A stretch of 64,000 bases of DNA. It comes from Minisyncoccota bacterium (GTDB taxonomy: Bacteria > Patescibacteriota > Minisyncoccia > Minisyncoccales > JAGOPM01). Below, piece by piece: positions 1-64,000 of the stretch; positions within the stretch are counted from its first letter, which is position 1, and each line of letters begins with the position of its first letter. The notes under the pieces are model-generated. The model ran no database searches and had not been told where the DNA came from. It worked only from the letters and a program-made list of their open reading frames with translations. The stretch is taken from positions 891,920 to 955,919 of the forward strand of contig JBAZJI010000001.1 in assembly GCA_041651395.1 (NCBI GenBank). The letters run 5' to 3'. The translations under genes and the position numbers were made by a program.

Positions 1-1
1 T

Positions 2-1267
2 GGCCGCGCATTTGACGAATTGCGCCAGCTCACCGCCAAGGTAGCGGTTTTGCCGCGGGCCCATGGCTCGGGCTTTTTTGCCCGTGGGCAAACCCAGGCG
101 CTTTCTATTTGTACCCTGGGAGCTCCCGGAGATCAACAACTTTTGGAAGATATCGATTTTCAAGGCAAGAAGCGCTACATGCACCACTATAACTTCCCGC
201 CATATTGCTCAGGCGAAGTAAAACGCTTGGGTCCGCCGGGCAGGCGTGAAATCGGCCACGGACAATTAGCGGAAAACGCTTTAATACCCTTAATCCCGGA
301 TGTCGACCAATTTCCATACACTATCCGTGTGGTAACCGAGATACTTTCTTCTAATGGCTCCACCTCTATGGCCTCGGTTTGCGGCTCGACGCTTTCTTTA
401 ATGGATGCGGGCGTGCCGATTAAAAGACCTTGCGCCGGTATTTCTATTGGTTTGATGCACGGCTCAAAATTAGGACCAAATTCCACCGACCAAAGATTCA
501 AACTTTTAACTGATATCCAAGGTCCCGAAGACCACTACGGGGATATGGACTTCAAAGTTGCCGGCACCTCTGAGGGTATTACCGCCATCCAATTAGATGT
601 AAAGCTTGATGGCTTAACTCAAGAGATAATTGAAGGGGCTTTAAGCGCAGCCAAAACCGCCAGAACGCAGCTTCTTGGTTTAATTACCGCCACTATTAGC
701 GAACCCCGCAAAGAGCTTTCTCCCTACGCACCGGTTATTGTCAATTTCCAGATAAACCCAGAAAAGATTGGCGAAGTTATTGGCCCGAAAGGCAAAACTA
801 TCAATGAGATTGTAGCCAAATACGAGGTGACGGTTGATATTGAAGATGATGGTAAAGTTTTTGTCACTGGTACCGACAGGGCCAAAGCTCAAGCCGCCAT
901 TGAAGCCATCAAATCCATTGTTAAAGAATTCCAAGTGGGAGAAATTATCAAAGGCAAAGTCGTTAATATTATGGACTTTGGCGCCTTTGTGGAGCTTAGC
1001 CCTTCTACTGACGGCCTGATACACATCTCTAACTTAGCCAACCATCGGGTAGCGAAGGTGACTGATGTGGTAAAGGAAGGCGATATTGTGGATGTAAAAA
1101 TTATCGGTATCGAAGATAATGGGAAAATAAAACTTTCCCTTAAAGATCTTACACCCGGCGCGCCAGCCGAAGAAAGCGAACCCGCTCGCGAACGCGCACC
1201 AAGGTTTAATCCTCGGGGTGGCTCCCGCGACAGGGGAGGCGACCGCCGCCACGATCGTAGACGCTAA
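2..1267 (+). CDS. pnp: Polynucleotide phosphorylase (PNPase), 5'-truncated by the window edge: second RNase PH domain + KH + S1, with an Arg/Gly-rich C-terminal tail
   Basis: The frame is open from base 2 (GRAFDELRQL...). Motifs: LPRAHGSGFFARGQTQAL and SSNGSTSMASVCGSTLSLMDAGVP (RNase PH-2), GEVIGPKGKTINEI (KH), GKVVNIMDFGAFVEL..DGLIHIS (S1). The tail is PRGGSRDRGGDRRHDRRR. Confidence 0.92.
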   Translation, partial: GRAFDELRQLTAKVAVLPRAHGSGFFARGQTQALSICTLGAPGDQQLLEDIDFQGKKRYMHHYNFPPYCSGEVKRLGPPGRREIGHGQLAENALIPLIPDVDQFPYTIRVVTEILSSNGSTSMASVCGSTLSLMDAGVPIKRPCAGISIGLMHGSKLGPNSTDQRFKLLTDIQGPEDHYGDMDFKVAGTSEGITAIQLDVKLDGLTQEIIEGALSAAKTARTQLLGLITATISEPRKELSPYAPVIVNFQINPEKIGEVIGPKGKTINEIVAKYEVTVDIEDDGKVFVTGTDRAKAQAAIEAIKSIVKEFQVGEIIKGKVVNIMDFGAFVELSPSTDGLIHISNLANHRVAKVTDVVKEGDIVDVKIIGIEDNGKIKLSLKDLTPGAPAEESEPARERAPRFNPRGGSRDRGGDRRHDRRR

Positions 1268-1282
1268 ATTGCAAATAAGCAG

Positions 1283-1320
1283 AAAAGCCCCATACCGATA
1301 ATATTGGTGTGGGGCTTTTC
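1283..1320 (+). terminator. Intrinsic terminator after pnp
   Basis: Long hairpin: aaaagcccca(t)acc / ggt(g)tggggctttt, loop gataatatt, ending in a short T run. Confidence 0.6.
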
Positions 1321-1380
1321 CACTGATATTAATTCCCAAACCTTGCGCAATTTGTTAAAATATTGTTGACGTTAAAAACC

Positions 1381-3579
1381 ATGGCGCAACAATTACGCGG
1401 CCAAGATTTTGTTGTAGATACACAGGGGCCCCAAATTAATCCCAATAATATCCGGACAATGAAAAAGGACATCGCATTGTCCAAAGGTTTAGCAGAGCCG
1501 CAAAAAACATTTGTTGCCCCGGAGCTGTGGCCGCAAAAGCAGCCACAGCAAGCACCCCCAAAAACAATTTCCGCCAACGCGGGGCAAAGCAAGCCGGTAA
1601 AACAAAACACTCCCGCACCCGCTCAACCAACTTCCCCGGGAGAATTCAAAATTATTACCGGGGGCTCCTCTATTAAAACCGCAGCTAAACAAACACCCTC
1701 TCCAGAACCTCTGGAGCAACCGCTTAAGCCCAGCAAGCCCGTAAAATTAAAAGAGGGCGATGTTGTCATTCTGGAAGCTTGGGAAGTCGGAGCCGGCTCA
1801 GGAGCTATAGGCAATTATGATCAATCCGGCTCGCCTGAAATCCCGTCAGCCGGCCAAAACGGTAATGGAAAAAACGGGGAAATGAAAACCCTTAAGGTCA
1901 ATTTGGGCCTCAAAGAAAATAAGCCGGCCCAAAACGGGGCAACCGCGACAAACCCTGCTACTCTCAATCAGAACCAAAACCAAACTCCAGTAAATCCCAA
2001 TTCTCAACCTCAAGCCCAAATCCCCATTACCCCTAAACCAGAACCTAAACCCGTAAGTGTCACGATAAATAAACCCGAGACTAGCCAAGCCCAAACACCC
2101 CCTAAACAAATTATTCCCGCACCTAAACCCGAAGAACAACTCCAAAAGGCTAAAGAAAAAGAAGAGTTCGAAAAGAAAGAGCAGATTTTCGGTTTCAATC
2201 CTGAGGTCCAGCTAATGATAAAAAAGGGCGCTGCGCCCGCCAAGCCCGTTGAGAAAAAAACCATTCCCCAACCAGTAACCAAACAAGCAGCCCCGCCTTT
2301 AATGGCTCAGATTCCTCCCGACATGGTTCCGCCTCCGCCGCCAAGCATGGCCGCCTCTAAAATGGCCAGCGCCTCCCAAGAGGAGGCAAGCATAAAGATG
2401 CCAACACCCAAAGAAGGGGGTAAGCCTTTGCATTTAGATGAATATGAACCGCAAGAATTACCCGGCTACGAATGGATCGAGCCGGTCGATGTGCCTGGAC
2501 GCAAAAAAACACCGCCACCCAAAGATAAATTCACGCAAGAAATAGAAAAAGTTATTAAAGCGGGCAAACAAGCTTTTGCCCAGACAGCGCCGGAAAGGCT
2601 GCCACTAAAACCGCCATCACAAAGCGCTCAAGCCTTGCCAAACAAACCCCCAGTTACTCCTGAGCCGGAAAAACCCAAGGATGCCAGAACGCAGCTTCGG
2701 GAGACTTTGGCGGAAATTCATAAACAAAAATCCATACTTTCGACCGAGAAAGACGCCATCTTAAAAAATATTGATCTGCAAGCCAAGGAAATCAGAAATT
2801 CCACCCAAACCCTGCAAAGCGGCCTCACGGAACTTTTACGGAAAAAAGAAAATTTGGAAAACACAATTTTGGCTGATGCAATGGCGCACGAATCCCAAGT
2901 TGAAGAAAAATTACGCCAAATAATCGCCAGCCAACGGACGGCCCGGGGCCTGCTCCAAGAAGAAGAATTGGAGCGTCAAAGGGAAGAAAAAGAAACCGAA
3001 CGGAAAATGGCAGAAAAAACCCGCTGGGATATTGAAGACAAAATCCTTAAGCTCATAGACCAAATGGAGGCCAATAAGCTCCAATACCAAGCGATGCTGG
3101 CCCAAGAGGAAAGGCTGCACGAAAAAAAACTGGACATGCTCCATCGCGAAGAAACCATTGATCTGGAGGAGCAAAAAATAAATTGCGAGTTAGAACTCTT
3201 GGATATTGATAGCAAACAAAAAGATCTTTCCTCGCAATATTCCGCGCTGTTGCCTGCAAAAAATATTATCAATAAATCCCTCCACGAACTTTCCGGCGAA
3301 AAGCTCGCTATTGACCAAGAATTGGTTTCTTTAGAGAGTAAAGAGAAGGAAGTTGAGGGGGCTGACAAGCGCAAAACTGAAGAAACCCGTCAAAATATTG
3401 AAAATAAACGGCGAGTAGCGGCCCAAGCTTATTTGCAAAAAGTAAAAGAAAAGGACAAAATAGAACAAGAGCTAACCGCGGTTACAAAGTCGGTGCAAGA
3501 ATTTTCAAGTAAAGAACAAAAACTTAAAGATAAAATCATTTCTCTTGAGCGACAAATAAAATCAAAGAGAAAAAAATAA
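1381..3579 (+). CDS. Hypothetical protein: P/Q/K-rich low-complexity N-terminal ~470 aa plus a C-terminal ~260 aa coiled coil
   Basis: Long uninterrupted ORF. The first ATG is at 1381 (the track start at 1363 is TTG). No TM segment, no signal peptide and no recognisable family. The C-terminus is E/K/Q/L heptad-like. Confidence 0.6.
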   Translation: MAQQLRGQDFVVDTQGPQINPNNIRTMKKDIALSKGLAEPQKTFVAPELWPQKQPQQAPPKTISANAGQSKPVKQNTPAPAQPTSPGEFKIITGGSSIKTAAKQTPSPEPLEQPLKPSKPVKLKEGDVVILEAWEVGAGSGAIGNYDQSGSPEIPSAGQNGNGKNGEMKTLKVNLGLKENKPAQNGATATNPATLNQNQNQTPVNPNSQPQAQIPITPKPEPKPVSVTINKPETSQAQTPPKQIIPAPKPEEQLQKAKEKEEFEKKEQIFGFNPEVQLMIKKGAAPAKPVEKKTIPQPVTKQAAPPLMAQIPPDMVPPPPPSMAASKMASASQEEASIKMPTPKEGGKPLHLDEYEPQELPGYEWIEPVDVPGRKKTPPPKDKFTQEIEKVIKAGKQAFAQTAPERLPLKPPSQSAQALPNKPPVTPEPEKPKDARTQLRETLAEIHKQKSILSTEKDAILKNIDLQAKEIRNSTQTLQSGLTELLRKKENLENTILADAMAHESQVEEKLRQIIASQRTARGLLQEEELERQREEKETERKMAEKTRWDIEDKILKLIDQMEANKLQYQAMLAQEERLHEKKLDMLHREETIDLEEQKINCELELLDIDSKQKDLSSQYSALLPAKNIINKSLHELSGEKLAIDQELVSLESKEKEVEGADKRKTEETRQNIENKRRVAAQAYLQKVKEKDKIEQELTAVTKSVQEFSSKEQKLKDKIISLERQIKSKRKK

Positions 3580-3588
3580 CAGAAAATT

Positions 3589-3981
3589 ATGGACAGTGAA
3601 TTTTTAGCCAAACAAAAAGAAGCGCTCTTGGCAGAAAAAAAATCCTTAGAAAAGGAATTGGGAACATTTGCCCAGCCCGACAAAAATATTAAAGGCGACT
3701 GGGATACCAAATTTCCGGAAATGTCTGGAGGCGAAGCAGGGAATGCAGGTGAGGGGAGCCTTGATACCGAAGCCGATGAGGTTGAAGCTTACGAGGCCGA
3801 TCTTTCCGTGGAGCACACCCTCGAGGACCGACTAGCCGAAACCAACAAAGCTTTGGCAAGAATGGAAAAGGACCAATATGGGAAATGCACTTCCTGTGGG
3901 ACAGAGATCCCAAAAGAAAGATTGGAAATAAAACCTGAGGCTGAGCTTTGTATGGAATGCGAGGCCAAAGAAATTCACTAA
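3589..3981 (+). CDS. DksA/TraR-family C4 zinc-finger protein
   Basis: C-terminal CTSCGTEIPKERLEIKPEAELCMEC (CxxC-x17-CxxC), preceded by an acidic coiled-coil region. This is the typical DksA/TraR architecture. Confidence 0.8.
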   Translation: MDSEFLAKQKEALLAEKKSLEKELGTFAQPDKNIKGDWDTKFPEMSGGEAGNAGEGSLDTEADEVEAYEADLSVEHTLEDRLAETNKALARMEKDQYGKCTSCGTEIPKERLEIKPEAELCMECEAKEIH

Positions 3982-3990
3982 TAGATAATT

Positions 3991-5535
3991 ATGGCTGTCA
4001 AAATCTTTTCAGCGGCAATTGTAGGTTTTGGCGGGCGCATTATTGAAATTGAAGTGGAGGCTACACACGGCCTCCGCTCTTTTGATATTGTCGGCCTACC
4101 GGATAAATCCGTGCAAGAATCCAAAGACCGCACGTGTGCGGCCATAAAAAGCTCAGGTTATTCTCCGGCCTTTGCCCAAGCCAAAAAAGTTCTAGTCAAT
4201 TTAGCGCCGGCTGATCTGAAAAAGGAAGGTAGTTTTTACGATTTGCCCATTGCTTTGGGTTATTTGCTAAAAACCGAACAAATAAAATTTGACCCACGAG
4301 GAAAAATTTTCATCGGCGAGCTTTCGCTTAATGGCGAGCTCAAGCCGGCGCGGGGAGTTTTGGCTCTTTGTTTAGCTATCAGGGAAAATAAAGAGATTGC
4401 CAATATTATTGTGCCGCAGGCTAATGCCAAAGAATGCGCCCTGGCCTTTTTGGACACACCACAAAAAATCAATATTATCCCAGTTAATAGCCTTAAACAA
4501 ACCATAAACTGGCTGCAAGGCAAAGAAAAAATCGAAAATTACCAAATAGATAAAGAAATATTTTTAGGGGAGATTAATGACAAAGAGGGTATAGATATCG
4601 GCTGGATAAAAGGGCAGGAAACCGCTAAACGCGCCCTAGAAATTTGCGCCTCCGGCGGGCATAATCTTTTAATGGTTGGCCCACCCGGTGGAGGCAAAAG
4701 CCTTTTGGCCAAAGCCTTGCCCTCGATTATGCCGCCACTGGCTCTAAATGAAATGGTGGAAGTAACAAAAATTTATAGTTTGGCGGGGTTGTTGACTCCG
4801 GAAAACCCATTCATGGGCAGCCGGCCGTTTCGCTCACCTCACCATACTGCCAGCCCCTCAGCCATTGTGGGCGGGGCCGGAACAGCTAATCCGGGCGAAA
4901 TCACTTTGGCTCACCGGGGTATCTTATTTTTAGATGAATTTCCCGAATTCCACCGCGATGTTTTAGAATCTTTAAGACAACCGATGGAAGATGGCACTAT
5001 CACCATTTCGCGCGCCAAGCAGCGCGCCACTTTTCCTTGCCGTTTTACACTCTTGGCCGCGGCCAATCCCACACCCGGGGGATATTTTGAAAATGACGAT
5101 GGGCCAAATTATACCTCGGGGCAACTAGCCAAATATAAACGCAAACTTTCCGGCCCCATCGTCGACCGTATTGATTTATATGTAGAATTACCTCAAGTAA
5201 AATACGACAACCTTATCGACCAGACGCGGCAAGCCCAAAGCCAAAAAATCAAATTAAAAGTATTGGAGGCCAGAAAAATCCAAGTGGCCAGATTTGCCGG
5301 GCAGGGGATTCTGCTCAATAGCGAAATGCAGGTGCCGCAAATTGAAAAATATTGCCAGTTGGATACAGCGTCCCATAATTTGGCCAGAAAATTTGTCGAT
5401 TCAGGCGCGCTCTCGGCCCGCGGCTATCACCGAGTTTTGAAAGTTGCCCGCACTATTGCCGATTTAGCCAGTGAGCCCAATATTAAACAAGAACATTTAA
5501 GCGAAGCTCTAATGTTTAGGCAAAAAAATAATTAA
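3991..5535 (+). CDS. comM: YifB/ComM-family Mg-chelatase-like AAA+ ATPase
   Basis: N-terminal Lon-like domain, Walker A LLMVGPPGGGKSLLAK, Walker B GILFLDEFPEF, and the C-terminal motif SARGYHRVLKVARTIADL typical of ComM/YifB. Confidence 0.9.
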   Translation: MAVKIFSAAIVGFGGRIIEIEVEATHGLRSFDIVGLPDKSVQESKDRTCAAIKSSGYSPAFAQAKKVLVNLAPADLKKEGSFYDLPIALGYLLKTEQIKFDPRGKIFIGELSLNGELKPARGVLALCLAIRENKEIANIIVPQANAKECALAFLDTPQKINIIPVNSLKQTINWLQGKEKIENYQIDKEIFLGEINDKEGIDIGWIKGQETAKRALEICASGGHNLLMVGPPGGGKSLLAKALPSIMPPLALNEMVEVTKIYSLAGLLTPENPFMGSRPFRSPHHTASPSAIVGGAGTANPGEITLAHRGILFLDEFPEFHRDVLESLRQPMEDGTITISRAKQRATFPCRFTLLAAANPTPGGYFENDDGPNYTSGQLAKYKRKLSGPIVDRIDLYVELPQVKYDNLIDQTRQAQSQKIKLKVLEARKIQVARFAGQGILLNSEMQVPQIEKYCQLDTASHNLARKFVDSGALSARGYHRVLKVARTIADLASEPNIKQEHLSEALMFRQKNN

Positions 5536-5540
5536 CCAAA

Positions 5541-5566
5541 AACCTCCCCGACCTGGGGAGGTTTTT
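5541..5566. terminator. Bidirectional intrinsic terminator between convergent comM and the M23 peptidase gene
   Basis: aacctcccc-gacct-ggggaggtt hairpin (9 bp), flanked by an A run upstream and a T run downstream. Confidence 0.8.
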
Positions 5567-5576
5567 ATATTTTTGA

Positions 5577-6680
5577 TTATCGAAGCGGATTGCGCGGGGC
5601 GGCCCCGGAAATGCTGCCAACCTCAAAGTGCACATGGCAGCCCGTAACACCGATGGTTCTGCCTGTATTGCCGATCAAGCCAATGGTTTGGCCAGTGACC
5701 ACATCTTCACCCTCTTTAACGTTTACTCTTCCCATGTGGGCATAAAGGGTGGTTAAACCCGAAGGATGTTGGATTTTAACATAGCTGCCAAATCCGCCAT
5801 TATATCCGGAAGTCCGGACTTTCAAAACTTTTCCGCTAGCCGCAGCAAAAACCGGCTGGCCGCAAGAGCCCATACCCGGTGCTAAATCAACCGCATTGCG
5901 GAAGTGTAAACCTTGCGTCTTTTTGCAAACTCCACTCACGCGCGGAATTGGGCAGATAAAATAACTGTCGGGCACGATATTGTCTGCATATTGGCCTTGG
6001 GCAGAATAAGTCGGAGCTTTAGCTGGCATCTTCGCATTGGGCAAAATCAAAATATCCCCAGGGTAAAGCTTTTCGCTATCCAATTCATTAAAGGCAATAA
6101 TTTTATCCTTTCCTGACTGATAAATTTTAGCGATTTTATCCAAAGAGTCGCCATTTTGAACTGTATAAACCAAGCCATCGACCGGTAAAATTATCAAAGA
6201 CATTCCTTCTTTGATGGCGCTCTTAGCGCTTAAATCATTAGCCCAATAAATGGTTTGCGGCTTAATATCGTATTTATCAGCGATAGACTGGAAGGTATCG
6301 CCCTTTTGAACAATATATTCCACAATTTCCTTACCTGTAATACTTTGGGCTTCGGGCCTCTGCTCCTGGTAGTCATCTTCAATATTGGCAAAAGTTCTTA
6401 TTCTGGCGTTTTCCGGAGAGCAAACCGGCGCCAAACTATTGCCTTGGATAATATTCTGGTCGTAAACAGCCGCATCTTCGTTGCGCTGGGTGAGGTAAGG
6501 GGTTTGGCAATCCGCGATGTTTTCCGCCTTCACGGCAAAACGGGTGGCATCTGAAGTATTGTCGGGTAGTAAAAGCAAGCCAGTGGTTATGGCCAATAGT
6601 ATAGTTCCGATGCTAAAATAAGCTTTTTTATGCACCCCCTGAAGAAAAAATTCCTTCTTTAAGTGTCGAAATCTGGACAA
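5577..6680 (-). CDS. Secreted/membrane-anchored peptidoglycan endopeptidase: 2x LysM + M23 peptidase domain
   Basis: LysM repeats (YIVQKGDTFQSIADKYDI.., YTVQNGDSLDKIAKIY). M23 core: GGFGSYVKIQHPSGLTTLYAHM..GQTIGLIGNTGRTIGVTGCHVHFEV. The track start (6680) is TTG. A GTG at ~6635 giving MHKKAYFSIGTILLAITTG (signal/anchor) is an equally plausible start. Confidence 0.88.
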   Translation of the reverse strand: MSRFRHLKKEFFLQGVHKKAYFSIGTILLAITTGLLLLPDNTSDATRFAVKAENIADCQTPYLTQRNEDAAVYDQNIIQGNSLAPVCSPENARIRTFANIEDDYQEQRPEAQSITGKEIVEYIVQKGDTFQSIADKYDIKPQTIYWANDLSAKSAIKEGMSLIILPVDGLVYTVQNGDSLDKIAKIYQSGKDKIIAFNELDSEKLYPGDILILPNAKMPAKAPTYSAQGQYADNIVPDSYFICPIPRVSGVCKKTQGLHFRNAVDLAPGMGSCGQPVFAAASGKVLKVRTSGYNGGFGSYVKIQHPSGLTTLYAHMGRVNVKEGEDVVTGQTIGLIGNTGRTIGVTGCHVHFEVGSISGAAPRNPLR

Positions 6681-6750
6681 AATAGGATTTCCAGCCCTGC
6701 TTAAGCCCTAAGTAGGCCTTCCCAAGAGCCGGTTTTTTAGGCTATTTATG

Positions 6751-6779
6751 ATTATGGCACCCCTTCAAGGGCCGGTCAA
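6751..6779 (-). promoter_or_regulatory. Sigma70-like promoter for the M23 peptidase gene (TTGACC-17-CATAAT)
   Basis: On the minus strand, TTGACC lies at 6779-6774 and CATAAT at 6756-6751, with a 17-nt spacer. Confidence 0.45.
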
Positions 6780-6922
6780 GGCATTTTTGACTTATTTATT
6801 TTACGATCATAAAACAAAAACAACCTTAAAAATTGCCGTTTTAGAGGAAATTTTACACATTTTATCCACAAGCCATTAAAAACTAGTGATTTTCCCGGAC
6901 TTTTTGCTATACTGCCTGTATT

Positions 6923-7750
6923 ATGGAATATGACTTATTTGATCCAAGCCAGATAGAGCTGCTACTCTCCAGTCATGGGTTAAAACCGGCCAAAAGATTC
7001 GGACAAAATTTTATTATGGACCCAGAGGCTGTTGGGGCCATCATTGCCAGCGCACAAATAACAAAAAAAGATACGGTTTTAGAAATCGGCCCGGGCCTTG
7101 GAACCCTAACAGGGGCACTTTGCAAAACGGCCAAAAATGTCCTGGCTATTGAAAAAGACCCCAATATGGTGGGTATTCTGAGAAAAACCTGTGCCAAGTT
7201 CAAAAATTTACAAATCATCCATGCTGACGCTCTAAAATTTGATTGGGCAACAATTAAGTCTCCGTATAAAATTGCCTCTAATCTGCCTTATAACGTCGCC
7301 TCCCACTTAATCAGGCAAATCTTGGAAAGCTCCAACCGGCCGCAACTAATGGCCTTAATGGTTCAAAAAGAAGTAGGGGAGAGAATTGTCGCCCAGGCCC
7401 CGGATGCAAACATTTTGGGCCTTTCGGTCCAAATATACGCAAATGCCTCTCTAGAACTCATCGTACCCAGCACTGCTTTCTATCCCGAGCCAAAGGTAGA
7501 TAGCGCCATTGTCAGAATAGAACCAAAAAATGACGCACCGAGCGCTCAAAAAACTGCCGATATTTTCCGTTTGATAAAAATTGGCTTTTCCAGCCCCAGA
7601 AAAAAACTTTCTAACAATCTTAGCACTGGTCTTAATAGGCCTAAAAATGAAATTGAAGCCCTAATGGCCAAAGAAAATATCGATCTTTTGAGCCGCCCGG
7701 AAAACCTTTCTTTACATGACTGGGAAGTGTTAATAAAACATTTGGGATAA
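6923..7750 (+). CDS. rsmA: 16S rRNA (adenine1518/1519-N6)-dimethyltransferase RsmA/KsgA
   Basis: KRFGQNFIMDP, SAM motif VLEIGPGLGTLT, and NLPYNVAS. Length is typical. Confidence 0.92.
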   Translation: MEYDLFDPSQIELLLSSHGLKPAKRFGQNFIMDPEAVGAIIASAQITKKDTVLEIGPGLGTLTGALCKTAKNVLAIEKDPNMVGILRKTCAKFKNLQIIHADALKFDWATIKSPYKIASNLPYNVASHLIRQILESSNRPQLMALMVQKEVGERIVAQAPDANILGLSVQIYANASLELIVPSTAFYPEPKVDSAIVRIEPKNDAPSAQKTADIFRLIKIGFSSPRKKLSNNLSTGLNRPKNEIEALMAKENIDLLSRPENLSLHDWEVLIKHLG

Positions 7751-7762
7751 GCCTTGCGCGCG

Positions 7763-7771
7763 TGGTAAAAT
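7763..7771 (+). promoter_or_regulatory. Candidate extended -10 element (TGgTAAAAT) upstream of the T4SS-like operon
   Basis: TGGTAAAAT lies 25 nt upstream of the 7796 ATG. No clear -35 element. Confidence 0.3.
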
Positions 7772-7795
7772 AGTCGTGTAACAACAAATACGCGC

Positions 7796-10294
7796 ATGCA
7801 AAATAAATTGCGTTCTTTTTTCCAAAATTTTGGCAACTTTTTTAATCGTCAAAATGCGCTTTTGGCATTTGGTTTAGTAGCCATTCTCATTTTGCCAACC
7901 CATTTTGCCCATGCGGGTTTATTGGATTGGATTTTGAAGGGCGTAATTGCCGCGGTTATGTGGGTTGTTGCCCAAATAGTTTTAGGCCTCTCTCAGGCCT
8001 TGTTGGGAGTTTCCGCCTCATTAATGATGACAATTGCCGACCCCTCATTTGTTTGTGTGCGCTGGGAGGGTAATCAGTGTATGAGCTCACGCTACACCGA
8101 AATTTCCTTTGTGCGCGACGGCATCATCTTATGCCGCGACTTAGCGGGAATATTTTTGGTCATGGCCCTTATCAGTATCGGCATCGGCGTTGCTCTTAAA
8201 TTATTAGATGCCAAACAATCGCTGACCAAATTCGCCGTTTCGGCCATTTTGGTTTTTATTACCCCTATTATTACCGGCCCTATAATTGATTTTTCCAATG
8301 TCTTCATGTTTTCTTTCTTAAAAACCGGGGCAGCTTCTGGGGTCTTGGGACAAATTCAGCTTGTGGATGCCTTTATGGATATTTTCGGCAAATCTTGGAG
8401 CCAAGACGCTTCCTTTGCCTCATTTTTCCTGACGGTAATTTCAGCGCTTTTGGCACTTTTGGCTTTTGCGCTCTTTGCCGCCTATACAATGTTTCGGATT
8501 GCCATTTTACTTTTGAGCCGCTATGTCGCCTTATGGCTTTTAATTATGCTGGCGCCCTTGGCCTTTGCCATGCAAGCCTTGGGGCAACTGCGAGGGCAAC
8601 CCTATTTCAAATTTTTTGAACAAATGGGCCAGTATTATGAAAGATGGTGGCGAGAATTTATCGCTTGGTGTTTTACCGGTATCAATGTCGCTCTATTTAT
8701 TTATATTGCCGGCCGGGTTTCCTTGGCTTTAGCAGGAAGCGAATCAAAACTATTTAGGAGCTCCCCGATTGGCGGAGAAGTTTTTTACATCATTAATATT
8801 TCGGCGGATTTCGGCAATATCATTTCCATAATTATGCCCATTCTTATCCCACTTATCATTCTACATATGGGCTATAAACTTTCTTTGGAGTGGGGAGCTT
8901 CAGGCGCCACCGCTGTCATCGGGGCGGCTGACGGAATGGTAAATCTTGGCAAAACCGCCTTATTGGGTGTGGGCGGGGCCGCAGGGGGCGCCATGATGGG
9001 CAAGGCTTTGGCGAGCGGAGCAGGGCAAAAAGCTTTAACGGGAATACAAGGCATGACAACAGCTACAGCCAAAGATTCCAAATTCGGCAAGTGGCTCAAA
9101 AATACCAGTCTCTCGCAATCAATTAATGCCGCAGCTTCGCGCGGCCTAGAGAAAGGCGACAAAGTTATTGGCCAAAGGCAAAAAGCCGCCGACGAAAAAA
9201 TTACCCGGGCCAAGAAACTCGACGAACGCATGGAAGCCCAGGGTCGGGAAGGAAAATATATGGAAAACTTGGCAACAGTGGCGCCTATGTTTGAACCTAA
9301 CTATCAAGAAAGAGCTAAGCTAATCGAACTAGCCAAGAAAGGAAAAATTCCCGGGCTTAAAGACGAAGAGAAACAAAAAATTCTCTCCAATAAAAGCATT
9401 GATACTAAGACCAGAAAGGCTATGGTTGAGGCCGATCAATTTATTCTTAATGATCCTATTTTGGGCGAACAGTTCTTGAATGTTTATAACACCAAGGATG
9501 TTAAGGATGCCGGCAGCATTGCCATGAACGAAGCCATAAATAAAGCTGGTGTTGATTTGACCGGCGGGCAAGGCGAAAAACGCAAGAGCCTGCTTAAAGA
9601 AATTTTCAAATCCGCCAACTTTGGCCGCAGTTACGATTCCGAGATGACTGCTCTGGGCCTTACCGATGCCCAGCAACAAGATATCAGAGAGGCGCGCCAG
9701 AAATTCTATGACAAGGTCAAAGAACAGGCAGTCAAAGATGCTATCGGCTCACTCAACAAAGAAAAATTGGATAATCTCAGCCATGAAGATTTGATGAAGC
9801 CGGATTTGATTGAAAAAATTGCCAAGTATAGCAAAGACAAAGATGTTATTATGGGCGCAGCCAAGAGAGGCGGCAGCCAATGGTTCGAGCAGTACGTGCA
9901 AGCTATTCCTCCCGACAAGATTAATAGAACTATTGGAATGTTTTCGGCTGATGATTTCAAATCAATGGGAGCAAGCACCTTATCGGCTCCTGCTACTTTG
10001 CAACCCATGATGGCCAATATCTCCAAGCCTGATGCTTTTGGCGCCTATATGTCCCAATTACCTGACGACCCGCAGATCAATCAACAGATACAACAAATCA
10101 TTAATGACCCAGCCTGGCAAGCTAATGCCTTAAAAAATAATAATACCGCGGGCTTTAATTGGGCTGCAACGCTTGGCGCCAGAAACAGGCAAATCAAACT
10201 TAATGATATTCACGGAAATCCGATTGATTTTACTTCCGATACAAAAGCCGCCAAGCAGAAGATACAAGAATTAATTAATGCTCGCGTCCCGTAA
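7796..10294 (+). CDS. Polytopic membrane protein, VirB6/TrbL-like, with a long hydrophilic K/E/Q-rich C-terminal extension
   Basis: About 8-10 hydrophobic helices in the first ~400 aa, including the TrbL-like segment RYVALWLLIMLAPLAFAMQ. It is the first gene of an operon containing a VirB4 ATPase. The C-terminal ~400 aa is soluble. Confidence 0.55.
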   Translation: MQNKLRSFFQNFGNFFNRQNALLAFGLVAILILPTHFAHAGLLDWILKGVIAAVMWVVAQIVLGLSQALLGVSASLMMTIADPSFVCVRWEGNQCMSSRYTEISFVRDGIILCRDLAGIFLVMALISIGIGVALKLLDAKQSLTKFAVSAILVFITPIITGPIIDFSNVFMFSFLKTGAASGVLGQIQLVDAFMDIFGKSWSQDASFASFFLTVISALLALLAFALFAAYTMFRIAILLLSRYVALWLLIMLAPLAFAMQALGQLRGQPYFKFFEQMGQYYERWWREFIAWCFTGINVALFIYIAGRVSLALAGSESKLFRSSPIGGEVFYIINISADFGNIISIIMPILIPLIILHMGYKLSLEWGASGATAVIGAADGMVNLGKTALLGVGGAAGGAMMGKALASGAGQKALTGIQGMTTATAKDSKFGKWLKNTSLSQSINAAASRGLEKGDKVIGQRQKAADEKITRAKKLDERMEAQGREGKYMENLATVAPMFEPNYQERAKLIELAKKGKIPGLKDEEKQKILSNKSIDTKTRKAMVEADQFILNDPILGEQFLNVYNTKDVKDAGSIAMNEAINKAGVDLTGGQGEKRKSLLKEIFKSANFGRSYDSEMTALGLTDAQQQDIREARQKFYDKVKEQAVKDAIGSLNKEKLDNLSHEDLMKPDLIEKIAKYSKDKDVIMGAAKRGGSQWFEQYVQAIPPDKINRTIGMFSADDFKSMGASTLSAPATLQPMMANISKPDAFGAYMSQLPDDPQINQQIQQIINDPAWQANALKNNNTAGFNWAATLGARNRQIKLNDIHGNPIDFTSDTKAAKQKIQELINARVP

Positions 10295-10298
10295 TATT

Positions 10299-10739
10299 AT
10301 GGTTAACTCTTCCGATGTTGATTTTGAAAAAATGTATAAAGCTCTGCCGCCAGACTTAAAGGAAATTTTGAATTCTTCGGAAGTCAATGATACTATAATT
10401 TCCGTTTGCGAGGGATATGGTTTTGCAGAAAAATTTGCCGAAGTTCAAAAAAATGTCGGACTGGTTTTAGCCGGAGCGCTCTCTGTGGAAGATTTCAAAA
10501 ATTACATTCAGATGCTTTCCGAGCAGGGTGGGGTGGCGGCCTATAATAAAATTTATGTTGTCGCCTTTGCGCCGGTGGAGCGCTACCAAATTTTGGAGAA
10601 CGGTCAAACATTTTTTGGCAGCATGCCTGCCCCCTTACCCAAGGATACCCCCAATGAACCACTTAAAACATCTTGGGCGCCCCCAAAGCCCTCCCAAGAA
10701 GAGGATGGAATCGACCCCTATCGGGAAAAACCAGAATAA
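10299..10739 (+). CDS. Hypothetical soluble protein in the T4SS-like operon
   Basis: ORF with an ATG 4 nt after the upstream stop (the track start at 10278 would overlap the upstream gene). No family recognised. Pro-rich tail. Confidence 0.5.
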   Translation: MVNSSDVDFEKMYKALPPDLKEILNSSEVNDTIISVCEGYGFAEKFAEVQKNVGLVLAGALSVEDFKNYIQMLSEQGGVAAYNKIYVVAFAPVERYQILENGQTFFGSMPAPLPKDTPNEPLKTSWAPPKPSQEEDGIDPYREKPE

Positions 10740-10742
10740 TTT

Positions 10743-11138
10743 ATGGATTATCCTGTACCACAAATACAACACGAAACCAAAATTGGCGGTCTAACCTTTT
10801 CGCAGCTTATTTTTGTCGGGGGTGGGGTAGCTTTAGCTTCTATATTGTATTTTATTATTCCCCAATATTCCCACATTGTTTTCCCGATTATTGCCCTAGT
10901 AACTTTAGGTTTGGCTTTTGGCAGCGTGCACGGTATGAGCATTCCGACTTTTGTCGGTAAAACCATTTCTTATTTTTTTATCGGTCACACCTATATTTGG
11001 AAGAGTAAACGTTACGAGATATTTTCTCAACAAAACAAATTGCCCACAGAAAAAAAAGATACCGCCATGCCCGAATTGCCCAAGTCATCTATTACCAGAA
11101 GGCAAAGCAAAATTTCAGACTTAAATAAAATGATATGA
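10743..11138 (+). CDS. Small 2-TM protein, PrgI/VirB3-like
   Basis: ETKIGGLTFSQLIFVGGGVALASILYFI followed by a second TM segment. Its size and its position immediately upstream of VirB4 match Gram-positive-type T4SS PrgI/VirB3. Confidence 0.55.
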   Translation: MDYPVPQIQHETKIGGLTFSQLIFVGGGVALASILYFIIPQYSHIVFPIIALVTLGLAFGSVHGMSIPTFVGKTISYFFIGHTYIWKSKRYEIFSQQNKLPTEKKDTAMPELPKSSITRRQSKISDLNKMI

Positions 11139-11782
11139 TTGAAAGGCCTAAAAAAAATAATACTTTAGCCGCCCAAGACTTTTTAGGAATTTTAGACATC
11201 CGCGAAAGTACAATAATTCTAAAAGATAAAAGTCTCCGAGGGCTGCTTTATGTCACTTCCCAAAATTTCGGGCTCAAGTCCGGTGAAGAACAAGACGCCA
11301 TTATTTTTCAATTTCAACAATTTCTCAATTCTTTGGATTTCCCTTGCCAGATAGTTGTACAGTCGCGCAAATTGAATATGCAACGGTATTTTGATGACCT
11401 CAGAGCCCTAGAAGAGCAACAACAAAATCCCTTGCTGAAAATCCAAATGCAAGAATATCTGAAATTTATTGAAGGCTTGGTCAAATCTGGAACGATTATG
11501 ACAAAAAACTTCTTTGTTGCCGTACCTTTTTACCTGACGGAAATATCGGGTATCTCAGTAAGCAAAAAACTCGTCAATGATTTGACTGAAGAAAATTTCC
11601 AAAGGGCTAAGAATCAACTTTGGCAACGTTTGGAATTTGTCGCCTTAGGCCTGAAACGCTCCGGCCTGCAAGCTGCCGCCTTGAGCACCGAAGAGATAAT
11701 TGACTTGCTTTGGTCGCTCTATCACACCCGCGAAGCTGAACAGGGGTATTACCCAGAGCTTCCGCCAGAATTAATCAAATAA
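11135..11782 (+). CDS. T4SS-associated protein resembling the N-terminal region of VirB4/TraC-type ATPases
   Basis: ATGA overlap with the upstream gene. The segment ILKDKSLRGLLYVTSQNFGLKSGEEQDAIIFQFQQFLNSLDFPCQIVVQSRKL resembles the N-terminal module of conjugative ATPases. No NTP-binding motif. Confidence 0.4.
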   Translation: MIERPKKNNTLAAQDFLGILDIRESTIILKDKSLRGLLYVTSQNFGLKSGEEQDAIIFQFQQFLNSLDFPCQIVVQSRKLNMQRYFDDLRALEEQQQNPLLKIQMQEYLKFIEGLVKSGTIMTKNFFVAVPFYLTEISGISVSKKLVNDLTEENFQRAKNQLWQRLEFVALGLKRSGLQAAALSTEEIIDLLWSLYHTREAEQGYYPELPPELIK

Positions 11783-11786
11783 TATT

Positions 11787-13586
11787 ATGGGATTGCTCGA
11801 CTTCTTAAAAAAATCCAACCAGGATTCACCCCCCGTGCCACCGGGCTTCGATAATTTCCAAACTGTAACCCCGATGGATATCATCGTCCCCAACGAAATC
11901 GATGTTAAACCGACTATGTTAAGCTTGGGCGGGAGGCTTTCGCGAACTTATTTTATTTTTTCCTATCCCCGATATCTTAATGTCGGCTGGCTTTCCCAGG
12001 TGATAAATATGGATACAGCCTTAGACATTTCGCTCTATATCCACCCCATGGATACAGCTAATACGCTCAAAGAATTACGCCGCAAAGTTACGGATATTGA
12101 AGCTGAAATGATGGATCGGGACCAAAAGGGACTCATTCGCGACCCTGGCCTGGAAACCGCTTATAAGGATTTGGAAGCCTTGCGCACCAATCTCCAAACA
12201 GGACAGGAGAGAATATTTAATCTTGGCCTTTATATCACCGCTTATGCTGACCAAGAAGCCGAGCTCAACGAAATTGAATTACAGTTGCGCCAAGCCTTGG
12301 AGGCCCGCCTCAGCTACATCAAGCCGGCTTATTACGAACAAAAAGAGGGCTTTATTTCTACTTCTCCATATTGCTGGGATTTACTGGTTAAGCACAGCCC
12401 CATGAATACCCAAACTTTAGCCACGAGCTTTCCCTTTATCTCCTTTGATTTAAGTTCCAATGAGGGCATCTTATACGGCATTAATAAACACAATAATTCC
12501 TTAGTGCTTTTTGACCGTTTTGGCCTACAAAATGCCAATGAGGTTATTTTTGCCACGGCTGGTTCGGGAAAATCATATTTTGCCAAATTAGAAATTCTGC
12601 GCCATTTGATGTTTGGTGTCGATATTATTGTTATTGACCCGGAAAACGAATATAAATTCCTCTCTGAGGCGGTTGGCGGATCATTCTTTAATATCTCCTT
12701 ATCGTCGCAGGATCACGTTAATCCATTCGATATCTCTTGGAGTAACCCCGATGAAAATCCCGAGGATGTTTTACGCAGTAGCATTATCAGTTTGGTCGGG
12801 CTTTTTCGGATTATGTTGGGGGGGTTAACACCCGAAGAAGATTCTATTATCGACCAAGCGATAACCGAAACCTACGCCGCCAAAGATATCACCATTAAAA
12901 GCGATCCGACCCTCTGGGCGGAAAATGTGCCCACAATGAGCGATTTCGAATCAGTTCTGGAGAATATGCAGGGAGCCGAGCACCTTTTGGCCAAAATCAG
13001 AAAATACACCCAGGGAACTTTTGCTCAATTCTTTAACCAAAAAACCAATATTACCCTCGATAATAATCTAGTGGTTTTTGGCATCCGCGACATGGAAGAT
13101 TCATTGCGCCCCATCGCCATCTATATGGTAATGAAATACGTTTGGAATATGGTGCGCAGCTCGCTTAAAAAAAGAATTCTGGTTATTGATGAGGCTTGGT
13201 GGCTGATGCAAAACGAGGATTCGGCCTCTTTCTTATTTGGCATCGTCAAACGCGCCCGCAAATATTGGTTAGGCGTTTCCACTATTACTCAAGACGTTGA
13301 AGACTTCATGAAGTCAGAATATGGCAAACCGGTAGTCACCAATTCTTCCATTGTTTTTTTAATGAAGCAATCCAGCGCCACTATTGAAACCGTTCAGCAA
13401 ACTTTTAACCTGACAGACGGAGAAAAAATGCTCCTCTTGGAATCTCCAGTAGGAGAGGGGATATTCTTTGCGGGACAAAAACACGTTGTTATGCGCGCGA
13501 TGGCCTCTTACGCCGAAAACCAATTCATCACCACTAGTCCCGATGAGGTTAAAAAAATCATTGCGGCCAAAAAATTTGGGGGATGA
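11787..13586 (+). CDS. VirB4/TrbE/PrgJ-type T4SS ATPase
   Basis: N-terminal motifs LGGRLSRTYFIFSYPRYLNVGWL..ISLYIHP. Walker A VIFATAGSGKSYFAK (~12554-12577). Walker B ILVIDEAWWLM (~13171-13200). Also ITQDVEDF. Confidence 0.88.
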   Translation: MGLLDFLKKSNQDSPPVPPGFDNFQTVTPMDIIVPNEIDVKPTMLSLGGRLSRTYFIFSYPRYLNVGWLSQVINMDTALDISLYIHPMDTANTLKELRRKVTDIEAEMMDRDQKGLIRDPGLETAYKDLEALRTNLQTGQERIFNLGLYITAYADQEAELNEIELQLRQALEARLSYIKPAYYEQKEGFISTSPYCWDLLVKHSPMNTQTLATSFPFISFDLSSNEGILYGINKHNNSLVLFDRFGLQNANEVIFATAGSGKSYFAKLEILRHLMFGVDIIVIDPENEYKFLSEAVGGSFFNISLSSQDHVNPFDISWSNPDENPEDVLRSSIISLVGLFRIMLGGLTPEEDSIIDQAITETYAAKDITIKSDPTLWAENVPTMSDFESVLENMQGAEHLLAKIRKYTQGTFAQFFNQKTNITLDNNLVVFGIRDMEDSLRPIAIYMVMKYVWNMVRSSLKKRILVIDEAWWLMQNEDSASFLFGIVKRARKYWLGVSTITQDVEDFMKSEYGKPVVTNSSIVFLMKQSSATIETVQQTFNLTDGEKMLLLESPVGEGIFFAGQKHVVMRAMASYAENQFITTSPDEVKKIIAAKKFGG

Positions 13587-15517
13587 AAAATCCAATAATC
13601 AAAAAACTGTTTTGGCTTTCTTGGCTAGCCGCTTTGGCGGTTATTCTTTTTCCTTGCGCGACCTTTGCCCAAGTTAAAGCAGTACCTACACCGGTTATAC
13701 CGAGTAATGAAGGTATAGTTACCCCGGTTATACCGAGCAATGACTTTCGAAATTGGTGCCAAGTAAATTATCCGAATTTTAATTGCAATAGCGTTCCGGA
13801 TTTAGGCCAATATATTGCCTACTTATATCGCTTGGCTGTTTATGCCGCCGCCATAATCGTAATTTTTATAATCGTCCGGGAGGGCTTTGCTTATTTTTTA
13901 GCCTCGGGCAATCCCGGCAAATCTAATGAAGCCAAAGGAAAAATTTATTCGGCTTTTTTGGGTTTGATTATTCTTTTGGCCGGTTCATTAATTTTAAGCA
14001 CCATCAGTCCGAACCTAAACTCCTTGGACTTAAATTTGAAGCCCTTAGCTTACAATTTTAAGGCCCTGCAGGGCAAAGAACGCACTGTTACCACCCGCTA
14101 TCTGGCTATCCCGCTGGGAGAAATAATCACTGAAGCTTCTTTTAGCGAAAATTTCATGAAATCCATTACCGGGACAGCTGACCGGGCGGAGAAGCTAAAA
14201 AAAAATAATAAAGAAATCCAGGCGCTGGTTGAAGAATTTTATAGCACGATGCAGGCCTGCACCTGCGGGCAATCGCGCTGCTTAGATAATGTTTCTCCTT
14301 GCAGTAACGCTATTTGCACCAATGGGTCTTGTGACAAAGAAAAACTCGCCGCGCTAAAAAGCCAAATCACGGAAAAAATTTCCGCGCAAAAAGATAATAT
14401 CGCCGCCGTCCGCTCGGAAATGAAAAAACAGGGCAAAGGATTTGAAACACCTAAAAGCTCGCTACGCCAATTAAGCGCAGTTAATACCTTACTTAATTTG
14501 ACCGACGGGATAAACGTTATTGGCTATTATGACTTTTTGGCTTTGCGTGAAGACGCGGGCAAAAACATAATTATCGAATACGACACCAATCCTTTCCCGG
14601 AGTGGAAGCCTCTTTTCGACAGAAAAACTTTTGACCCGACCGTTTTTTATATCAATAAAGAAGAGGCCGGGCTTGCAATTATTCAAGCCCAACATTCTAT
14701 GAAGAATATGAATGTTGACCCCATTACCGATGCAGAACGTTACAGCCATGGAGCCGCTAGCGGCACAAAAGACCCCAACTTTGACCCGGGAGACGATAGT
14801 GATCAGCCTTTGCCCGAACCGCCAAGCGATACCAATAAATTACCCAGAAACTACCCCATGTGGTATCAAGGTGATGGCGCTTGGGGAAACTGCCTGCGCG
14901 GCATAGGTGGAGCAGCGCCTTTATGGAAAAGCGGCTGCGCCGACACTTCTTTGTCTATGGCTATCGGCTATTGGTATAAATTTAATGCTATCACTCGCCG
15001 CAGCTGGCTCTCTTACATCCGCAGCAACCCTCCGTCTTCCAGTATGGATACGGCTGGAGGGTCTTGTTTGCGCCCGGAAGGTGATGCTCCGGACCCTTAC
15101 CGGGTGCTTTATTATATGAATTACTACGGCGGCAACCTTGCCGACGGCACTTGGGACGAGGAGGCTTTAGGAAATTGGCTAGAAAAAATCAATCTGACTT
15201 TACAACCACTCTACAGAAAATCTTTTGATGCAATCGCACACCAATCTAATGATTTAGGTAAAAGCGTTTTGCTATTTTGCGATCATTTTGGTTTAGGGCG
15301 TTCATATCGCGCCAATAAAACCCGCTGCTCTTGGGAAGGGGATTTTGCCTGTAACCACTATGTTTTAGTAACAAAAGTCGAGGGGGATAAAATGTATATC
15401 AATGACCCGGGTTTTGGGGAACCCTATCTCACCAGGGGAGAATTTTCCTATTTTTCTTGCGGCGAGGTAGTAAATGAAGATATGTCTTTTGCGGTTTATC
15501 CAATAAAATGGAAATAA
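13583..15517 (+). CDS. Fusion protein: signal peptide + VirB2/TrbC-like (T4SS-pilin-like) TM hairpin + Cys-rich coiled linker + C-terminal C39-like papain-fold cysteine peptidase
   Basis: TM hairpin AVYAAAIIVIFIIV-REGFAYFLASGNPGKSNEAKGK-IYSAFLGLIILLAGSLILSTISPNL (~13805-14018). The C-terminal motifs YQGDGAWGN...SGCADTSLSMAIGYW (Cys codon 14936-14938) and CNHYVLVTKVEGDKMYINDPGFG (His codon 15356-15358) match the C39_2-type catalytic layout. Confidence 0.65.
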   Translation: MKNPIIKKLFWLSWLAALAVILFPCATFAQVKAVPTPVIPSNEGIVTPVIPSNDFRNWCQVNYPNFNCNSVPDLGQYIAYLYRLAVYAAAIIVIFIIVREGFAYFLASGNPGKSNEAKGKIYSAFLGLIILLAGSLILSTISPNLNSLDLNLKPLAYNFKALQGKERTVTTRYLAIPLGEIITEASFSENFMKSITGTADRAEKLKKNNKEIQALVEEFYSTMQACTCGQSRCLDNVSPCSNAICTNGSCDKEKLAALKSQITEKISAQKDNIAAVRSEMKKQGKGFETPKSSLRQLSAVNTLLNLTDGINVIGYYDFLALREDAGKNIIIEYDTNPFPEWKPLFDRKTFDPTVFYINKEEAGLAIIQAQHSMKNMNVDPITDAERYSHGAASGTKDPNFDPGDDSDQPLPEPPSDTNKLPRNYPMWYQGDGAWGNCLRGIGGAAPLWKSGCADTSLSMAIGYWYKFNAITRRSWLSYIRSNPPSSSMDTAGGSCLRPEGDAPDPYRVLYYMNYYGGNLADGTWDEEALGNWLEKINLTLQPLYRKSFDAIAHQSNDLGKSVLLFCDHFGLGRSYRANKTRCSWEGDFACNHYVLVTKVEGDKMYINDPGFGEPYLTRGEFSYFSCGEVVNEDMSFAVYPIKWK

Positions 15518-16401
15518 AAATCCACCAATTTATATTCTTCCTGTTATTAATTTTGCCCTTGCGTAGTTGCGGGGCAGCAGTTTCCGTTACTCCGGCACCC
15601 GATGCTTCAACGATCGTAGAATATACTTCCAGCGGAAATCAAAATGAAGCTTATTTGCGCGACGCCATCCCGATCGGAGATGCCTTTTTCCATGCAATAA
15701 GGTTTTTAACCGATATCAGCAATGAAATTGGCGGGATGACCGACGATTCGGAGGATTATCTTAATTCTGTCCAAAGTTTGCTGAAACTCTCCGATTCTTG
15801 CAGCCCCTCCTCATGCAAGGCTCGCTGCGAATTTGATTGCCCCTCCAATGCCAATGGCCCGCAGGATTGTTATTGTAAGCCTCTGCCTCCCGAACCTAAA
15901 ACTATGTGTAATATGGAAGCGGCCGAGGAGAACTACAAACTCCTAACAGAAAAATTTGAAACCGCTACTCGCAGCAGCCAAAACTATTTGGACCTTATCG
16001 AGAAGGCTAAGCCGCCCACCGATGATATCGAAAGGGTTAGCGGCACCAGTTTAAGGGATATAATTATTGCTAGCCGCTCAATAGATCCTTATCGAACATT
16101 TTACCAAAACTATAACCAAATATTCCGGGGTAAAATTAATACCAGTTTACCGGTAGTTTATCCGTCAAATTATGTCGTGGAAATGGAATATATAAAAAGA
16201 AAACTTGATCTTTCCCGGTTGGGATTTTTGCGCTGTAATACCCCCACCGCCAAAGAAGAAGATGTTATAGCCATTGGGGAGGGGGATATGGAATATAAAG
16301 GCCCCCTGCGGATAGATTTTATTCTGCAAAGTTATGGCACGCTGCCAGATGAACCGACCAACCATTTAGATTATTTTTGTTATTCTTATCAAAATATTTA
16401 A
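15508..16401 (+). CDS. Secreted Cys-containing hypothetical protein (T4SS-like operon)
   Basis: N-terminal signal-like segment FIFFLLLILPLRSCGAAVS. Cys cluster CSPSSCKARCEFDCPSNANGPQDCYC. Overlaps the upstream gene by 10 nt. Confidence 0.55.
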   Translation: MEIKIHQFIFFLLLILPLRSCGAAVSVTPAPDASTIVEYTSSGNQNEAYLRDAIPIGDAFFHAIRFLTDISNEIGGMTDDSEDYLNSVQSLLKLSDSCSPSSCKARCEFDCPSNANGPQDCYCKPLPPEPKTMCNMEAAEENYKLLTEKFETATRSSQNYLDLIEKAKPPTDDIERVSGTSLRDIIIASRSIDPYRTFYQNYNQIFRGKINTSLPVVYPSNYVVEMEYIKRKLDLSRLGFLRCNTPTAKEEDVIAIGEGDMEYKGPLRIDFILQSYGTLPDEPTNHLDYFCYSYQNI

Positions 16402-16406
16402 TCTTT

Positions 16407-17894
16407 ATGAAAAAATCTCTTCTTTTATATTTAACGCTCTTGGCGGGATTATGGGGTAGCACCGCTTTAGCTCAAACCGTCCGAACTTCCGGGCAAATTA
16501 ATTATCCAAAAACTTTTAATGGGCTAACAATTTTCCAAGGCAACCGCGCCCCACTGCTGCCCGATTATATCCAGTATATCTTTACCCTGATTATTATGGC
16601 CGCCGGATTAATCATTCTTTGGGTGATAATTTCTTCGGGATTCGAATGGTATATTTCCGCGGGTAATGCCGGAAAGGTCAAAGAATCAAAAGATCGGATT
16701 TTTGCCGCCTTTGTCGGAGTTATTATTTTATTTTTAGCCTATTTAATCTTGCAAACCATTAATCCGGCTTTAACAACCATGAATTTAACGACTTATTCTA
16801 CCGGGATAAGTATCGAAAATTCTATGCAGGATAAAATAATGGCTCCCTATTATGTAGCCGATTTAACCACCCTTGATCCGCCGGGCAATACTATTAAAAT
16901 CCCTCAAGAACGAATCACTTCAACTAAAATTTACTTTTTTACCGGGCGCAACTTTTCGGGAGAACCAACGGAAGCCGCTTATAATTGGTCATGCCCAGCA
17001 CCTAAAGCCGGCGGCGAAGACCAGAGGGCGGTAGAATGCAGCATGCCACTCCCTGAAATATATAATAAAGGCTCTTTAATTACTTACGAATTAAAGCCCG
17101 GGGTTTATATTTATAAAAGAGTAGGGCAATCGCAAATAAACCAACCATCTAAAGCTGTTATACCTTTTTATATCTCCGGCGATATCGCCAATATCGAATA
17201 TATGAATGATTACAGCAATATTCCGGGGAAAATAATCGGTTTTAGAATTTATAATGGCGCTGACCCCAGGCGCCGAATCGGGATAGTGGCTTGGGAAGGA
17301 AAAAACTATGAGGGCAAAGGTGTTGTTTTCGCCCCGCCCTATCACCAAGGCTGGTCGCCGCAGGGAACCGAAGATAATCCTTCTGGTATTGCCACATTTC
17401 CTTGGGCTGATAGTGAGGGTAAACAATTAGATATCAAATCAATTAAAGTTTTAGAAGTAGGCAACCGCCAACCTGCCGATGTAGAAGTTTATTCAGAAGG
17501 AGAATATTTCCCGGACAGCCTTTGCGAATTAATCGACAAATCCAGTGAGAATGAGACCGCGATGAAACAGCAATATCTGGAAATCAACTGCTCTCCGACC
17601 AGCAACAACTTTCCTAAATCAGTTAGGGTGCGTAACGGTATTGCGGTCATGATCTCCCAGTTTTATAACGGCCAAGACATGTCGCTTGTTTATGGCGGCA
17701 ATCCTCATATAGCCGATAAATATTATTTGGGCTTTATTAAAGGAGAAGTTTTTAAGGGCAATGACCCCAACCTAAACGATAACAGGGAGATAGGGGAGTG
17801 CGTCTGCTCCAACCGTAATTGGTGGACCTTGGGAATCGCATGCGCCATCTGGCAATCTTGTGGCACACATCTTATGACCTTTCCAATTCTTTAA
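16407..17894 (+). CDS. Second T4SS-pilin-like fusion protein: signal peptide + TM hairpin paralogous to 13583-15517 + ~370-aa C-terminal domain with beta/gamma-crystallin-like Greek-key signatures
   Basis: ATG at 16407 gives MKKSLLLYLTLLAGLWGSTALAQ. Hairpin AAGLIILWVIISSGFEWYISAGNAGKVKESKDRIFAAFVGVIILFLAYLILQTINPAL (~16554-16773). FTGRNFSG and WEGKNYEG fit the [YFW]xxxx[YF]xG signature. Confidence 0.6.
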   Translation: MKKSLLLYLTLLAGLWGSTALAQTVRTSGQINYPKTFNGLTIFQGNRAPLLPDYIQYIFTLIIMAAGLIILWVIISSGFEWYISAGNAGKVKESKDRIFAAFVGVIILFLAYLILQTINPALTTMNLTTYSTGISIENSMQDKIMAPYYVADLTTLDPPGNTIKIPQERITSTKIYFFTGRNFSGEPTEAAYNWSCPAPKAGGEDQRAVECSMPLPEIYNKGSLITYELKPGVYIYKRVGQSQINQPSKAVIPFYISGDIANIEYMNDYSNIPGKIIGFRIYNGADPRRRIGIVAWEGKNYEGKGVVFAPPYHQGWSPQGTEDNPSGIATFPWADSEGKQLDIKSIKVLEVGNRQPADVEVYSEGEYFPDSLCELIDKSSENETAMKQQYLEINCSPTSNNFPKSVRVRNGIAVMISQFYNGQDMSLVYGGNPHIADKYYLGFIKGEVFKGNDPNLNDNREIGECVCSNRNWWTLGIACAIWQSCGTHLMTFPIL

Positions 17895-17897
17895 TCT

Positions 17898-17928
17898 AAA
17901 AATCCCCGCCTTTAAGCGGGGATTTTTT
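17898..17928. terminator. Bidirectional intrinsic terminator between the T4SS-like operon and jag
   Basis: aaaaatccccgc-ctttaa-gcggggatttttt: GC-rich stem flanked by an A run and a T run. Confidence 0.85.
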
Positions 17929-18382
17929 ATATTTTCTGAGTGGGTTTTATTACCAAGATACGCCTAGGTTCTTCTCCTTTACTTTCGCTAGCCACGCCGG
18001 CGAATTTTTTTAACTCTGTATGGATAACCTTGCGTTCATAAGCCGAAAACCCATCTACTTCCTTAGTTAAGCCACTACCCAAAACCTGTTGGGCATAATG
18101 CTTGGCCAAACCCTTCAAAAATTGCGCTTTCTGGCCCTTATAATCATTAACGTCCAAATCAATAAATATATTCTCGGTTGTGCGACGGCGCGCCACTTTA
18201 TTTAAGAGGGCCTGCAAATCCATTAAAACCTCACCATTGCGCCCTATCAAAAATTTAGAGTCGGGGCTTTGCACTTTTACAAAGGCATTTTCTTCCGGGC
18301 CGAGCTCGACATTTACCTCACCGATAAATCCCATTTTTTCCAAAAACTCCGCTACTATCACTTTTATTTCTTCTGCTTTCAT
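17927..18382 (-). CDS. jag: Jag/KhpB-type RNA-binding protein (KH + R3H domains; lacks the Jag_N domain)
   Basis: KH-like N-terminus (IVAEFLEKMGF..V) and R3H-like ERKVIHTELKKFAGV. Conserved position downstream of yidC. Confidence 0.8.
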   Translation of the reverse strand: MKAEEIKVIVAEFLEKMGFIGEVNVELGPEENAFVKVQSPDSKFLIGRNGEVLMDLQALLNKVARRRTTENIFIDLDVNDYKGQKAQFLKGLAKHYAQQVLGSGLTKEVDGFSAYERKVIHTELKKFAGVASESKGEEPRRILVIKPTQKI

Positions 18383-18386
18383 AAAT

Positions 18387-19106
18387 TTACGACTTACTTA
18401 ATATTGTTTTTTGCACAATTAATGAAGCGATGATGGAAACGAGAAAATACAAACTCAGGGCAGAGGGGAGGCGGACTAAGATCAAGACAAAGGAAGCCAT
18501 GAAAAATATATTCATATTTTTCATCATTCTTTCCTCAGGGTTTTTAGCTTTTTTGAAAACATTAACTCCAGAAACCAAGCTCATTTGAATAATTTGCAGA
18601 ATAACCACCCCAAAAGCTAAATATAAGTTTGTTTTACTCAAATCTAAAATGCTGAGAAAATTGTAATTGATAGCGGCGGGTAATGCAATCCCTGGGTATA
18701 AAAAGGGAGTTTGGGCCCATTTCCCAGTCGCGAAATGTTGAGCAAATAGATTAAACATTTGGAATATTGCCCATAAAAACGGCAACTGAATAAATAGCCC
18801 CGAGATACTGGCAAAGGGGTTTAATTTCTCTTGTTGGTATAAATCCATCAAAGCTTTGGCCTGAACCTCCTTATCATCTTTGAACTTTTTTTGTATCTCT
18901 TCTACTTTGGGCTGAATATCCTTCATTTTTTTCTGCTGCTTCTGAGCGCCGGTTTCAAATGGCAATAAAATAGCCTTAACAATTAAAGTAATTAAAATCA
19001 CTACAATACCAAAATCCTTAATCGGCAAACTGTTATATATCCAAAGAGATAAATTAAACAGCGGATAGAATAAAATTGTATTGTAGGCTTCGATAAAGAA
19101 ATTCAT
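18387..19106 (-). CDS. yidC: Membrane protein insertase YidC (short form)
   Basis: ILLPFETGAQKQQKKMKDIQPKVEEIQKKFKDDKEVQAKALMDLYQQEKLNPF, multiple TM segments, and rnpA-yidC-jag synteny. Confidence 0.9.
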   Translation of the reverse strand: MNFFIEAYNTILFYPLFNLSLWIYNSLPIKDFGIVVILITLIVKAILLPFETGAQKQQKKMKDIQPKVEEIQKKFKDDKEVQAKALMDLYQQEKLNPFASISGLFIQLPFLWAIFQMFNLFAQHFATGKWAQTPFLYPGIALPAAINYNFLSILDLSKTNLYLAFGVVILQIIQMSLVSGVNVFKKAKNPEERMMKNMNIFFMASFVLILVRLPSALSLYFLVSIIASLIVQKTILSKS

Positions 19107-19453
19107 TTGAGTGTTTTGATTCTAGCAAAGCAGGATTGTAAATCAATATTCAATTGTTGATAGGTCGCCTGAGCGCAAGTGGGAAGGGCAATCACTAAAA
19201 TGTCTTTATGGTCAGTGAAAGTCTTGGCTTGCTTTCGGGCAATATCCCTTAAAATCCTTTTTACTTTATTTCGGATTACCGCTTTTTTAGAAACCTTCAA
19301 GGAAGTGATAAAACCAAACCTGCTGTTAGGCAGGTTATTGGTTACGATTTTAATAATAAGATATTTTCCTTTTATAGCTATTCCGGATTTAAGCACTCTA
19401 CCGATATCATTATTGCGCTTTAATCGCAATGATCTTGGGAACATAGTTATCAA
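19103..19453 (-). CDS. rnpA: Ribonuclease P protein component
   Basis: [16 protein letters not shown]... and [10 protein letters not shown], basic, ~115 aa, directly downstream of rpmH. The track start (19453) is TTG overlapping the rpmH stop. An ATG at 19444 (MFPRSLRL) is the alternative start. Confidence 0.88.
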
Positions 19454-19584
19454 ACGGCTAAGCGTTTGCGGCCACGGCTCCGGCGGGCATTGATGAGCTT
19501 TTTACCTCCCTTAGTCTTCATTCTTTTAAGAAAACCATGGGTTCTGGCTCTTTTTTTCTTTTTTGGTTGGTATGTAAACGACAT
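19450..19584 (-). CDS. rpmH: 50S ribosomal protein L34 (not in the supplied ORF track; 44 aa)
   Basis: Manual minus-strand translation gives [47 protein letters not shown]. This is the canonical L34 sequence and the canonical position upstream of rnpA. Confidence 0.95.
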
Positions 19585-19600
19585 ATTTTTTACTAAACGC

Positions 19601-19643
19601 ATAGTAACAAAATTTGACTCTTTAGTCAAACTATTTTTATATT
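19601..19643. promoter_or_regulatory. Back-to-back divergent promoters sharing a palindromic -35 (TTTGACT-cttt-AGTCAAA)
   Basis: Minus strand: TTGACT (19629-19624)-17-TACTAT (19606-19601), 10 nt upstream of the rpmH ATG. Plus strand: TTGACT (19614-19619)-18-TATATT (19638-19643), a distal dnaA promoter. Confidence 0.45.
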
Positions 19644-19663
19644 ACCAACATCCTATTAACAGC

Positions 19664-19695
19664 TTTTCCACAGGATGTTAACTTTCTGTGGAAAA
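19664..19695. promoter_or_regulatory. Inverted pair of DnaA-box-like sites upstream of dnaA
   Basis: TTTTCCACAG (19664-19673) and CTGTGGAAAA (19686-19695) form a perfect 10-bp inverted repeat. Each carries a 1-mismatch DnaA box (TTWTNCACA type). Confidence 0.55.
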
Positions 19696-19716
19696 ATGTT
19701 CTGATATTTGATTTCA

Positions 19717-19744
19717 TTGACATTATTCAAGGCGCGAATAAAAT
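19717..19744 (+). promoter_or_regulatory. Proximal dnaA promoter (TTGACA-16-TAAAAT)
   Basis: TTGACA at 19717-19722 and TAAAAT at 19739-19744. The ATG is at 19773. Confidence 0.45.
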
Positions 19745-19772
19745 AAGAACAAGAATTGAACAACATAACAAC

Positions 19773-21125
19773 ATGACTAATGAAGAACTTTGGCAAGCTG
19801 TCCTTGCTCAAATACAATTAGCCATCACTCAGGCGCAATTTGCGACTTGGTTTACTAAGACATCGATATTTACCAGAACAGAAAAAGGGGTAATAGTTTC
19901 TATTCCAAACAGCTTCTCAAAGGAATGGATCCAGAATAAATACCATAAACAAATACTTAAGATCTTAAACTCCCTTGATAACTCTATTAAAGATATTGAA
20001 TATCAGGTTAATCCTATCCAGCAACCTAAACCAAAAGAGGAGGATAATTATTTAATACCTACTTCTACCGCACCGCTCTTTGACCAGATTAATGCCGATA
20101 AAGAGACAAACTTAAATCCTAAATATAAATTTGAAAATTTCGTTGTCGGTGCTTTTAATGAGCTTACCTTTGCTGCCGCTCAAGCAATTTGTAAAAATCC
20201 GGGCACAGTTTACAACCCCTTCTTTATTTATGGGGGAACAGGTCTTGGTAAAACCCACCTCCTCCAGGCGATTGGCAATCAGGTTGCTAAAGATTTTCCG
20301 TTAAAAAAGATTAAATATATTCCTTCTGAAACTTTGACTAGTGATATTATTAATTCCATCCATAATCAGACGATAGAAGAGTTAAAGGCTAATTATAAGA
20401 AGGTTGATATTTTAATTGTAGATGATATCCAATTTTTATCTGGAAAGGAAAAAACTCAAGAGGAGTTTTTTAATGTTTTTAATGCTTTATACGAAAAAAA
20501 TAAACAGATAATTCTTTCCTCGGATCGGCCACCTAAAGCTATTGCCGCCCTTGAAGATAGGCTCCGCTCCCGCTTTGAAGGGGGGATGATTGCTGATATT
20601 GCTATCCCAGACTTCGAGACCCGAATCGCTATTTTAATGGAGAAAGCTAATGAAAAGGGGGTGGATTTACCTAAAGATGTTTATGAATATATTGCCACAA
20701 ACATTCAGCGTAATGTGCGCGAATTAGAGGGAGCGCTTAATAAAATAATCGCTAATTATAAACTGACAGGGCAGCAGATTGATCTGGAGGGGGCAAAGAA
20801 AATACTAAAAACCATTATCTCTCCAACCTTAAAACAAAAAAATCCTGAGAGGATAGTGCAAGTTGTGGCCGAATTTTATAACTTAAAAGAAAAAGATATT
20901 TATAGCGAATCAAGGAAAAAGGAAATTGTCCGGCCGCGCCAAATCGCAATGTATTTATTGAGGTTGGAATTAAAAAAATCCTTCCCGGAGATAAGTCGTT
21001 TTTTAGGTGGTAAAGACCATACAACTGCTATTTATGCTTGTAAAAAGGTTGAATCTGCTATTAAAGACGTTGATGGTTTTTCTGATGAAATAGACACGAT
21101 AAAACAGATGATCTATTCTTGTTGA
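19773..21125 (+). CDS. dnaA: Chromosomal replication initiator protein DnaA
   Basis: Walker A FIYGGTGLGKTHLLQAIG, LIVDDIQFLSGKEKTQEEFF, the RSRFEGG sensor, and C-terminal DNA-binding motifs RPRQIAMYL...GGKDHTTAIYACKK. Confidence 0.97.
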   Translation: MTNEELWQAVLAQIQLAITQAQFATWFTKTSIFTRTEKGVIVSIPNSFSKEWIQNKYHKQILKILNSLDNSIKDIEYQVNPIQQPKPKEEDNYLIPTSTAPLFDQINADKETNLNPKYKFENFVVGAFNELTFAAAQAICKNPGTVYNPFFIYGGTGLGKTHLLQAIGNQVAKDFPLKKIKYIPSETLTSDIINSIHNQTIEELKANYKKVDILIVDDIQFLSGKEKTQEEFFNVFNALYEKNKQIILSSDRPPKAIAALEDRLRSRFEGGMIADIAIPDFETRIAILMEKANEKGVDLPKDVYEYIATNIQRNVRELEGALNKIIANYKLTGQQIDLEGAKKILKTIISPTLKQKNPERIVQVVAEFYNLKEKDIYSESRKKEIVRPRQIAMYLLRLELKKSFPEISRFLGGKDHTTAIYACKKVESAIKDVDGFSDEIDTIKQMIYSC

Positions 21126-21388
21126 TTGTTAATAAGTTTGTGGATTTTTTGTTGGGATATTATTAATTTCTTTGTTGATATTATGGTATTAAAAATGGAA
21201 GAATTGTGGATATAAAAACAAAAAGATTAATTATTGAGATTTCACTTGTATAATTACGAATAGGCACAGATTTGTTCAGATATTTATCCACAATAAAAAC
21301 CATTGATTTGAAAGAGAATAATTCCAAATTCGCTAATTATCCACACATATAACAACAACAATAATTTTATTAATTATATTACTCGCTT
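21126..21388. promoter_or_regulatory. Putative oriC (dnaA-dnaN intergenic, AT-rich, DnaA-box cluster)
   Basis: Perfect TTATCCACA boxes at 21284-21292 and 21337-21345. TGTGGATAT at 21205-21213 (1 mismatch, opposite orientation). TGTGGATTT at 21139-21147. Duplicated TTTGTTG(GG)ATATTAT at 21148-21163 and 21171-21184. The surrounding sequence is very AT-rich. Confidence 0.7.
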
Positions 21389-22507
21389 ATGAAAATTTTA
21401 ATTTTGAAGGAAAATCTAAAAAAAGCATTATCTGTTGTAGAAAAGATAGTTTCCAAAAACCTTACTTTACCAATCTTAAATAACATCCTCTTAAAAACAG
21501 AAAAGAATTTTTTATGTCTAGTTAGTACTAATTTGGAAATCGGGATAAAGTATTGGGTATTGGCTAAAATAAATGAAGAAGGGTCGTTAGTAGTGCCCTC
21601 AAGGCTATTTTCCGGATTTATTTCTACGATTAATAATGAAAAGGTTAATATCGACTCCAAGGGTAATTCAATCGATATAAAGAGTGATGATTATAAAGCG
21701 CAAATCAAAGGGTTTGATTCTCAAGAATTTCCTTTAATACCGGAAATTGATAATCAAGATACGATTGAAATCAATGCGAAGGAATTTTGCGAGGCTTTGG
21801 CGCAGATTATAAATTTTTGTTCAATAAACCAGTCTCGCCCAGAGATTTCCGGTGTTTATCTGAATTTTCAAAAAGAGAAATTAAGCTTGGTCGCAACTGA
21901 TAGTTTCCGTTTGGCGGAAAAAAATATATTTATTAAGGAAGGGTTCAAAAAAGATCATTCTTTTATAATTCCCCAAAAAACCGCCCAAGAGATAATAAAT
22001 ATATTTGCAGGGGAGGAGAGTGTAAAGATATATTTTAATACCAATCAAATTTTATTGGAATCTTATTATAGAGAAGTTAATCATCCGAAGGTCCAATTAA
22101 CCTCTACCCTTATTCAGGGTGATTTCCCGAATTATAAAGACATTATTCCTAAACAAAACGAAACAAAAGTGATAGTGGTAACTGACGATTTTGCAAACAA
22201 ATTAAAAATTGCCAGTTTATTTTCCAATAAAACTAATGAGATTAGGGTTGATATTAATTGTGATGGTGGGATAGATATCTCTTCACAAAATACCGATATT
22301 GGTGAAAATCAATCACATATTCAAGCTCAGGTTGAAGGTAAAGAACAATCGATTTGCTTTAATTATAAATATTTAACTGATGGTGTTTTAAGCCCTCAAT
22401 CAAAAAGTATTATATTCGAGGTGAATGGCGATAGTGGTCCCTCAGTTATTAAATCAATAAGTGATCCTAATTACCTTTATTTGGTAATGCCAATCAAAAA
22501 TACCTAA
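21389..22507 (+). CDS. dnaN: DNA polymerase III beta sliding clamp
   Basis: 372 aa, directly after dnaA. LPILNNILLK, ATDSFRLAEK and LIQGDFPNYKDIIP are typical clamp motifs. Confidence 0.95.
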   Translation: MKILILKENLKKALSVVEKIVSKNLTLPILNNILLKTEKNFLCLVSTNLEIGIKYWVLAKINEEGSLVVPSRLFSGFISTINNEKVNIDSKGNSIDIKSDDYKAQIKGFDSQEFPLIPEIDNQDTIEINAKEFCEALAQIINFCSINQSRPEISGVYLNFQKEKLSLVATDSFRLAEKNIFIKEGFKKDHSFIIPQKTAQEIINIFAGEESVKIYFNTNQILLESYYREVNHPKVQLTSTLIQGDFPNYKDIIPKQNETKVIVVTDDFANKLKIASLFSNKTNEIRVDINCDGGIDISSQNTDIGENQSHIQAQVEGKEQSICFNYKYLTDGVLSPQSKSIIFEVNGDSGPSVIKSISDPNYLYLVMPIKNT

Positions 22508-22530
22508 GCTTAATCGAGAAAGAAATAAAA

Positions 22531-22556
22531 ATACCCACTTGAGTGGGTATTTTTTT
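22531..22556. terminator. Bidirectional intrinsic terminator between dnaN and the PBP gene
   Basis: aaaaatacccac-ttga-gtgggtattttttt. Confidence 0.8.
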
Positions 22557-24477
22557 AAGGCTTAGTAAATTCTTTATCAGGTGGGTATAAGTAGAGGCAA
22601 TACTGCATAATTTGATGGAAGGCTGGACCCGCCATCGTTTCACCAAGTTTTTTAATGGCAGCATTATTATTATTTCCTACCCAAACCCCTATAGCTGTTT
22701 TAGGGGTATAGCCAATAGTCCAACCATCCTTAAAGTCATTAGTAGTACCGGTTTTAGCCGCTACCGCGTAATTATCGAAGTAAAGATTGGATCTTGGCCC
22801 AAACATAGGCGAACGGGCGATATTATCGGAGAGGATATTATTAATCAGTCTGGCATCTTTTTCACTAAGAACGCGCTTAGGGGTAAGAGAATATTTTTTA
22901 ATTACTTCTCCACTGGTATTTTCTACCCTCAGTATAGGGTGGGGGTCAACCCTCATTCCTTCAGTGGCAAATACCCCAAAGGCCGAAGTAATTTCTAGGG
23001 GCTTAACTTCCCAGCCTCCAAGCACAATTGATGGCCCATAAGGTGGTTTAAGCGTGTTTATACCCATATCTTGAGCGGTTTTGACCGAATCTTGAAGCCC
23101 GGCTAAATACATTAAGGTTTTAACTGCGGGAATATTTAATGACATAGCTAAAGCTGAGCGGATAGTAACCGCCCCTCTAAATAAACCATCATAATTGGTT
23201 GGGGTATAATCCTTGCCGCCCCAATTCCCAAAATTAGTCGGTTCGTCCACAACTATTGTTTTATCATTATAGCCTTTCTTAAAAGCTGTGACATAAATGA
23301 AAGGCTTAAAAGTTGAACCAGGTTGCCGCCCATTGCCATAAACAGTCATATTTACTTGCGGGTCAAATAAACAATTACTAGTGCAATCTTGAGGTGCTGT
23401 TTGGCCCCAATAATCCTTAGAGCCAACCATAGAAAGTATTTCCCCGGTATTTGGGTCAACTACAACCGCGGCTGCATTATAGGCATTAAATTTTTCATTA
23501 TAAGTTCCTTTTTCTTTAATAATTCTTTCAACCTCCTTTTGTAAATCCCAATTCAGGGTAGTATAAACTTTTAAGCCGTTTTCATTGATAAAATCTTCAC
23601 CATATTCATTAATAAGTAATTGTTTGACATATAAAGAGAAGTGGGGAGCTAAAATACTGTCTTTATTTTTAACAAAACCAACAGGCTCTTTTATATATTT
23701 TTCATATTCCTCCCTGGAGATAAATTTCTCATCTAACATTCTCTTTAACACGTAATCATTCTTCCGCTTCATTAATTCATCAACATGAGAGCCAAAAGGG
23801 CTGAAGTATGAAGGCCGTTGTATTAAGGCGGCTAATAAAGCGCTTTCATTAATAGAGAGATCTTTAGCGGGTTTTCCAAAATAAACTTTGGCTGCCTGTT
23901 GAACGCCATAAATATTGCCGGAGTAGGGGACCCTATTAAGATACCATTCAAATATCTGATCTTTAGAATAGCGCCGCTCTAATTGTAAGGAAAGGGTGAT
24001 TTCTTTAATTTTCCTTCCGATGCTTTTTTCAGTCGATAAAAAAGTAGTTCTGATTAATTGTTGGGTTAAAGTTGAGCCACCACCACATTGGCCAAAACAA
24101 ACTACCACTCTCACTAAACCATTAATATCTACCCCAGGGTGTTCATAAAAATGAGAATCTTCGGTAGCTAATATGGCATTTTTTAAGTGTTGAGGTACTT
24201 GGTCTAAAGTGATTAACTCCCTATCTTCTGGGCCTAATTTGTAAAGTAAAACCTTTCCAGTGCGGTCGTAAATTTCAGTACTTTGAGTGGTTTGGATTTC
24301 GTTAAAAATTTCAGGCTGCGGTAAGTCTTTCGTAAAGTAAATCATCAATAAAACAACCCCAATTAAACCAATTAGAATCAAAATTGCTGCCGATCGTAAA
24401 ATTAGCCAAATATTTTCAACAATCCACGACCATAAACGTTTAATTCCGATATATTTAGTCATTTTGACAAGTTTCAA
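22555..24477 (-). CDS. Class A penicillin-binding protein (GT51 transglycosylase + transpeptidase), PBP1A-type
   Basis: N-terminal TM anchor. GT51 motifs ATEDSHFYEHPGVD and GGSTLTQQL. Transpeptidase motifs STFKPF (SxxK) and KTGTT. Confidence 0.92.
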   Translation of the reverse strand: MKLVKMTKYIGIKRLWSWIVENIWLILRSAAILILIGLIGVVLLMIYFTKDLPQPEIFNEIQTTQSTEIYDRTGKVLLYKLGPEDRELITLDQVPQHLKNAILATEDSHFYEHPGVDINGLVRVVVCFGQCGGGSTLTQQLIRTTFLSTEKSIGRKIKEITLSLQLERRYSKDQIFEWYLNRVPYSGNIYGVQQAAKVYFGKPAKDLSINESALLAALIQRPSYFSPFGSHVDELMKRKNDYVLKRMLDEKFISREEYEKYIKEPVGFVKNKDSILAPHFSLYVKQLLINEYGEDFINENGLKVYTTLNWDLQKEVERIIKEKGTYNEKFNAYNAAAVVVDPNTGEILSMVGSKDYWGQTAPQDCTSNCLFDPQVNMTVYGNGRQPGSTFKPFIYVTAFKKGYNDKTIVVDEPTNFGNWGGKDYTPTNYDGLFRGAVTIRSALAMSLNIPAVKTLMYLAGLQDSVKTAQDMGINTLKPPYGPSIVLGGWEVKPLEITSAFGVFATEGMRVDPHPILRVENTSGEVIKKYSLTPKRVLSEKDARLINNILSDNIARSPMFGPRSNLYFDNYAVAAKTGTTNDFKDGWTIGYTPKTAIGVWVGNNNNAAIKKLGETMAGPAFHQIMQYCLYLYPPDKEFTKP

Positions 24478-24490
24478 AATTTACGATTAA

Positions 24491-24499
24491 TGATATAAT
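24491..24499 (+). promoter_or_regulatory. Extended -10 (TGaTATAAT) placed for a leaderless tyrS mRNA
   Basis: TATAAT lies at 24494-24499, preceded by TGa. The A of the tyrS ATG (24506) is exactly 7 nt after the hexamer. Confidence 0.5.
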
Positions 24500-24505
24500 A
24501 AATTT

Positions 24506-25699
24506 ATGAAAATTGCCACTGATTTAAGCAAAATTGAGGAGTTACTGTCAAGGGGGGTGGAAGAATTGGTTGATGAAAAAAACCTTAAGGAAGCTCTTTT
24601 ATCTGGTAAGCAATTACGAGTGAAATTAGGTATTGATCCAACTGGTAAAAAAATCCACCTTGGCCGCGCCACTCAGTTATGGAAGTTAAAAGATTTCCAG
24701 GATTTAGGGCATAAAATTATTTTAATTATTGGTGATTTTACCGCTACCATCGGAGATGCTTCCGATAAGGAGGCGATGCGTAAAGTTTTAAGCAAGGAAG
24801 AGGTAGAGGAAAATATGGTGGGGTATTTAGAGCAGCTAGGAAAGATAATTAATCTAAGGGAGGCAGAGGTTCATTATAATAGTGAATGGCATGATAAGCT
24901 TTCCGTCCGGGAATTAATTTCTATTACCCAAAAATATACCGCCCAACAGATGATTCAGCGTCGGAATTTCAAAGAGCGTTGGGAACAAGAAAAGCCAATC
25001 GGTTTACATGAAATTTTTTATCCGATATTTCAAGGTTACGATTCGGTTGCTATTAAAGCCGATGTGGAGCTTGGTGGCCAGGATCAGCTTTTTAATTTGC
25101 AGGCTGGGAGATTTATACAGGAGCTTTATAAACAAAAACCCCAAAATATTATGATGTTAAAAATGATTTGGGGTTTAGATGGCCGTAAAATGTCGACTTC
25201 TTGGGGGAATGTTATTAATATTACCGACGAGCCTAATGATATGTTTGGCAAGATTATGTCTATGCGTGATGAATATATTATTGATTATTTTATCACCTGC
25301 ACCCGCTATCCCTTTGAAAAAATAAAGGTTCTAGAAGATGGTATAAAAAACGGCCAAAATCCCCGAGACACCAAAGCTTTATTGGCCCAAGAAATCGTTT
25401 CCTTGTATTATGGCCAAGAAACAGCTCTAAAGGCTTTGGGGGAGTTTGAAAATATATTCAAAAATAAAGAAATCCCCCAAGACATTCCTGAAGTGGAGGT
25501 CACTCAAAACAAGATTAATATTGTTGATTTGATTATTTTGGCTAAATTAGCCGAATCTAAACAAGAAGCCCGGCGGCTTATTGAACAAGGGGGGGTTAGA
25601 TTAAAATCCACCGTAATTGAAAATTATAAACAAGAGGTAGATGTTGTAGCTGGTGATATTTTACAGGTAGGAAAGCGTCGGTTTATAAAGATTAAATAA
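24506..25699 (+). CDS. tyrS: Tyrosine--tRNA ligase
   Basis: GIDPTGKKIHLGRA (HIGH-type), IIGDFTATIGDAS, KMSTS (KMSKS), and a C-terminal S4-like domain (ESKQEARRLIEQGGVRL). Confidence 0.9.
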   Translation: MKIATDLSKIEELLSRGVEELVDEKNLKEALLSGKQLRVKLGIDPTGKKIHLGRATQLWKLKDFQDLGHKIILIIGDFTATIGDASDKEAMRKVLSKEEVEENMVGYLEQLGKIINLREAEVHYNSEWHDKLSVRELISITQKYTAQQMIQRRNFKERWEQEKPIGLHEIFYPIFQGYDSVAIKADVELGGQDQLFNLQAGRFIQELYKQKPQNIMMLKMIWGLDGRKMSTSWGNVINITDEPNDMFGKIMSMRDEYIIDYFITCTRYPFEKIKVLEDGIKNGQNPRDTKALLAQEIVSLYYGQETALKALGEFENIFKNKEIPQDIPEVEVTQNKINIVDLIILAKLAESKQEARRLIEQGGVRLKSTVIENYKQEVDVVAGDILQVGKRRFIKIK

Positions 25700-25706
25700 C
25701 AAAAAA

Positions 25707-25734
25707 ACCATCCGGGTAGCCGGATGGTTTTTTT
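25707..25734. terminator. Bidirectional intrinsic terminator shared by tyrS and the acidic-protein gene
   Basis: aaaaaaaccatccgg-gtag-ccggatggttttttt. Confidence 0.85.
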
Positions 25735-25933
25735 ATATATCGTCGTCGTGGTCGTTACTACTCTCTTCTTCCTCTTCTTTTTCCTCTAATTCTTCAGAAC
25801 CCTCTCCCAGATCTTCCTCGATACCTAAATCCTCCCCATCTTCTTCTGAGCCATATTCCGTATCGTCATCTTCTTCGTTAGTCATATCCCCCCAGAAAGA
25901 GTATATTTTATTTTCTTCTTCTTGGAAAAACAT
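25733..25933 (-). CDS. Hyper-acidic 66-aa protein (32 of 66 residues are D/E)
   Basis: The ORF is bracketed by a consensus promoter and a strong terminator. Sequence: MFFQEEENKIYSFWGDMTNEEDDDTEYGSEEDGEDLGIEEDLGEGSEELEEKEEEEESSNDHDDDI. No family recognised. Confidence 0.55.
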   Translation of the reverse strand: MFFQEEENKIYSFWGDMTNEEDDDTEYGSEEDGEDLGIEEDLGEGSEELEEKEEEEESSNDHDDDI

Positions 25934-25984
25934 ATTTTTATGTATGCAAAAATATTATTTACTTATTTTTGTTATTCTTATGGG

Positions 25985-26012
25985 ATTATAGAAATTCTAA
26001 AAGCGCTGTCAA
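25985..26012 (-). promoter_or_regulatory. Consensus sigma70-type promoter TTGACA-16-TATAAT for the acidic-protein gene
   Basis: On the minus strand, TTGACA lies at 26012-26007 (overlapping the ruvC stop codon) and TATAAT at 25990-25985. Confidence 0.6.
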
Positions 26013-26521
26013 GTGTTTTTTAACAGTTTCTTAAGGTTGTAAGCATTAGCTAGGCAAATTGCGGCACATAAGGCATCAGCCGCGTCGTCGGGGGAGGGTA
26101 TAGATTTCAAGCCTAAAGCTAATTGGGCCATCCTTTGGATTTGTTTTTTATTAGCCCGTCCATAACCAGTTAGAGCCATTTTAACTTGGTTGGGGGTAAA
26201 TTCCTCGTAAGTAATATTATAATTAGCGCAAGCCAAAAGGGTCATACCTCGGGCTTGAGCTACCGTCATAGCGGTCTTGGCATTATTCTGAAAAAAAAGC
26301 TTTTCCACGGAGATAGCGTCTGGTTTATGTTTTTCGATTAAATAAACCAACCCTTCGTAAATTTCCTTCAAGCGTAAAGCGTGATCGGTTTTGGCTGAAG
26401 TTAAAATTACGCCACAATCAATGTAGCGTATTTTTTTAGTCGATTTTTTTGTTTGGGGTTCGAATTCTATTAAGCCAAATCCAGTCGTGGCGGTACCCGG
26501 GTCAATCCCAAGGATTAACAT
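26009..26521 (-). CDS. ruvC: Holliday junction resolvase RuvC
   Basis: MLILGIDPGTATTGFGLIE, GYGRANKKQIQ and DDAADALCAAIC are the catalytic acidic motifs. Confidence 0.93.
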   Translation of the reverse strand: MLILGIDPGTATTGFGLIEFEPQTKKSTKKIRYIDCGVILTSAKTDHALRLKEIYEGLVYLIEKHKPDAISVEKLFFQNNAKTAMTVAQARGMTLLACANYNITYEEFTPNQVKMALTGYGRANKKQIQRMAQLALGLKSIPSPDDAADALCAAICLANAYNLKKLLKNT

Positions 26522-26524
26522 ATT

Positions 26525-27244
26525 TTAGAAGTTGACATTAGTATAAAGCTCTTGAACATCGTCGTTATCATCAAGGGCTTCAAAAAGTTTTTCCAAAGAA
26601 GCTTGTTGTTCTGGAGTGATACTTTTTTCTTCGTTAGTAATCCAAATAATTGAAAATGATTTAACTTTTAATCCGCTAGCCTCTAAAGCCTTACGTACTG
26701 TATCGATGTTTTCCGGGGAGGTATAAATTGTCATGGAGTTTTCTCCAAATTCAATATCATCGGCTCCAGCCTCGATAGCGGTCATTTCCAATTCTTCCTT
26801 TTTGGTTAAATCCGCCTCTATTTCTATCATGCCCTTTTTAGAAAATTGCCATTTTAAGGCACCTTCACCAACCAATTTAGCGTCAAATTTAGTAGTAATC
26901 CTTTTTAATTCTCCCAGGGTGCGGTTTTTATTATCAGTAATACCTTCAATCAAAATGGCTGCCTCTCCAGGCCCAATCATTTCAAATAAAAATGATTCTA
27001 AAATCTCCGCCTCTTCACCGCCACTAATTTTCTTAATAATGCGCTCAATATTATCTTTAGGCATATTGTATTGGCGCGCCTTTTCTATCAACATCCGCAG
27101 CTTGGTATTATGGTCGGGGTTAGGCCCGCCTTCCCGGACAGCCACACTGACTTCTCGATTCAATTTAGAAAAAATCTTACCGCGTTTTGCGTCTTCTAAG
27201 CCTTTTTTATGTTTTACTGTTGCCCAATGGGAATGACCTGACAT
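26525..27244 (-). CDS. yebC: YebC/PmpR-family DNA-binding regulatory protein
   Basis: MSGHSHWATVKHKKG..AKRGKIFSKL signature. 239 aa. Confidence 0.92.
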   Translation of the reverse strand: MSGHSHWATVKHKKGLEDAKRGKIFSKLNREVSVAVREGGPNPDHNTKLRMLIEKARQYNMPKDNIERIIKKISGGEEAEILESFLFEMIGPGEAAILIEGITDNKNRTLGELKRITTKFDAKLVGEGALKWQFSKKGMIEIEADLTKKEELEMTAIEAGADDIEFGENSMTIYTSPENIDTVRKALEASGLKVKSFSIIWITNEEKSITPEQQASLEKLFEALDDNDDVQELYTNVNF

Positions 27245-27295
27245 GATATTAGTAAATAATTTTCAAAATAGTTATTACAAGAAAATCGATTTTTG

Positions 27296-28306
27296 TCAAA
27301 CTAAAGTTGAGCCGATTTTTTTCATTTTCAGGTAATCATAAGCTAAGTTCGTAACCTTTCTACCCCTGGCGGTTCTTTCTAAGAATCCTAATTGTAATAA
27401 ATAGGGTTCATAAATATCAATAATGCAATCCTCGTCCTCAATAGTGGCGGCGGCTAAAGTTTTTAAGCCAACCGGGCCACCATCAAAAGCCTTAATAATG
27501 GTGGTGAGGATTTTGCGATCCTCTGGTCCTAAGCCGCGCGAATCTATTTCCATAAAATCAAAAACTTCTTTTACAGTTTGCGGCTCAATAATATCCAGAT
27601 TGTTAACTTGGGCAAAATCCCGAACTCTTTTAAGCAAATGATTGGCAATCCTGGGGGTGGCCCGCGAGCTTTGGGCAATAAGTTGGGCAGCCTGAGCGGT
27701 AATAGTAATATTAAGTATTTGAGCGGACTTTAGAATTATTTCCGACAATTCTTGTTCTGCATAAGGGTTTAATTGAAAGGTAGCCCCAAATCTTGAGCGT
27801 AAAGGGGAGGAGAGGTTGGCAATACGGGTGGTGGCGGCAATAAGGGTAAATTTTGGGAGATTAATTTCCATATTTTGTGCCATTGGCCCGCTGCCTACTA
27901 TCAAATCAAGCTTGAAATCTTCCATAGCAGGATAGATTAATTCTTCGCAGATAGTATTAAGCCTATGGATTTCATCAATAAATAAAACATCCCCCTCGCT
28001 TAAATTGCTTAAAATACTAGCCAAATCTCCGCTTTTACGCAGTGCTGGCCCGGAAGTCACATGGATATTGACATCGCGTTGTTTTGCGATAATATAGGAG
28101 AGCGTAGTTTTACCTAGACCGGGATTGCCATAAAGGAGGATGTGGTCTAAAGCTTCAGATCTCTTCTTAGAGGCCCCTATCATTATTTGTAGGGTTTTTT
28201 TAACCTTTTCTTGGCCAATATAATCACTCCAATTTTTCGGTCTTAATTGGTTATCAAGAGCGGGGAGGGCTGATGTGTGGTTTTGGGTATTACTATTGAC
28301 AAACAT
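27296..28306 (-). CDS. ruvB: Holliday junction branch-migration helicase RuvB
   Basis: LRPKNWSDYIGQEKVK, Walker A LLYGNPGLGKTTL, Walker B VLFIDEIHRL, and TTRIANLSSPLRSRF. Confidence 0.96.
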   Translation of the reverse strand: MFVNSNTQNHTSALPALDNQLRPKNWSDYIGQEKVKKTLQIMIGASKKRSEALDHILLYGNPGLGKTTLSYIIAKQRDVNIHVTSGPALRKSGDLASILSNLSEGDVLFIDEIHRLNTICEELIYPAMEDFKLDLIVGSGPMAQNMEINLPKFTLIAATTRIANLSSPLRSRFGATFQLNPYAEQELSEIILKSAQILNITITAQAAQLIAQSSRATPRIANHLLKRVRDFAQVNNLDIIEPQTVKEVFDFMEIDSRGLGPEDRKILTTIIKAFDGGPVGLKTLAAATIEDEDCIIDIYEPYLLQLGFLERTARGRKVTNLAYDYLKMKKIGSTLV

Positions 28307-28324
28307 TATAATATAGGTTATAGT
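28296..28324 (+). promoter_or_regulatory. Candidate plus-strand promoter TTGACA-17-TATAGT (overlaps the first ruvB codons on the opposite strand)
   Basis: TTGACA at 28296-28301 and TATAGT at 28319-28324, with an exact 17-nt spacer. It points into the ruvB/pilB-like intergenic region. Confidence 0.4.
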
Positions 28325-28330
28325 ATGTCA

Positions 28331-28487
28331 GCAGCAAGAGAATTGCGGAAAGTGGCTCTTGAGCTGGGGAAATAGGGATTATTCTTAGAAATGGACGTTT
28401 TGGCTTCGGCTGGAGCGCTCCTCGGAATAATTTCGAACTTTGAGCTTCAAGCTAAAGTAAATCCCCCCAGCTCAAGGGCTGTTTTTT
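28331..28487 (+). ncRNA. Candidate structured small RNA (~155 nt), family unknown
   Basis: A 16-bp closing stem (28354-28369 / 28465-28480, with a perfect 12-bp core cttgagctgggg/ccccagctcaag) is followed by GTTTTTT. Inner helices lie at 28375-28384/28425-28434 and 28438-28457, with a C(UUCG)G hairpin at 28403-28410. The G-U pairs only work on the plus strand. Confidence 0.35.
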
Positions 28488-29784
28488 ATTGTCCCACAAC
28501 TCTTTGCACTTCCTCTAAGGAGGTTATACCCTCTATAACTTTTAAGATCCCGTCTTGGCGCATAGTTATTAAACCTTTATCTTGCGCCATTTTTTTAATT
28601 TTAATTGTAGAGTTTTCCTTGACGATATAATCCTTCATTTCATTATCCAAGAAAAACATTTCATAAAGTCCTATGCGGCCAATATATCCGGTGTTATTAC
28701 ACTTTGGGCAGCCCACAGGGTGGGGGAGTTTTAGCTCTTTGCTAAAATTTTTCGGTTCAATATTATGAGGTAATTCTTTAATCTCTTCTTTAAGTATATC
28801 GTATTCTTGGGTAGAGATTTTTTGTTTTTTGGCGCAAGCCGGGCAAATTTTTCGCGCTAAACGTTGAGCCACAACCAAATTAAGTGCCGGGGCGATATTT
28901 TGTGGCAAAGCCCCTAAAGCCATAAGACGATTAATAGCGCCAACGGAATCATTAGTGTGTAAAGTAGCTAAAACCAAATGCCCGGTCAGGGCAGCCTGGA
29001 TAGCCGTCTGGCAAGTTTCGTTGTCGCGGATTTCACCGACTAGGATAACATCAGGGTCTTGCCGAACAATGGCCTTCAAGCCTTCAGCAAAAGAATAACC
29101 TTTTTCCAAGTCTATTTGGGTTTGAGTAATATCCTCCAGGCGGTATTCGATTGGATCTTCAATAGTAATTATTTTGACCGTGGGGTCTTGGAGGCGTTTT
29201 AATATTGCATAAAGCGTGGTGGTTTTACCTGAGCCGGTCGGACCAGTGACTAAAATCAGCCCATTAGGCTGGGCAATGGCCTTTTCGAAATTTTTCAAAA
29301 TATCCGGGCGGATGCCTAAGTCAATTAAATCAAGAATATTTTCGGAGTTTAATATTCTAATAACAATTGAGTCGCCGTAATTAGAGGGGATAAGGGAGAC
29401 GCGGGCCTCAATCTGCTTTTTCCCGACACTTATAGCGAAGCGTCCATCCTGGGGTTTATTAGTTACGTTAAATTTAATACCGGAAAGAAGTTTGATGCGG
29501 GAATAAATAGTTTTGGCCACCTCTGGGTTTATTTGAGCTGCGTCTTGAAGTAGGCCATCTACTCGAAAGCGGATTTTTGAATCAGACTCTTCTGGCTCAA
29601 TATGGATATCGGAGACACGCAAGGCAATTGCCGTCGCCAAAAGCGAGGCCAGTAAGAGTGTGATATCATGGCCTTTTTCTGCTTCAAAAAAATTCTTAAA
29701 ATCACCAATACTACTAATAACAGAAGAGAGCCGGTTAAAATAATTCTCTTCTATAATAAACTCTTCGGTGATTTTTGAATTCAT
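28486..29784 (-). CDS. GspE/PilB-family secretion/type IV pilus assembly ATPase (short form)
   Basis: Walker A LVTGPTGSGKTTTLYA, ITIEDPIEY, Walker B ILVGEIRD, LTGHLVLATLHTN, and the tetracysteine cluster CPACAKK...CPKCNNTGYIGRIGLYE. Confidence 0.9.
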   Translation of the reverse strand: MNSKITEEFIIEENYFNRLSSVISSIGDFKNFFEAEKGHDITLLLASLLATAIALRVSDIHIEPEESDSKIRFRVDGLLQDAAQINPEVAKTIYSRIKLLSGIKFNVTNKPQDGRFAISVGKKQIEARVSLIPSNYGDSIVIRILNSENILDLIDLGIRPDILKNFEKAIAQPNGLILVTGPTGSGKTTTLYAILKRLQDPTVKIITIEDPIEYRLEDITQTQIDLEKGYSFAEGLKAIVRQDPDVILVGEIRDNETCQTAIQAALTGHLVLATLHTNDSVGAINRLMALGALPQNIAPALNLVVAQRLARKICPACAKKQKISTQEYDILKEEIKELPHNIEPKNFSKELKLPHPVGCPKCNNTGYIGRIGLYEMFFLDNEMKDYIVKENSTIKIKKMAQDKGLITMRQDGILKVIEGITSLEEVQRVVGQ

Positions 29785-30869
29785 AATATATTAGTGATTA
29801 TTGTTTTGGCTTGGTTTTCGTCTTTATTACTTATACTGCAAAGTAAAACATTTCCCTTAGTCTCTCCGCCCAAAATTCGCCACGCATTTTTGATTTTTTC
29901 CGGTTTTTGGAAGTAGAGAAGTATATCAAAGCTGTCTTTATTATTAGGTTTTTGCCACATTATGGCAAATCCCGGAAAATTGAACCTGGGATTTTGTTTG
30001 ATTAAGGTTGCCACCTCAGCCACATTTTTTACATTTGAGCCCGTTGCCAAAAAGTCTTCCGCACTTATGTAAAATAGAGGAATATTTGATTTTAGGTCAA
30101 TTTCCATGTTTTGCATTGCCCGAGTCACAAATCTTGTCCTCTGGTTGCGCTCCTCCGCTTGGGCTAAATCGGCAAAGGCTGGTTTTAAGGTTGGCTCTTC
30201 GTCTGGGCTGGGGGAATTTTTTTTCCCGGCTAAAAATTCCAATATCTCTAACAGCTTTTCTTGACTGCCGCCTTTTTGAGCAAAACAAACCGCACTCTCT
30301 TTTAAGAGATTAATAGCTTTTTCGTCGAGTAAAGTTTTATCTAAAAATGAAGCAATAATGATTTGGGCTAAAGGGTTATCTTTAAGAATGTTAACTTGCC
30401 CAAAGGTTTCTGCCTCTAAATTATTATTAATATTAATAATAGGTTTCTCGTAAAAAAGTTTGAAATTATCTTCGGCAAAATCCTCCAAAGTGGCTAAATT
30501 ATCAACCCCGATTGTGATTAATAAATCAAATTCCGGCGGTTGGATTTCATTTGCCAAGGAGATATCTTCGGGAGAAATAGAACCGTTTTTGTAATCAATA
30601 AAAATATTGAGCTTATCCCTGTCTTTTTCATAATATATCTGGGAAATGTCGCGTCCGCTGGTATTGATAGTCAGGTGCGCCTTGCATTCCGAGGATTCCA
30701 AGGGTGGTAGAATATTTTCTTTTACAATATTTGCATTCTTACCCATATTATTTAGAATATGGGCAAGCGCTAAGGCCGCATTAAAGCTTTCCGGCTCATT
30801 GGGGTTAGCCGGAACGATTAGGATAGTCTCTGAGCGCGAGATGAGGTTTTTTATCCTCTCCTCCTGCAT
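29781..30869 (-). CDS. Degenerate DHH-family (NrnA-like) protein with catalytic motifs substituted
   Basis: TILIVPANPNEPESFNAALALAHILNNMGK aligns by eye to the NrnA H-x-x-PDGDAxGS motif. PIININNNLEAETFG aligns to IDHHxxNxxFG (DHH replaced by NNN). ATGA overlap with the PilB-like gene. Confidence 0.45.
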   Translation of the reverse strand: MQEERIKNLISRSETILIVPANPNEPESFNAALALAHILNNMGKNANIVKENILPPLESSECKAHLTINTSGRDISQIYYEKDRDKLNIFIDYKNGSISPEDISLANEIQPPEFDLLITIGVDNLATLEDFAEDNFKLFYEKPIININNNLEAETFGQVNILKDNPLAQIIIASFLDKTLLDEKAINLLKESAVCFAQKGGSQEKLLEILEFLAGKKNSPSPDEEPTLKPAFADLAQAEERNQRTRFVTRAMQNMEIDLKSNIPLFYISAEDFLATGSNVKNVAEVATLIKQNPRFNFPGFAIMWQKPNNKDSFDILLYFQKPEKIKNAWRILGGETKGNVLLCSISNKDENQAKTIITNIL

Positions 30870-30885
30870 AAATCCCTGAAATTAT

Positions 30886-31365
30886 ATGGCAAAAAAGGCC
30901 AAAAGTCAATTAAAGAAAAAAAAGGAATTTTCTTCCAAATCTTTAGCTCAGACTAAAAAAATAGCTGAGCGGCTGTTAAGAGAGGTAATCCAAGATAAAC
31001 CAAAGGCTGGGGCGGCTTGTTTGGCTCTTTTTGGAGATTTGGGTAGCGGAAAAACTACTTTCGTTAAAAGCTTAGCTAAGAAATTGGGGGTAAAACAAAA
31101 TATAAACAGCCCGACTTTTGTAATTTTTCGAAAATATTTAATTCCCGCCAAAAGGGGTTTCTCCCATCTTTTCCATTTTGACTGCTATCGGTTAAAAACG
31201 GCCCAAGAGGCGGAAGCTTTGGGATTTTCCGAAATAATTTCTAATCCAAGTAATTTTGTGGTTTTGGAGTGGCCGGAGAATATCCAGTCATTATTGCCGC
31301 CCTCCTGCAAACAAGCTTTTTTTGAGTATATCGATCCCAAGACAAGAAAGATTACTATTCATTAA
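30886..31365 (+). CDS. tsaE: tRNA t6A37 biosynthesis ATPase TsaE
   Basis: LFGDLGSGKTTFVK, SPTFVI, HFDCYRL and VVLEWPE motifs. Confidence 0.9.
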   Translation: MAKKAKSQLKKKKEFSSKSLAQTKKIAERLLREVIQDKPKAGAACLALFGDLGSGKTTFVKSLAKKLGVKQNINSPTFVIFRKYLIPAKRGFSHLFHFDCYRLKTAQEAEALGFSEIISNPSNFVVLEWPENIQSLLPPSCKQAFFEYIDPKTRKITIH

Positions 31366-31366
31366 A

Positions 31367-32242
31367 ATGAAATCCGATCGCCTAATAATTTTAGATTCTA
31401 ATTCTTTGGTGCATAGAAGCTATCACGCTTTACCGCCTTTAACCTTGAGTAATGGGGAAGCGGTGCAGGCGGTTTATGGTTTTATGGCTATGTTTTTGAA
31501 GGCGATTAAGGATTTAGACCCGCAATACGTTTTGGCTTGCTTTGATGTGGCAGGTAAAAATTTTCGCCACGAGGCTTATCAAGAATATAAAGCGCACCGG
31601 GCCAAAGCACCAGACGATTTGTATTCCCAAATTCCTCACGTGCAAAAAATTTTGAAAGTGTTTGGCGTGCCCGTTCTGGGGGTCTCAGGTTTTGAGGCTG
31701 ATGATCTAATTGCCACACTCGCCGTGCAGGCGCAAGGGGAGGGGTGCGAAGTTTATATTGTCAGCGGGGACTTAGATAATACCCAATTAGTAAACGATAA
31801 AATAAAAGTTTACGGCTTGGGCGGTAAGGGCATTAAAGACACCCTAATTTATGATGCGTTAAAAGTTCGGGAGAGGTTTGGCGTTAATCCCGATCAAGTT
31901 ATTGATTATAAATCGATAGCCGGGGATGCTTCAGATAATATTCCCGGCGGTAAGGGCCTAGGACCCAAATTTGCTCAAGAGTTATTGGGGCAATATAAAG
32001 GCATTAAGGAAATATTCGCTTTGATTGAAAGTGGCGAGGCTTGGGATTTGAATCAAAAAACCAAAGATTTACTGCTCAAAAATAAAAATTTAATCGAGCT
32101 TTCTTATAAGTTGGCCGCTGCGCGGCTCGATGCGCCGGTTACCTTCAAAAAAGAAGATTGCATTTGGGGGAAATTTGAAAAAGCTAAAGTTGAAGCGATA
32201 TTTAAGGAGTATAAGTTTTTTAGCTTAATTAACAGGCTTTAA
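31367..32242 (+). CDS. Stand-alone 5'-3' exonuclease (PolI N-terminal / FEN-like PIN + H3TH domains)
   Basis: ATG at 31367 gives MKSDRLIILDSNSLVHRSYHAL. Also FDVAGKNFRHEAYQEYKAHR, GFEADDLIATLA, SGDLD and GDASDNIPGGKGLGPK. The track's upstream extension (31256) overlaps tsaE. Confidence 0.9.
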   Translation: MKSDRLIILDSNSLVHRSYHALPPLTLSNGEAVQAVYGFMAMFLKAIKDLDPQYVLACFDVAGKNFRHEAYQEYKAHRAKAPDDLYSQIPHVQKILKVFGVPVLGVSGFEADDLIATLAVQAQGEGCEVYIVSGDLDNTQLVNDKIKVYGLGGKGIKDTLIYDALKVRERFGVNPDQVIDYKSIAGDASDNIPGGKGLGPKFAQELLGQYKGIKEIFALIESGEAWDLNQKTKDLLLKNKNLIELSYKLAAARLDAPVTFKKEDCIWGKFEKAKVEAIFKEYKFFSLINRL

Positions 32243-32288
32243 TGGTGCCAAGGGCGACAACTTATGGTAAGATTTAATCGACCACACC

Positions 32289-33464
32289 ATGCAGGTCGAT
32301 TTTGAATTAATTAATAAGCTGATAATTGGCGTTATTAATCTAGCCGGGCTCACTCTGGCACTGGCTGTTTTTCTTTCTAATAAGAAAGAAAAGAAAAATA
32401 TAGTATTTTTTTGGTGGGTAGCATCCCTTTTGCTTTGGATTGATGCGGACTTTGCTTCAGGCTTTGGCAGATATATTTTCCCTCCAGAGAATGCGGCTTT
32501 TTATTCCTTATGGGCTGGAAGAATTTGTTGGGTTTTCGTCTCAATATTTTTTATTGCGACATATTATTTTATTTCGTATTTTCCTAAAGAGGGCAAGCGC
32601 AACAAGATAGTGGATTGGTTTTATACTATAAGTTGGTTGATCTGGTTGGTAATTTCTTTAACTCCATTAATAGTATCGGAAGTTGATATTGCCGGGCGGT
32701 TTTCCGTGCAAAAAGGCGGAATTCTTCAGATTCCGGTTTTAATTTGGGCCGCCGCTTCTTTGATATATTATTATTATGTTTTATTCAAAAAATACCCGGA
32801 ATTAGAGCGGCAGGACAAACTCAAAGTCCAATATTTTTTAATCGGCTCCGCTATCTTCGGAGCGGCTGCGACAGTTTTTAATATTATTCTTCCCATTGTG
32901 GCCGGGGGCAATTACCAGAATGCTTATTATATTTATGGCGAGTATTCCAGTATTTTTTTATTAGGGTTTACGGCTTTCGCCATAATCAAGCAACAGCTGT
33001 TTGGTATCAAAGTTATTTTAACCCAAGCTTTGGTGGTGGCTATCGGGCTTATTCTTTTTTTGGTGCCGTTTTTAATCAGCGAAACCGGGTGGCTGAAAAT
33101 TCTGCTTTGGGCGGTATTTTTTGCCTACTGTATTATTGCTTATACCTTGATCAGGAGCATGTCTTTTGAATATTTACAGCGCGCTCTTTTGCAAGATGAA
33201 GTTAAGGCCCAAGTGGCGGAATTGGAAAAAGCCAAAAAGACCCTTGAGGACGCTAAAGTAGTTTTAGAAATCAGGGTTAAGGCGCGCACGCGAGAATTGG
33301 AAGAACTGACTAATAACCTCGATCAACAAGTGAAAAATAGAACCCAGGAGCTGCAAAAAAAGGTAGAAGAATTGGAGCGCGCCAATAAGCTAATGGTTGG
33401 CCGGGAGGTGCGGATGTTGGAAATTAAAAAAGAGCTGGATAAATTAAAGTCGAAAGAGACTTAA
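32289..33464 (+). CDS. Polytopic (about 7-9 TM) membrane protein with a C-terminal signalling-type coiled coil; possible sensor module
   Basis: Hydrophobic N-terminal ~290 aa, then KARTRELEELTNNLDQQVKNRTQELQKKVEELERANKLMVGREVRMLEIKKEL. A histidine kinase gene starts 3 nt downstream. Confidence 0.6.
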   Translation: MQVDFELINKLIIGVINLAGLTLALAVFLSNKKEKKNIVFFWWVASLLLWIDADFASGFGRYIFPPENAAFYSLWAGRICWVFVSIFFIATYYFISYFPKEGKRNKIVDWFYTISWLIWLVISLTPLIVSEVDIAGRFSVQKGGILQIPVLIWAAASLIYYYYVLFKKYPELERQDKLKVQYFLIGSAIFGAAATVFNIILPIVAGGNYQNAYYIYGEYSSIFLLGFTAFAIIKQQLFGIKVILTQALVVAIGLILFLVPFLISETGWLKILLWAVFFAYCIIAYTLIRSMSFEYLQRALLQDEVKAQVAELEKAKKTLEDAKVVLEIRVKARTRELEELTNNLDQQVKNRTQELQKKVEELERANKLMVGREVRMLEIKKELDKLKSKET

Positions 33465-33466
33465 AA

Positions 33467-35410
33467 ATGCCTTCAAGTCTTAGATACAAATTATTGGTAT
33501 TTTTAATCGGCTTTGTTTTGGTGGCGGTTTTAGCCCAAGTGGCGGCCGGGGTTTATGTTTTTCGCAATCAATTAATAGCCAAGGAAAACGATAAGATAAA
33601 GAATTATGCGGAATTTTCCGCCAATAGTTTTCTTGACGCTTACACTAAATACTACCTTAATGATTTCGAAAATTTTCAAACGGCCTCGAAAAAATTATTA
33701 GCCACCATGCCGGTCGTTGAATCGGTGAAAATGGTTGATATTAAAGGTAATATTTTATTTGATACTAAAGATGTTTCGCGTAAAGACTTTCGCACCCTAA
33801 GCGGCTCAGACAAGGATGTTTTAGATGTTATTACTCAGTCTAAAGTTAAAACCATTAACCAAGGGGAGTTGGTTATTAAATTGGTTTATCCGATTATTGA
33901 GGAGTTGGGTTTTCACAAATATACTCTTATTTATTATATTTCTTATGGGCCGGTCATGGATCAGGTAGTGAGCAGCACTATTAAAACTTTTTCTTTTATT
34001 ATCCCGGCCATGATCTTGCTCTTTATTTTAGCGGTCATTTTTATCTTTAGGATTTTAGGGCCGATTTCCGAATTAGATAAAGGGGTAAAAAAGATTAATT
34101 CGGGAAATTTGGATTACAAATTACGTATTGAGGGCGGGGACGAAATCGCGCAGATTGCTCTCGGATTTAATAAGATGGCACAGGATTACAAATACGCCAT
34201 GATTAAATCTCAGCGCGTGGGCCTTTTGGAAGGGGAGGTTAAAGCCCGCCAAAAGGAACTGGAAGACCAATTTAAGGATCTGCAGCTTAAGTCTGAAGAG
34301 ATTGAAAATTTCAAAAAAGCTCTTCTAAATCTTTCTGAAGATGCCACTAATTCCCGCGATTTGGCAATTTCTGAGCGCGATAAGACTTTAGCTATTATTA
34401 ATGGGTTTGCCGATGGAGTGGTTGTCTTTGATAAAGACGACAAAGTCTCTTTGGTAAATCCGCAATTCGAAATTTTTTTTGAACTGAAAAAAGAGGCCAT
34501 TTTGGAGAAAAAACTTTCACAATTAACCCAAGAACCCGCTTTGAATTTTTTAAGCCAGATTTTCCCTAAAGGGGTGGAGTCTTTTTACCGCAAAGAAGTG
34601 CCAATTAGGGAGAGTTTAATTTTGGAAGTTTCTTCCATATATATTAAGAAGGGTGAGGAGATTGGGGCCAAGCTGGTATCTTTTCATGATATTACCAGAG
34701 AGAAGATGGTTGAGCGCACTAAGAGTGAATTTGTTTCTATTGCTGCCCACCAGTTGCGCACGCCGCTCTCGGCTATTAAATGGATTTTTCAAATGATGCG
34801 CGATGGTGATTGGGGAAAAGTTACCAAAGAGCAAGAGGAGTATTTGAATAAAGGCTTTATCTCGACTGAACGGCTTATCCGAGTGGTTAATGATTTGCTT
34901 AATGTCTCTCGTATCGAAGAGGGACGCTTTACGCAAAAAATGGAAAAGATTCAGCTGGAGGACATTGCCAAGAGTGTTTTTGAACAACATTCAAGCTTAG
35001 CGGAAACTAAGAAACTAAAATTCGTTTTTCATAAGCCGGAAAAGGTCTTGCCTTTGATTTCCTTGGATAAGGAACAAATCGGGATCGCCTTGGAGAATTT
35101 AGTAGAAAACGCCATGAATTATACGCCCGAGGGCGGGCTAGTGGAAATGTTCTTAAAATTCAACTCAAGCGCCAAGGAGATAGAGTGCTCTGTCCGGGAT
35201 TCGGGTATCGGCATTCCCCAAGAGCAGCAGAGCAGGATTTTCACGAAATTCTACCGCTCATCCAATGCTTTGCGTCGCGAAACTTCCGGTTCAGGCCTGG
35301 GATTGTTTGTAACTAAAAATATCATTGAAGCGCATGGCGGCCGGATTTGGTTTGATTCTATCGAAGGACAGGGGACAACCTTTTATTTCACTCTGCCGGC
35401 GAATTCCTAA
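33467..35410 (+). CDS. Sensor histidine kinase (2 TM + periplasmic domain, HAMP, PAS, HisKA, HATPase_c)
   Basis: HAMP (ISELDKGVKKINSGNLDYKL..DEIAQIALGFNKM), H-box FVSIAAHQLRTPL, N box LENLVENAMNYTP, and G boxes DSGIGIP, GSGLGLF. Confidence 0.92.
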   Translation: MPSSLRYKLLVFLIGFVLVAVLAQVAAGVYVFRNQLIAKENDKIKNYAEFSANSFLDAYTKYYLNDFENFQTASKKLLATMPVVESVKMVDIKGNILFDTKDVSRKDFRTLSGSDKDVLDVITQSKVKTINQGELVIKLVYPIIEELGFHKYTLIYYISYGPVMDQVVSSTIKTFSFIIPAMILLFILAVIFIFRILGPISELDKGVKKINSGNLDYKLRIEGGDEIAQIALGFNKMAQDYKYAMIKSQRVGLLEGEVKARQKELEDQFKDLQLKSEEIENFKKALLNLSEDATNSRDLAISERDKTLAIINGFADGVVVFDKDDKVSLVNPQFEIFFELKKEAILEKKLSQLTQEPALNFLSQIFPKGVESFYRKEVPIRESLILEVSSIYIKKGEEIGAKLVSFHDITREKMVERTKSEFVSIAAHQLRTPLSAIKWIFQMMRDGDWGKVTKEQEEYLNKGFISTERLIRVVNDLLNVSRIEEGRFTQKMEKIQLEDIAKSVFEQHSSLAETKKLKFVFHKPEKVLPLISLDKEQIGIALENLVENAMNYTPEGGLVEMFLKFNSSAKEIECSVRDSGIGIPQEQQSRIFTKFYRSSNALRRETSGSGLGLFVTKNIIEAHGGRIWFDSIEGQGTTFYFTLPANS

Positions 35411-35454
35411 AGACATTTGCAAACCAGACGCATTTTCATTAAAATGAAACAAAT

Positions 35455-35829
35455 ATGCCCAAAAAGGTATTAATAATCGAAGATGAGGAAATCCTTTCTA
35501 AGCTGCTAAAAAACAAATTACAAGATGAAGGATATGAAGCGGAGGTAGCTTTGGATGGGCAGGAGGGTTTAGCTAAGGCTAAAAGTTTTAAGCCCGATTT
35601 GATTTTGCTTGATATTATAATGCCTAAGGTAAACGGTTTTGAAGTTTTGGAAAAAATAAAAGTTGATTCTGAGCTTAATAAGATTCCGATTATTATTGTT
35701 TCTAATTCCGGGCAACCGGTGGAGTTGGAAAGGGCGCAAAAATTAGGCGCAGTAGACTGGTTGGTTAAAACCGAATTTGATCCCGAGGAAGTAATCGATA
35801 AAGTAATCCGCCAAATAGGAAAAGTTTAA
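35455..35829 (+). CDS. Single-domain response regulator (receiver only)
   Basis: VLIIEDEE.., phospho-acceptor LILLDIIMP, and IIIVSN..K. 124 aa with no output domain. Confidence 0.9.
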   Translation: MPKKVLIIEDEEILSKLLKNKLQDEGYEAEVALDGQEGLAKAKSFKPDLILLDIIMPKVNGFEVLEKIKVDSELNKIPIIIVSNSGQPVELERAQKLGAVDWLVKTEFDPEEVIDKVIRQIGKV

Positions 35830-35839
35830 TTACAAAAAT

Positions 35840-36211
35840 ATGGCAAAAATTTTAATCATAGAAGACGATAGTTTTTTACGGGAGCTTATTGTCAAAAAGC
35901 TGTTTAATGAAGGATTTGAAGTGATTGAAGGAGTTGATGGGGAAGAGGGGTTAAAAAAAGCCCAAGAAGAACCCGGTATCGATATTGTGCTTTTGGACTT
36001 AATTTTGCCGGGCATCGGCGGCTTTGATGTTTTAGCCAAGATGAAGGAAGATGCTAAAACTGCTGCCATTCCTGTTGTTATTTTGTCTAATCTGGGGCAA
36101 AAGGAGGATATTGAGAAAGGCTTGAAACTTGGCGCCATTGATTTTATGATCAAAGCGCACTTTACGCCTTCGGAAATCATTGAGAAGGTAAAGGGCATTT
36201 TGAAAAAATAA
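35840..36211 (+). CDS. Single-domain response regulator (receiver only), paralog of the upstream gene
   Basis: ILIIEDDS.., VLLDLILPG and VVILSNLG..K. 123 aa. Confidence 0.9.
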   Translation: MAKILIIEDDSFLRELIVKKLFNEGFEVIEGVDGEEGLKKAQEEPGIDIVLLDLILPGIGGFDVLAKMKEDAKTAAIPVVILSNLGQKEDIEKGLKLGAIDFMIKAHFTPSEIIEKVKGILKK

Positions 36212-36217
36212 TTTTCT

Positions 36218-37093
36218 ATGCCTGAACTTCCTGAAGTTCAAACAATAGTGACTCAGCTCAATCACAAGGTCCTTCGCAGGACCTTTGTTGATATTTGGAC
36301 TGACGCTCCTAAACTTTTTAAGAATCCAAAATTTGAAAGATTCAAAAAAGAGTTAAAGGGTAAAAAAATAAATAAAATAGAGCGGCTGGGTAAAAATATT
36401 TTGTTTTATTTAAGCGGGGGCAAGATTATGCTGGCGCATATGAAAATGACCGGGCATTTGCTTTACGGGCAATGGGAGCTAAAAAATGGGAAGTGGCTGT
36501 CATTAAATGTCGGTCCGCTTCAAGATGATTGGACAAACCAATTTATTCACGTAATGTTTTTTTTGGATAAAAAAGGCATGCTGGCCTTAACAGATATCCG
36601 GAAATTTGCTAAATTAGAAATTTTTAATGCCCAAGATTTAGCCGAGCAAAAGGGTTTGCAGCTCGGACCCGATCCCCTTAAGCCCGGGTTTACTTTGGCG
36701 GTTTTCCAAAATGTTTTAAGCCGGAAACCACAAGGCAAAATAAAGCAAGTGTTGATGGATCAAAATATTATTGCCGGGATCGGCAATATCTATTCAGACG
36801 AAATCCTGTGGGCGGCCAGAGTTCACCCCTTGGCAAAAATTTCAACCCTATCCAAAGTTCAGCTGAAAAATTTATATAAATATTGCATCGCCATTCTAAA
36901 AAAAGCAGTGGAGCTTAGAGGCGAAAGTTTTTCGGATTACCGCGACACCTCGGGGGAGAAGGGTAATTTCGATATAGCTAGAAAAGTCTACGGTCGGGAC
37001 AAATTGATTTGCTTTCGTTGCAAAAATAAATTAAATACAGTTAAGGTGGGCGGGCGGACGGCCCGGTTTTGTCCGCGTTGTCAAAAACCGTAA
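36218..37093 (+). CDS. mutM: Formamidopyrimidine-DNA glycosylase (Fpg/MutM)
   Basis: MPELPEVQT N-terminus, H2TH motif GIGNIYSDEILW, and C-terminal zinc finger CFRCKN...CPRCQ. Confidence 0.93.
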   Translation: MPELPEVQTIVTQLNHKVLRRTFVDIWTDAPKLFKNPKFERFKKELKGKKINKIERLGKNILFYLSGGKIMLAHMKMTGHLLYGQWELKNGKWLSLNVGPLQDDWTNQFIHVMFFLDKKGMLALTDIRKFAKLEIFNAQDLAEQKGLQLGPDPLKPGFTLAVFQNVLSRKPQGKIKQVLMDQNIIAGIGNIYSDEILWAARVHPLAKISTLSKVQLKNLYKYCIAILKKAVELRGESFSDYRDTSGEKGNFDIARKVYGRDKLICFRCKNKLNTVKVGGRTARFCPRCQKP

Positions 37094-37098
37094 TAAAT

Positions 37099-38043
37099 AT
37101 GATTTATCTGATTTTTGGAGAAAATAATTTTGAGGCCAAGAGGGAGCTTTTCGCCCTTGTTTCCAAGTTACAGGCTAAAAATAAAAATTTACCTTTAGAG
37201 ATTTTAGATTTTTCTAAAAAAATAGATTTCAAATATTTCAAAGAAATTTTGCGCAGTGACTCACTTTTTAGCTCTAAAAAATTGTGCGTGGCTTACGATT
37301 TGATAGCTAATATTGATGCTGATTTTAAGGAGAAATTTCAAAAAGAGCGCAAGAATATTTTAGAGAATACGGATAATATCGTGGTGTTTTTCGAATCGCA
37401 GATGCCACGCAAAAATGATGCTATTTTAACTTATTTGCAAAAAATCGGTGAAGCCAAGGAATGCAAGCAGCTTTCCGGTTCGGCTTTAGAAAAGTGGATT
37501 ATCGCAGAACTAAAGGAAATGGGCGCCAAGGCCGAAAGCTTGGCCGTGAAATTTCTCGCGGTTAACTGCGGTCATGATACTTGGTTGCTCTATCACGAGT
37601 TGCAAAAATTAGCGGCCTATAAAGATGGCCAAGGGATTTCTCTTCAAGATTGCCAGAAAATGGTTAAGGTCAATGTACAGTTAAATATTTTTCAAACCAT
37701 GGATGCGCTGCTGGGAGGGGATAAGGCCCAGGCTATGTCTTTATTGCGCCGCCATTTGAAAAACGGCGAAAACCCACAGGCCATGCTTGGTATGATTGCC
37801 TCCCAAATCCGCAACGTATTGGTTGTAAAAGATTTACAGGAGCGCGGTTTGGGCCAGCGCGAAGCCGCTACCGAGCTTAAAATGCACCCCTTTGTTGCCC
37901 AAAAAGCCGCCCAGAAAGCGCACGACTATAGTCTTTTGCAATTAAAAGATATTTACAAAAAATTGCTCGACTTGGATATTCAAGCTAAAACCGGGCAGAT
38001 AGACCCGGAGTTAGTGCTGGAATTGGTTGTTAATATGGTCTAA
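37099..38043 (+). CDS. holA: DNA polymerase III delta subunit
   Basis: ATG at 37099 gives MIYLIFGENNFEAKREL. Typical holA length, with a LQKLAAY..IFQTMDAL.. helical C-terminal domain. Confidence 0.8.
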   Translation: MIYLIFGENNFEAKRELFALVSKLQAKNKNLPLEILDFSKKIDFKYFKEILRSDSLFSSKKLCVAYDLIANIDADFKEKFQKERKNILENTDNIVVFFESQMPRKNDAILTYLQKIGEAKECKQLSGSALEKWIIAELKEMGAKAESLAVKFLAVNCGHDTWLLYHELQKLAAYKDGQGISLQDCQKMVKVNVQLNIFQTMDALLGGDKAQAMSLLRRHLKNGENPQAMLGMIASQIRNVLVVKDLQERGLGQREAATELKMHPFVAQKAAQKAHDYSLLQLKDIYKKLLDLDIQAKTGQIDPELVLELVVNMV

Positions 38044-38046
38044 AAA

Positions 38047-38076
38047 ATCCCTCTGCCGGTTGGCGGAGGGATTTTT
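38047..38076. terminator. Bidirectional intrinsic terminator between holA and rpsT
   Basis: atccctctgcc-ggtt-ggcggagggat hairpin followed by TTTTT, with an A run upstream. Confidence 0.85.
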
Positions 38077-38085
38077 AGTTTGAAG

Positions 38086-38337
38086 TTATTTGAGCTTTTT
38101 GGCGATGCGCGCCTTTTTGCGGGCTGCAGCATTTTTGGCAATAATATTCCTTTTAGCCATCTTGTCGGCAAGCTTCATGTATTTAGGAAAGAGTTTTTTG
38201 GCCTCATCCTTGTTGGCGGAGCATAAATCAATGATTTCTTTTTCTAAATCATGGAGCTCACGCTTTTGCTTGGCATTAACGAGCTTAGCCTTCAAGTTTT
38301 GCCTCAGAGCCTTTTTGGCTGAAGTTGTAATCGGCAT
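38086..38337 (-). CDS. rpsT: 30S ribosomal protein S20
   Basis: MPITTSAKKALRQNLKAKLVNAKQKR..; 83 aa, basic and helical. Confidence 0.93.
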   Translation of the reverse strand: MPITTSAKKALRQNLKAKLVNAKQKRELHDLEKEIIDLCSANKDEAKKLFPKYMKLADKMAKRNIIAKNAAARKKARIAKKLK

Positions 38338-38395
38338 ATCTGTTTACCAATAAAATAACATATAAATTGAAATTTAGCAAGAGGGGAAGAGGAGA

Positions 38396-38425
38396 TTGCT
38401 TTTAGGGCGTAAACTTTATTATAAT
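38396..38425 (+). promoter_or_regulatory. ruvA promoter TTGCTT-18-TATAAT placed for a leaderless mRNA
   Basis: TATAAT lies at 38420-38425. The A of the ruvA ATG (38432) is exactly 7 nt downstream. Confidence 0.5.
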
Positions 38426-38431
38426 TAAGCC

Positions 38432-39001
38432 ATGATTTCTTACCTGAAGGGCAAAATCATTTCTAAGGGCTTGAACTATGCTGTTTTGGAGGCTAATGGT
38501 ATTGGTTTTAAGGTTTTTATGCCCGAAAGGGATCTAAATAAGCTCTCGCGAGGCACGCAAACCGAGCTTTATACGAGCTTGGAAATTAAGCGGGATGGCT
38601 TTGAATTATATGGCTTTTGTGAGGAGAGTGGTTTGGAGCTTTTTGAAACTCTAAGCAGTATTTCCGGCTTTGGCCCTAAAGCCTCCTTAAAAGTTGCCTC
38701 ACTTGGGACTCTTGATGATTTGCGCCAAGCGATTGAGTGTAACGATGAGGGTTTTTTTGCTCAAATCAAAGGAGTGGGGACTAAAAAAATTCAGAAAGTT
38801 ATTTTGGAATTAAGCGGTAAAATCAGTTCTTTGAAGGCGGGCCAAAAAGCGTTTTCTCCGGAAGAAAAAAAGATAATCGATACGCTTGTCTCTTTGGGTT
38901 TTGAAGCCAAAGATGCCGGAGAGCTGGTGAAGAATATTCCCAAAGAAGTTGAGGGCATAAAAGATAAAGTGAAATGGTGTTTGAAAAATATCGGTAAATA
39001 A
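38432..39001 (+). CDS. ruvA: Holliday junction DNA helicase subunit RuvA
   Basis: MISYLKGKI.., GIGFKVFMP, HhH motifs ISGFGPKASLKV and IKGVGTKKIQKV, and a C-terminal domain III. Confidence 0.93.
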   Translation: MISYLKGKIISKGLNYAVLEANGIGFKVFMPERDLNKLSRGTQTELYTSLEIKRDGFELYGFCEESGLELFETLSSISGFGPKASLKVASLGTLDDLRQAIECNDEGFFAQIKGVGTKKIQKVILELSGKISSLKAGQKAFSPEEKKIIDTLVSLGFEAKDAGELVKNIPKEVEGIKDKVKWCLKNIGK

Positions 39002-39002
39002 G

Positions 39003-40265
39003 ATGACTATCAGCAAATATTTTCCCAAATCCTTGGTGAATTTTTATCATTTTTGTTTGGCTTGGATTGGTTCGCGCCTTTATGGTAGTCCTTCGCAGGA
39101 GCTCAAAGTAATCGGCGTAACTGGGACCAATGGCAAAACAACAGTGGTGGAAATGCTTTCTTTTGCGCTTAAAGAGGCCGGCTTTCGCGTGGCTAGCGCC
39201 TCTTCTATCCAATTCCGCTTAGGGGATAATTTTCGTTCTAATAAAACCCGCATGACCATGCCGGGTAGGTTTTTTGTGCAAAAATTTTTAAGCGAAGCCC
39301 AGGAACAAAATTGCCAGTATGCGGTTTTAGAAATTACATCGCAGGGGATAGAGCAAAGCCGCCACTCTTTTATTGATTTTGATGCGGTTATTTTTACGAA
39401 TTTGAGCCCTGAACATATTGAAGCGCACGGTGGATTTGAAAATTATAAGAACGCCAAAGGGCGCCTCTTCAAAGAAACGCCTCGGGCTATCCATATAGTC
39501 AACACTGACGACAAAGAGGCAAAATATTTTTTGGATTTTGCGGCCAGGCAAAAGATTGGCTACTGCGTGGATGATAAAAACGAAAAGCCCGCTATTGATA
39601 AAATAATCAAAGCTGATGATTTTAAGGTTGGGACTATGGGAGTAGAGTTCAAAGTAAAAGGGCAGCAGTTTGACGTTAACTTAGTCGGGGAATATAACGG
39701 CTATAATGCCTTGGCTGTTGTCGCTTATTTGTTAGAGCAGGGTGTTGATTTGCCGCGTTTGAGTAATATTTTATTTAAGTTCAAAAAGATTGATGGCCGG
39801 GGAGAAGAGGTGATGGATAGTCCTTTTCGGGTGATTGTTGATTATGCGTTTACGCCTATTGCTTTGGAACTTTTATATAAAACCTTAAAGCCGCAGGCCA
39901 AAAAATTGATTGCGGTTTTGGGCTCGGCGGGGGGCGGGCGCGATAAATGGAAGCGCCCGGCTCTTGGGGAAATTGCCGATAGATACGCTGAAGAAATTAT
40001 TATCACCAATGAAGATCCTTTTGATGAGGATCCTATGCAGATAATCGAGGATGTGGCCAAAGGGGTTAAAGCGCGCGAAGCTAAAAAAATATACGATCGC
40101 CGCGAAGCCATCAGGATGGCTCTATCCCTAGCGCAACCTGGCGACATAGTGGTTATTACGGGCAAAGGTTGCGAGCCAAGCATTGAAGAAAAGGGCAAAA
40201 AAATCCCTTGGGACGACAGGGAAGTAGTAAAGCAGGAATACAAAAAGTTAAGGAATGATTTATAA
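39003..40265 (+). CDS. murE: Mur ligase family protein, MurE-like (short N-terminus)
   Basis: VIGVTGTNGKTTV, LEITSQGIEQSRH, IFTNLSPEHIEAHGGFENYKNAKGRLF, and C-terminal GSAGGGRDKWKRP. The exact substrate cannot be assigned. Confidence 0.7.
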   Translation: MTISKYFPKSLVNFYHFCLAWIGSRLYGSPSQELKVIGVTGTNGKTTVVEMLSFALKEAGFRVASASSIQFRLGDNFRSNKTRMTMPGRFFVQKFLSEAQEQNCQYAVLEITSQGIEQSRHSFIDFDAVIFTNLSPEHIEAHGGFENYKNAKGRLFKETPRAIHIVNTDDKEAKYFLDFAARQKIGYCVDDKNEKPAIDKIIKADDFKVGTMGVEFKVKGQQFDVNLVGEYNGYNALAVVAYLLEQGVDLPRLSNILFKFKKIDGRGEEVMDSPFRVIVDYAFTPIALELLYKTLKPQAKKLIAVLGSAGGGRDKWKRPALGEIADRYAEEIIITNEDPFDEDPMQIIEDVAKGVKAREAKKIYDRREAIRMALSLAQPGDIVVITGKGCEPSIEEKGKKIPWDDREVVKQEYKKLRNDL

Positions 40266-41831
40266 TTCCTTAATCATATAAGTCCCTGAAAGCTTGTAGT
40301 CGAATTTGCGATAATAGTCGCGGACTCCCACTCCGGAGATAACCGCGATTTTTTTATAGCCGTTCTTTTTGGCGATTTGCTCGGCAATCTCTAAAAGTTT
40401 TCTACCCAGGCCCTGGTGCTGGCTGGCCGACTTTTCTTTTTTAGAAACCTCTAATTGCTGGCCATAGGTATGGACTTCGCGGATAAGGGCGGCATCTTTT
40501 AATTCTGGCAAAATAGCTTCGCCAAATGGCAGGCGCAGCCTTAAAAGGCTTATCAGCTTAGTGCGTTCTTTATTCTCAAAAGATAAAAAGAATTCTTGCC
40601 CTTCGCCGGCTTGGTATTTTTCGATAAAAAGTTCCAAGGAGTTTTCTTTAAGCTTTTCTCCTTTGATTTCCCGGCAGCGGATACAATGGCAGGCTTTATT
40701 TGCTTTCTTTAAGTCTTCTAAAATATGCTGGCGCAAGTTAGTGACTTTAGCTGCCTCATTAAGAGCATACTGTGAGGGAATGTCGCGGATAACGCGCTCC
40801 ACTCTAACATAGTAGGGAAGGCTGCATTTTATTTGGGCCAAGAGAGCGCTTAGTTCTTCAAGGGTATAAGACTTAAATTTTTTGTTTTTCCAGAGTTTAT
40901 AAAGTGGCGCTTCTTTCAAGACGGCCAAGGGGTAGATTTTCAAAAAGTCTGGTTGGAAGCGGCTATCGTTAAAAAGAATTTCAAACATTTCTAAATCTTT
41001 GCAGAAATTCGAACCGGGGAGGTTGGGCATTATTTGATAGGCGATTTTGAAACCGGCATTGCGTAAAAGTTTTGTAGCTAAAATTGTTTTGTCGCTTAAA
41101 TGCCCGCGTTTGTTTAGTTCTAAAACATTATCGAAAATGGACTGGACGCCTAATTCTACCTTAGTGACGCCCAATTCACGCAAGAATTTGATTTCTTTTA
41201 TATCAATGCAATCTGGCCTAGTTTCAACGGCAATACCGATAATCCTGTGCTTGGCTTTTTCGTTCTTTTTTTGCTCTTGGGCTAAGGTAGCAACTTTTGT
41301 TTTAGACAAATTACAAGCAGCAAAACAATCGCGAATAAATTTGGTTCTATATTGTTTAGGGTATGCGCTCCAAGTGGCGCCGATTATGCGCAGATCGATT
41401 TTATCCGTGGCGTGCCCGCTTTGGCTTAAAACTTCCAGGCGCTGGGCAACTTGCTTGGTTGCGTCAAATTTCAAATCAAAAGCGCGCTGGGCCGCCGGCT
41501 CGCCTTTAAGATAGCTTTTGGGCATGCCGCTTTGCTGTGGGCAATAAAGGCAGCGCCCCGGGCACTCATAAGGCTTGGTTAAAACCGAAATATTAACAAT
41601 GCCGGAAAGCGAGCGCACTGGGCGTTTGATAAAAAGTTTTCTAATGGCTGGGTTATCCTTAATTTTGCCAGTTTTAAGCAGTTTATGGTATGCTGAAAGC
41701 AGGGAAACGTTAGAGATGTTTTGAAGTTTGAATTTTTTGCTGAATTCGCGCTTAAAGCGTGCCAAATCCTCCGCAGTATTGGGCTGGGATTTGATGAACT
41801 CTATGACTGCTTGCTCAATTAAGTTTTTCAT
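40260..41831 (-). CDS. elp3: Elp3-type radical-SAM + GNAT enzyme (tRNA U34 carboxymethylation family)
   Basis: Radical-SAM cluster motif CPGRCLYCP, TIM-barrel core (RIIGIAVETRPD, ELGVQS), and C-terminal GNAT QHQGLGRKLLEIAEQIAKKNGYKKIAVISGVGVRDYYRKFDY. 523 aa, the canonical Elp3 architecture. Confidence 0.85.
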   Translation of the reverse strand: MKNLIEQAVIEFIKSQPNTAEDLARFKREFSKKFKLQNISNVSLLSAYHKLLKTGKIKDNPAIRKLFIKRPVRSLSGIVNISVLTKPYECPGRCLYCPQQSGMPKSYLKGEPAAQRAFDLKFDATKQVAQRLEVLSQSGHATDKIDLRIIGATWSAYPKQYRTKFIRDCFAACNLSKTKVATLAQEQKKNEKAKHRIIGIAVETRPDCIDIKEIKFLRELGVTKVELGVQSIFDNVLELNKRGHLSDKTILATKLLRNAGFKIAYQIMPNLPGSNFCKDLEMFEILFNDSRFQPDFLKIYPLAVLKEAPLYKLWKNKKFKSYTLEELSALLAQIKCSLPYYVRVERVIRDIPSQYALNEAAKVTNLRQHILEDLKKANKACHCIRCREIKGEKLKENSLELFIEKYQAGEGQEFFLSFENKERTKLISLLRLRLPFGEAILPELKDAALIREVHTYGQQLEVSKKEKSASQHQGLGRKLLEIAEQIAKKNGYKKIAVISGVGVRDYYRKFDYKLSGTYMIKEL

Positions 41832-41833
41832 TT

Positions 41834-42544
41834 ATGGATAAGAAATTGCAGGAGAAAATCCTCAAAGATACCCAGAAAAGTTATGACCTTATTGCTCCTG
41901 ATTATGCAAGAACAAGGCTTAACTTGTCAACCTATCTTAAAGGCGCGATTGCGCAGTTAGGGCCTAGCGGGAAAATATTGGATTCGGGGTGCGGTTCGGG
42001 TGCGGTTTTTGAGGCATTAATTTCGTATGGTATTGATTATTACGGTTTGGATATTTCTAAAAAATTAATTGAATTGGCAACGGAAAAATATCCGCAAGGC
42101 CGTTTTTATGAGGGGGATGTTTTGCGTTTACCCTTTGAGGATAATTATTTTGATAATTTGCTTTCCATTTCAGTAGCTCATCATATTCCCGGCAATGATT
42201 TACGCTCGCGCTTTATTAAAGAGCAAATGAGGGTCTTAAAACCCGGGGGTAAAATGCTTTTTCGGGTATGGGATTTGAAAATAATCCCGGAGGCCGCTTC
42301 GATTTTAGCCAAAAATACTTTTTGGAAATTTCTGGGGCAAAATAAAATGGATTTCGGGGATATTATGTTTCCTTGGAAAAATTCTGAACAAAAAGTCGTG
42401 GCTCATCGTTATTTTCATTGCTTTACAGAAAATGAGCTGGCCAATCTTTTGAAAAAAAGCGGCTTAGAGATTGTAAAAGTTTGGAAGGAGGGCAAGCCGC
42501 CAAAGGCCATGAGTATTTTTGCCATTGCTAAAAAAATTAAATAA
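41834..42544 (+). CDS. Class I SAM-dependent methyltransferase, Trm9/ALKBH8-MT-like
   Basis: SAM motif ILDSGCGSGAV. LPFEDNYFDNLLSISVAHHIP..R, LKPGGKMLFRVW, and C-terminal AHRYFHCFTENELANLL resemble the Trm9 pattern (..RYYHLFxxGEL..). Its start codon is 2 bp from the divergent elp3 start. Confidence 0.6.
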   Translation: MDKKLQEKILKDTQKSYDLIAPDYARTRLNLSTYLKGAIAQLGPSGKILDSGCGSGAVFEALISYGIDYYGLDISKKLIELATEKYPQGRFYEGDVLRLPFEDNYFDNLLSISVAHHIPGNDLRSRFIKEQMRVLKPGGKMLFRVWDLKIIPEAASILAKNTFWKFLGQNKMDFGDIMFPWKNSEQKVVAHRYFHCFTENELANLLKKSGLEIVKVWKEGKPPKAMSIFAIAKKIK

Positions 42545-42548
42545 AAAT

Positions 42549-42875
42549 ATGGCTATAAAAAAGAAAGTTAAAAAGCCGGCAAAGAAAGCCAAAAAAATAA
42601 TTAAAAAACTTAAGCCCGCTCCTTTGAAAGGGGAGAAGCTGGTGGGTATTGTCACGCATTATTTTGATAAGCTAAAAGTGGCGGTTGTAAAAGCCAAGAA
42701 AGATTTGAAGTTAAAAGATAAACTGCATTTTGTGGGCGGAGAGGATACGGATTTTAAGCAGATTATCACCTCTATGCAATTTAATCACGAAAAGATTAAA
42801 AAGGCACTCAAGGGCAAAGAATTCGGTATGAAAGTTTCTAAGGTGGTGCGGGAAGGGTATAAGATATTCAAGTAA
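42549..42875 (+). CDS. Translation-elongation-factor-like small beta-barrel protein with a Lys-rich N-terminal tail
   Basis: ATG at 42549 gives MAIKKKVKKPAKKAKKIIKK. The core VGIVTHYFDKLKVAVVKA..DKLHFVGGEDTDFKQIITSMQFNHEKIKKALKGKEFGMKV..REGYKIFK matches the EF-Tu-domain-2-like family of small proteins. Confidence 0.65.
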   Translation: MAIKKKVKKPAKKAKKIIKKLKPAPLKGEKLVGIVTHYFDKLKVAVVKAKKDLKLKDKLHFVGGEDTDFKQIITSMQFNHEKIKKALKGKEFGMKVSKVVREGYKIFK

Positions 42876-42902
42876 TGAGCAACTAAAGGAAAAATTAGGC
42901 TT

Positions 42903-43901
42903 ATGGACAGGAAAGCTGAGAAAAAAAATAGGGCACCAAGGAATAGAACTATTAATTTGAGCCAAGGAGATATTTTGAAACTGCGTCAACGCCTATTAAC
43001 CATAAATAGGCCAGTTAGTGTGCGCGAAATTGAAAATAAAACCATTCATCAGGATGCTTTTGAGGTGCTGCAACACCTTCCTGAGAATTTTGTGGATTTA
43101 GTTTTTGCCGATCCACCATATAATCTGCAAAAGAATTTTAACGCTACGACATTTAAGAAACTTAGTCCAAAACAATATGAGGAATGGCTCGATTCTTGGA
43201 TGTCGAAATTAGTACGCATTCTCAAGCCCGAGGCCTCTGTTTATATTTGCGGTGATTGGCGAACCTCCGGAGCAATTTTTAACGTTGCGAAAAAATATTT
43301 TCAAATTCAAAACCGCATAACCTTCGAAAGAGAAAAGGGCAGGGGGGCTAACAATAATTGGAAAAATTGTTCTGAGGATATTTGGTTTTGCACCCTTTCC
43401 AATAAATATTATTTTAATGTTGATGAGGTAAAAATGAAGCGAAAGGTTTTAGCGCCTTACAAGGATAATAATGGCGGGGCCAAAGATTGGCAGGCTACTG
43501 CTGATGGGAATTATCGAATAACTTTTCCTTCCAACATTTGGACCGATATAACCATCCCGTTTTGGTCTATGCCGGAAAATACAGACCATCCAACCCAAAA
43601 GCCGGAAAAGTTAGTTGCTAAGGTTATTTTGGCCAGCTCTAAACCAAACGATATAGTTTTTGACCCTTTTTTAGGTTCGGGCACAACTTCTGTAGTAGCT
43701 CGCAAACTTGGCCGCCGGTTTGTCGGTATTGAAATTGATGAAAAATATTGTTGCCTTGCAGAAAAAAGGTTAGATATGGCTAAAGACAATAAAAATATCC
43801 AGGGATATGAGGATAATATTTTTTGGGAACGAAATACCCTCAATGAACGGTTAAGCAGTAAGAAGGATAAACTAAGCAAAGCCAAGGGTGCATTATTATG
43901 A
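42903..43901 (+). CDS. Beta-class DNA methyltransferase (DPPY; N6-adenine, or less likely N4-cytosine)
   Basis: Motif IV FADPPYNL precedes motif I DIVFDPFLGSGTTSVVA. The HPTQKPEKL motif is present. The permuted order is the beta class. Confidence 0.88.
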   Translation: MDRKAEKKNRAPRNRTINLSQGDILKLRQRLLTINRPVSVREIENKTIHQDAFEVLQHLPENFVDLVFADPPYNLQKNFNATTFKKLSPKQYEEWLDSWMSKLVRILKPEASVYICGDWRTSGAIFNVAKKYFQIQNRITFEREKGRGANNNWKNCSEDIWFCTLSNKYYFNVDEVKMKRKVLAPYKDNNGGAKDWQATADGNYRITFPSNIWTDITIPFWSMPENTDHPTQKPEKLVAKVILASSKPNDIVFDPFLGSGTTSVVARKLGRRFVGIEIDEKYCCLAEKRLDMAKDNKNIQGYEDNIFWERNTLNERLSSKKDKLSKAKGALL

Positions 43902-44566
43902 AAGAACAAAGTCCGATATTTTATACTAATACTCATAAAGAGTTAGCTCAAAAGGTAAAAGATTTTTTGAATAAGCAAAATAATTTTTTATCACAGAGGA
44001 CGCAAAATAGTCCTCGAGCCGTCGGAGATGCTATTGAGAGTATTGTTTCTGATAATTTTAAGGATATTATCGGTGATATTGCCGGTCAGTATTTTGCAAA
44101 TTTTGCCCGTCGTTCTTTGGCAGATTTGGCTTTTATTGATAACCAAGGATTCTATTATGCTGTTGATGTAAAAACGCATCGTTTGGATACGGTATTTAAC
44201 ATGCCAAATTTAACTTCGGTGCAGAGGTTATCGAAATTCTACGAGAACGACAAAAATTATTTTTGCATTCTCAAAATAGACTACAGGGTTGCTGTTTCAA
44301 AGGTTATTATTGAAAATGTAACTTTTGTCCCGATTGAGTTTCTTGATTGGGATTGTTTAACGGTAGGCGCTCTAGGATGGGGGCAAATTCAAATTGCTAA
44401 TGCTAATACTGTGACTATAATCTCCTCGAATAGCCGCAAAAAATGGATGCTCAATTTATGCAACAGGCTGCTTGAGTTTTACCCTGCAGAGATGAATAAA
44501 ATTAAAAAAAGGATTAGCTATTTTGAAAAAGCTAAAGAGTTTTGGGAGAAAAAAGAAAATAAGTAA
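43898..44566 (+). CDS. Putative Type II restriction endonuclease cognate to the upstream methyltransferase
   Basis: ATGA overlap with the MTase stop. 222 aa. Candidate PD-(D/E)xK core (..ADLAFID..YAVDVKTH..). No family recognised. Confidence 0.5.
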   Translation: MKEQSPIFYTNTHKELAQKVKDFLNKQNNFLSQRTQNSPRAVGDAIESIVSDNFKDIIGDIAGQYFANFARRSLADLAFIDNQGFYYAVDVKTHRLDTVFNMPNLTSVQRLSKFYENDKNYFCILKIDYRVAVSKVIIENVTFVPIEFLDWDCLTVGALGWGQIQIANANTVTIISSNSRKKWMLNLCNRLLEFYPAEMNKIKKRISYFEKAKEFWEKKENK

Positions 44567-44567
44567 C

Positions 44568-44596
44568 AAAAAAAGCAGACGAAAGTCTGCTTTTTT
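44568..44596. terminator. Bidirectional intrinsic terminator between the R-M pair and ino1
   Basis: aaaaaaagcagac-gaaa-gtctgctttttt. Confidence 0.85.
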
Positions 44597-44599
44597 GTT

Positions 44600-45700
44600 T
44601 TAGCGTTCGCGTTTGTCGAGAATAAACTCTTCGATCATTTCGCGCGCCTTTTCGTCGGAAATTTGTTGGGGCGGGTGCTTCATGAAGTAAGCCGACCCGG
44701 AAAGTATTGGGCCTCCCACTTTGCGGTCTTTAGCAATTTTAAGCAGCCGGACGGCGTCAATTACTACGCCTGCAGAATTCGGGGAATCTTCCACCGAGAG
44801 GCGCAGTTCTAATTCTATCGGGATATTGCCGAATTTGCGGCCTTCCATTCTGATAAAGCAGACTTTATTGTCTTTAAGGAAGGGAACATAATCTGATGGG
44901 CCGATGTGTAAATCGTCGTAAGAGAGGCGTTGGGAAAGCTCGGCTTCTACGGCTTCGGTCTTGGAAAGCTTTTTAGTTTTTAACCTGGCGCGCTCAAGCA
45001 TGTTTAAGAAATCAGTGTTGCCTCCGACATTGAGCTGGTAAGAGCGGTCAATTTTTACTCCACGTTGAGCGAAGAGGTGGGAAAGAACCCGGTGGGTGAT
45101 AGTAGCGCCGACTTGGGATTTGATGTCATCTCCAATGCAGGGGAGCCCGGCTTTTTCGAATTTTTCCGCCCACTTCTGATCAGAAACAATAAAGACTGGC
45201 ATACAATTTACAAAGGCACAGCCAGCTTTGAGCGCGGCGTTGGCATAATATTCGGTGGCTTGTTGGCTGCCCACGGGCATATAATTAATAAGCACGTCAG
45301 CCTTGGATTTTTTAAGCATGGCCGCCACATTAACCGGTTTGGCCTTAGCTACTACAAAGCGTCTTTCTTCCGGGTAGTTCTTCATGTGGTCAGCGACACC
45401 ATCAAGAACCGGTCCCATTTGGACTTTGACCCCCATTTTAGGAATGTCTTTACAAATTGTTTTAGTGCAATTCGGCAAGGCAAATATGGCTTCAGAAACA
45501 TCTTTGCCGACTTTGCGGGCATCAATATCAAAAGCGGCCACGATTTTAATGTCGCCGACTTTGTATGGCCCGACCACGTTGTGCATCAAACCCGGAACGA
45601 GCTCATCGTCATTTTTTATGTTCTTATAATAATATATGCCTTGGATTAAACTGGAAGAGCAATTGCCCAAACCAGAAATCGCCACTTTTATTTCTTTCAT
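44600..45700 (-). CDS. ino1: myo-Inositol-1-phosphate synthase (bacterial/actinobacterial Ino1 type)
   Basis: IKVAISGLGNCSSSLIQGIYYY, PGLMH, AAFDIDARKVG, GDDIKSQVGATITHRVL, LNVGGNTDFLNMLER and DSPNSAGVVIDAVR are collinear with mycobacterial Ino1. Confidence 0.9.
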   Translation of the reverse strand: MKEIKVAISGLGNCSSSLIQGIYYYKNIKNDDELVPGLMHNVVGPYKVGDIKIVAAFDIDARKVGKDVSEAIFALPNCTKTICKDIPKMGVKVQMGPVLDGVADHMKNYPEERRFVVAKAKPVNVAAMLKKSKADVLINYMPVGSQQATEYYANAALKAGCAFVNCMPVFIVSDQKWAEKFEKAGLPCIGDDIKSQVGATITHRVLSHLFAQRGVKIDRSYQLNVGGNTDFLNMLERARLKTKKLSKTEAVEAELSQRLSYDDLHIGPSDYVPFLKDNKVCFIRMEGRKFGNIPIELELRLSVEDSPNSAGVVIDAVRLLKIAKDRKVGGPILSGSAYFMKHPPQQISDEKAREMIEEFILDKRER

Positions 45701-45769
45701 AAATTGTGTTAATTTAGAAGTATATTATGTTTATATTTTACGGCTGTAAAACATACTGTCAACATTGAC

Positions 45770-46744
45770 ATGCGAAAAACTTGGTTGATAATTTTTTTTA
45801 CTATTTTGGGTTTGGCCCTATTTTGGTCTTTAGCCTCTTTTTCGGGTTGGGCGGAAATTTGGAGTGATCTTAAGCGTATAAGTATTTGGGGCTGGCTAAC
45901 AGTAGTCGGTTTGAATTTAGGCATTATTTCTTTCGGGGCCTTGCGCTGGAAATTAATTCTGAAATCATATGATATTAAAATTCCTTACCGCCATTTATTA
46001 GAAGCTTATTTTGGCAGTTATGCCATCGGATTTTTTGCCCCGGCCATGGGCCTCTGGGGAGAGATTGCTAAAGCTTATACGGTAGAAACCCGAATTAAGC
46101 GTTCGCGCGAGGAGATAATACCCAGTATTTTAATAGAAAAAAGTTTTATTCTCTTCCTTAATATTTTTATTATTTTGGGCGGGATCATGTATTACTTTTG
46201 GTTAGATGGCAAGGAGAACGTGTTTTATTTCATCCTGCTGATTTTAATCTTAGGCTTTGCTTTAATGCGTACGTCCCGTAAGGCTAAATGGTTGCATAAA
46301 GAGATTAAAGTTGAAATTAATCCGGAAAAGCATAAGGTGGCTTTTTCGGTTATCGAGCGGTTTAATAATTTTGTTGAGTTTTTGAAAACAAATAAGCATA
46401 TCAAAAGATTTTTCTTCGTTGCTTGTCTGGAGGCTAGTTGTTCTCTAATTCAAACTTGGGCTACAATTTATTTTTTAACCGGTAAGATTTTGACTCTGGG
46501 TCAAACAATTTTCGTGCAAGGCTTTTCCTATATATCTATGATGGCTTTAATTCCGGGAGCTTTGGGGAGCATGGAAGTGGCGCAGATTTTTACCCTTGGG
46601 GCTTTGGGTTTACCGCCCGGCATTGCTGTGGCCTTTTCTATCGTTTTGCGCATTTCAGAGTTGTTATTGGCTTGCGTGGGCGTCTATGTTTATATTAAAC
46701 TGGGAGCAAAAGCCTTATTAAATTATTTATTTAGCGAGCAATGA
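45770..46744 (+). CDS. Flippase-like / LPG-synthase-TM-type (UPF0104) polytopic membrane protein
   Basis: About 8 TM helices. The early motif FGALRWKLIL.. is typical of the family. Confidence 0.55.
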   Translation: MRKTWLIIFFTILGLALFWSLASFSGWAEIWSDLKRISIWGWLTVVGLNLGIISFGALRWKLILKSYDIKIPYRHLLEAYFGSYAIGFFAPAMGLWGEIAKAYTVETRIKRSREEIIPSILIEKSFILFLNIFIILGGIMYYFWLDGKENVFYFILLILILGFALMRTSRKAKWLHKEIKVEINPEKHKVAFSVIERFNNFVEFLKTNKHIKRFFFVACLEASCSLIQTWATIYFLTGKILTLGQTIFVQGFSYISMMALIPGALGSMEVAQIFTLGALGLPPGIAVAFSIVLRISELLLACVGVYVYIKLGAKALLNYLFSEQ

Positions 46745-47016
46745 AAAATCAGGAGATAGCCAAAATATTTTTTGAAATAGGGGAGATGCTCGAAATCCAG
46801 GGCGTGGCCTTTAAGCCGCAAACTTATCAGCAAGCGGCCATTACGATAGATGAAATGGCCGAGGATATCGAAGAAGTTTATAGGCAGGGTGGCATAAAAC
46901 TTTTGATGGATTTACCCTCTATTGGCGATAGTATGGCTGCTAAAATAGAGGAGTATTTGTTGTCCGGCAGGGTTTGTCTCTATGAAGAATTAAAAAACAA
47001 CCGATCCGAGGGCTAA
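46741..47016 (+). CDS. Stand-alone PolX N-terminal (8-kDa HhH) domain; truncated remnant or mini-protein
   Basis: MKNQEIAKIFFEIGEMLEIQGVAFKPQTYQQAAITIDEMAEDIEEVY..LMDLPSIGDSMAAKIEEYLLSG is collinear with the first ~85 aa of bacterial family X polymerases. The ORF stops after 91 aa, followed by a terminator. Confidence 0.6.
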   Translation: MKNQEIAKIFFEIGEMLEIQGVAFKPQTYQQAAITIDEMAEDIEEVYRQGGIKLLMDLPSIGDSMAAKIEEYLLSGRVCLYEELKNNRSEG

Positions 47017-47036
47017 AAATCTGATAGTATTTTTAT

Positions 47037-47064
47037 AACCGCCTTATTTAAGGGCGGTTTTTTT
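47037..47064 (+). terminator. Intrinsic terminator after the PolX-fragment gene
   Basis: aaccgcc-ttatttaag-ggcggttttttt. Confidence 0.75.
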
Positions 47065-47066
47065 GT

Positions 47067-47096
47067 TTGACAGAGTGGGTCTTTATGGTGTAAAGT
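47067..47096 (+). promoter_or_regulatory. pyk promoter TTGACA-18-TAAAGT
   Basis: TTGACA at 47067-47072 and TAAAGT at 47091-47096. A leader of about 90-95 nt contains the hairpin 47109-47139. Confidence 0.45.
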
Positions 47097-47194
47097 TCAA
47101 CTAGGTTCCGCCTTTATCCGTTAAATAACGGTTGAGGCGAGACAATCTCAAAATACTTCCTATAGAAGGGGAGAAAAAAATCCTAATTTTTATT

Positions 47195-48649
47195 ATGAAA
47201 AAATTAAGCAAAGAAGAAATTATCTCAAAGAGGGTTGACTGTCGTGCCAATATCATTGCGACTATGGGCCCGGCCTGTATGCAAAAAGAGCAGATCGCCA
47301 AAATCGTGGAGTCAGGTGCCTTTATTTTTCGTTTGAATTTTTCGCATGGAGATTATTTGGAAAAACAGCAGATGATTGATAATGTGCGTGCCATAGAAAA
47401 ATCTGCGGGCACGATTTTGACAATTTTCCAAGATTTACAAGGCCCCAAAATCCGTTTGGGTAAAATTAAAGATGGTTATGCCAAGCTTAAGATGGGGCAG
47501 AATTTCATTTTAACTACGGAAAAAATCGAGGGAGACGAAAATATCGCCTCTATCAGCCACGCGCAAATTCTTAAAGATATAGAAGCGGGAAAGGAAATTT
47601 ATATCAATGATGGTTTAGTTAAATTAATCGCCACAAAAATCGAAGGGGATAAAATTCATTGTAAGGTGGTTGATGATGGTGAAATCAGCACGGGCAGGGG
47701 AGTAAATTTTCCGGGAACCTCGGTGCGCATTCCGGCCATTACCGAAAAAGATAAAAAAGATTTGGCCTTCGCTTTGGGCGCGGGCATTGATATGGTGGCG
47801 CTTTCTTTTGTGCGCTCCGCCAAAGATATCGAAGATCTCCGCGGTTTAATGAAAAAAAATGGCCGGATTGTGCCTATTATCGCCAAGATTGAAAAATGGG
47901 AAGCGGTTGAAGGCATTGACGAGATCATTGATGCCTCCGATGTGATAATGGTTGCTCGTGGTGATCTGGGTGTGGAATTGCCGGTAGAACAGGTGCCGGT
48001 AATCCAAAAGCGGATTATCGCCGCTTGTCGTAAAAAAGGCAAACCGGTTATTACCGCTACCCAGATGCTTATCTCTATGGTAGAAAATCCTACGCCCACC
48101 CGCGCTGAAGTGAGCGATATCGCTAATGCAGTTTTTGATGGCACCGATACAGTTATGCTTTCCAATGAAACGGCCGTGGGCAAGTATGGGCCTCGCGCCG
48201 TGGAAACCATGATTAAAGTGATTAAAAATACTGAGCAGAATGAGCGATTTATGGATCTTATCGAAAAATATGCCGTGACGCCGGGTAGTAGCTCGACTGA
48301 GTCTATTGCTGACGCAGCTTGCAAGATTGCTCAGAATTTGAATGCCAAAGTAATCGTTTGCGCTACTGAAAGTGGCTCCTCCGCCCGCCTGATTTCTAAG
48401 CATCGGCCCGAAGCTTATGTTATTGCTATGACTAGCCAAGAGGACACTTTGCGCAAATTATCTTTTAGCTGGGGAGTGATGCCGGTAAAGGTTAAGCCAT
48501 TTACCTCCAGCCAGCAAACCATAAATAAAGCCGTTGAAGTTGTTAAGGCTATGGGTGTGGCTAAAGCCGGAGATACTATTGTAGTGACGTGCGGGACTAT
48601 TACTCAGCAGGCCGGGACAACTAATCTTATTAAGGTGGAAAAGATTTGA
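47195..48649 (+). CDS. pyk: Pyruvate kinase
   Basis: ATG at 47195 gives MKKLSKEEIISKRVDCRANIIATMGPA. Also FRLNFSHG, DLQGPKIRLG, MVARGDLGVELP and ATQMLISM. Confidence 0.95.
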   Translation: MKKLSKEEIISKRVDCRANIIATMGPACMQKEQIAKIVESGAFIFRLNFSHGDYLEKQQMIDNVRAIEKSAGTILTIFQDLQGPKIRLGKIKDGYAKLKMGQNFILTTEKIEGDENIASISHAQILKDIEAGKEIYINDGLVKLIATKIEGDKIHCKVVDDGEISTGRGVNFPGTSVRIPAITEKDKKDLAFALGAGIDMVALSFVRSAKDIEDLRGLMKKNGRIVPIIAKIEKWEAVEGIDEIIDASDVIMVARGDLGVELPVEQVPVIQKRIIAACRKKGKPVITATQMLISMVENPTPTRAEVSDIANAVFDGTDTVMLSNETAVGKYGPRAVETMIKVIKNTEQNERFMDLIEKYAVTPGSSSTESIADAACKIAQNLNAKVIVCATESGSSARLISKHRPEAYVIAMTSQEDTLRKLSFSWGVMPVKVKPFTSSQQTINKAVEVVKAMGVAKAGDTIVVTCGTITQQAGTTNLIKVEKI

Positions 48650-48650
48650 T

Positions 48651-49106
48651 ATGCCTTTGGAGCATTCGGCTGGAGCAGTAATATTTCGTCGAGAAGGTAA
48701 AAAAATTTATTACCTGCTTTTACATTACACTAACCAGCCGGGTAAAAAGCGCAAAGATTATTGGGATTTTTCCAAGGGTCACATTGAGTCCGGAGAAAAT
48801 GCGAAAATGGCTTGTATTAGGGAAGTAAAAGAGGAAACAGGCATTGATGATCTTCAGTTTGTCAGAGGTTTTAAGCGCCATATCAAATATTTTTTCGTTG
48901 TCGAAGGTAAAAAGATTTTTAAGGTGGTTACTCTGTTTTTGGCAAGAACGCGGACGGCCAATGTGGTAATATCTGACGAACACGAGGGGTATATGTGGCT
49001 CGAATTTATTCCCGCCTTAAAGGCTATGAAGTTTAAGAACGCCAAGAATACCCTAACAGCCGCTCATCGTTATTTGACTGCCAAGCGACCTCACGGCGCC
49101 CAGTAA
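48651..49106 (+). CDS. NUDIX hydrolase
   Basis: Nudix box GHIESGENAKMACIREVKEETGI. Confidence 0.85.
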   Translation: MPLEHSAGAVIFRREGKKIYYLLLHYTNQPGKKRKDYWDFSKGHIESGENAKMACIREVKEETGIDDLQFVRGFKRHIKYFFVVEGKKIFKVVTLFLARTRTANVVISDEHEGYMWLEFIPALKAMKFKNAKNTLTAAHRYLTAKRPHGAQ

Positions 49107-49124
49107 ATCTGGGCTTTATTTTTT
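49098..49124 (+). terminator. Intrinsic terminator overlapping the NUDIX stop codon
   Basis: gcccag-taaat-ctgggc followed by tttatttttt. Confidence 0.6.
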
Positions 49125-49235
49125 GATATTTTGTAGCTCTTGCTAACAGTAGCTAACTTTCCCACAGGTTATGGGGGTTTTTGCATTCCAATTTTACCTT
49201 AAAGGCTTTATAATAAGGGCACATAATAAATAATT

Positions 49236-50915
49236 ATGCAAAGAAAAAAGGCAGTTCTTTGCTTTTTTGCTGTATTGTTTGCATTCTTGGCAACGATTGT
49301 TTTTAGTGTGTCTGCGGCTACTAAAAAACCACTCGCAACCAAATCGGCAACAAGTCAGCAAAATGAAGGAACGGTTACAAATCAAAGCGGGGGAGGTATG
49401 GCTTCTCCAATAAATTGTTTTGCATACTTTAAGCCTGATACTGTACTTATCAGTCTTAGTGCTTCCTCTCCTGATTATAAAGTCGGCGATGAGATTAAAT
49501 TAACCGCCAAAGTCAGCAATGCAAACAATTTTCCTATCGCTCAAGGTAATTTGTTCATACAGATTTATCGCCAATCGGGTGAAGGTGGTGCCCCGGATTA
49601 TCTAGTTGATGAATTTTTTGTCCAAGATGTAGCGCTTAATGCCCGCGAAATCCGTAATATTGATTTTGCTTGGCGAGCCCCCTCGGGAATTTCTGGCGGA
49701 AAATATACCGTTGGAGCATTTTTTACTCTGAATAAAAGTATTTATATTTCCGGAGCTCCATTTAATGAAAAAGCTTATGATAAGGCCTTTACGACTTTTA
49801 ATATCCGCTCCATTGATGACGCCAGCGAGGTAGCGGTAGACAAGAAAAATATTATTTTTAACGGCCAGACATATAATTATTTTTCCTTAATTCCGGTAGT
49901 TAAGGCTGGCCAGCCGATCGAAGTTGTTTCTACAGCCAAAAATCTTTCCAATAAATCCCAAGAAATAAAGATATCAAAAAAAATATATTTTTGGGATAAT
50001 TTAAGCGAGGACGCGATAGTCCAAAAAGAAACAGAAAAGGCTACGCTAAATGCCGGCGGTTCGCTGAATTTGTATTATTCGACCAAAGGTCTTAATAGTG
50101 GGGCTTATTTGTATGAATTAGTGGTCGAAAGCCAGAGTGGAGTTAAATCTATTGCCAAAGTCCGTTTTCAAGTAAAAGGAGACAAGCCTGTGGCCCATAT
50201 TAAGTTTTTAGCCTTAAGTAGTTGGCCGATTAAAAAGGATCAAAACATGTTTATCTTTAATTGTTTTGAGTCCATTGTCCCGGGGGATAGGGTAGATGGA
50301 AAGGTTTATTTAACTTTGCGCGATGCCTCTGACAATAGCGTTTTGCAGCGGGTAGAATATAGTGGTCCAATCGGTTATAGCCCTATTGCTATTAAAAACG
50401 ATTTTAAGGCGGACAAGGAAAGGTATGCGGTAATTTTGGAATCACAAATTTACGATCGGGGTGGAAATTTACTCGACCAAGAAACGATAAAATATGATTG
50501 TTCATCTTTTGATAATGAGGTCCGGGATGTGAAAATAGAAGTCAACGAAAAGGAAAACACAATCAAGGCTTTCGGAGTTAATTCTTGCGGCTCGCAGGTA
50601 AAGGGGAGAATTAGTTTAGAAGTGATAAAAATCAGTGGAGCCAACAAGAAGATATTTTTGGAGAAGGATTTTCAAGGCGACGAATTGTCAAAAAATATTT
50701 CTTTGAAAGGTGGGCAAACCTACAAAATTACGGCAAAAGTTAATGCGGTTTTGCGCTCCATTGAATATAAATCGACCAAGCCAAATTATGATTGGATTTG
50801 GTGGGTCGTCGGCTTTGGTCTTATTGCTTTAATTATATTTTTCTTTATTAAGCGCCAAATGGACAAAGCTTCCGCGGCTCCTGTCCAGTTTCATCAATCA
50901 ACATTCCAACAATGA
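49236..50915 (+). CDS. Surface protein A1: signal peptide, multi-domain beta-rich ectodomain (CARDB/Ig-like by eye), C-terminal TM anchor
   Basis: N-terminal VLCFFAVLFAFLATIVFSVSA. C-terminal WIWWVVGFGLIALIIFFFIKRQ. Clear paralog of 60910-62481, for example LFIQIYRQ..YLVDEFFVQD..FAWRAPSGISGGKY versus IVVQIYRL..YLLDEFVLEK..FRWQIPNGLNSGAY. Confidence 0.75.
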   Translation: MQRKKAVLCFFAVLFAFLATIVFSVSAATKKPLATKSATSQQNEGTVTNQSGGGMASPINCFAYFKPDTVLISLSASSPDYKVGDEIKLTAKVSNANNFPIAQGNLFIQIYRQSGEGGAPDYLVDEFFVQDVALNAREIRNIDFAWRAPSGISGGKYTVGAFFTLNKSIYISGAPFNEKAYDKAFTTFNIRSIDDASEVAVDKKNIIFNGQTYNYFSLIPVVKAGQPIEVVSTAKNLSNKSQEIKISKKIYFWDNLSEDAIVQKETEKATLNAGGSLNLYYSTKGLNSGAYLYELVVESQSGVKSIAKVRFQVKGDKPVAHIKFLALSSWPIKKDQNMFIFNCFESIVPGDRVDGKVYLTLRDASDNSVLQRVEYSGPIGYSPIAIKNDFKADKERYAVILESQIYDRGGNLLDQETIKYDCSSFDNEVRDVKIEVNEKENTIKAFGVNSCGSQVKGRISLEVIKISGANKKIFLEKDFQGDELSKNISLKGGQTYKITAKVNAVLRSIEYKSTKPNYDWIWWVVGFGLIALIIFFFIKRQMDKASAAPVQFHQSTFQQ

Positions 50916-53900
50916 AAAGGCATATTTTCTTATTTTTAACTCTTGCGCTTTTGGCTGTATTTTTGGATATGGCTGCTCCGCAGATTATCAAAATTAAAGC
51001 CGCGCAAACTTTTTATGCTTGTCGCAAAGCCCCTTCAACCGGCTGCGGCTCTTTGACGGCTCAAGATATTGATGATTGTCAAAGGCAAGTTCAAGGGACT
51101 TGTTATACTGACCCAAATTGCAATGGCGCCTGTAACGCAACTTTGGATCGTAATGTTTATGCTTGCGTCGGGGGAAATAATTCCTGTGCGCTCTTAGGTC
51201 AAACTACCGATTCTTTGGCCACCTGCCAATCCAAAGTTGGCAAGCCGTGTTTTGAGGATTCTAATTGTTCCGGATCGTGCAGCTCTGGAAGTGGTGCGGG
51301 TTGTAACAAGAATTTTTATTGCGATTCGGGCGAAACAAATGCTAATTGTCCCAGTGATTGCCCATGCAACAATAATGCTGTTTGCGAAGCATATTTAGGG
51401 GAAACGGATAAAAATTGTTCCAGCGATTGCGGTTGCAATAATAATGGGAATTGCGAATCGCAGAGGGGGGAAGATAAAACTAATTGTGCCGCCGATTGTG
51501 ACCGGGGTATAGGCTGTAATAATAATGGCCGCTGCGAAACCGGGGAAAATTCTACAAATTGTCCGAACGACTGTAAGTCCGGCGATTATAGTAAGAATGT
51601 TTACGCATGCGAAACCGGAAAGTGCGTGTATAAGGCTAATTGTATGAGCTACACAGGAATCAGCTGTTATCCCGACCCCGATTGTTACGGGGCGTGCAGT
51701 GGCTCTGGGGCGAGGGTTTTATACGGGTGCCGCGATAATAGCTGTATTGATTTGGGTGCGGCAACGACCGATACATTGCAACAATGTCAGCAGCGGTGGG
51801 GCTTTGCGTGTTTTGAAAACATGGATTCCTGTCGGGCGTCTTGTGGTCCGGCTAAAAAAACTTTTTATTATTGCCCGGCAAGCGGGGGAGCATCTTGCCA
51901 GCCAACTAATGATTTTTCCGATGCGACAGATTGCAGCCAGACGCTTTGGTTAAAAAATATCGCCAAAAATGGGATTTGGTGCCAAGAATCCCAATTTAAG
52001 GGTGCCTGTGATTATGATTGTTCGAAAAATGCTTGTAATAATGACAGAACATGTCAGCCGCAAAATGGCGAATCTAGGCAAAATTGCGTTGACTGTATTT
52101 GCAATAAAGATTTTAATTGTGAATTTTCTGCGGGTGAGAATTATTCTAATTGCCCCAGTGATTGTCCGTGTAATTTTAATGGCACTTGTGAGACATATTT
52201 AGGGGAAAATTCCACAAATTGCATTCAAGATTGTTCATGTAATAAGAATAATATTTGCGAATCCCAGAGAGGGGAAAGCTATTCGAATTGTTCAAGCGAT
52301 TGCAAATATACCTCAGGGAAAATTATTGTGAATACTTTGCCCTTTGAGCTTAATAATCCCCCCGGAGGCTTGATGATGAATGGCGAGCTTGCAGATCTGG
52401 GAGGAATTGCCGTGTTGGACGTGGGTTTTATAATTTATCCCGAAGGAAGCACGCCGATAATGAGCGATCCGAACAATACTTATAGTATTGTTCGTGCAAA
52501 TGTTCTCAATGGGGCGGCGCGCTTTGCCCTTCCTGCGCAAAATGCATTTTTTTACGGTTTTCCAATATTACCTAAGTTTCAAGGGAAAAATCGCCTTTGC
52601 TATAAGGCGTATGCAATGGATGCCAATGGCGGGACTATTGATAAAAATCAAACAGTGGCATTTGGAGGCGAGGTTTGTTTTACCGTACCCCAAAAACAAG
52701 AGATTGTCTGTGGCAACGGCAGTTGTGAGAGCGGAGAAAGCTATCAAAATTGTCCTGCGGATTGCCCCAAATCATCAGTTTGCGGGGATGGTAAATGTGA
52801 AAGCGATGAAATCCTTAATTGTCCTAAAGATTGTAATTCGGCAGTCTGTGCGATACATACCGCGGGAGTTGGAGGCTCAACGAATGCTTATGGGTTTTCT
52901 TTAAGAGGGAGGGTTGATGATCCGAACAATACGATATATAAAGATGCAATTTTTGGATTTGAAATTTATAACTTGCGCAACGGGAAGAATATTTTTTCTG
53001 GCGATTACCAAAATGTGGCGGTAACTTGTGATGCTACAGGGGGGAGGGATATCCCGAAGTATTGCGATCTTTCTCAAAAAGAGTTTGTCGTATTTTTAAC
53101 TAATGGTGTGCTGTTAAATAGCTCAATGCTTTCCAATGCGGCGCTGGGCGATACCGTTTGTGCGAGGGCTTTTATGTCTTCTTCGGTCAAAGATTATAGG
53201 AAAATTGAAAATAGGATATACGCGAATTCTTCCGAGGATATATGTTGGGTTTTGAGCGATAAGCAAGTCAGTTGGGATAAATATGGTTTTAGCACTTGCG
53301 GTTCAAAGTGTTCCAATGTCGAGCGCCCTGGTTGTTCGGGAACATATACTCCCCCAGTTCAAGAAAGACAGATGAATTGCGTTAATTCCGGTTTAGGCAC
53401 GGCGGCAGGAGTAGTGGAGATTTGCTCTAGTGTTATTCCGGCTGCCGGCTGTAATAGGGGAGATGTATTGATTGCGCTTGAGCCTTCCGATGGAGCAACT
53501 GTAAATTATGCCAAAGTTTATTTAACACTTTATAGCGGCCGAGGGATTAAGTTTATTTCTGATTATTCTGATTCTGATTACAAGGCGCAAGTATCCGGGG
53601 AAAATGTTTTTTGGGATGTTGGTAAATTTTCTCAAAAAGTTCAGCTGAGGTTTCAAGTCAGTTTTCCCGATGGCCAAATCAACCAAATGGTTAATTATAC
53701 TTTCGGGAAAAATAAAGTTTATCACGGGTGTAATGCCGCGGGCTGTAATGGTGAAGCTACCATTTACGATATGATTTTGAGCCCGAAGTGCGGAGTTGAT
53801 ATTTGCAGGGTAGACGGGATTTGTGATGTGGCGGTCGGAGAAACTTTGGAAAACTGTTCTAGTGACTGCAAAAATCAAGTTTGCAATTCTGATGGTAAAT

Positions 53901-56650
53901 GCGATCTTGGCAAGGGAGAAACTTTTCTTAATTGTCCGAAAGATTGTGGGCAATTTAAGAATTTTTCCATAATCACTTTGGATGCCAATGATGTCAGTGA
54001 TCACTCTGCCACTATCCGGGGAACAATCCCGGGTATGGGTGATGTTAAGACCGCCCAGTATTATCTCTCTTATTATATTTGCGACGAGAAGGCTAGAGAT
54101 AATTTGCATTTAGGACAAAGCTATATTGCTGCTTTCGGGCAGACGAAGGCCGGAGGGCTTTTTGAAGCCAAACTCGATTATCTTTTCCCCGGGATGAAGT
54201 ATTGTTTCGAGGCCTCGGCTTATGATGTGGACAATAAAAATAATATGCTCACCGGCGGGCAAAAAGAGTTTACGACTTTAGCTCCTTCTAGCGGTATTAA
54301 TTGTCCGAATTTATCTTCTCCGATTAATAGCACTAAAATTCAAACCCTGACTCCTGAACTTAAATGGACAAGCGTCTCTGGTGCCACTTATTATCGTTAT
54401 GCGATTTTTAAGGATTTTTGGAACATGTCTGCACCCTCTGAGGCCAATGGTGTTATTATTCCTAATGCCAAAGTGGCGCCCAATTCTCTCATTTGGGCTC
54501 GGCAATATATTTGGGCGGTTAATGCTTGTAAAGACAGTACAATGAAAGAATGCTCTGGTTGGTGCATGCCTTCGTCTTTTATTACCGGAGATTTATTGGC
54601 CGCGCCTAAAATTATTAGGCCCAGTGGCGACATTACCTCTACTCAACCTTTGATTGAATGGGAATATGTTTCTGGCGGGAATTATTATGAGTGGGTCATA
54701 GAGAGGGAAAGTCCCGCTTTAGGTATTCCCAAGGTAGCCGAAAGCGGACTGACCAAAGAAAAAACCGCTTCAGCCACCAAGAATTTGGCCTTGGGAAATT
54801 ATTTGATAAAAGTTCGCGCCTGCTCTGACCAGCAAATGGTGATTTGTGGCGAGTATGCAGAGGTCAAATTTTCAGTTAAAACCGATGAGCAACTTAAGGC
54901 CAAATGCGGCACATTGCGGATTTCTAGTGACAATAAAAAGGAAGGGTATTTTATGATGTGTGCCAACGGTAAAACTTGGCCTTGTGATGATGGTGCCCTT
55001 TCTCCCGATTATCCTATTAATAATAAGAGCGATTATTTATACGACAAGGCGGTTGATTTAGGCTTAACACCCGGAGAATTCCAAGCAGACTATTATGTTA
55101 ATACTGCCCAATATGATATCTATCTGCAAGACAAAGTAAATGGTACTAAATATCCCACTAATTCCGCTCTACCTTCCAATCATAAAGAATATAAGTTGAT
55201 AGTCGATCCGTTAAAAGTCCCCAATAATACTTTAGTCGAAAAGAGTCGGGCTGGGGGAGGAACATATAATATCCCAGCTGATATGGCTCAAGACGTGCTT
55301 TCCCTTTACCAATCGGCTACTCCGGCAATTGAGGCTAAAGTTGCTGATCAGCTGCCGATTTATGATGGTGACAGAGAGCTTGAATGGAATTTGGATGAAA
55401 TGTTTTTCGGATTCATTATGGATAATCCGTTATTTAAGCCAGGATTAACCGTCGATGGAGGAAATTACTTTGAAATCAAAAAAGATTCCGGTAGTGGGGA
55501 AATTTCGGTTACTATCAAAGATAGTGCCTTGGGCGGGTCAGAATTGGATAAAATGCAGTTGTCGGTAGCTATTCCTCAGCTTAATACTTTTCAAACTATA
55601 AATAATCTGTGGTATAACCAAGGCTGTCTCGACGCTCAAGAGGTGCCGCAAGTTTTAGAATTTACCATCGGTCCGCCGGTGGAAGATTGCAAAGCGCTTA
55701 ATTGTGCCAGCTTACAGTGCGCCGTGGAGCCAACCTGTTCCTATGAGGGCGGCGAGAGTGTTGCAGCCAGTAAAGATCAGAAGACTGAATATAAATGGAA
55801 TCTTTATCCAGATACTCCAGCTAAGGGCCGATCTTTAATTTGCCAATATTCTGGAATAAGCCTGACCATGCCGCCTTGCGATTCAAATGCCCCACCAAAA
55901 CAAGTTTTTTCTTTGACGGAAATAGATTATTGCTCTTATCCTGTGATTCTTAATTTCAGCTGGAAGCCAAGCCAAGAAACATCTCATACGCAAATAGCCT
56001 ATACCATTAATATCGAGAGGCAAACCAAGGATGGTTGGGAACAGATCATGAGTTATGAAAATAATGACCCTGTTACGGGCGGATCAAATGTAAAAAGCAT
56101 CAAAGTATTTGGAAAGGGTTTGGCTGTTGGGAGTAAAGGGGAGATTGATTTCACAAACAGAGATGATTCTGATAGGGACAATTTAAGAGCTTCGGTAATT
56201 GTTAAAGCGGAAAATGGGTTAACTTCGGAATCTTCAGACCCAGTTGAATTTATTTTACCGGCCAAGCCGCGGCCCATTCCAGTTATCCCTGTTAGCGGTC
56301 CTAAAAAATATGTGGCTAATCCGGAAACGCGCCAAATTACATTTTATGGTGAGCTAAATGCCGACCAGCAGAGTATTGGTATGAGCGCCCCCGATGCTAA
56401 TTCTTGGTATTGGTATAAGGGTTTGGGGGAAGCTGTTATAGCCGAAAGAGGGGAGCCAATTTACGGTGATGAGGATGCTATTATTGGATATAAGCCGGAA
56501 AAAACTTACCCCTTCAGACTGCGCGAACCGATAGAAGTCCGTTTGGAATTTACACACTCCGATACTGTCGATAACAAAAATTGTTCTGCGCCCATCAAGC
56601 TTATTGAGGGGACGGATGTTATCTTTAGGAGCAAAGGCCCGCAAATATAA
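50912..56650 (+). CDS. Giant secreted Cys-rich protein B1 (1912 aa) with several repeat families
   Basis: Signal peptide. Five copies of a ~45-aa six-Cys module. Twelve copies of a ~22-aa C-x4-C-x(4-7)-[GE]-x(3-4)-C-x2-DC repeat in four blocks (~51302-51574, 52034-52303, ~52707-52845, ~53797-53950), each block followed by an Ig/FN3-like domain. Two W..V.GA.YY.Y modules. The C-terminal ~900 aa is collinear with B2. Confidence 0.8.
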   Translation: MKRHIFLFLTLALLAVFLDMAAPQIIKIKAAQTFYACRKAPSTGCGSLTAQDIDDCQRQVQGTCYTDPNCNGACNATLDRNVYACVGGNNSCALLGQTTDSLATCQSKVGKPCFEDSNCSGSCSSGSGAGCNKNFYCDSGETNANCPSDCPCNNNAVCEAYLGETDKNCSSDCGCNNNGNCESQRGEDKTNCAADCDRGIGCNNNGRCETGENSTNCPNDCKSGDYSKNVYACETGKCVYKANCMSYTGISCYPDPDCYGACSGSGARVLYGCRDNSCIDLGAATTDTLQQCQQRWGFACFENMDSCRASCGPAKKTFYYCPASGGASCQPTNDFSDATDCSQTLWLKNIAKNGIWCQESQFKGACDYDCSKNACNNDRTCQPQNGESRQNCVDCICNKDFNCEFSAGENYSNCPSDCPCNFNGTCETYLGENSTNCIQDCSCNKNNICESQRGESYSNCSSDCKYTSGKIIVNTLPFELNNPPGGLMMNGELADLGGIAVLDVGFIIYPEGSTPIMSDPNNTYSIVRANVLNGAARFALPAQNAFFYGFPILPKFQGKNRLCYKAYAMDANGGTIDKNQTVAFGGEVCFTVPQKQEIVCGNGSCESGESYQNCPADCPKSSVCGDGKCESDEILNCPKDCNSAVCAIHTAGVGGSTNAYGFSLRGRVDDPNNTIYKDAIFGFEIYNLRNGKNIFSGDYQNVAVTCDATGGRDIPKYCDLSQKEFVVFLTNGVLLNSSMLSNAALGDTVCARAFMSSSVKDYRKIENRIYANSSEDICWVLSDKQVSWDKYGFSTCGSKCSNVERPGCSGTYTPPVQERQMNCVNSGLGTAAGVVEICSSVIPAAGCNRGDVLIALEPSDGATVNYAKVYLTLYSGRGIKFISDYSDSDYKAQVSGENVFWDVGKFSQKVQLRFQVSFPDGQINQMVNYTFGKNKVYHGCNAAGCNGEATIYDMILSPKCGVDICRVDGICDVAVGETLENCSSDCKNQVCNSDGKCDLGKGETFLNCPKDCGQFKNFSIITLDANDVSDHSATIRGTIPGMGDVKTAQYYLSYYICDEKARDNLHLGQSYIAAFGQTKAGGLFEAKLDYLFPGMKYCFEASAYDVDNKNNMLTGGQKEFTTLAPSSGINCPNLSSPINSTKIQTLTPELKWTSVSGATYYRYAIFKDFWNMSAPSEANGVIIPNAKVAPNSLIWARQYIWAVNACKDSTMKECSGWCMPSSFITGDLLAAPKIIRPSGDITSTQPLIEWEYVSGGNYYEWVIERESPALGIPKVAESGLTKEKTASATKNLALGNYLIKVRACSDQQMVICGEYAEVKFSVKTDEQLKAKCGTLRISSDNKKEGYFMMCANGKTWPCDDGALSPDYPINNKSDYLYDKAVDLGLTPGEFQADYYVNTAQYDIYLQDKVNGTKYPTNSALPSNHKEYKLIVDPLKVPNNTLVEKSRAGGGTYNIPADMAQDVLSLYQSATPAIEAKVADQLPIYDGDRELEWNLDEMFFGFIMDNPLFKPGLTVDGGNYFEIKKDSGSGEISVTIKDSALGGSELDKMQLSVAIPQLNTFQTINNLWYNQGCLDAQEVPQVLEFTIGPPVEDCKALNCASLQCAVEPTCSYEGGESVAASKDQKTEYKWNLYPDTPAKGRSLICQYSGISLTMPPCDSNAPPKQVFSLTEIDYCSYPVILNFSWKPSQETSHTQIAYTINIERQTKDGWEQIMSYENNDPVTGGSNVKSIKVFGKGLAVGSKGEIDFTNRDDSDRDNLRASVIVKAENGLTSESSDPVEFILPAKPRPIPVIPVSGPKKYVANPETRQITFYGELNADQQSIGMSAPDANSWYWYKGLGEAVIAERGEPIYGDEDAIIGYKPEKTYPFRLREPIEVRLEFTHSDTVDNKNCSAPIKLIEGTDVIFRSKGPQI

Positions 56651-56657
56651 TAAAGTT

Positions 56658-59600
56658 ATGAGCCAGAAGTCTAAATTTGTAATATTTTCTATTATTAGTC
56701 TATTTATCATAGGAGTAATCAGTTTGGCTTTAGCTCAAACCGGTGAAGGCTCTTTGCAGGTAACGGCTAAAATGGCCTGCAATTCTCAGACGTTTGCCAA
56801 GGTGCAAATTCAGATAAAATGTCTTTCCGGCTCAAAAATTGATTGCAAGAAAGAGAATATTTTGAAGTTTAGCAATGTTTCGGCCAATGTTACTTTGCAG
56901 GATGGCACGCCCTATCCTAGCGTCAGTTCGCAGGCCAATTCTGGCGGACAGACAATGTATGAGGACATTTGGAAAAAAATAATTTTTGCCAATGATAACG
57001 ATTCCAGATATTTTTCTTTTCTGACTCCTTTATGTGGCAAGCGCTCGGCTGAACTTACGTATTATGATTTATTGCAGCAAAAAAATATTACCGTTCCCAT
57101 AAAAATAAATAGTCAGGCCTCCCTTGTCTGTTGGCAATGTCCGAGCGGTGAAGAATACAGTACGGTGATCGGCAACGGTTTATCTGCCGGTGGGGCAAAT
57201 ACTGCAACAACGAGTACTCCGGAAAATCCTAGCTTAAATGAAGGCGTAAAAATGCCCTACCTTTATTGTCCTTCCGGTTTAGAGCAGTATTGCCGCCCCA
57301 GCATTGAATTATTTGCAAGCGAAGAGGAGTGTGAGGCTAATATGGCGCAATTTATTCCGCCCTCTATCTCTGGCTCGAAATGTTTTAGTTTAGAAAATGC
57401 TCAGGCTTGCAACACAGCGTGTCAAAATTTTTCTCAGCCTTTTATTCCAACAAGCACACCCCCAAACAACGCTTGTGCCAAGGAAGGGGAGAAGGTAGGC
57501 CAATGCCAAAACCGGCAGTGCTGTGAGGGTTTAGTGCCGCGCCCGCCGCTGGGCCCGGTTTGCCAGGCTTGTGATGTTTGCGAGGCCTTCACTTGCGTGA
57601 AGCCCGATACCCCTCCTACCATCGGTAATGTTAAATGGTGGTATTGCCAAAGTGATGGCAACGGGCAATGTCAACTGAGCGTGGAAAATTTTTCTGAACC
57701 ACAAGCCTGCCTGGATAAATATGCCAGCCAAATTTGTTTTCCTAATGTGAGCGGCTTAGAATCGCAAATGCAAGCCACTTGTAATAACTCGTGCAATACT
57801 TTAGTTAATGGATCTTTATCAGTTCACCCTTTTATTAGCAGCGACGCTTCCTGCAATAAGATTATTAAATTTCAAATAACCTGTTTGCCCGGGAAAAAAA
57901 TAATCTGTTCGGGTATTGATTTGCAATACGAATATTCTCCGGCTGCAGAGTCTTATGTTAGTTCCAAACCTTCCGCCGAGCGATTTGATTTTGGCTATTC
58001 GACTGGTGGCATTATCCATAGCTGGCTATGGCGTGGCATAGAAATAAAGGCCACCAGTTCAGATTATATCATCACTATGAGGCCGGGATCATTTACCAGC
58101 ACTTATGCCGCGACAATTTATCATATTAATCCGACAACCAAAGAGCGTTTGACTACTAGAATTAATATGCCTTGGGTGGAAAAATGTGCTACTGGAGATG
58201 GTGGGATAACAGTGGTTAATCCTGATGATGGGAAAAATAGCCCTTCTTGCGGTAATGCCAGTTGTGAGCCGGCTTTAGGTGAAAATAATTCTTCCTGCCC
58301 TCAAGATTGCCAACAGTGCAATTTGGATAAAATTTGCCAAGCAGCTAGAGGAGAAACAATTGATAATTGTGCTGATTGCGCCAACGGTCAAACATTGGAA
58401 TTTTCCGTAGCCAGCAAGCCCGCCTCAGACATTTCCGAGCAATCAATGGTGCTTAACGGCGAGCTTATGGGGCTAGGCGAAAATAAAAATGTTCTTTACG
58501 GGTTTCAATATTATCCTTGTGCCTTTCCCGAGATGCTCTCGCAGACAAAGTGGCAAACCGCTACTTCGCCCGTGGCCTTTAGCTTTGATTTATTAGAGCT
58601 TCCACCCGATACGGAAATTTGTTTTAAGGCACTAGCTCAAGCCTCAAGCACGGTATTACAAGGCGATTTATTAAAGGCAAAAACTCTATCCAGTAAATCA
58701 GGATTAGTGTGCCCAATGCCGCTTAGCCCCAAGATCGATGAGAATATTACTTCGCTTTCTACTCAACTTAGTTGGTCAATGGTTAATGGGGGGAAATATT
58801 ATCAGTATGCCCTTTATGAAACGACTTTAGGCGGGGCTATGATAAAAGAAGGGGATACTAATAGTAATGCCGTCAATGTCGGGCCTTTGGTTTGGGGCAA
58901 ACATTATTATTGGCGAGTTAATGCCTGCGCTGATTCGACTTTGAAAAATTGTTCTAATTGGTGTCCGGCTTGGCATTTCATAACCGGGGTAATTTTGAAT
59001 CCGCCCGTTATTACTAGCCCATCTTCAACTTCCATTTCTGAGAAAAAACCGTTGTTCTCTTGGGATTATGTATCTGGGGCGCAATATTACGAATATGTTT
59101 TATTGAGCGGTTCGACAGAAATTGTTCGGGACACCATTTCTTCCAATCGGGCCTACCCAGCTAACGAATTGCCTTTGGGCGATTATATTTTGAATGTCCG
59201 GGCTTGCCGCGACCAACAAAAACAAAATTGCAGCGAATATGCAGAGCGCGCCTTTTCTTTGAAAGATGAAGAGACCATTCTGGCTAATTGCAGCGCATTA
59301 AGGATTGGCAGCAAAAAATTCGCCTCCGGGGATCCAAATTATATTTATTTGGAAAAATGTTCAGCAGCCAATTGCCCTTCGCCTTATAAGGAACCTAATA
59401 TTGATCTGAAGGCGAGTTATGTTGTAAATCCAGAATATAAAATTTATTTATTAGACGAAAACCGGGGAATAAAATATGAATCCGGGTCTAGCGAGCCGCT
59501 GCCGCAAGGTCAGACGTTGCGCTTAGTTATCGAACCATTAGTATTGCCAAGCACTAATTTTGGCAATGGCGGCTACAATAATACTGGCGGGCAAAAAATA

Positions 59601-60905
59601 GTTTATTCGGATAACGCCCAAGCCGACTTTGAAAATAATGAAAAATTAATTATTAGTCAGGCTTACGATGATAATGGCGTGCCATTCCAATTAGGTGCCG
59701 TGGCAGATAATCCAGTTAATTTGCCAGATTTTCATGTTTCGCTGAGTAGCCATTTTGAATTAGTTAAAAAGAGCGCCGGGATTTATGTCAAAGCTGCTAA
59801 CCCAACTCTTTCCGAACTTAGCCCCGAGGCTGAAATAAATGTTACCGTTCCTCAGCTCAATTCTTATCAAACTGCCGATAATATTTATTTGAATCAAGGC
59901 TGTATTGCCGCCAGCGCCCCGCAAAAACTCCTTTTTAATATTAAAGCTTTGCAACAGTTAAAAGTTTCCGCCAAATACGAGGGTCGGGGATATGTGAAAA
60001 TTGATGCGGACCCGGCAAAGAGTAATTTGGAATATAAAATGAAGTGCTTTTCGACCTCGCAGGGTAAGCAGGTGGAATTAAGTGTTAGCCAGCAAAGCGA
60101 GGCATCAAGATTTTTGGTGTCAGTAGCCACCGGAATTACTTTGGATAGTAGTGTGCGTTGCGAGTATTCCGTGACCGATCCCGATATTAACGTGGACTTT
60201 TTCGGTTCAATCGAATTTGAAGTTAAGGATATTATGCCAGAAAAGCCGGCGACTCCGATATTTAAGTCGACCAGCGTTGATTATTGCCAATATCCGGCCA
60301 AAATCACTTTTAATTGGGAAAGCCCCTCGCCGCAAAAAGGATATAATTTGGTAGTTTACCAGCAGGAAAATCTTTTAACCGATCATAAAGAGGGAACGGC
60401 TGTGCCTATGGCTGTTAAAAATATTCCCGGAGACGGTGTGGAAAATAAGTTGCGTTTTACCGGCTCGCCTGAGCGGTATTTTGCCGTTGTTTCCGTTCAA
60501 GGAGACAATGGGCTTTGGTCAGAGCCTTCTGATCCTTTCGAATTTTCCATTGAACGCCGCCCCGCCGCCCAACCAATGATAGAGGTGGAGCGCGTGAACA
60601 CGGTTAGGAAGTATATTGAATTCAAGGGTTTCGGAAAAGAATTAATCGATGAAGCTGGCAAACCAGTTGAGGTAACCGTTCCGCCTTCGCAGCTTTGGGA
60701 GTGGTATAGCGATCCGCAACAAGTTGCCCCGGAAAAGGGGATTAATGAAGGCTCGGCATATTTCCGGATTCCTTTTGAAAAGGCTCAGGATATTTATTTG
60801 AAATTGCGCTTTCATGACGAGGATTTGAACGTCTCCTGTGATTATGTCACTACTACAAAATTCAATATTAATGTAGAATTTAAGAATACGGGAACCACAT
60901 TCTAA
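56658..60905 (+). CDS. Giant secreted Cys-rich protein B2 (1415 aa), paralog of B1
   Basis: ATG at 56658 gives MSQKSKFVIFSIISLFIIGVISLALAQ. It shares with B1 the six-Cys modules, 2 CxxDC-type repeats (~58246-58385), an Ig-like domain, 2 YY.Y modules (~58720-59270) and the C-terminal region (PQLN[ST][FY]QT..NQGC, [IV]DYC.YP). Confidence 0.8.
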   Translation: MSQKSKFVIFSIISLFIIGVISLALAQTGEGSLQVTAKMACNSQTFAKVQIQIKCLSGSKIDCKKENILKFSNVSANVTLQDGTPYPSVSSQANSGGQTMYEDIWKKIIFANDNDSRYFSFLTPLCGKRSAELTYYDLLQQKNITVPIKINSQASLVCWQCPSGEEYSTVIGNGLSAGGANTATTSTPENPSLNEGVKMPYLYCPSGLEQYCRPSIELFASEEECEANMAQFIPPSISGSKCFSLENAQACNTACQNFSQPFIPTSTPPNNACAKEGEKVGQCQNRQCCEGLVPRPPLGPVCQACDVCEAFTCVKPDTPPTIGNVKWWYCQSDGNGQCQLSVENFSEPQACLDKYASQICFPNVSGLESQMQATCNNSCNTLVNGSLSVHPFISSDASCNKIIKFQITCLPGKKIICSGIDLQYEYSPAAESYVSSKPSAERFDFGYSTGGIIHSWLWRGIEIKATSSDYIITMRPGSFTSTYAATIYHINPTTKERLTTRINMPWVEKCATGDGGITVVNPDDGKNSPSCGNASCEPALGENNSSCPQDCQQCNLDKICQAARGETIDNCADCANGQTLEFSVASKPASDISEQSMVLNGELMGLGENKNVLYGFQYYPCAFPEMLSQTKWQTATSPVAFSFDLLELPPDTEICFKALAQASSTVLQGDLLKAKTLSSKSGLVCPMPLSPKIDENITSLSTQLSWSMVNGGKYYQYALYETTLGGAMIKEGDTNSNAVNVGPLVWGKHYYWRVNACADSTLKNCSNWCPAWHFITGVILNPPVITSPSSTSISEKKPLFSWDYVSGAQYYEYVLLSGSTEIVRDTISSNRAYPANELPLGDYILNVRACRDQQKQNCSEYAERAFSLKDEETILANCSALRIGSKKFASGDPNYIYLEKCSAANCPSPYKEPNIDLKASYVVNPEYKIYLLDENRGIKYESGSSEPLPQGQTLRLVIEPLVLPSTNFGNGGYNNTGGQKIVYSDNAQADFENNEKLIISQAYDDNGVPFQLGAVADNPVNLPDFHVSLSSHFELVKKSAGIYVKAANPTLSELSPEAEINVTVPQLNSYQTADNIYLNQGCIAASAPQKLLFNIKALQQLKVSAKYEGRGYVKIDADPAKSNLEYKMKCFSTSQGKQVELSVSQQSEASRFLVSVATGITLDSSVRCEYSVTDPDINVDFFGSIEFEVKDIMPEKPATPIFKSTSVDYCQYPAKITFNWESPSPQKGYNLVVYQQENLLTDHKEGTAVPMAVKNIPGDGVENKLRFTGSPERYFAVVSVQGDNGLWSEPSDPFEFSIERRPAAQPMIEVERVNTVRKYIEFKGFGKELIDEAGKPVEVTVPPSQLWEWYSDPQQVAPEKGINEGSAYFRIPFEKAQDIYLKLRFHDEDLNVSCDYVTTTKFNINVEFKNTGTTF

Positions 60906-60909
60906 ATAT

Positions 60910-62481
60910 ATGGCTAAAAATAAATTTATAATTACAATATTGCTTTCTTTGTTTTTCCTATCTGGGGTAGCGATAGCCCAAGAGGCAAAAACAGACAATG
61001 CAGGAGCGATACCTTCTTACGAAACGGATAATTGCCTGAAGTATTATAAAATGGATAGTGTCAGGATGACCGTTCAACCCTCGGCCAAAGATTATTCGAC
61101 TGGGCAGACGGTTTCCTTTTCGGGCGCTCTCGAGAATACTAATCAGTTTCCTGTCACCGGAGGCAATATTGTCGTTCAAATTTATCGGCTTAATCCCGAA
61201 GACCAGCGGGTGCGCTATCTTTTAGATGAATTTGTTTTGGAGAAGAATTTTAATTTAATTCCGGAATCTAAAGCCGATTTCGATTTCCGATGGCAGATTC
61301 CCAACGGCTTGAATAGCGGTGCGTATGCAGCGGCCGCCAGTTTGGTTTTAGATAAAAAGATTTATATGGTGGGGCTGCCATTTAGTGATGCTTATGCGGG
61401 CACTTACGCATTTTTTAATATTCGAAATTCCGGGGACGTCCGGGAGGTTTATGTCGACAAGGCTAATGTGAAACTCAATGGTAAAACAATATCACCGACC
61501 GGCTCGATGCCATATGTCGAGAAGGATAAAGATGTAGCTATTGGATATGTATTAGTTAATTCCGGAAAGGATTCGCAAAAAGTTCGGGTAACTAAGCATA
61601 TTTATAATTGGGATCAGCTCCAAAGCGAAAGGGGACAGGCTATTGTTGAGGAAAAGGAAGTTCCTGGAGCTGGAACTATCGAGATTTCTGATAAAATAAG
61701 CGGTTTGGGAGAGGGGGTTTATGTTTATTCTGTTGAGGTTGTGGGCCAAGGCGGAATCAAATCTATTTTCCGTTTGCGTTTTGGTATGGGCGGGAAGGGG
61801 CCACAAGCCAAAGTGGCTTTCTTGGCTCTGGAAAAATTTCCCGTTTCCAAAGATGCTGCTTCTTATATTGTTGGTTGTTTTCATTCCACTTCCTATGAAA
61901 AATCATTTAAGGGAAAAGTTTATATTACCTTGAAAGACAAGGATAATAATATTATTGAGAGGATTGATTATGGCGGAGAAATTTCTCCATTGGTCATGGC
62001 CCTTAGGCGAGATTTTGTTTTTTCTAATAATTATGACGAATTGAAATTGGAATCGCAGGTTTATGACAAAAACGGCAATTTAGTTGATCGGGTTGAGCTG
62101 ATATATAATTGTGATGCTTTTAAGGATCAGCCCGATAGTATGGCAATCTCTGTGGAAAAAGGCGGATTGATAAAGGTAAAATTATTAAATAAATGTAATT
62201 CGGCCGCTAAAGCTAATGTGGCGGTAGAAGTTTTGGACGATAAGGGTAAGGTTGTATTTTACGATCCGGGATATGTGACTCAAGAATATTCCAAAAAAGC
62301 CAAATTCAAATATAATAATCATTATAAAATAACAGCCCAGGCCGGTGGGGTCACTCGTTCCATAGAATATATACATATGGAAAAGGATTACACCTGGGCT
62401 TGGATTCTAGGGGCAGTCTTATCCGCTGTTTTAATCGCTGCCTATTTTGCCTGGAGAGCTAAAAAGCAACAACCATTATGA
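60910..62481 (+). CDS. Surface protein A2 (paralog of A1): signal peptide, beta-rich ectodomain, C-terminal TM anchor
   Basis: N-terminal IITILLSLFFLSGVAIAQ. C-terminal WAWILGAVLSAVLIAAYFAWRAKKQ. Collinear with 49236-50915 over its full length. Confidence 0.75.
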   Translation: MAKNKFIITILLSLFFLSGVAIAQEAKTDNAGAIPSYETDNCLKYYKMDSVRMTVQPSAKDYSTGQTVSFSGALENTNQFPVTGGNIVVQIYRLNPEDQRVRYLLDEFVLEKNFNLIPESKADFDFRWQIPNGLNSGAYAAAASLVLDKKIYMVGLPFSDAYAGTYAFFNIRNSGDVREVYVDKANVKLNGKTISPTGSMPYVEKDKDVAIGYVLVNSGKDSQKVRVTKHIYNWDQLQSERGQAIVEEKEVPGAGTIEISDKISGLGEGVYVYSVEVVGQGGIKSIFRLRFGMGGKGPQAKVAFLALEKFPVSKDAASYIVGCFHSTSYEKSFKGKVYITLKDKDNNIIERIDYGGEISPLVMALRRDFVFSNNYDELKLESQVYDKNGNLVDRVELIYNCDAFKDQPDSMAISVEKGGLIKVKLLNKCNSAAKANVAVEVLDDKGKVVFYDPGYVTQEYSKKAKFKYNNHYKITAQAGGVTRSIEYIHMEKDYTWAWILGAVLSAVLIAAYFAWRAKKQQPL

Positions 62482-64000
62482 ACGGGAAAAAAATATTTTA
62501 TTTTTTAATATCGGCCGCCTTCCTCTTTGCCACCCAGGTGGTTTGGGCTGCAACCTGTGATTGTCCGAAATTTGGGACGCCCACTTCTCCCTATATCAAA
62601 GGGGAGGGATGCGAATCGTCTATTGCGGCGGATAATACCTGCGCTTCTTATACTGACGGTGTTTTTAGTATAAAATATTACGTCGATCCGGCCGCCAAGG
62701 GGTATACAAATTGTGATGGCCCCGTCACTACGGAAAGTATTTATTTTCACCTCAATAAAAGCGGTTCGCCCAGGATAAATTTACCTCCGCCATATTTTGA
62801 TGGCCTGCGCTATAACCAGCAATCCATTCCCGGGCCCTTGCCCTATCAGCAGGGCGAGAAGGCAACCTATTCGACCACAACTTGTCTGACCGAGGGCTAC
62901 TATGATATTTACGGGGGAATTTGCGAAAACGCTTATGGCCGTTGCGATGGGAATAAAATTAATTCCAGTTGTGGCTATAAACATGTCGGTTATTTGTATG
63001 TCAGTAAAGAACAGGAAAAAGCCGGGTGTAATGCTGGGAATAGTTGTGGTAATGGGAAATTGGATAGTGGTGAGGAGTGCGATCCTTCGGTTTCTGGCAC
63101 AACGTGCTGCCTTTCAACGTGCAAAAAGGATACAAATTGCGGCGGCCGCTGCGGGGACGGGATTTTGCAATTATCCAATGGGGAGCAATGCGAGACCGGG
63201 TATGCTTGCACGGGATATGGCTCAGCCACGGAATGTAATCTTTCAACTTGTAAATGTGTGATTCCGGCGAGTAAGTGCGGCAATGGCGCCCTTGATAGTG
63301 GTGAGGAGTGCGATCCATCAATTTCGGGCACAACTTGTTGTACAAACCAATGCAAATATGACACTTCAGCGTTATGTTTGTGCGGCAATAAAAAACTGGA
63401 CGCAGGTGAGGATTGCGACTCTTCAGCTAATGCTTCATGTTCTGCCGGGTATGACTGCCAAACTTGCAAATGCGTGCAAAAGCCGACAGTGACCTGCCAA
63501 GCGAGCTTAGATGTCGTATGTAATAGCGGCCTTAATGATGGTTGTAGCAGTGGTGGTGGGACAGGGGGTGGCAGCGATCCGGGCTGCGGCGGGACAGGGA
63601 CGTCAAATACCTACGCCGATATTGTTATTGCAATGGACAGGACCGGTTCAATGCAGTCAGTCGATTATTCGCGCGTCCGCTCCGAGCTGAAGAATTTTAT
63701 CGACAAGCTTTCCAAAATAAGCGCTAATGTCCGGATAGGGATAGTAACTTTCCCGTATCGGTATAATGACAACCAACCGACTTGCCGGCTTTCATTCCCG
63801 CAGGCTATAGAGCCTACTAATGATTTCAATAAGCTTAAAAATTATGTCGACCAAGTGACCTACGTTGGTGAGGTTAAAGAAAATTTATACTGGACTGATG
63901 TTAATGCCAATAAAAGCCCTTGCGAACAGTCTACTACCAATTTAGGCGGGGCAATTATGAGTGCCTCTTCTATTCTTGATAAAGGTAGCGCTAAAAAGAA
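62478..64000 (+). CDS. Secreted Cys-rich-repeat + von Willebrand factor A domain protein (3'-truncated by the window; absent from the supplied ORF track)
   Basis: Manual translation from ATG 62478 (ATGA overlap with the A2 stop) runs 507 codons with no stop to the window end. It has a signal peptide MNGKKIFYFLISAAFLFATQVVWA, four CG[ND][GK]xLxxGExC[DE] repeats, a Gly-rich linker, then the vWA start ADIVIAMDRTGSM (MIDAS DxTxS) ..VRIGIVTF. Confidence 0.8.
   Translation, partial: MNGKKIFYFLISAAFLFATQVVWAATCDCPKFGTPTSPYIKGEGCESSIAADNTCASYTDGVFSIKYYVDPAAKGYTNCDGPVTTESIYFHLNKSGSPRINLPPPYFDGLRYNQQSIPGPLPYQQGEKATYSTTTCLTEGYYDIYGGICENAYGRCDGNKINSSCGYKHVGYLYVSKEQEKAGCNAGNSCGNGKLDSGEECDPSVSGTTCCLSTCKKDTNCGGRCGDGILQLSNGEQCETGYACTGYGSATECNLSTCKCVIPASKCGNGALDSGEECDPSISGTTCCTNQCKYDTSALCLCGNKKLDAGEDCDSSANASCSAGYDCQTCKCVQKPTVTCQASLDVVCNSGLNDGCSSGGGTGGGSDPGCGGTGTSNTYADIVIAMDRTGSMQSVDYSRVRSELKNFIDKLSKISANVRIGIVTFPYRYNDNQPTCRLSFPQAIEPTNDFNKLKNYVDQVTYVGEVKENLYWTDVNANKSPCEQSTTNLGGAIMSASSILDKGSAKK
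63045..63475 (+). repeat. Intragenic tandem duplication, 231-bp (77-codon) unit, encoding paired Cys-rich repeats
   Basis: CGNG motif codons start at 63045 and 63276 (231 bp apart). Secondary motifs start at 63150 and 63381. An exact 23-bp repeat gatagtggtgaggagtgcgatcc occurs at 63063-63085 and 63294-63316. Confidence 0.8.

Follow-up and report, generated by a model that had tools for sequence, protein, structure and literature searches.

What does a T4SS-like gene cluster without a relaxase or coupling protein do beside the replication origin of a bacterial chromosome? The question arose from a first-pass annotation of a 64-kb stretch of DNA (64,000 nucleotides, referred to here as the window) from a Minisyncoccota bacterium, in which such a cluster had been described at positions 7796 to 17894 as an apparatus other than a conjugative element. 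We confirmed that this locus is an eight-gene chromosomal T4SS operon beside oriC of an ultra-small Parcubacteria-type bacterium. With a probability of roughly 85%, we consider it to be a vertically inherited chromosomal Patescibacteria (CPR) T4SS of MPF_FATA descent, which serves exchange with a host and not conjugation.

All eight open reading frames are on the plus strand (7796-10294, 10278/10299-10739, 10743-11138, 11135-11782, 11787-13586, 13583-15517, 15508-16401, and 16377/16407-17894), and their recomputed coordinates were identical to those initially annotated. As annotated, adjacent genes overlap by ATGA at 11135/11138 and 13583/13586 and by 10 nt at 15508/15517, and the other gaps measure 3-5 nt with the ATG starts of the public gene calls. 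The 45-nt spacer between ksgA and the first gene harbors a promoter-like site on the plus strand at 7742-7771 (TTGGGA, 18 nt, TG-TAAAAT), a pattern match from a consensus scan. At the opposite end, the bidirectional intrinsic terminator that the operon had been proposed to have in common with the convergent jag gene was located at 17898-17927 (AAAAATCCCCGC-CTTTAA-GCGGGGATTTTT), with a 12-bp stem and A5 and T5 on either side. oriC is about 2-3.5 kb from the operon; its predicted position by dnaA was borne out by DnaA boxes and by a switch in GC skew.

The ATPase of the system is encoded at 11787-13586 (plus strand) and is a short VirB4 of the MPF_FATA type (599 aa). It scored above the cutoff of the NCBIfam CD1110 family (358.9 bits; cutoff, 325) and matched Pfam P-loop_TraG (E = 7.7e-28), in agreement with its initial annotation as a VirB4-type ATPase; both motifs said to be intact, Walker A (ATAGSGKS) and Walker B (ILVIDE at residue 464), could be read. 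More than 8000 homologues were retrieved at E <= 1e-20. Those among the matches listed span about 578-619 aa, with identities of 62-100%, and where named they come from Parcubacteria/Paceibacteria. The 215-aa protein encoded immediately upstream (11135-11782, plus strand), which had been thought to resemble the N-terminal module of a VirB4, is TrsD/TraC-like: it matched NCBIfam TrsD (E = 6.5e-4) and, by hhalign, TrsD of pSK41 (E = 0.0023, 162 columns), and public gene calls place PF26593 TraC-like on it. TrsD covers positions 110-217 of the NCBIfam Mycoplasma-ICE VirB4 model, and the joined TrsD and VirB4 sequences gave a single continuous alignment with positions 112-887 of the 894-position VirB4 model (315 bits). 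On these alignments, the long VirB4 is split in two here, into TrsD and VirB4. The two genes adjoin each other in 65 of 69 other-species loci.

The first gene (7796-10294, plus strand) encodes an 832-aa polytopic membrane protein, for which a TrbL/VirB6-like identity has moderate support. Residues 1-350 contain about eight hydrophobic helices, followed by a hydrophilic tail as in an "extended VirB6." The protein itself has no Pfam match, and only 1 of 26 orthologs matched TrbL and 1 of 26 TrbL_4. However, the best match of the ortholog profile in the PDB was TrwI/VirB6 (7o3v_F, E = 0.054), and the profile of the transmembrane domain aligned with TrsL of pSK41, a TrbL family member, at a probability of 71% (hhalign; E = 3.7e-5, 204 columns). 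The tail had been described as K/E/Q-rich and about 400 aa long. The length holds (392 aa), whereas the composition is not strikingly of this kind (K 11%, A 11%, D 8%, Q 7%, and E 6%); the tail is not conserved, as tblastn found no match to it in other species. The third gene (10743-11138, plus strand; 131 aa) encodes the annotated PrgI/VirB3-like protein with two TM helices (residues 14-32 and 34-52). Its match to Pfam PrgI (E = 1.4e-5) is just under the gathering score (26.0 versus 27 bits), PF12666 is present in an ortholog, and 54 orthologs were found upstream of trsD. Between these two genes lies that of a small soluble protein (10299-10739, plus strand) of 146 aa, or 153 aa if translation starts at ATG 10278. 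Its orthologs occupy the position between virB6 and prgI in nine loci (tblastn E < 1e-5) and its dN/dS is 0.07-0.08; it belongs to no Pfam or NCBIfam family, has no hhalign relation to components of pCF10 or pSK41, and gave a low-confidence single-sequence AF2 model (pLDDT 49).

These similarities suggest that the operon descends from monoderm MPF_FATA conjugation machinery, with a layout closest to the pGO1/pSK41/pIP501 subclass. In pSK41, the order trsC-trsD-trsE (VirB3-like, TrsD, and short VirB4) parallels prgI-trsD-virB4 of the window, TrsE is colinear with the window VirB4 over its full length (24.8% identity), the TrbL-family VirB6 (TrsL) is related to the first gene, and a small CagC/VirB2-like protein, TrsB, is present. 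Unlike the window, this mobile plasmid also encodes a relaxase, VirD4 (TrsK), a CHAP hydrolase (TrsG), a topoisomerase, and SSB, whereas the window system is fixed beside oriC and conserved across species. In pCF10 of Enterococcus, the order PrgH (VirB6), PrgI (VirB3), and PrgJ (VirB4) mirrors that of the VirB6-like protein, PrgI, and VirB4, and its VirB4 belongs to the same CD1110 family. However, PrgJ is a single 796-aa protein that the window VirB4 matches only from residue 222, TrsD supplying the rest, and pCF10 has LPXTG adhesins instead of pilin hairpins, as well as PcfC (VirD4) and a relaxase. No VirB8-like component or canonical VirB1 was detected by hhalign comparison with the pCF10 and pSK41 components.

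The last three genes encode secreted proteins, two of which carry the VirB2/TrbC-like hairpins noted in the first-pass annotation. These hairpins are paralogous (39% identity across 102 aa, E = 7e-26). The 644-aa protein (13583-15517, plus strand) consists of a signal peptide, a TM hairpin at about residues 75-141 (T4SS_pilin, 22.8 bits, under the gathering score; custom hairpin HMM, E = 1e-24), a Cys-rich linker, and a C-terminal papain-fold, C39-like cysteine peptidase domain (about residues 440-644). The motifs SGCADTS and NHYVLV...INDP provide the candidate catalytic residues Cys452, His592, and Asp608. Peptidase_C39_2 scored 19.5 bits on this domain and 29.4 bits on that of a 51%-identical ortholog (gathering score, 24); the AF2 model of the protein was unusable (pLDDT 39.5). 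The peptidase domain was absent from the first description of the protein. The protein encoded at 16407-17894 (plus strand) has a signal peptide, a hairpin at residues 58-116 from ATG 16407 (T4SS_pilin, 24.3 bits, just under the Pfam gathering threshold; NF045849 pilin-like match; custom hairpin HMM, E = 3.7e-30), and a 365-aa lineage-specific extracellular domain with no Pfam match, for which only seven clusters were found among 1.84 billion representative proteins. Between both genes, at 15508-16401 (plus strand), is that of the annotated Cys-rich secreted protein (297 aa, 10 Cys, N-terminal signal peptide). It is lineage specific, with a sole ortholog among 80 other-species loci (28% identity), belongs to no Pfam or NCBIfam family, and has no hhalign relation to pCF10 or pSK41 components; its dN/dS of 0.05-0.06 indicates that it is a real gene.

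Throughout the clade, pilin hairpins nearly always form the N-terminal part of large extracellular proteins that diverge fast: this architecture, in proteins of more than 300 aa (median, 514 aa), was observed in 103 of the 112 complete hairpin ORFs of relatives. This is a modest addition to the published record; we found no discussion of the fusion in the main text of PMC12102498. Such fusions of hairpins with large variable domains look more like adhesin display than a conduit and, together with the lack of a T4CP, are compatible with an organelle for adhesion or anchoring only, in which the VirB4 machinery merely assembles hairpin-anchored adhesins and moves no substrate. We regard this as improbable, given that Saccharibacteria already adhere by means of type IV pili (reviewed in PMC12857230) and that the retained VirB6, the presumed channel subunit, and the peptidase head suggest penetration of the envelope.

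A check proposed with the first-pass annotation, whether the gene order next to dnaA is conserved in related genomes, showed that it is. The order ksgA, T4SS, jag-yidC-rnpA, and dnaA is kept in other species, with jag and yidC downstream of the T4SS in 44 of 47 testable loci and dnaA in 40 of 47; a pilin-hairpin ORF follows virB4 in 52 of 64 loci. Genes for ComM and PNPase are recurrent upstream neighbors of the T4SS loci. Purifying selection is strong on each of the eight genes (dN/dS = 0.00-0.08 at dS 0.2-0.7), and the VirB4 differs from that of a sister strain by 2 nonsynonymous and 111 synonymous changes. As initially reported, no relaxase, VirD4 coupling protein, integrase, or att-like direct repeat was found in the 64-kb window, nor was a tRNA gene; the description "without coupling protein" applies to this window, and a VirD4-like protein may be encoded elsewhere in the source genome. 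An ICE, or its decaying remnant, with relaxase, T4CP, and integrase outside the window is highly improbable. The VirB4 family is named for ATPases of ICE and plasmid conjugation, and most Patescibacteria genomes contain VirD4-like genes elsewhere, far from virB4 (PMC12102498). However, an ICE is at odds with the same slot being occupied in 44 of 47 loci at VirB4 identities of 55-72%, with dN/dS values that do not exceed 0.08, with the lack of mobility signatures, and with a base composition that is not island-like (GC, 0.42-0.46; left flank, 0.42-0.48). Furthermore, only 103 of 3,035 genomes contain relaxases, which are seldom close to virB4 (PMC12102498). The proposal of a chromosomal, non-conjugative T4SS-like apparatus is thus upheld.

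The operon illustrates a known system well and is not a discovery, since relaxase-less, origin-linked T4SSs were published across Patescibacteria between 2023 and 2025. Quinonero-Coronel et al. (2025; PMC12102498) reported VirB4, TrsD, PrgI, VirB6, and VirB2-like genes in about 2,400 Patescibacteria genomes, together with a lack of relaxases and a location close to dnaA, dnaN, rnpA, ksgA, and rpmH (see also the review PMC12857230). The window shares these five components, the lack of a relaxase and T4CP in the cluster, and the chromosomal location that was reported for Paceibacteria, and its best-matching named VirB4 relatives, among the matches listed, are overwhelmingly Patescibacteria. It differs in that most VirB6 orthologs of its clade escape standard HMMs and, with respect to Saccharimonadia, in having hairpins fused to large proteins, one C39-like, instead of arrays of pilin genes. 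Southlakia cannot grow epibiotically without the T4SS and its pilins (Wang et al. 2023; PMC10633639); the function proposed for the Minisyncoccota operon is carried over from this distant class, Saccharimonadia.

For a T4SS that serves exchange with a host, the following arrangement can be proposed. VirB6/TrbL and VirB3/PrgI would form a membrane platform at which a VirB4 hexamer docks, with TrsD supplying the N-terminal module that VirB4 lacks. VirB4 would spend ATP on pulling both proteins with hairpin anchors out of the membrane, as with VirB2 pilins, and would build from them a short filament or stub on the cell surface. Since a signal peptide precedes the two-helix hairpin, the C termini are predicted to face outward, and the large C-terminal domains would be extracellular and touch the host envelope. 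For the local cutting of cell wall peptides, a VirB1-like role, the best candidate is the C39-like head. The term "pilus" may nevertheless be the wrong picture, because hairpins with domains of 350-500 aa may be sterically unable to polymerize like VirB2. The apparatus would serve contact-dependent exchange with the host cell rather than plasmid conjugation.

As to the cargo, we tentatively prefer the import of host macromolecules, above all nucleic acids, and place protein export second; this preference is held weakly. A T4SS could possibly run backward, as H. pylori ComB and the archaeal Ced system do, and draw host or environmental DNA or RNA into a cell unable to make nucleotides. ComB and crenarchaeal Ced are likewise VirB4 centered and without relaxase and T4CP, a possible functional analogy, and the import of DNA or other macromolecules was proposed for Patescibacteria (PMC12102498). 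A 2026 preprint describes host RNA uptake together with tubular structures, possibly T4SS pili, where parasite and host meet. The upstream comM (transformation-associated helicase family) and pnp genes offer weak contextual support, although this neighborhood may be mere origin-proximal housekeeping synteny. ComB also differs in its VirB7-10 outer membrane components, which are absent from the window, and none of the operon's products was identified as a DNA-binding or nuclease component. Against the CedB and CedD models, the window VirB4 scored weakly (42.7 and 22.8 bits; cutoffs, 700 and 600); its membership in Ced was rejected on the CedB score. In Southlakia, deletion of comEC abolishes competence and DNA uptake and not viability, whereas the T4SS is essential (PMC12857230), which argues against a simple coupling to competence. 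Alternatively, the apparatus could export effectors, possibly the operon's own peptidase and Cys-rich proteins, to the surface or interior of the host cell for its manipulation, as do effector T4SSs that target bacteria or eukaryotes. In favor of such export, the secreted products of three of the eight genes are lineage specific and diverge fast, and one of them has a cysteine peptidase domain; moreover, the lack of coupling and relaxase proteins led Wang et al. (PMC10633639) to favor protein export or an alternative role. We consider effector export rather unlikely. A T4CP is normally required by effector T4SSs, Ptl and Brucella VirB being exceptions (PMC12102498), the secreted proteins carry Sec signal peptides and so do not need the T4SS to cross the membrane, and recognizable toxin/immunity pairs are not present.

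A LysM-LysM-Peptidase_M23 cell wall hydrolase is encoded upstream of ksgA on the minus strand (5577-6635; M23, E = 1.8e-23; LysM, E = 1.5e-22), a position that it occupies in about 20 loci. In Paceibacteria, VirB1-like proteins containing M23 and LysM are associated with virB4 (PMC12102498), and the hydrolase is a possible VirB1-type accessory of the T4SS.

[quoted passage not shown] When the ATG starts of the public gene calls were taken at 10299 and 16407, two junctions were ATGA overlaps (11135/11138 and 13583/13586), one was a 10-nt overlap (15508/15517), and the others were gaps of 3-5 nt. The ORF coordinates thus reproduced exactly the packing described in the first-pass annotation, which was made by a model from the sequence alone. 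A pattern match located a promoter-like site inside the 45-nt spacer downstream of ksgA. The operon ends in a hairpin (17898-17927) with a 12-bp stem and A5 and T5 flanks, which occupies the spacer between the operon and the convergent jag gene and corresponds to the terminator previously proposed to be common to the operon and jag. Further downstream follow yidC, rnpA, and then dnaA and dnaN.

The protein earlier described as a VirB4-type ATPase (11787-13586, plus strand) proved to be one, as it matched the NCBIfam CD1110 family above the cutoff (358.9 bits versus 325) with both Walker motifs intact (A, ATAGSGKS; B, ILVIDE), and Pfam P-loop_TraG with an E-value of 7.7e-28. More than 8000 homologues were retrieved at E <= 1e-20. 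The best 120 of these had about 578-619 aa and 62-100% identity, and the named ones among them were nearly all from Parcubacteria, Paceibacteria, Nealsonbacteria, and Minisyncoccales, with a few "Pacearchaeota" labels. This match list, rather than a tree, suggests an affinity to MPF_FATA with patescibacterial proteins as closest relatives. The preceding gene (11135-11782, plus strand) encodes TrsD, which matched the NCBIfam TrsD family as well as positions 110-217 of the Mycoplasma-ICE VirB4 model and appears as PF26593 (TraC-like) in public gene calls. When TrsD and VirB4 were joined in silico, they aligned in one stretch to positions 112-887/894 of the Mycoplasma-ICE VirB4 model, and the score of 315 bits was the sum of that of the separate parts. 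In addition, the window VirB4 aligned end to end with TrsE of pSK41 (672 aa), and its alignment with PrgJ of pCF10 began only at PrgJ residue 222. Taken together, these comparisons indicate that VirB4 is split, as in the pGO1/pSK41 subclass. The gene order prgI-trsD-virB4 is also that of trsC (VirB3-like), trsD, and trsE in pSK41, and TrsD adjoined virB4 in 65 of 69 related loci. The PrgI/VirB3-like protein (10743-11138, plus strand), with two transmembrane helices, matched Pfam PrgI (E = 1.4e-5) with 26.0 bits, 1 bit below the gathering score, and its ortholog in one related locus (L004) was assigned to PF12666.

The first gene of the operon (7796-10294, plus strand) encodes a polytopic protein with about eight hydrophobic helices and a hydrophilic tail of 392 aa. 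The window protein itself had no Pfam match, and among 26 orthologs one matched TrbL and one TrbL_4. The best PDB match of a profile of these 26 orthologs was the VirB6 protein TrwI of R388 (E = 0.054). The hhalign comparison of the transmembrane-domain profile with TrsL of pSK41, a TrbL family member, gave a probability of 71% (E = 3.7e-5, 204 columns), far above every other Trs or Prg protein. These profile matches argue with moderate strength for a VirB6/TrbL-like protein.

Two large proteins of the operon, of 644 aa (13583-15517, plus strand) and 505 aa (16377/16407-17894, plus strand), share a signal peptide and, after it, a two-helix hairpin. Both hairpins matched T4SS_pilin below its gathering score of 26.6 (22.8 and 24.3 bits, respectively) and also matched the Mycoplasma-ICE pilin-like family NF045849 of NCBIfam. 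They shared 39% identity over 102 aa (E = 7e-26), in agreement with their initial description as paralogous VirB2/TrbC-like hairpins. A hairpin HMM constructed in this study recognized the two with E-values of 1e-24 (644 aa) and 3.7e-30 (505 aa) and found only these two ORFs across the window. In 65 related loci it identified 127 hairpin ORFs, none of them on the strand opposite virB4. Among the 112 that were complete, the median length was 514 aa; 103 exceeded 300 aa and only 2 had at most 150 aa. In this clade, the "pilin" is thus the N-terminal module of large proteins. To our knowledge, monoderm MPF_FATA systems are usually stated to be without VirB2 homologues. TrsB of pSK41 (25115-25432 of its sequence, locus L086) carries the annotation CagC-family (VirB2-like), and this, together with the NF045849 matches, indicates that pilin-like hairpins are not wholly foreign to monoderm systems.

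By analogy with the VirB2 topology, a signal peptide followed by a hairpin would leave the C-terminus outside and place the C-terminal domains on the cell surface. That of the 644-aa protein is a C39-like papain-fold cysteine peptidase domain, which the first-pass annotation had overlooked. The score with Peptidase_C39_2 was 19.5 bits for the window domain and 29.4 bits for a 51%-identical ortholog (gathering score 24), and the motifs SGCADTS and NHYVLV...INDP were conserved. The 644-aa protein had only two homologues among 5.8 billion sequences, and its AF2 model from the 3-sequence alignment was unusable (pLDDT 39.5). Among 1.84 billion representative proteins, the 365-aa C-terminal domain of the 505-aa protein occurred in only 7 clusters. 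Searches by tblastn found no match to the C-terminal domains of the hairpin proteins in other species, where these domains could not be aligned, and they appear to turn over quickly across species. Between the signal peptide and the hairpin of the 644-aa protein, the peptide TPVIPSN(E/D) is repeated, owing to a 24-nt near-tandem duplication in the gene (13687-13743). Neither the 146/153-aa protein nor the 297-aa Cys-rich secreted protein belonged to a recognizable family in Pfam, NCBIfam, or hhalign comparisons, and AF2 modeling of the 146-aa protein from its single sequence was uninformative (pLDDT 49). Profiles of these two proteins, the middle part of the 644-aa protein, and the C-terminal part of the 505-aa protein matched none of the Prg/Pcf proteins of pCF10 or the Trs proteins of pSK41 in hhalign, a comparison of low sensitivity since the targets were single sequences. 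A paralogous relationship between the 297-aa protein and the Cys-rich linker in the 644-aa protein was rejected (BLASTP E = 0.62).

All eight genes had dN/dS values of 0.00-0.08 relative to two sister strains (dS about 0.2-0.7), and VirB4 differed from that of a sister strain by 2 nonsynonymous and 111 synonymous changes. Therefore, the ORFs that could not be annotated are genuine genes subject to purifying selection. At the strain level, dN/dS values of 0.03-0.06 gave no support for diversifying selection on the surface proteins. In the comparison with the Logan contig L001 of one sister strain, the segment from dksA/traR to ksgA (compared region 3589-10294) was nearly identical (dS 0-0.01), and dS rose to 0.19-0.77 from the VirB6-like gene rightwards. 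This jump suggests either that the strains are separated by a recombination breakpoint near 7.8 kb or that the assembly is chimeric.

The gene order was analyzed in 80 loci from other species, in which jag, yidC, and dnaA were counted only for loci with 9 kb or more of sequence downstream. A pilin-hairpin ORF was present downstream of virB4 in 52 of 64 loci. The proximity to dnaA was conserved in relatives: of 47 loci, 44 had jag and yidC downstream and 40 had dnaA, without any change of orientation, and the same block was present in a JGI contig with a 66%-identical VirB4. The operon is thus vertically inherited in a fixed chromosomal slot. The upstream neighborhood (3589-6635) encodes a DksA/TraR zinc-finger protein, the Mg-chelatase-like helicase ComM, and, from the opposite strand, a LysM-M23 peptidase, and is followed by ksgA; this arrangement recurs in many related loci, often after pnp, and any functional link to the T4SS would be hypothetical. 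Between pnp and dksA/traR lies a gene for a 738-aa protein (1363-3579) whose long N-terminal half is P/Q/K-rich and of low complexity and whose C-terminal half is a coiled coil; it was conserved at the strain level and weakly in the related locus L006. Many of the "binchicken" MAG records (L005-L084) are titled "uncultured Candidatus Saccharibacteria." VirB4 identity and synteny place them with Nealsonbacteria, Staskawiczbacteria, and Parcubacteria, and the title is probably a placeholder.

The dnaA-dnaN spacer contains two perfect and one near-perfect DnaA boxes, two boxes with one mismatch are located upstream of dnaA, and the GC skew switches at about 20 kb of the window. These features place the predicted origin about 2-3.5 kb beyond the end of the operon, which would accordingly be transcribed toward the origin, head-on to the leftward fork. 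The orientation virB4(+) to jag(-) was kept in 44 of 47 related loci. To the left of the predicted origin, as far as the end of the T4SS operon (regions considered, 1-17894 and 19664-21345), all genes except the M23/LysM gene are on the plus strand and thus head-on to the leftward fork. Gene dosage is discussed in the published work; no mention of orientation was found in the consulted parts.

Inspection of every ORF of at least 140 aa in the 64-kb window revealed no relaxase, VirD4/TcpA, integrase, or transposase, nor were an oriT, tRNA genes, or att-like flanking repeats present in it. The GC content of the operon (0.42-0.46) matched that of the left flank. An integrative conjugative element (ICE) or genomic island was therefore rejected on the basis of GC content, fixed synteny, dN/dS, and the lack of tRNA genes and att-like repeats, and the original view of a non-conjugative system holds. 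The accompanying claim that a coupling protein is missing is valid for the window only, since VirD4-like genes are located far from virB4 in most Patescibacteria genomes, as reported in the consulted parts of the survey by Quinonero-Coronel et al. 2025 (PMC12102498). Apart from VirB4, the only secretion ATPase in the window is an orphan PilB/GspE-type T2SSE protein (28486-29784, minus strand; 432 aa, 400 bits) with a tetra-Cys motif, encoded between ruvB and a DHH-like gene, with no adjoining pilC or pilM; it is not a VirB11. In a comparison directed at VirB1-type cell-wall hydrolases (SLT/CHAP) and VirB8-like (NTF2-fold) subunits, with single-sequence targets of low sensitivity, hhalign gave no matches to PrgK, TrsG, PrgL, or TrsH. 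The C39-like peptidase and the neighboring M23/LysM hydrolase could be VirB1 substitutes. The scores for Ced components were far below their cutoffs (CedB, 42.7 bits versus 700; CedD, 22.8 versus 600), and no VirB7-10 homologues were detected in a test for ComB-type components.

Patescibacteria account for a large share of bacterial diversity and are host-dependent. Few machines have been shown to be essential to this lifestyle, and the origin-linked, relaxase-less T4SS is among them: transposon sequencing of Southlakia epibionticum revealed that epibiotic growth requires the T4SS with its pilins, and coupling and relaxase proteins were noted as missing (Wang et al. 2023, PMC10633639). In the consulted parts of PMC12102498, which covers 3,035 Patescibacteria genomes, a monophyletic VirB4 clade nested in MPF_FATA was described, with TrsD, PrgI/VirB3, VirB6, and VirB2-like pilins near virB4, relaxases in only 103 of the 3,035 genomes, and an enrichment of dnaA, dnaN, rnpA, ksgA, and rpmH beside virB4 in Paceibacteria and Microgenomatia. 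The authors proposed an effect of origin dosage as well as a role other than conjugation, which may be the import of DNA or other macromolecules. These systems were considered a recognized T4SS type in a 2025 review (PMC12857230), and a 2026 preprint reported tubular structures at the parasite-host interface, possibly T4SS pili, along with host RNA uptake. The window cluster shares with the Patescibacteria clade VirB4, TrsD, PrgI, VirB6 (moderate), pilins, the absence of a relaxase, and the location at the origin. It is a clean, complete Paceibacteria example of a known system and no new class. Considering the published repertoire, relaxase absence, and origin location, the overall interpretation in the first-pass annotation was correct, being supported by component identities, synteny, and selection, but already known. 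The system is biologically important, and the finding opens no route beyond published work.

As to mechanism, VirB6 and PrgI would form a membrane platform, and TrsD and VirB4 would act as the ATPase that pulls hairpin proteins from the membrane and builds a stub or filament on the surface. The host envelope might then be engaged and locally opened by the variable heads, among them the cysteine peptidase, and exchange with the host would follow. As a role, the import of host macromolecules is weakly preferred over protein export or pure adhesion, because ComM and PNPase recur upstream and the proposals in the literature agree. The subunits combine a conserved pilin-like stalk with a large, rapidly replaced extracellular domain, which in one case is a C39-like peptidase; this hairpin-plus-large-domain architecture was not found in the consulted main text of PMC12102498. 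We consider it unlikely, with a probability of roughly one in five, that VirB4 assembles such "headed" hairpin subunits not into a simple VirB2 pilus but into a modular, host-specific, envelope-cutting organelle with the effector or adhesin within the pilin. The split TrsD and VirB4, the hairpins fused to variable domains and a cysteine peptidase, and a VirB6 that is present yet nearly invisible to standard HMMs may help in the design of experiments.

Two other loci of the window were recorded. A mirrored paralogous module (49236-62481) encodes proteins of 559 and 1912 aa, followed by proteins of 1433 and 523 aa; identity was 33% between the two small proteins and 28% over about 1000 aa between the two giant Cys-rich ones, and the products are probably surface proteins. 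At 42903-44566, an N6_N4 DNA methylase gene (E = 3.7e-47) shares an ATGA overlap with a 222-aa ORF without family match, and the two probably form a type II restriction-modification pair.

Follow-up and report, generated by a model that had tools for sequence, protein, structure and literature searches.

Comparative genomics keeps adding orphan structured non-coding RNAs to Rfam, and new RNA motifs are found regularly. The hallmark of 6S RNA is a central bubble with some 10 or more unpaired nucleotides on its 5' side between two long helices, and 6S homologues can escape Rfam models. SRP RNA is recognized by its helix 8, a GNRA tetraloop, conserved symmetric and asymmetric loops and its partner protein Ffh. 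The CPR/Patescibacteria account for a large share of bacterial diversity, with genomes of about 1 Mb that hold almost no spare DNA. To our knowledge, hardly anything has been learned about their non-coding RNAs, and a search of the full-text literature found no description of the RNA presented below or of such RNAs in CPR bacteria.

We analyzed a stretch of 64 kb, hereafter the window, whose positions are used throughout. Judged from its sequence and that of its relatives, the segment 28331-28487 on the plus strand is probably a separately transcribed gene for a structured non-coding RNA of ~155 nt, belonging to an undescribed family of the Paceibacteria (Parcubacteria, CPR). We treat this candidate as a new family within a known kind, the stand-alone structured bacterial sRNA; expression of the sRNA, its ends and its abundance are predictions. 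Like the orphan structured RNAs of other bacteria, it would be about 150 nt long and stand alone as a gene, with a covarying multi-helix structure, a sigma-70 promoter and a U-tract terminator, confined to one lineage. It differs from them in having no covariance-model match in Rfam 15 and in its host, a CPR bacterium.

The predicted gene occupies the spacer between ruvB and a gene encoding a T2SSE (GspE/PilB-like) ATPase (28307-28485, 179 nt). A preliminary description had called this spacer unusually long and more GC-rich than its surroundings. It is long against a median gap of 23 nt in the window, although not the longest spacer, and the GC enrichment proved marginal only (G+C of 0.436 in the spacer and 0.455 in the RNA core, versus 0.414 in the whole window). 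Another spacer, 62751-62989 (GC 0.48), was checked as a possible second RNA and gave no structure signal. Open reading frames of 32, 21 and 79 aa in the ruvB/ATPase spacer are not conserved among homologues, and on this ground a small protein gene was rejected; the start ATG of the 79-aa plus-strand frame, at 28391, is missing from most homologues. Shine-Dalgarno sequences are rare in this genome (4/37 genes). Across loci, the protein neighbors are T2SSE, RuvB, YebC, RuvC, TsaE and TyrRS.

A scan for consensus promoters on the plus strand shows that TTGACA-17-TATAGT at 28296-28324 matches the consensus at 11 of 12 positions. Only 7 sites this close to consensus exist in the 64 kb, both strands counted, and at least three of the others directly precede genes, for example the minus-strand site at 30909 ahead of the ATPase-containing operon, indicating that such sites are used in this genome. 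From the position of the -10 hexamer, transcription of the sRNA would start at about 28331. Likewise, 17 of 18 homologous loci carry TTGACA followed after 16-17 nt by TATAAT, TATAGT, TAAAAT, TAGAAT or a similar hexamer; the sole exception is L051, where the RNA is present and no recognizable promoter was found. Thus the promoter proposed earlier is upheld. Homologues place the first base of the closing stem, P1, anywhere from 4 to 52 nt after the -10 box. The 5' leader is thus not required, and transcription in several species must start at P1 itself.

The TTGACA hexamer is also spelled by RuvB codons 2-4 on the other strand, and it had been cautioned that it could be their chance product. The overlap with codons 2-4 (M-x-V-N) is confined to the closest group. 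In L053 and L060 the -35 box overlaps the ruvB ATG itself, in L059 it falls within the 5' flank, and in L009 and L010 it lies farther off. Furthermore, L042 retains the promoter though its divergent neighbor gene is not ruvB. Since TTGACA is kept at varying offsets from ruvB, in 17/18 loci, and beside a gene other than ruvB, it is not a by-product of codons and the caveat can be dropped. On this comparison of sequences, the conserved element is the promoter, which constrains the N-terminus of RuvB, not vice versa.

Folding predictions for the plus strand of 28330-28490 give a minimum free energy (MFE) of -65.9 kcal/mol (z = -5.55), and 0/200 shuffles fold as well. The predicted fold is a three-way junction formed by a 22-bp P1, a long P2 arm with a UUCG cap and a short P3 hairpin (Table 1). 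A three-way junction had already been described, and it is borne out both by the MFE fold and by the consensus structure of the homologues. Its closing stem is present and longer than the 16 bp first given, with 22 bp (28348-28369/28465-28486; 23 bp in the MFE fold). The helix placed at 28375-28384/28425-28434 recurs in the consensus structure as 28375-28385/28424-28434, the hairpin at 28438-28457 as 28437-28458, and the C(UUCG)G cap at 28403-28410 is there as well. The self-complementary GGAGCGCTCC (28412-28421) does not stand as an element of its own: it forms the 3' strand of P2b and P2c, and the palindrome is not conserved in homologues.

Table 1. Features of the predicted sRNA gene and its flanks, in window coordinates.
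Feature	Position	Strand	Remarks
ruvB	27296..28306	-	divergent from the sRNA promoter
-35 hexamer TTGACA	28296..28301	+	overlaps ruvB codons 2-4 on the opposite strand; kept in 17/18 homologous loci
-10 hexamer TATAGT	28319..28324	+	17-nt spacer; homologues have a TAnAAT-like -10 at 16-17 nt
5' leader with small hairpin (28334-28337/28343-28346)	28331..28346	+	non-conserved
P1 5' strand	28348..28369	+	A-rich foot and G-C-rich top GCUGGGG; pairs with 28465-28486
J1/2 junction strand AAAUA	28370..28374	+	3-11 nt, variable among homologues
P2 arm	28375..28434	+	P2a + P2b + P2c; bears the most strongly conserved nucleotides
P2a	28375-28385/28424-28434	+	in the consensus structure
P2b	A28387-U28422, G28388-C28421, G28393-C28420, G28394.U28419	+	bulge 28389-28392
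P2c	28396-28404/28409-28417	+	UUCG cap 28405-28408
P3 hairpin	28437..28458	+	sequence variable; longer hairpin in its place in L022/L033
P1 3' strand	28465..28486	+	CCCCAGC... up to the start of the U-tract
U-tract (UUUUUU) of predicted intrinsic terminator	28482..28487	+	pairs with the 5' A-rich foot; overlaps the ATPase stop codon
T2SSE (GspE/PilB-like) ATPase gene	28486..29784	-	convergent with the sRNA; Pfam PF00437, E = 7e-120

The P1 3' strand leads into a run of six U (UUUUUU, 28482-28487), the arrangement of an intrinsic (Rho-independent) terminator, and the last bases of this tract are shared with the stop codon of the ATPase gene (28486-28488). The U-run, noted before as lying right after the closing stem, is common to all 18 homologues; it follows P1 directly in most and a short extra hairpin in L051, L059 and L060. 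L060 has a short P1 and a separate canonical terminator hairpin, and with the two apart, P1 must belong to the RNA itself and cannot be a terminator stem only.

We collected homologous loci from RuvB relatives (55-84% identical), a degenerate DNA pattern scan, a second covariance model and a metagenome scan anchored on the ATPase. The pattern scan covered one genome per GTDB species and returned 40 loci. The covariance model gave strong plus-strand matches in 11 of these, most of them newly found CPR loci (L014 and L010 being one contig), and left about 29, mostly from non-CPR taxa, unconfirmed. The second model, built from 17 sequences, matched L059 at 97 bits and the more divergent L060 at 53 bits. 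The final alignment, A7, holds 18 distinct sequences with 39-94% nucleotide identity to the window; the sample represents one clade. The RuvB protein encoded in the window is identical to one annotated from a Candidatus Paceibacterota MAG. Source annotations of the homologues read Paceibacterota, Parcubacteria, Nealsonbacteria or 'Patescibacteria group'; three bins are labeled 'uncultured Candidatus Saccharibacteria', and the RuvB of L051 is annotated as Staskawiczbacteria. Scanning metagenomes with the ATPase protein as anchor yielded only 5 distant loci (38-47% identity), and a clear homologue was found in none. One metagenome locus, L054, carries an analogous four-way element; its score of only 29 bits is due mostly to the stem, and it may be a distant homologue.

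All 11 of the 11 T2SSE-to-ruvB spacers examined contain the element. Among the RuvB relatives this spacer measures 169-251 nt, and 812 nt in L051, where an additional GIY-YIG gene is present. The RNA is present in one copy per locus, as in the window, and invariably sits just past the 3' end of the T2SSE gene, in antisense orientation; no copies unlinked to that gene were found among the genome matches. This single-copy occurrence led us to reject a repeat or mobile element (REP, MITE). The other neighbor is ruvB except in L042, where a 265-aa protein (LTD-like by eye) takes its place, and in L051, where the GIY-YIG gene lies between. At L052, a Falkowbacteria ruvB locus that has no ATPase gene, the RNA was not found. 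Strict linkage to a single locus is as compatible with a role purely in cis as with one in trans.

Covariation argues for a structure that is maintained as RNA. In A7, standard pairs fill 93.8% of pair cells, and double compensatory changes are seen in 36 of the 54 pairs (136 cells), counts that lean towards the structure since the later alignments were fitted to the model. Such changes are spread over the helices: 16/22 pairs in P1, 7/13 in P2a-b, 6/11 in P2c and 7/8 in P3. When the columns of A7 were shuffled, 0/500 replicates reached any of five measures, and sliding the 3' partners by 1-3 columns lowered pairing to 40-58%. RNAalifold, run freely on A7, recovered the same architecture with 52 pairs, 35 of them with compensatory changes. 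Likewise, the same architecture emerged from an independent MAFFT alignment of eight sequences, a result free of the bias of the fitted alignments. The closing stem, which the preliminary description had singled out for comparison across orthologous spacers, is kept there, and all four helices carry compensatory changes.

The same alignment shows which strand is constrained. All 54 pairs of the window RNA are standard, and 13 of them are G.U; it had been argued earlier, with a count of four, that G-U pairs favor the plus strand, and the direction of that argument is right while the number is not. Over A7, G.U or U.G pairs fill 149 cells and A.C or C.A 13. G.U pairs would be mismatches on the opposite strand, and the functional strand is thus the plus strand of the window. 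It could be argued that the structure belongs instead to a minus-strand mRNA (the 3' UTR of the ATPase gene or the 5' UTR of ruvB) or to a palindrome at the DNA level. The minus strand of 28330-28490 does fold better than its shuffles (-45.1 kcal/mol, z = -2.96), and weak reverse-strand covariance-model matches occur. This fold is about 21 kcal/mol weaker than that of the plus strand, however, the promoter and the U-tract are conserved on the plus strand, and the compensatory changes point to RNA pairing; together with the excess of G.U over A.C cells, this makes such an origin extremely improbable.

Constraint falls on base pairs, and hardly any single-stranded sequence is conserved. Homologues differ in both the sequence and the length of the junction strands, the P2 bulge, P3 and every hairpin loop. 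In contrast, the top of P1 is conserved as G-Y-U-G-G-G/A-G with C-C/U-C-C-A-R-C, including a swap of G-C to A-U in L051/L053. Conserved as well are a small helix of A-U, G-C, a bulge, G-C and G.U, formed by YAG..GG and CCUCG, and the stem under the UNCG cap (GGYU-loop-GRCU), which has near-invariant G.U and G-C pairs and two wobble-rich pairs. At the DNA level the P1 top reads GCTGGGG (GTTGGAGG in L051/L053), which we take to resemble Chi-like sites. A Chi-like recombination hotspot was rejected at this position: changes there are compensated on the other strand of the helix, as expected for RNA pairing.

We compared the element with the 4227 families of Rfam 15. At gathering thresholds no match was found in the whole 64 kb. 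At E <= 10, a 401-nt region and two short homologous stretches gave only sub-threshold matches to unrelated families that differed between homologues, mostly models of eukaryotic lncRNAs, miRNAs and nematode sRNAs, with one Staphylococcus sRNA. Searches of eight diverse whole homologous loci likewise returned nothing overlapping the RNA, and ARAGORN found no tRNA or tmRNA in the window. The family had been called unrecognizable by eye; this stands, with no credible Rfam 15 match for the window or for divergent homologues and with tests for 6S, SRP and tmRNA failing. A riboswitch or cis leader was rejected since only ATPase antisense sequence lies downstream on the plus strand and the ATG of the 79-aa frame is not conserved. 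A retron msr-msd RNA was set aside likewise, with no reverse transcriptase gene among the neighbors. An SRP (4.5S) RNA was rejected because its motifs fail, the apical loop being UNCG or variable rather than GNRA and no SRP-family match appearing at E <= 10, and because both ffh and ffs have been reported missing from Parcubacteria (Nelson and Stegen 2015, PMC4508563).

The likeness to 6S RNA (RF00013 and relatives) goes further. Size, a strong promoter of its own, a long 5'/3' helix that closes the molecule and a long second arm are common to both, and the order of stem, junction, long arm and hairpin on the 3' side fits the 6S topology loosely. A divergent 6S-type RNA would sequester sigma-70 RNA polymerase by mimicry of an open promoter. 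The RNA described here lacks the large central bubble, however: its 5' junction strand is variable and measures 3-11 nt, and P2a, which covaries, follows directly. No 6S-family match was obtained even at E <= 10, nor any covariance-model match, and we regard a 6S-type function as very unlikely.

Taken as a stand-alone sRNA, the element suggests the following course. The near-consensus sigma-70 promoter would direct transcription away from ruvB, and the transcript would fold into the three-way junction, with P1 joining its 5' and 3' ends. The 3' strand of P1 would lead into the U-tract, and transcription would end where the convergent ATPase gene has its stop codon. The RNA is expected to be abundant, as its promoter is near-consensus, and stable, as a 22-bp helix joins its A-rich 5' foot to the U-tail at the 3' end. 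It would work through its shape, most likely by binding protein and not by seed-pairing, since conserved helices and wobble pairs with no conserved single-stranded stretch suggest an RNA that is recognized by a protein or depends on shape. A primary function as a trans-acting protein-binding RNA is quite possible, and we put it forward tentatively.

The setting of the gene suggests that it also acts on its neighbors. No near-consensus minus-strand promoter was found between 30909 and 26012, and with no conserved ruvB promoter visible, transcripts of ruvB-yebC-ruvC probably arise by read-through from the operon of the ATPase gene. A leaderless ruvB promoter within the spacer of the sRNA promoter was rejected; it offers no hexamer at a suitable distance, and the expected -10 differs in L004 (one orthologue, compared by eye). 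The sRNA and its promoter are oriented opposite to the presumed ATPase-to-ruvB mRNA. In the path of that mRNA, the sRNA gene would also represent a convergent promoter, a terminator of A-tract, stem and U-tract, and a perfect antisense partner. This convergent promoter, terminator layout and complementarity probably damp or process the read-through.

Whether this is the main purpose of the element can be judged from its relatives. As a cis device, it would throttle or process the ATPase-to-ruvB mRNA by convergent promoter, bidirectional terminator and antisense RNA, for example via RNase III, and would have no partner in trans. Cis-encoded antisense RNAs and bidirectional terminators share several traits with the locus, namely convergence with the ATPase gene, a terminator over its stop codon, an A-tract and a U-tract that flank the stem, and full complementarity to any read-through mRNA. 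Read on the mRNA strand, the A-rich 5' foot of P1 becomes a run rich in U. That the RNA lies always between the same genes or at the 3' end of the ATPase gene, that its terminator touches the stop codon in closer relatives, that ruvB has no near-consensus minus-strand promoter, and that the RNA has no conserved single-stranded seed all fit a cis device. In L051, L059 and L060, however, 18-290 nt separate the RNA from the stop of the ATPase gene, and in L042, where ruvB is gone, both RNA and promoter persist. About 95 nt, folded into a conserved structure with two arms, take the place of the 'loop' in the supposed terminator. A simple hairpin would be enough for termination in a genome with a 23-nt median gap. 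Furthermore, base-pair identities are conserved on one strand only, those of P2 and the P1 top, with their wobbles, are unnecessary for antisense action, and P1 and terminator are separate in L060. A role mainly in cis thus appears rather unlikely, and we retain the stand-alone structured sRNA as our reading.

The constant neighbor of this sRNA is the gene for the T2SSE hexameric ATPase, and the two co-occur strictly, even after rearrangement on the ruvB side (L042, L051). The packaging RNA (pRNA) of phage phi29 offers an analogy: it too forms a three-way junction with a long 5'/3' helix, and its gene lies beside that of an oligomeric ATPase. By this analogy, the RNA could be a cofactor or regulator of the adjacent ATPase. 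The overall shape fits; the two rearranged loci, on the other hand, are so few that the linkage could be chance. There is no homology to pRNA and no phage context: the RNA shows no sequence or covariance-model similarity to the phage pRNA family, and nothing similar to it was found in viral contigs or phage records, a result on which a phage origin was rejected as well. The likeness is analogy only, we know of no precedent for RNA-dependent T2SSE ATPases, and a cofactor role is very unlikely. Equally small is the chance that the RNA serves as the RNA component of an RNP specific to Paceibacteria and built around the T2SSE/PilB-like hexameric ATPase, a cellular counterpart of the phi29 pRNA-ATPase pair. 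If true, an RNA would take part in the pilus, secretion or DNA-uptake motor of ultra-small, SRP-poor bacteria.

The layout of the sRNA gene reflects the compactness of these genomes, with its -35 box inside the first RuvB codons and its terminator inside the ATPase stop codon. A structured RNA of 140 nt under purifying selection is unlikely to be dispensable here, given its conservation, its near-consensus promoter and the median gap of 23 nt in this genome. Together the results provide a concrete RNA family, with an alignment, a covariance model, a strand and predicted ends in hand for searches of metatranscriptomes and for partner proteins. The family is strongly supported, and it comes from genomes that are very compact and, as a group, have barely been explored.

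In the window (28296-28306) and in seven related loci (L001, L004, L005, L007, L008, L053 and L060), the sRNA promoter has its -35 box within the first codons of ruvB, on the opposite strand. In the close group, where this box falls within the first codons, the RuvB N-terminus reads M-x-V-N; at two loci, L053 and L060, it overlaps the ruvB ATG itself. Because the promoter is kept while its offset to the ATG varies among loci, the sRNA promoter appears to constrain the N-terminus of RuvB.

The spacer between ruvB and the T2SSE gene, which encodes the GspE/PilB-like ATPase, spans 812 nt in L051 (L051:1946-2757) and has a GIY-YIG gene inside. The RNA scores 110 bits in this spacer, but a TTGACA/TATAAT promoter could not be recognised; a different promoter may drive it, or it may be in the course of being lost. 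In L054, whose T2SSE gene is 47% identical to that of the window, we found an element that folds into a four-way junction closed by a stem of 23 bp, at a minimum free energy of -80.9 kcal/mol (z = -9.4). It scores only 29 bits against the covariance model of the sRNA family, chiefly from the stem, and the contig stops short of any visible promoter region for it. The element may be a distant relative of the sRNA or an independent analogue.

Features of the window and of locus L054
Feature	Position	Strand	Remarks
362-aa protein gene	29781-30869	-	directly upstream of the ATPase gene
66-aa ORF	25733-25933	-	after ruvC; promoter at about 26012 (-)
1912-aa ORF	50912-56650	+	very large
1433-aa ORF	56604-60905	+	very large
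Example gene starts	24506; 6923; 30869	+; +; -	survey of gene starts across the window
Four-way-junction element	L054:2572-2754	-	downstream of the T2SSE gene, same antisense strand as the RNA

Most related loci carry a gene in the position of the 362-aa gene, overlapping the start of the ATPase gene. It is absent from L009 and is therefore not strictly linked to the RNA. Pfam, NCBIfam and PDB sequence searches returned no match for its product, whose N-terminus by eye recalls a degenerate DHH phosphoesterase, a likeness that no tool supported. The 66-aa ORF, likewise without a family match, owns the sole perfect (12/12) promoter of the window, TTGACA-16-TATAAT, and in most related loci a small ORF of 34-76 aa occupies its place. 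The two very large ORFs are adjacent and overlap by 47 nt.

Across the whole window, a Shine-Dalgarno-like motif precedes the start of only 4 of 37 long genes. Several genes have a TATAAT box 7-17 nt ahead of the ATG, suggesting that mRNAs of this genome commonly have no leader or a very short one.

Follow-up and report, generated by a model that had tools for sequence, protein, structure and literature searches.

Does a gene pair in the genome of an uncultivated, ultra-small CPR/Patescibacteria bacterium, in which an Elp3 and a Trm9-type methyltransferase are encoded head-to-head, represent a wobble-uridine (U34) modification pathway of the archaeal/eukaryotic type? The pathway itself is known and only its bacterial membership is new: xcm5U34 (cm5U, mcm5U) has never been detected in any bacterium (PMC7663514), and our literature search recovered no publication on a bacterial Elp3–Trm9 pair. 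We analysed the pair within the window (the whole stretch of 64,000 nucleotides) and in related loci (labelled L below), and consider it likely that the two genes form a module of this type for modifying the tRNA wobble uridine. The features that are referred to in the following are:

40260..41831, minus strand: Elp3, radical-SAM and GNAT/KAT, predicted tRNA U34 carboxymethyl (cm5U) synthase, 523 aa (TIGR01211, Pfam and PDB matches)
41628..41831, minus strand: N-terminal extension of Elp3, residues 1-68, archaeal-type, net basic (14 K+R vs 6 D+E; PDB alignments)
41541..41564, minus strand: radical-SAM [4Fe-4S] cysteine triad C90-x3-C94-x2-C97 (CPGRCLYC), read from the translation
40674..40691, minus strand: cysteines of the Zn site, C381-x-C383-x2-C386 (CHCIRC), in the linker between the domains (Elp3 alignment)
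40392..40421, minus strand: GNAT motif A (acetyl-CoA binding), QHQGLGRKLL at residues 471-480, which aligns with the KAT domain of MinElp3
41829..41836, unstranded: head-to-head junction CAT(41829-41831) TT ATG(41834-41836), 2 bp between the start codons and no intergenic region
41834..42544, plus strand: Trm9-type class I SAM-dependent methyltransferase, 236 aa, predicted tRNA cm5U34 carboxyl O-methyltransferase yielding mcm5U (Pfam, profiles, AF2)
41901..41930, minus strand: promoter-like TTGACA-18-CATAAT (11/12) within the methyltransferase ORF, ~70 bp upstream of the start codon of Elp3 (promoter scan)
41975..42001, plus strand: SAM-binding motif I ILDSGCGSG, residues 48-56 (translation)
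42050-42052, plus strand: SAM-ribose acidic ligand D73, equivalent to ScTrm9 D72 (D in 137/137)
42179..42184, plus strand: H116-H117, matching ScTrm9 H115/H116 (catalysis / recognition of uracil O4), with H in 129/137 and 136/137
42407..42415, plus strand: R192-Y193-F194, equivalent to ScTrm9 R241-Y242-Y243, carboxylate binding (R 136/137, Y 133/137)
42512..42514, plus strand: S227 at the ScTrm9 N271 position, uracil O2/N3 recognition (N 130/137)
42519..42875, plus strand: small ORF, 118 aa from TTG (possibly ATG at 42549), with a lysine-rich tail and an EF-Tu-domain-2-like beta-barrel

An earlier note on this DNA had proposed the pair from motifs, and what it described was recovered: both ORFs lie at 40260-41831 (-) and 41834-42544 (+), with 2 bp between their start codons (CAT-TT-ATG), and all quoted motifs (CPGRCLYCP, QHQGLGRKLL, ILDSGCGSG, ISVAHHIP, LKPGGKMLFRVW and AHRYFHCFTENEL) are present. 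The alignments of both N-termini with orthologues in many loci begin at residues 1-4, and the start codons are therefore not ORF-calling artefacts.

The first protein has the full Elp3 architecture, as had been claimed. It matched the NCBIfam model TIGR01211 (ELP3) over residues 13-523 with 524.7 bits (cutoff 350) and the Pfam families Radical_SAM, Radical_SAM_C and, weakly, GNAT, and all cofactor motifs as well as the N-terminal extension are present. The Elp3-type PDB matches (E from 7e-109 to 7e-81) were headed by archaeal MinElp3 (6iaz, 7e-109, 368 bits) and included DmcElp3 (5l7j, 1e-102, 348 bits) and eukaryotic Elp3 (4e-89). CPGxCxYCP and QHxGxG are kept in 13/13 aligned Elp3s, and the N-terminal extension occurs in all 13 CPR/Chloroflexota Elp3s that were compared. 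The alignment to the window protein starts at residue 50 for MinElp3 and at residue 69 for DmcElp3; in MinElp3 the extension drives tRNA binding, whereas it is short in DmcElp3 (PMC6367351, PMC7663514). The remark that Elp3 is only sporadic in bacteria proved an understatement, Elp3 being common across CPR lineages.

The methyltransferase is a Methyltransf_11 protein according to Pfam (83 bits), and it was assigned to the Trm9 group with profiles of our own making, since neither Pfam nor NCBIfam offers a curated, thresholded model for Trm9. Searched against the PDB, the family profile retrieved Trm9 of Yarrowia (YlTrm9, 5cm2_Z) as the top match, aligned over its full length (6.8e-29), and next the uncharacterised PH0226, only ~13 bits below it. 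Comparison of the family with 120 fungal Trm9s by hhalign gave a probability of 100% (E 4.7e-44, 213 columns), at an identity of only ~22%. The fungal Trm9 HMM scored the family at 48-116 bits (median 94; window protein 67.1) and generic Methyltransf_11 proteins at 31 bits or less, while the reciprocal CPR HMM gave 99-141 bits for fungal Trm9, the comparison set having a median of 57. In a Foldseek search with the AF2 model (pLDDT 94.1) an uncharacterised archaeal methyltransferase came first and Trm9 second. The family groups with Trm9; a grouping with unrelated methyltransferases had been named beforehand as speaking against the Trm9-like reading. This reading is upheld by the PDB profile match, hhalign, the HMM scores and the conserved functional residues.

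Concerning these residues, the motifs singled out in the earlier note coincide with functional positions that were defined experimentally in Trm9: HH corresponds to H115/H116, VW to W145, PW to W168 and RYF to R241/Y243. Mutation of any of eight residues abolishes the activity of yeast Trm9 or lowers it by a factor of 10 or more, H116A being inactive (PMC4678810). All eight positions are conserved in the family (n=137): R29 in 136, D72 in 137, H116 in 136, W145 in 137, W168 in 129, R241 in 136, Y243 as Y/F in 105 (Y in 70, F in 35) and N271 in 130, and the positions without phenotype in yeast (K31, R122, E148, Q149, D270) are variable. The window protein departs at two of the eight, carrying the conservative Y243F and N271S.

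The pairing itself is conserved, its absence from relatives being another outcome that had been named as counting against the proposal. The divergent pair was found in 10/14 distant genome loci, in which Elp3 is only 42-55% identical and, save in the closest relative, not one of 14 further neighbouring genes is kept, on a Chloroflexota contig (L019), and in 75/76 assessable metagenome loci that represent 27 clusters at 70% identity. Elp3 and the methyltransferase are the only gene families that recur around the locus. With the pair retained in 10/14 loci lacking other synteny and in 75/76 metagenome loci, the divergent arrangement is far beyond chance. Exceptions are some Elp3 loci with no methyltransferase nearby (L004, L010), and another CPR subfamily of this methyltransferase that does not adjoin Elp3. 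The start codons in the related loci most often overlap (spacing -2, CATG, in 47/75), or are spaced by 0 (8 loci), +1 (3) or +2 (4), and lie within 7 bp in 66/75.

Since the start codons touch or overlap, transcription signals should lie inside the coding sequence of the partner gene, or the mRNAs should be leaderless. Of the claim that each promoter lies within the other gene, the part that stands is that there is no spacer and that the layout is conserved, but leaderless transcription from the two ATGs is an equally good explanation and the promoter scan did not rise above the shuffled expectation (6 matches in total, expected 6.0 +/- 2.5). Its sole strong match, TTGACA-18-CATAAT, is suggestive only as an Elp3 promoter. 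The head-to-head layout probably keeps both enzymes co-expressed.

No Trm112-like ORF is present in the window, and no third gene that could be a candidate Trm112 partner recurs beside the pair in related loci. The patch by which Trm9 binds Trm112 is polarised in the family (n=137), with V59 replaced by K/R in 94 and F78 by D/E/N/K in 111, and with mostly K at position E100. The lack of a linked partner gene in the partial genomes that were searched, together with the charged state of a formerly hydrophobic patch, suggests that the methyltransferase probably acts without Trm112.

The window also contains jag (17927-18382, -), yidC, rnpA, the L34 gene, dnaA (19773-21125) and dnaN, and the slot beyond jag is indeed occupied by T4SS-like genes (a TraG-type P-loop ATPase and a T4SS pilin). 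Neither the window nor 824 kb of related loci yielded a homologue of MnmE or MnmG, which is consistent with a replacement of MnmE/MnmG by Elp3/Trm9. The small neighbouring ORF (42519..42875) weakly matches Peptidase_U32_C, and its orthologue in L001 matches Pfam GTP_EFTU_D2 (33.9 bits, cutoff 30.3); it is restricted to one lineage (L001 and L015-L018), falls outside the conserved pair and possibly encodes an accessory protein.

Three other explanations were weighed. That an unrelated class I methyltransferase of the UbiE/small-molecule type lies beside Elp3 fortuitously, the genome being compact, could be argued from the Pfam and NCBIfam matches, which are generic with none above an equivalog cutoff, from the name UbiE that some annotation pipelines give to family members, and from other short divergent spacers in the window (16 and 28 bp). 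However, the pair spans at least 27 clusters (70% identity) and at least 8 named lineages without other synteny, and the Trm9-specific residues and reciprocal HMM scores set the family apart, so that this explanation is effectively refuted and we give it hardly any weight.

A Trm9-descended enzyme that has changed its substrate or lost efficiency in this lineage, methylating for instance an alternative intermediate at U34 or some other carboxylated nucleoside, with an end product other than mcm5U, is unlikely but the least so of the three. Serine at the N271 position, which contacts uracil O2/N3 in a docking model, is found in just 4/137 sequences, the window and its close relatives, which also carry F at Y243 and score lowest of the CPR set on the Trm9 HMM (61-67 bits); moreover, the window protein has D where Trm9 has H24. 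As N271A lowers the activity of yeast Trm9 ~25-fold in published mutagenesis, the window copy could be weakened or altered. Yet the remaining six critical residues are intact, serine retains the ability to hydrogen-bond as donor or acceptor, yeast H24A has no phenotype, and the tight pairing with Elp3 that is kept in this lineage (L015-L018) speaks for an enzyme that still acts on the product of Elp3. Somewhat less probable again is that both enzymes act on a target other than U34 (rRNA or another RNA uridine) or, with further enzymes diverting the product to ncm5U or some other derivative, make a different final side chain. The absence of xcm5U34 from the bacterial record (PMC7663514) and of a tRNA gene linked to the module would fit this, and yeast too has an unidentified step linking cm5U, ncm5U and mcm5U (PMC3110198); but the Elp3s of bacteria, archaea and eukaryotes are specifically tRNA-responsive, with no response to other nucleic acids or to peptides (PMC6367351), and the family conserves the residues modelled as reading the base of U34 and its carboxylate.

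The reading that we prefer, a two-step pathway from cm5U to mcm5U, is supported by every computational test that was run. Judged by its family membership, the stand-alone Elp3 (radical-SAM plus acetyl-CoA-binding KAT) would place a carboxymethyl group on C5 of U34 to give cm5U, with tRNA binding provided by its basic N-terminal extension as in archaeal Elp3. The methyltransferase would then, judged by its conserved Trm9 substrate-binding residues and by gene linkage, methylate the carboxylate with SAM as donor, so that mcm5U results, or mcm5s2U where a thiolase is active too. It would probably do so without the Trm112 activator, unlike eukaryotic and archaeal Trm9, and the two genes, with signals within each other's coding sequence or leaderless, would stay co-expressed.

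The same two catalytic families act in the same predicted order in eukaryotes (Elongator and Trm9-Trm112; mcm5U34/mcm5s2U34): the Elp3s have the rSAM and KAT domains in common, and the CPR methyltransferases retain the residues that mutagenesis showed to be needed for cm5U methylation. The bacterial Elp3 differs in standing alone, as in archaea, without the Elp1/2/4/5/6 scaffold, and in having the Zn cysteine triad that is absent in eukaryotes; the bacterial genes are moreover physically paired, Trm112 was not found and its binding patch is polarised. From the archaeal systems, the window Elp3 resembles those of Haloferax volcanii (HVO_2888, with HVO_1032-Trm112) and Sulfolobus solfataricus in being stand-alone, with an extended basic N-terminus and the Zn triad. 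In S. solfataricus, too, the genes for Elp3 and Trm9 lie in a cluster (PMC2584109); H. volcanii is documented to contain (m)cm5U (PMC6367351, PMC7663514), and archaeal Trm9 functions with Trm112 (PMC6144793). In contrast to the archaeal pair, which occurs in 'a limited subset' of genomes, the bacterial pair is strictly divergent with touching or overlapping start codons and is conserved across the whole radiation. The characterised bacterial Elp3, DmcElp3 of Dehalococcoides mccartyi, is likewise stand-alone with the same fold and motifs, but the window Elp3 is ~68 residues longer at the N-terminus, as is archaeal Elp3; DmcElp3 binds tRNA with low affinity and is only very weakly active (PMC7663514). 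The papers that we consulted mention no Trm9 partner for DmcElp3. A Chloroflexota relative (L019) has the same divergent methyltransferase partner. The MnmE-MnmG (with MnmC) xm5U34 pathway of bacteria is a functional analogue that decorates C5 of the same wobble uridines with unrelated enzymes and a different chemistry (GTPase/FAD, glycine-derived cmnm5). The mnmE gene of E. coli comes after yidC and its mnmG lies beside oriC, a neighbourhood in which the window has T4SS-like genes instead. CmoM of E. coli is a bacterial class I methyltransferase that methyl-esterifies the U34 side-chain carboxylate, converting cmo5U to mcmo5U. Among the 25 listed of 33 NCBIfam matches there was no CmoM model, and the signature residues of the family fit Trm9 and not a generic methyltransferase.

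As the pair is conserved in many CPR lineages, the enzymes of the mcm5 wobble pathway, regarded as archaeal and eukaryotic, are probably widespread across a large part of the bacterial tree.

The window is AT-rich and compact and includes the replication-origin neighbourhood of a bacterium. An earlier note had described an Elp3 and a Trm9-like methyltransferase that face away from each other; both ORFs, the 2-bp spacing between their start codons and the motifs quoted for the two proteins were all found in the window where that note had placed them, and the raw junction sequence is CAT TT ATG. The start codons of both genes are credible, because in each protein the alignment with orthologues begins at residues 1-4. 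The main features are:

7796-17894, T4SS-like block that fills the slot beyond jag
11787-13586, TraG-type P-loop ATPase, within the T4SS-like block
16377-17894, T4SS pilin-like, within the T4SS-like block
17.9-19.6 kb, minus strand, L34, RnpA, YidC and Jag
19.8-22.5 kb, plus strand, DnaA and DnaN
40260-41831, minus strand, Elp3 ORF (523 aa)
41834-42544, plus strand, methyltransferase ORF (236 aa)
42519-42875, small ORF directly downstream of the Trm9-like gene, with a lysine-rich tail and a beta-barrel

Several further observations concern the surroundings of the pair. The 3' ends of murE (39003-40265, plus strand) and of Elp3 (40260-41831, minus strand) overlap convergently by 6 bp (40260-40265), which is a further sign of tight genome packing. 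The T4SS-like block also has two large ORFs (832 and 644 aa), and upstream of it 1363-3579 is taken up by another of 738 aa; these three gave no Pfam match. Two very large consecutive ORFs occupy 50912-56650 (1,912 aa) and 56604-60905 (1,433 aa), and for the ORFs that flank them (49236-50915 and 60910-62481) no Pfam match was obtained. The small ORF at 42519-42875 is restricted to the nearest relatives: the window copy has a weak Pfam match to Peptidase_U32_C only, its orthologue in one of the scanned loci (L001:8714-8977, minus strand) matches EF-Tu domain 2 (Pfam, 33.9 bits, threshold 30.3), and a tRNA-binding accessory role is conceivable as a prediction. It is followed at 42903-44566 by a putative small restriction-modification cassette, in which the gene for a DNA methyltransferase (Pfam N6_N4_Mtase, 161.5 bits) is overlapped by a downstream ORF of 222 aa without family match. 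The closely related contig L015 lacks this cassette: its flanking proteins are 77-96% identical to those of the window, and its small ORF after the Trm9-like methyltransferase directly adjoins the gene for inositol-phosphate synthase. The cassette is thus a recent insertion beside the module.

By its sequence the 523-aa protein is unambiguously identified as Elp3. It scores 524.7 bits with NCBIfam TIGR01211 (cutoff 350), residues 13-523 being aligned to positions 7-522 of the 522 in the model, and the Pfam matches to Radical_SAM (51.9 bits) and Radical_SAM_C (62.3 bits) both lie above cutoff; stand-alone Pfam GNAT matches stay below cutoff, the GNAT domain nevertheless being covered by TIGR01211. 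A search of the solved structures in the PDB retrieved archaeal MinElp3 (E = 7e-109), the Dehalococcoides enzyme (1e-102) and the eukaryotic proteins (4e-89 to 7e-81). The radical-SAM [4Fe-4S] triad C90-x3-C94-x2-C97 is present and kept in 13/13 relatives, the acetyl-CoA motif A (QHQGLG, residues 471-476) aligns to the KAT domain of MinElp3, the linker carries the prokaryote-type Zn triad (C381/C383/C386), and the N-terminal ~68 residues are net basic (14 K+R). Both the Zn triad and the basic, tRNA-binding N-terminal extension have been described for prokaryotic Elp3 (PMC6367351). The extension is shared by the window protein and archaeal Elp3, whereas the Dehalococcoides enzyme (DmcElp3) is without it; the tRNA affinity of archaeal Elp3 comes from this extension, and its shortness in DmcElp3 has been put forward as one cause of that enzyme's very low activity (PMC6367351, PMC7663514). 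Two Gracilibacteria-labelled Elp3s (L003:4051-5685 and L013:9899-11533) have lost the CxCxxC zinc triad and read FREIRARE instead of CxCIRCRE.

The pairing of the two genes is kept among the relatives. When a single GTDB representative genome of each species was scanned with the Elp3 protein, 14 loci were found. Nearly all belong to the CPR/Patescibacteria (Nealson-, Sacchari-, Gracili-, Peregrini-, Moranii-, Falkow- and Magasanikbacteria), the others being one MAG labelled Gammaproteobacteria and one Woesearchaeote. In 10/14 of these loci Elp3 has a methyltransferase homologue directly upstream, in divergent orientation; for the other four, the homologue lies 5.5 kb away in one, the flanks contain none in two, and the contig is too short in one. 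The homologue in a Chloroflexota locus (L019) is also head-to-head with Elp3. A second scan, of metagenomes, was carried out with the alignment of the window's own subfamily (A4), the broad family alignment (A1) having no sufficiently conserved stretch, and yielded 80 loci with 37-48% identity: Elp3 is adjacent and divergent in 74, 1.6 kb away in one and absent from one, and the upstream sequence is too short in four. Elp3 thus accompanies the methyltransferase in 75 of the 76 assessable metagenome loci, and when the paired loci are clustered, 61 groups remain at 90% identity and 27 at 70%.

As a control we followed 14 other genes around the window pair, and none was kept within 10 kb of Elp3 except in the closest relative. 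Clustering of all ORFs around the pair returned Elp3 and the methyltransferase as the only recurrent genes, and no third conserved partner (Trm112, thiolase, tRNA gene) was found near it. The genes of a second CPR subfamily (A3; L020:5001-5711 and L022:5001-5717), which have a C-terminal N-Y-Y motif and the JGI label TRM9/ALKBH8, lie just downstream of a RecQ-type helicase gene in the two loci examined and not beside Elp3, so that the Elp3 linkage is a property of the window's subfamily and not of every Trm9-like gene. The contig labelled Gammaproteobacteria (L009, CAYPAP010000001.1, 431 kb) encodes a CPR-like Elp3 (43% identity) and, in the same orientation and not divergent, a Trm9-like gene 5.5 kb further downstream; the taxonomic label of the contig may be wrong, or the arrangement may differ in a non-CPR host.

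The junction itself has a conserved architecture. Of the 75 paired loci, 47 have start codons that overlap in a CATG palindrome, 8 have CATATG, 3 have a gap of 1 bp and 4 a gap of 2 bp, the class to which the window belongs; the gap is at most 7 bp in 66/75, and the other divergent gene pairs in the window have spacers of 16-242 bp. The zero-spacer layout is a conserved feature of the module. Since there is no spacer, there is no room for a promoter or a Shine-Dalgarno sequence outside the coding sequence of the partner, and the two mRNAs must either have 5' UTRs that overlap in antisense or be leaderless. The earlier claim that each promoter must lie inside the partner gene is logically sound in this respect, but leaderless mRNAs are equally possible and the promoter scan did not rise above shuffled sequence. 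A strong sigma-70-like site (TTGACA-18-CATAAT) directed at Elp3 does occur inside the methyltransferase ORF; the scan found 6 sites against 6.0 in shuffles, no enrichment, and is therefore not evidence in itself. Position frequencies over 29 non-redundant CATG junctions showed that conservation follows the N-terminal peptide of the methyltransferase (M-D/E-x-K/R-E-Y-A-E-Y-L-L), with no promoter signal separable from the coding constraint at these junctions.

In Pfam the methyltransferase matches Methyltransf_11 (83.2 bits) and other, likewise generic, methyltransferase families; in NCBIfam no model comes near its cutoff, the best among the matches listed being the DVU_1556 family (63.6 vs 155 bits). 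Family members are labelled variously: the automatic JGI pipeline names some of them TRM9 or ALKBH8, others carry the label UbiE, and in NCBI they are generic class I methyltransferases. Because the curated libraries give only a generic class I methyltransferase, the Trm9 idea was tested directly; Pfam and NCBIfam hold no curated Trm9 model or threshold, and membership was judged by purpose-built profiles. With the single sequence, a PDB search aligned Yarrowia Trm9 (5cm2_Z) over the C-terminal half, including DIMFPW / HRYFHCF. With a profile of A1, which combines the Elp3-adjoining orthologues from other genomes with database homologues, Trm9 was the best match end to end (E = 6.8e-29), followed by the uncharacterised PH0226 (8.4e-25), a protein without the Trm9 signature residues; the Trm9-like span covers the N-terminal Y..IA.HFS.TR..W helix and the C-terminal RYYH / DN strands.

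An HMM built from 120 fungal Trm9s gave 48-116 bits (median 94) over the family, with 67 for the window protein, and at most 31 bits over generic Methyltransf_11 proteins; reciprocally, the family HMM gave 99-141 bits with fungal Trm9s and a median of 57 bits with the comparison set. Alignment of the family to the fungal Trm9s by hhalign had a probability of 100% (E 4.7e-44, 213 columns). For the residue counts, Yarrowia Trm9 was rebuilt from the alignment (100% identical to the database protein P0157; an offset of 35 reproduces all residue numbers in the Trm9 structure paper, PMC4678810) and aligned with 137 family members. Alanine mutants of yeast Trm9 (ScTrm9) at R29, D72, H116, W145, W168, R241, Y243 and N271 resist zymocin and have an enzyme that is inactive or whose activity is reduced at least 10-fold, whereas mutants of K31, R122, E148, Q149 and D270 have a wild-type phenotype (PMC4678810). 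The eight critical positions are conserved in the family (R29 in 136/137, D72 in 137, H116 in 136, W145 in 137, W168 in 129, R241 in 136, Y243 as Y or F in 105, N271 in 130), as is H115 (129/137), and the five dispensable ones are variable. The acidic ribose ligand at ScD72 corresponds to D73, kept in 137/137, in a class I fold with SAM motif I. On the aligned sequences, conservation follows ScTrm9 function residue by residue, which is hard to explain unless the family and Trm9 have the same substrate pocket, one that is modelled as accommodating both the uracil ring and the carboxylate of cm5. The AlphaFold (AF2) model of the methyltransferase (pLDDT 94.1) has the class I strand order, and in a Foldseek search with it Trm9 ranked second among ~2,000 class I methyltransferases, a ranking that is compatible with the Trm9 reading and without discriminating power. 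The proposal in the earlier note that this protein resembles Trm9 rather than unrelated methyltransferases is thus upheld by reciprocal HMM scores that separate and by essential residues that are kept.

Four database proteins considered as outgroups (P0014, P0015, P0019 and P0021) score Trm9-like themselves (P0014, L025:5001-5621, reaches 96 bits on the fungal Trm9 HMM); Elp3 linkage was not found for the two of them that were checked. Besides a DNA-ligase/PolX fusion, the contig of P0014 (L025, 83 kb) encodes Thy1, RNase III and numerous ORFs that lack a Pfam match; it may come from a virus, an archaeon or another source. PDB 6F5Z was rejected as an archaeal Trm9, the entry being Hvo_0019-Trm112.

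The window's own copy is identical to ScTrm9 at six of the eight critical positions; Y243 is replaced conservatively by F194, and N271 by the deviating S227. Both substitutions are common only to the closest relatives of the window, and judging from these residues the window enzyme may be somewhat altered; the close pairing with Elp3 is nevertheless kept in this lineage.

The Trm9 of eukaryotes and archaea requires Trm112 (PMC4678810, PMC6144793). No Trm112-like small ORF was found in the window and no recurrent small gene near the pair. We compared the interface at the six hydrophobic Trm9 residues that are buried by Trm112: V59 has become K/R in 94/137 family members and F78 has become D/E/N/K in 111/137. 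E100 is mostly K, and F116 and D117 are kept. In yeast, N89K together with L91R breaks the Trm9-Trm112 complex, and the change of E100 to K is of the same kind. With moderate confidence, these substitutions suggest that the family methyltransferase is probably a stand-alone enzyme that works without Trm112. As to the usual bacterial route, tblastn with E. coli MnmE and MnmG, run against the window and 824 kb of related sequence (105 loci), gave no match other than an RsmG in the Chloroflexota locus. The E. coli chromosome has mnmE behind yidC and mnmG next to oriC, whereas in the window T4SS-like genes occupy the corresponding slot. Judged within the window and the 824 kb of related loci, this is consistent with replacement of MnmE/MnmG.

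From its family membership and the cited biochemistry of the Min, Dmc and yeast enzymes, Elp3 would bind tRNA via the basic N-terminus and the central cleft, cleave SAM to the 5'-deoxyadenosyl radical and then install cm5 on U34 using acetyl-CoA. The conserved pocket and the gene linkage suggest that the Trm9-type enzyme would then methyl-esterify the cm5 carboxylate with SAM, the product being mcm5U34, possibly also thiolated. We propose tentatively, as a possibility that we rate well short of probable, that much of the CPR and some Chloroflexota make (m)cm5U of the archaeal and eukaryotic type at their wobble uridines via a self-sufficient, Trm112-independent Elp3/Trm9 module replacing MnmE-MnmG, and that the CATG overlap, with signals in the first codons of the partner or with leaderless mRNAs, enforces co-expression.

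The chemistry and both enzyme families are already known, and this is not a new kind of system. A bacterial Elp3 was reportedly crystallised earlier. According to a 2020 review of Elongator, bacterial Elp3 is restricted to Dehalococcoides, xcm5U34 has never been seen in bacteria, and the sole characterised bacterial Elp3 is barely active (PMC7663514). Clustering of the Elp3 and Trm9 genes had been pointed out in 2008 for Sulfolobus solfataricus (PMC2584109), and a 2026 paper mentions Elp3 in "numerous bacteria" with nothing further on point. Our search across 8 million papers found no description of Elp3 in the CPR, of a bacterial Trm9 or of a conserved Elp3-Trm9 pair, and nothing relevant on MnmG in Patescibacteria or on wobble modification in Saccharibacteria. 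What appears to be new is the predicted bacterial, CPR-wide occurrence of this known pathway, with three variant features: the methyltransferase is probably independent of Trm112, Elp3 is full-length and of the archaeal type, and the start codons overlap as CATG.

Many CPR lineages and Chloroflexota thus conserve a two-step module that looks complete: its Elp3 has the whole tRNA-binding N-terminus of the archaeal type, and its Trm9-type methyl-esterase has a predicted intact active site. The conserved CATG overlap offers a clean natural system in which to study how divergent transcription and the start of translation work where two genes have no intergenic region between them. The module should interest tRNA-modification specialists because so compact a cassette makes the question directly testable: if active, its two genes could be introduced into mutants of E. 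coli or yeast for testing Elp3 chemistry, and a Trm9 without need of Trm112 would be a simpler model enzyme. Activity would also mean that mcm5U is no longer a marker of archaea and eukaryotes, and would provide a concrete hypothesis for the decoding of split codon boxes in bacteria with reduced genomes.
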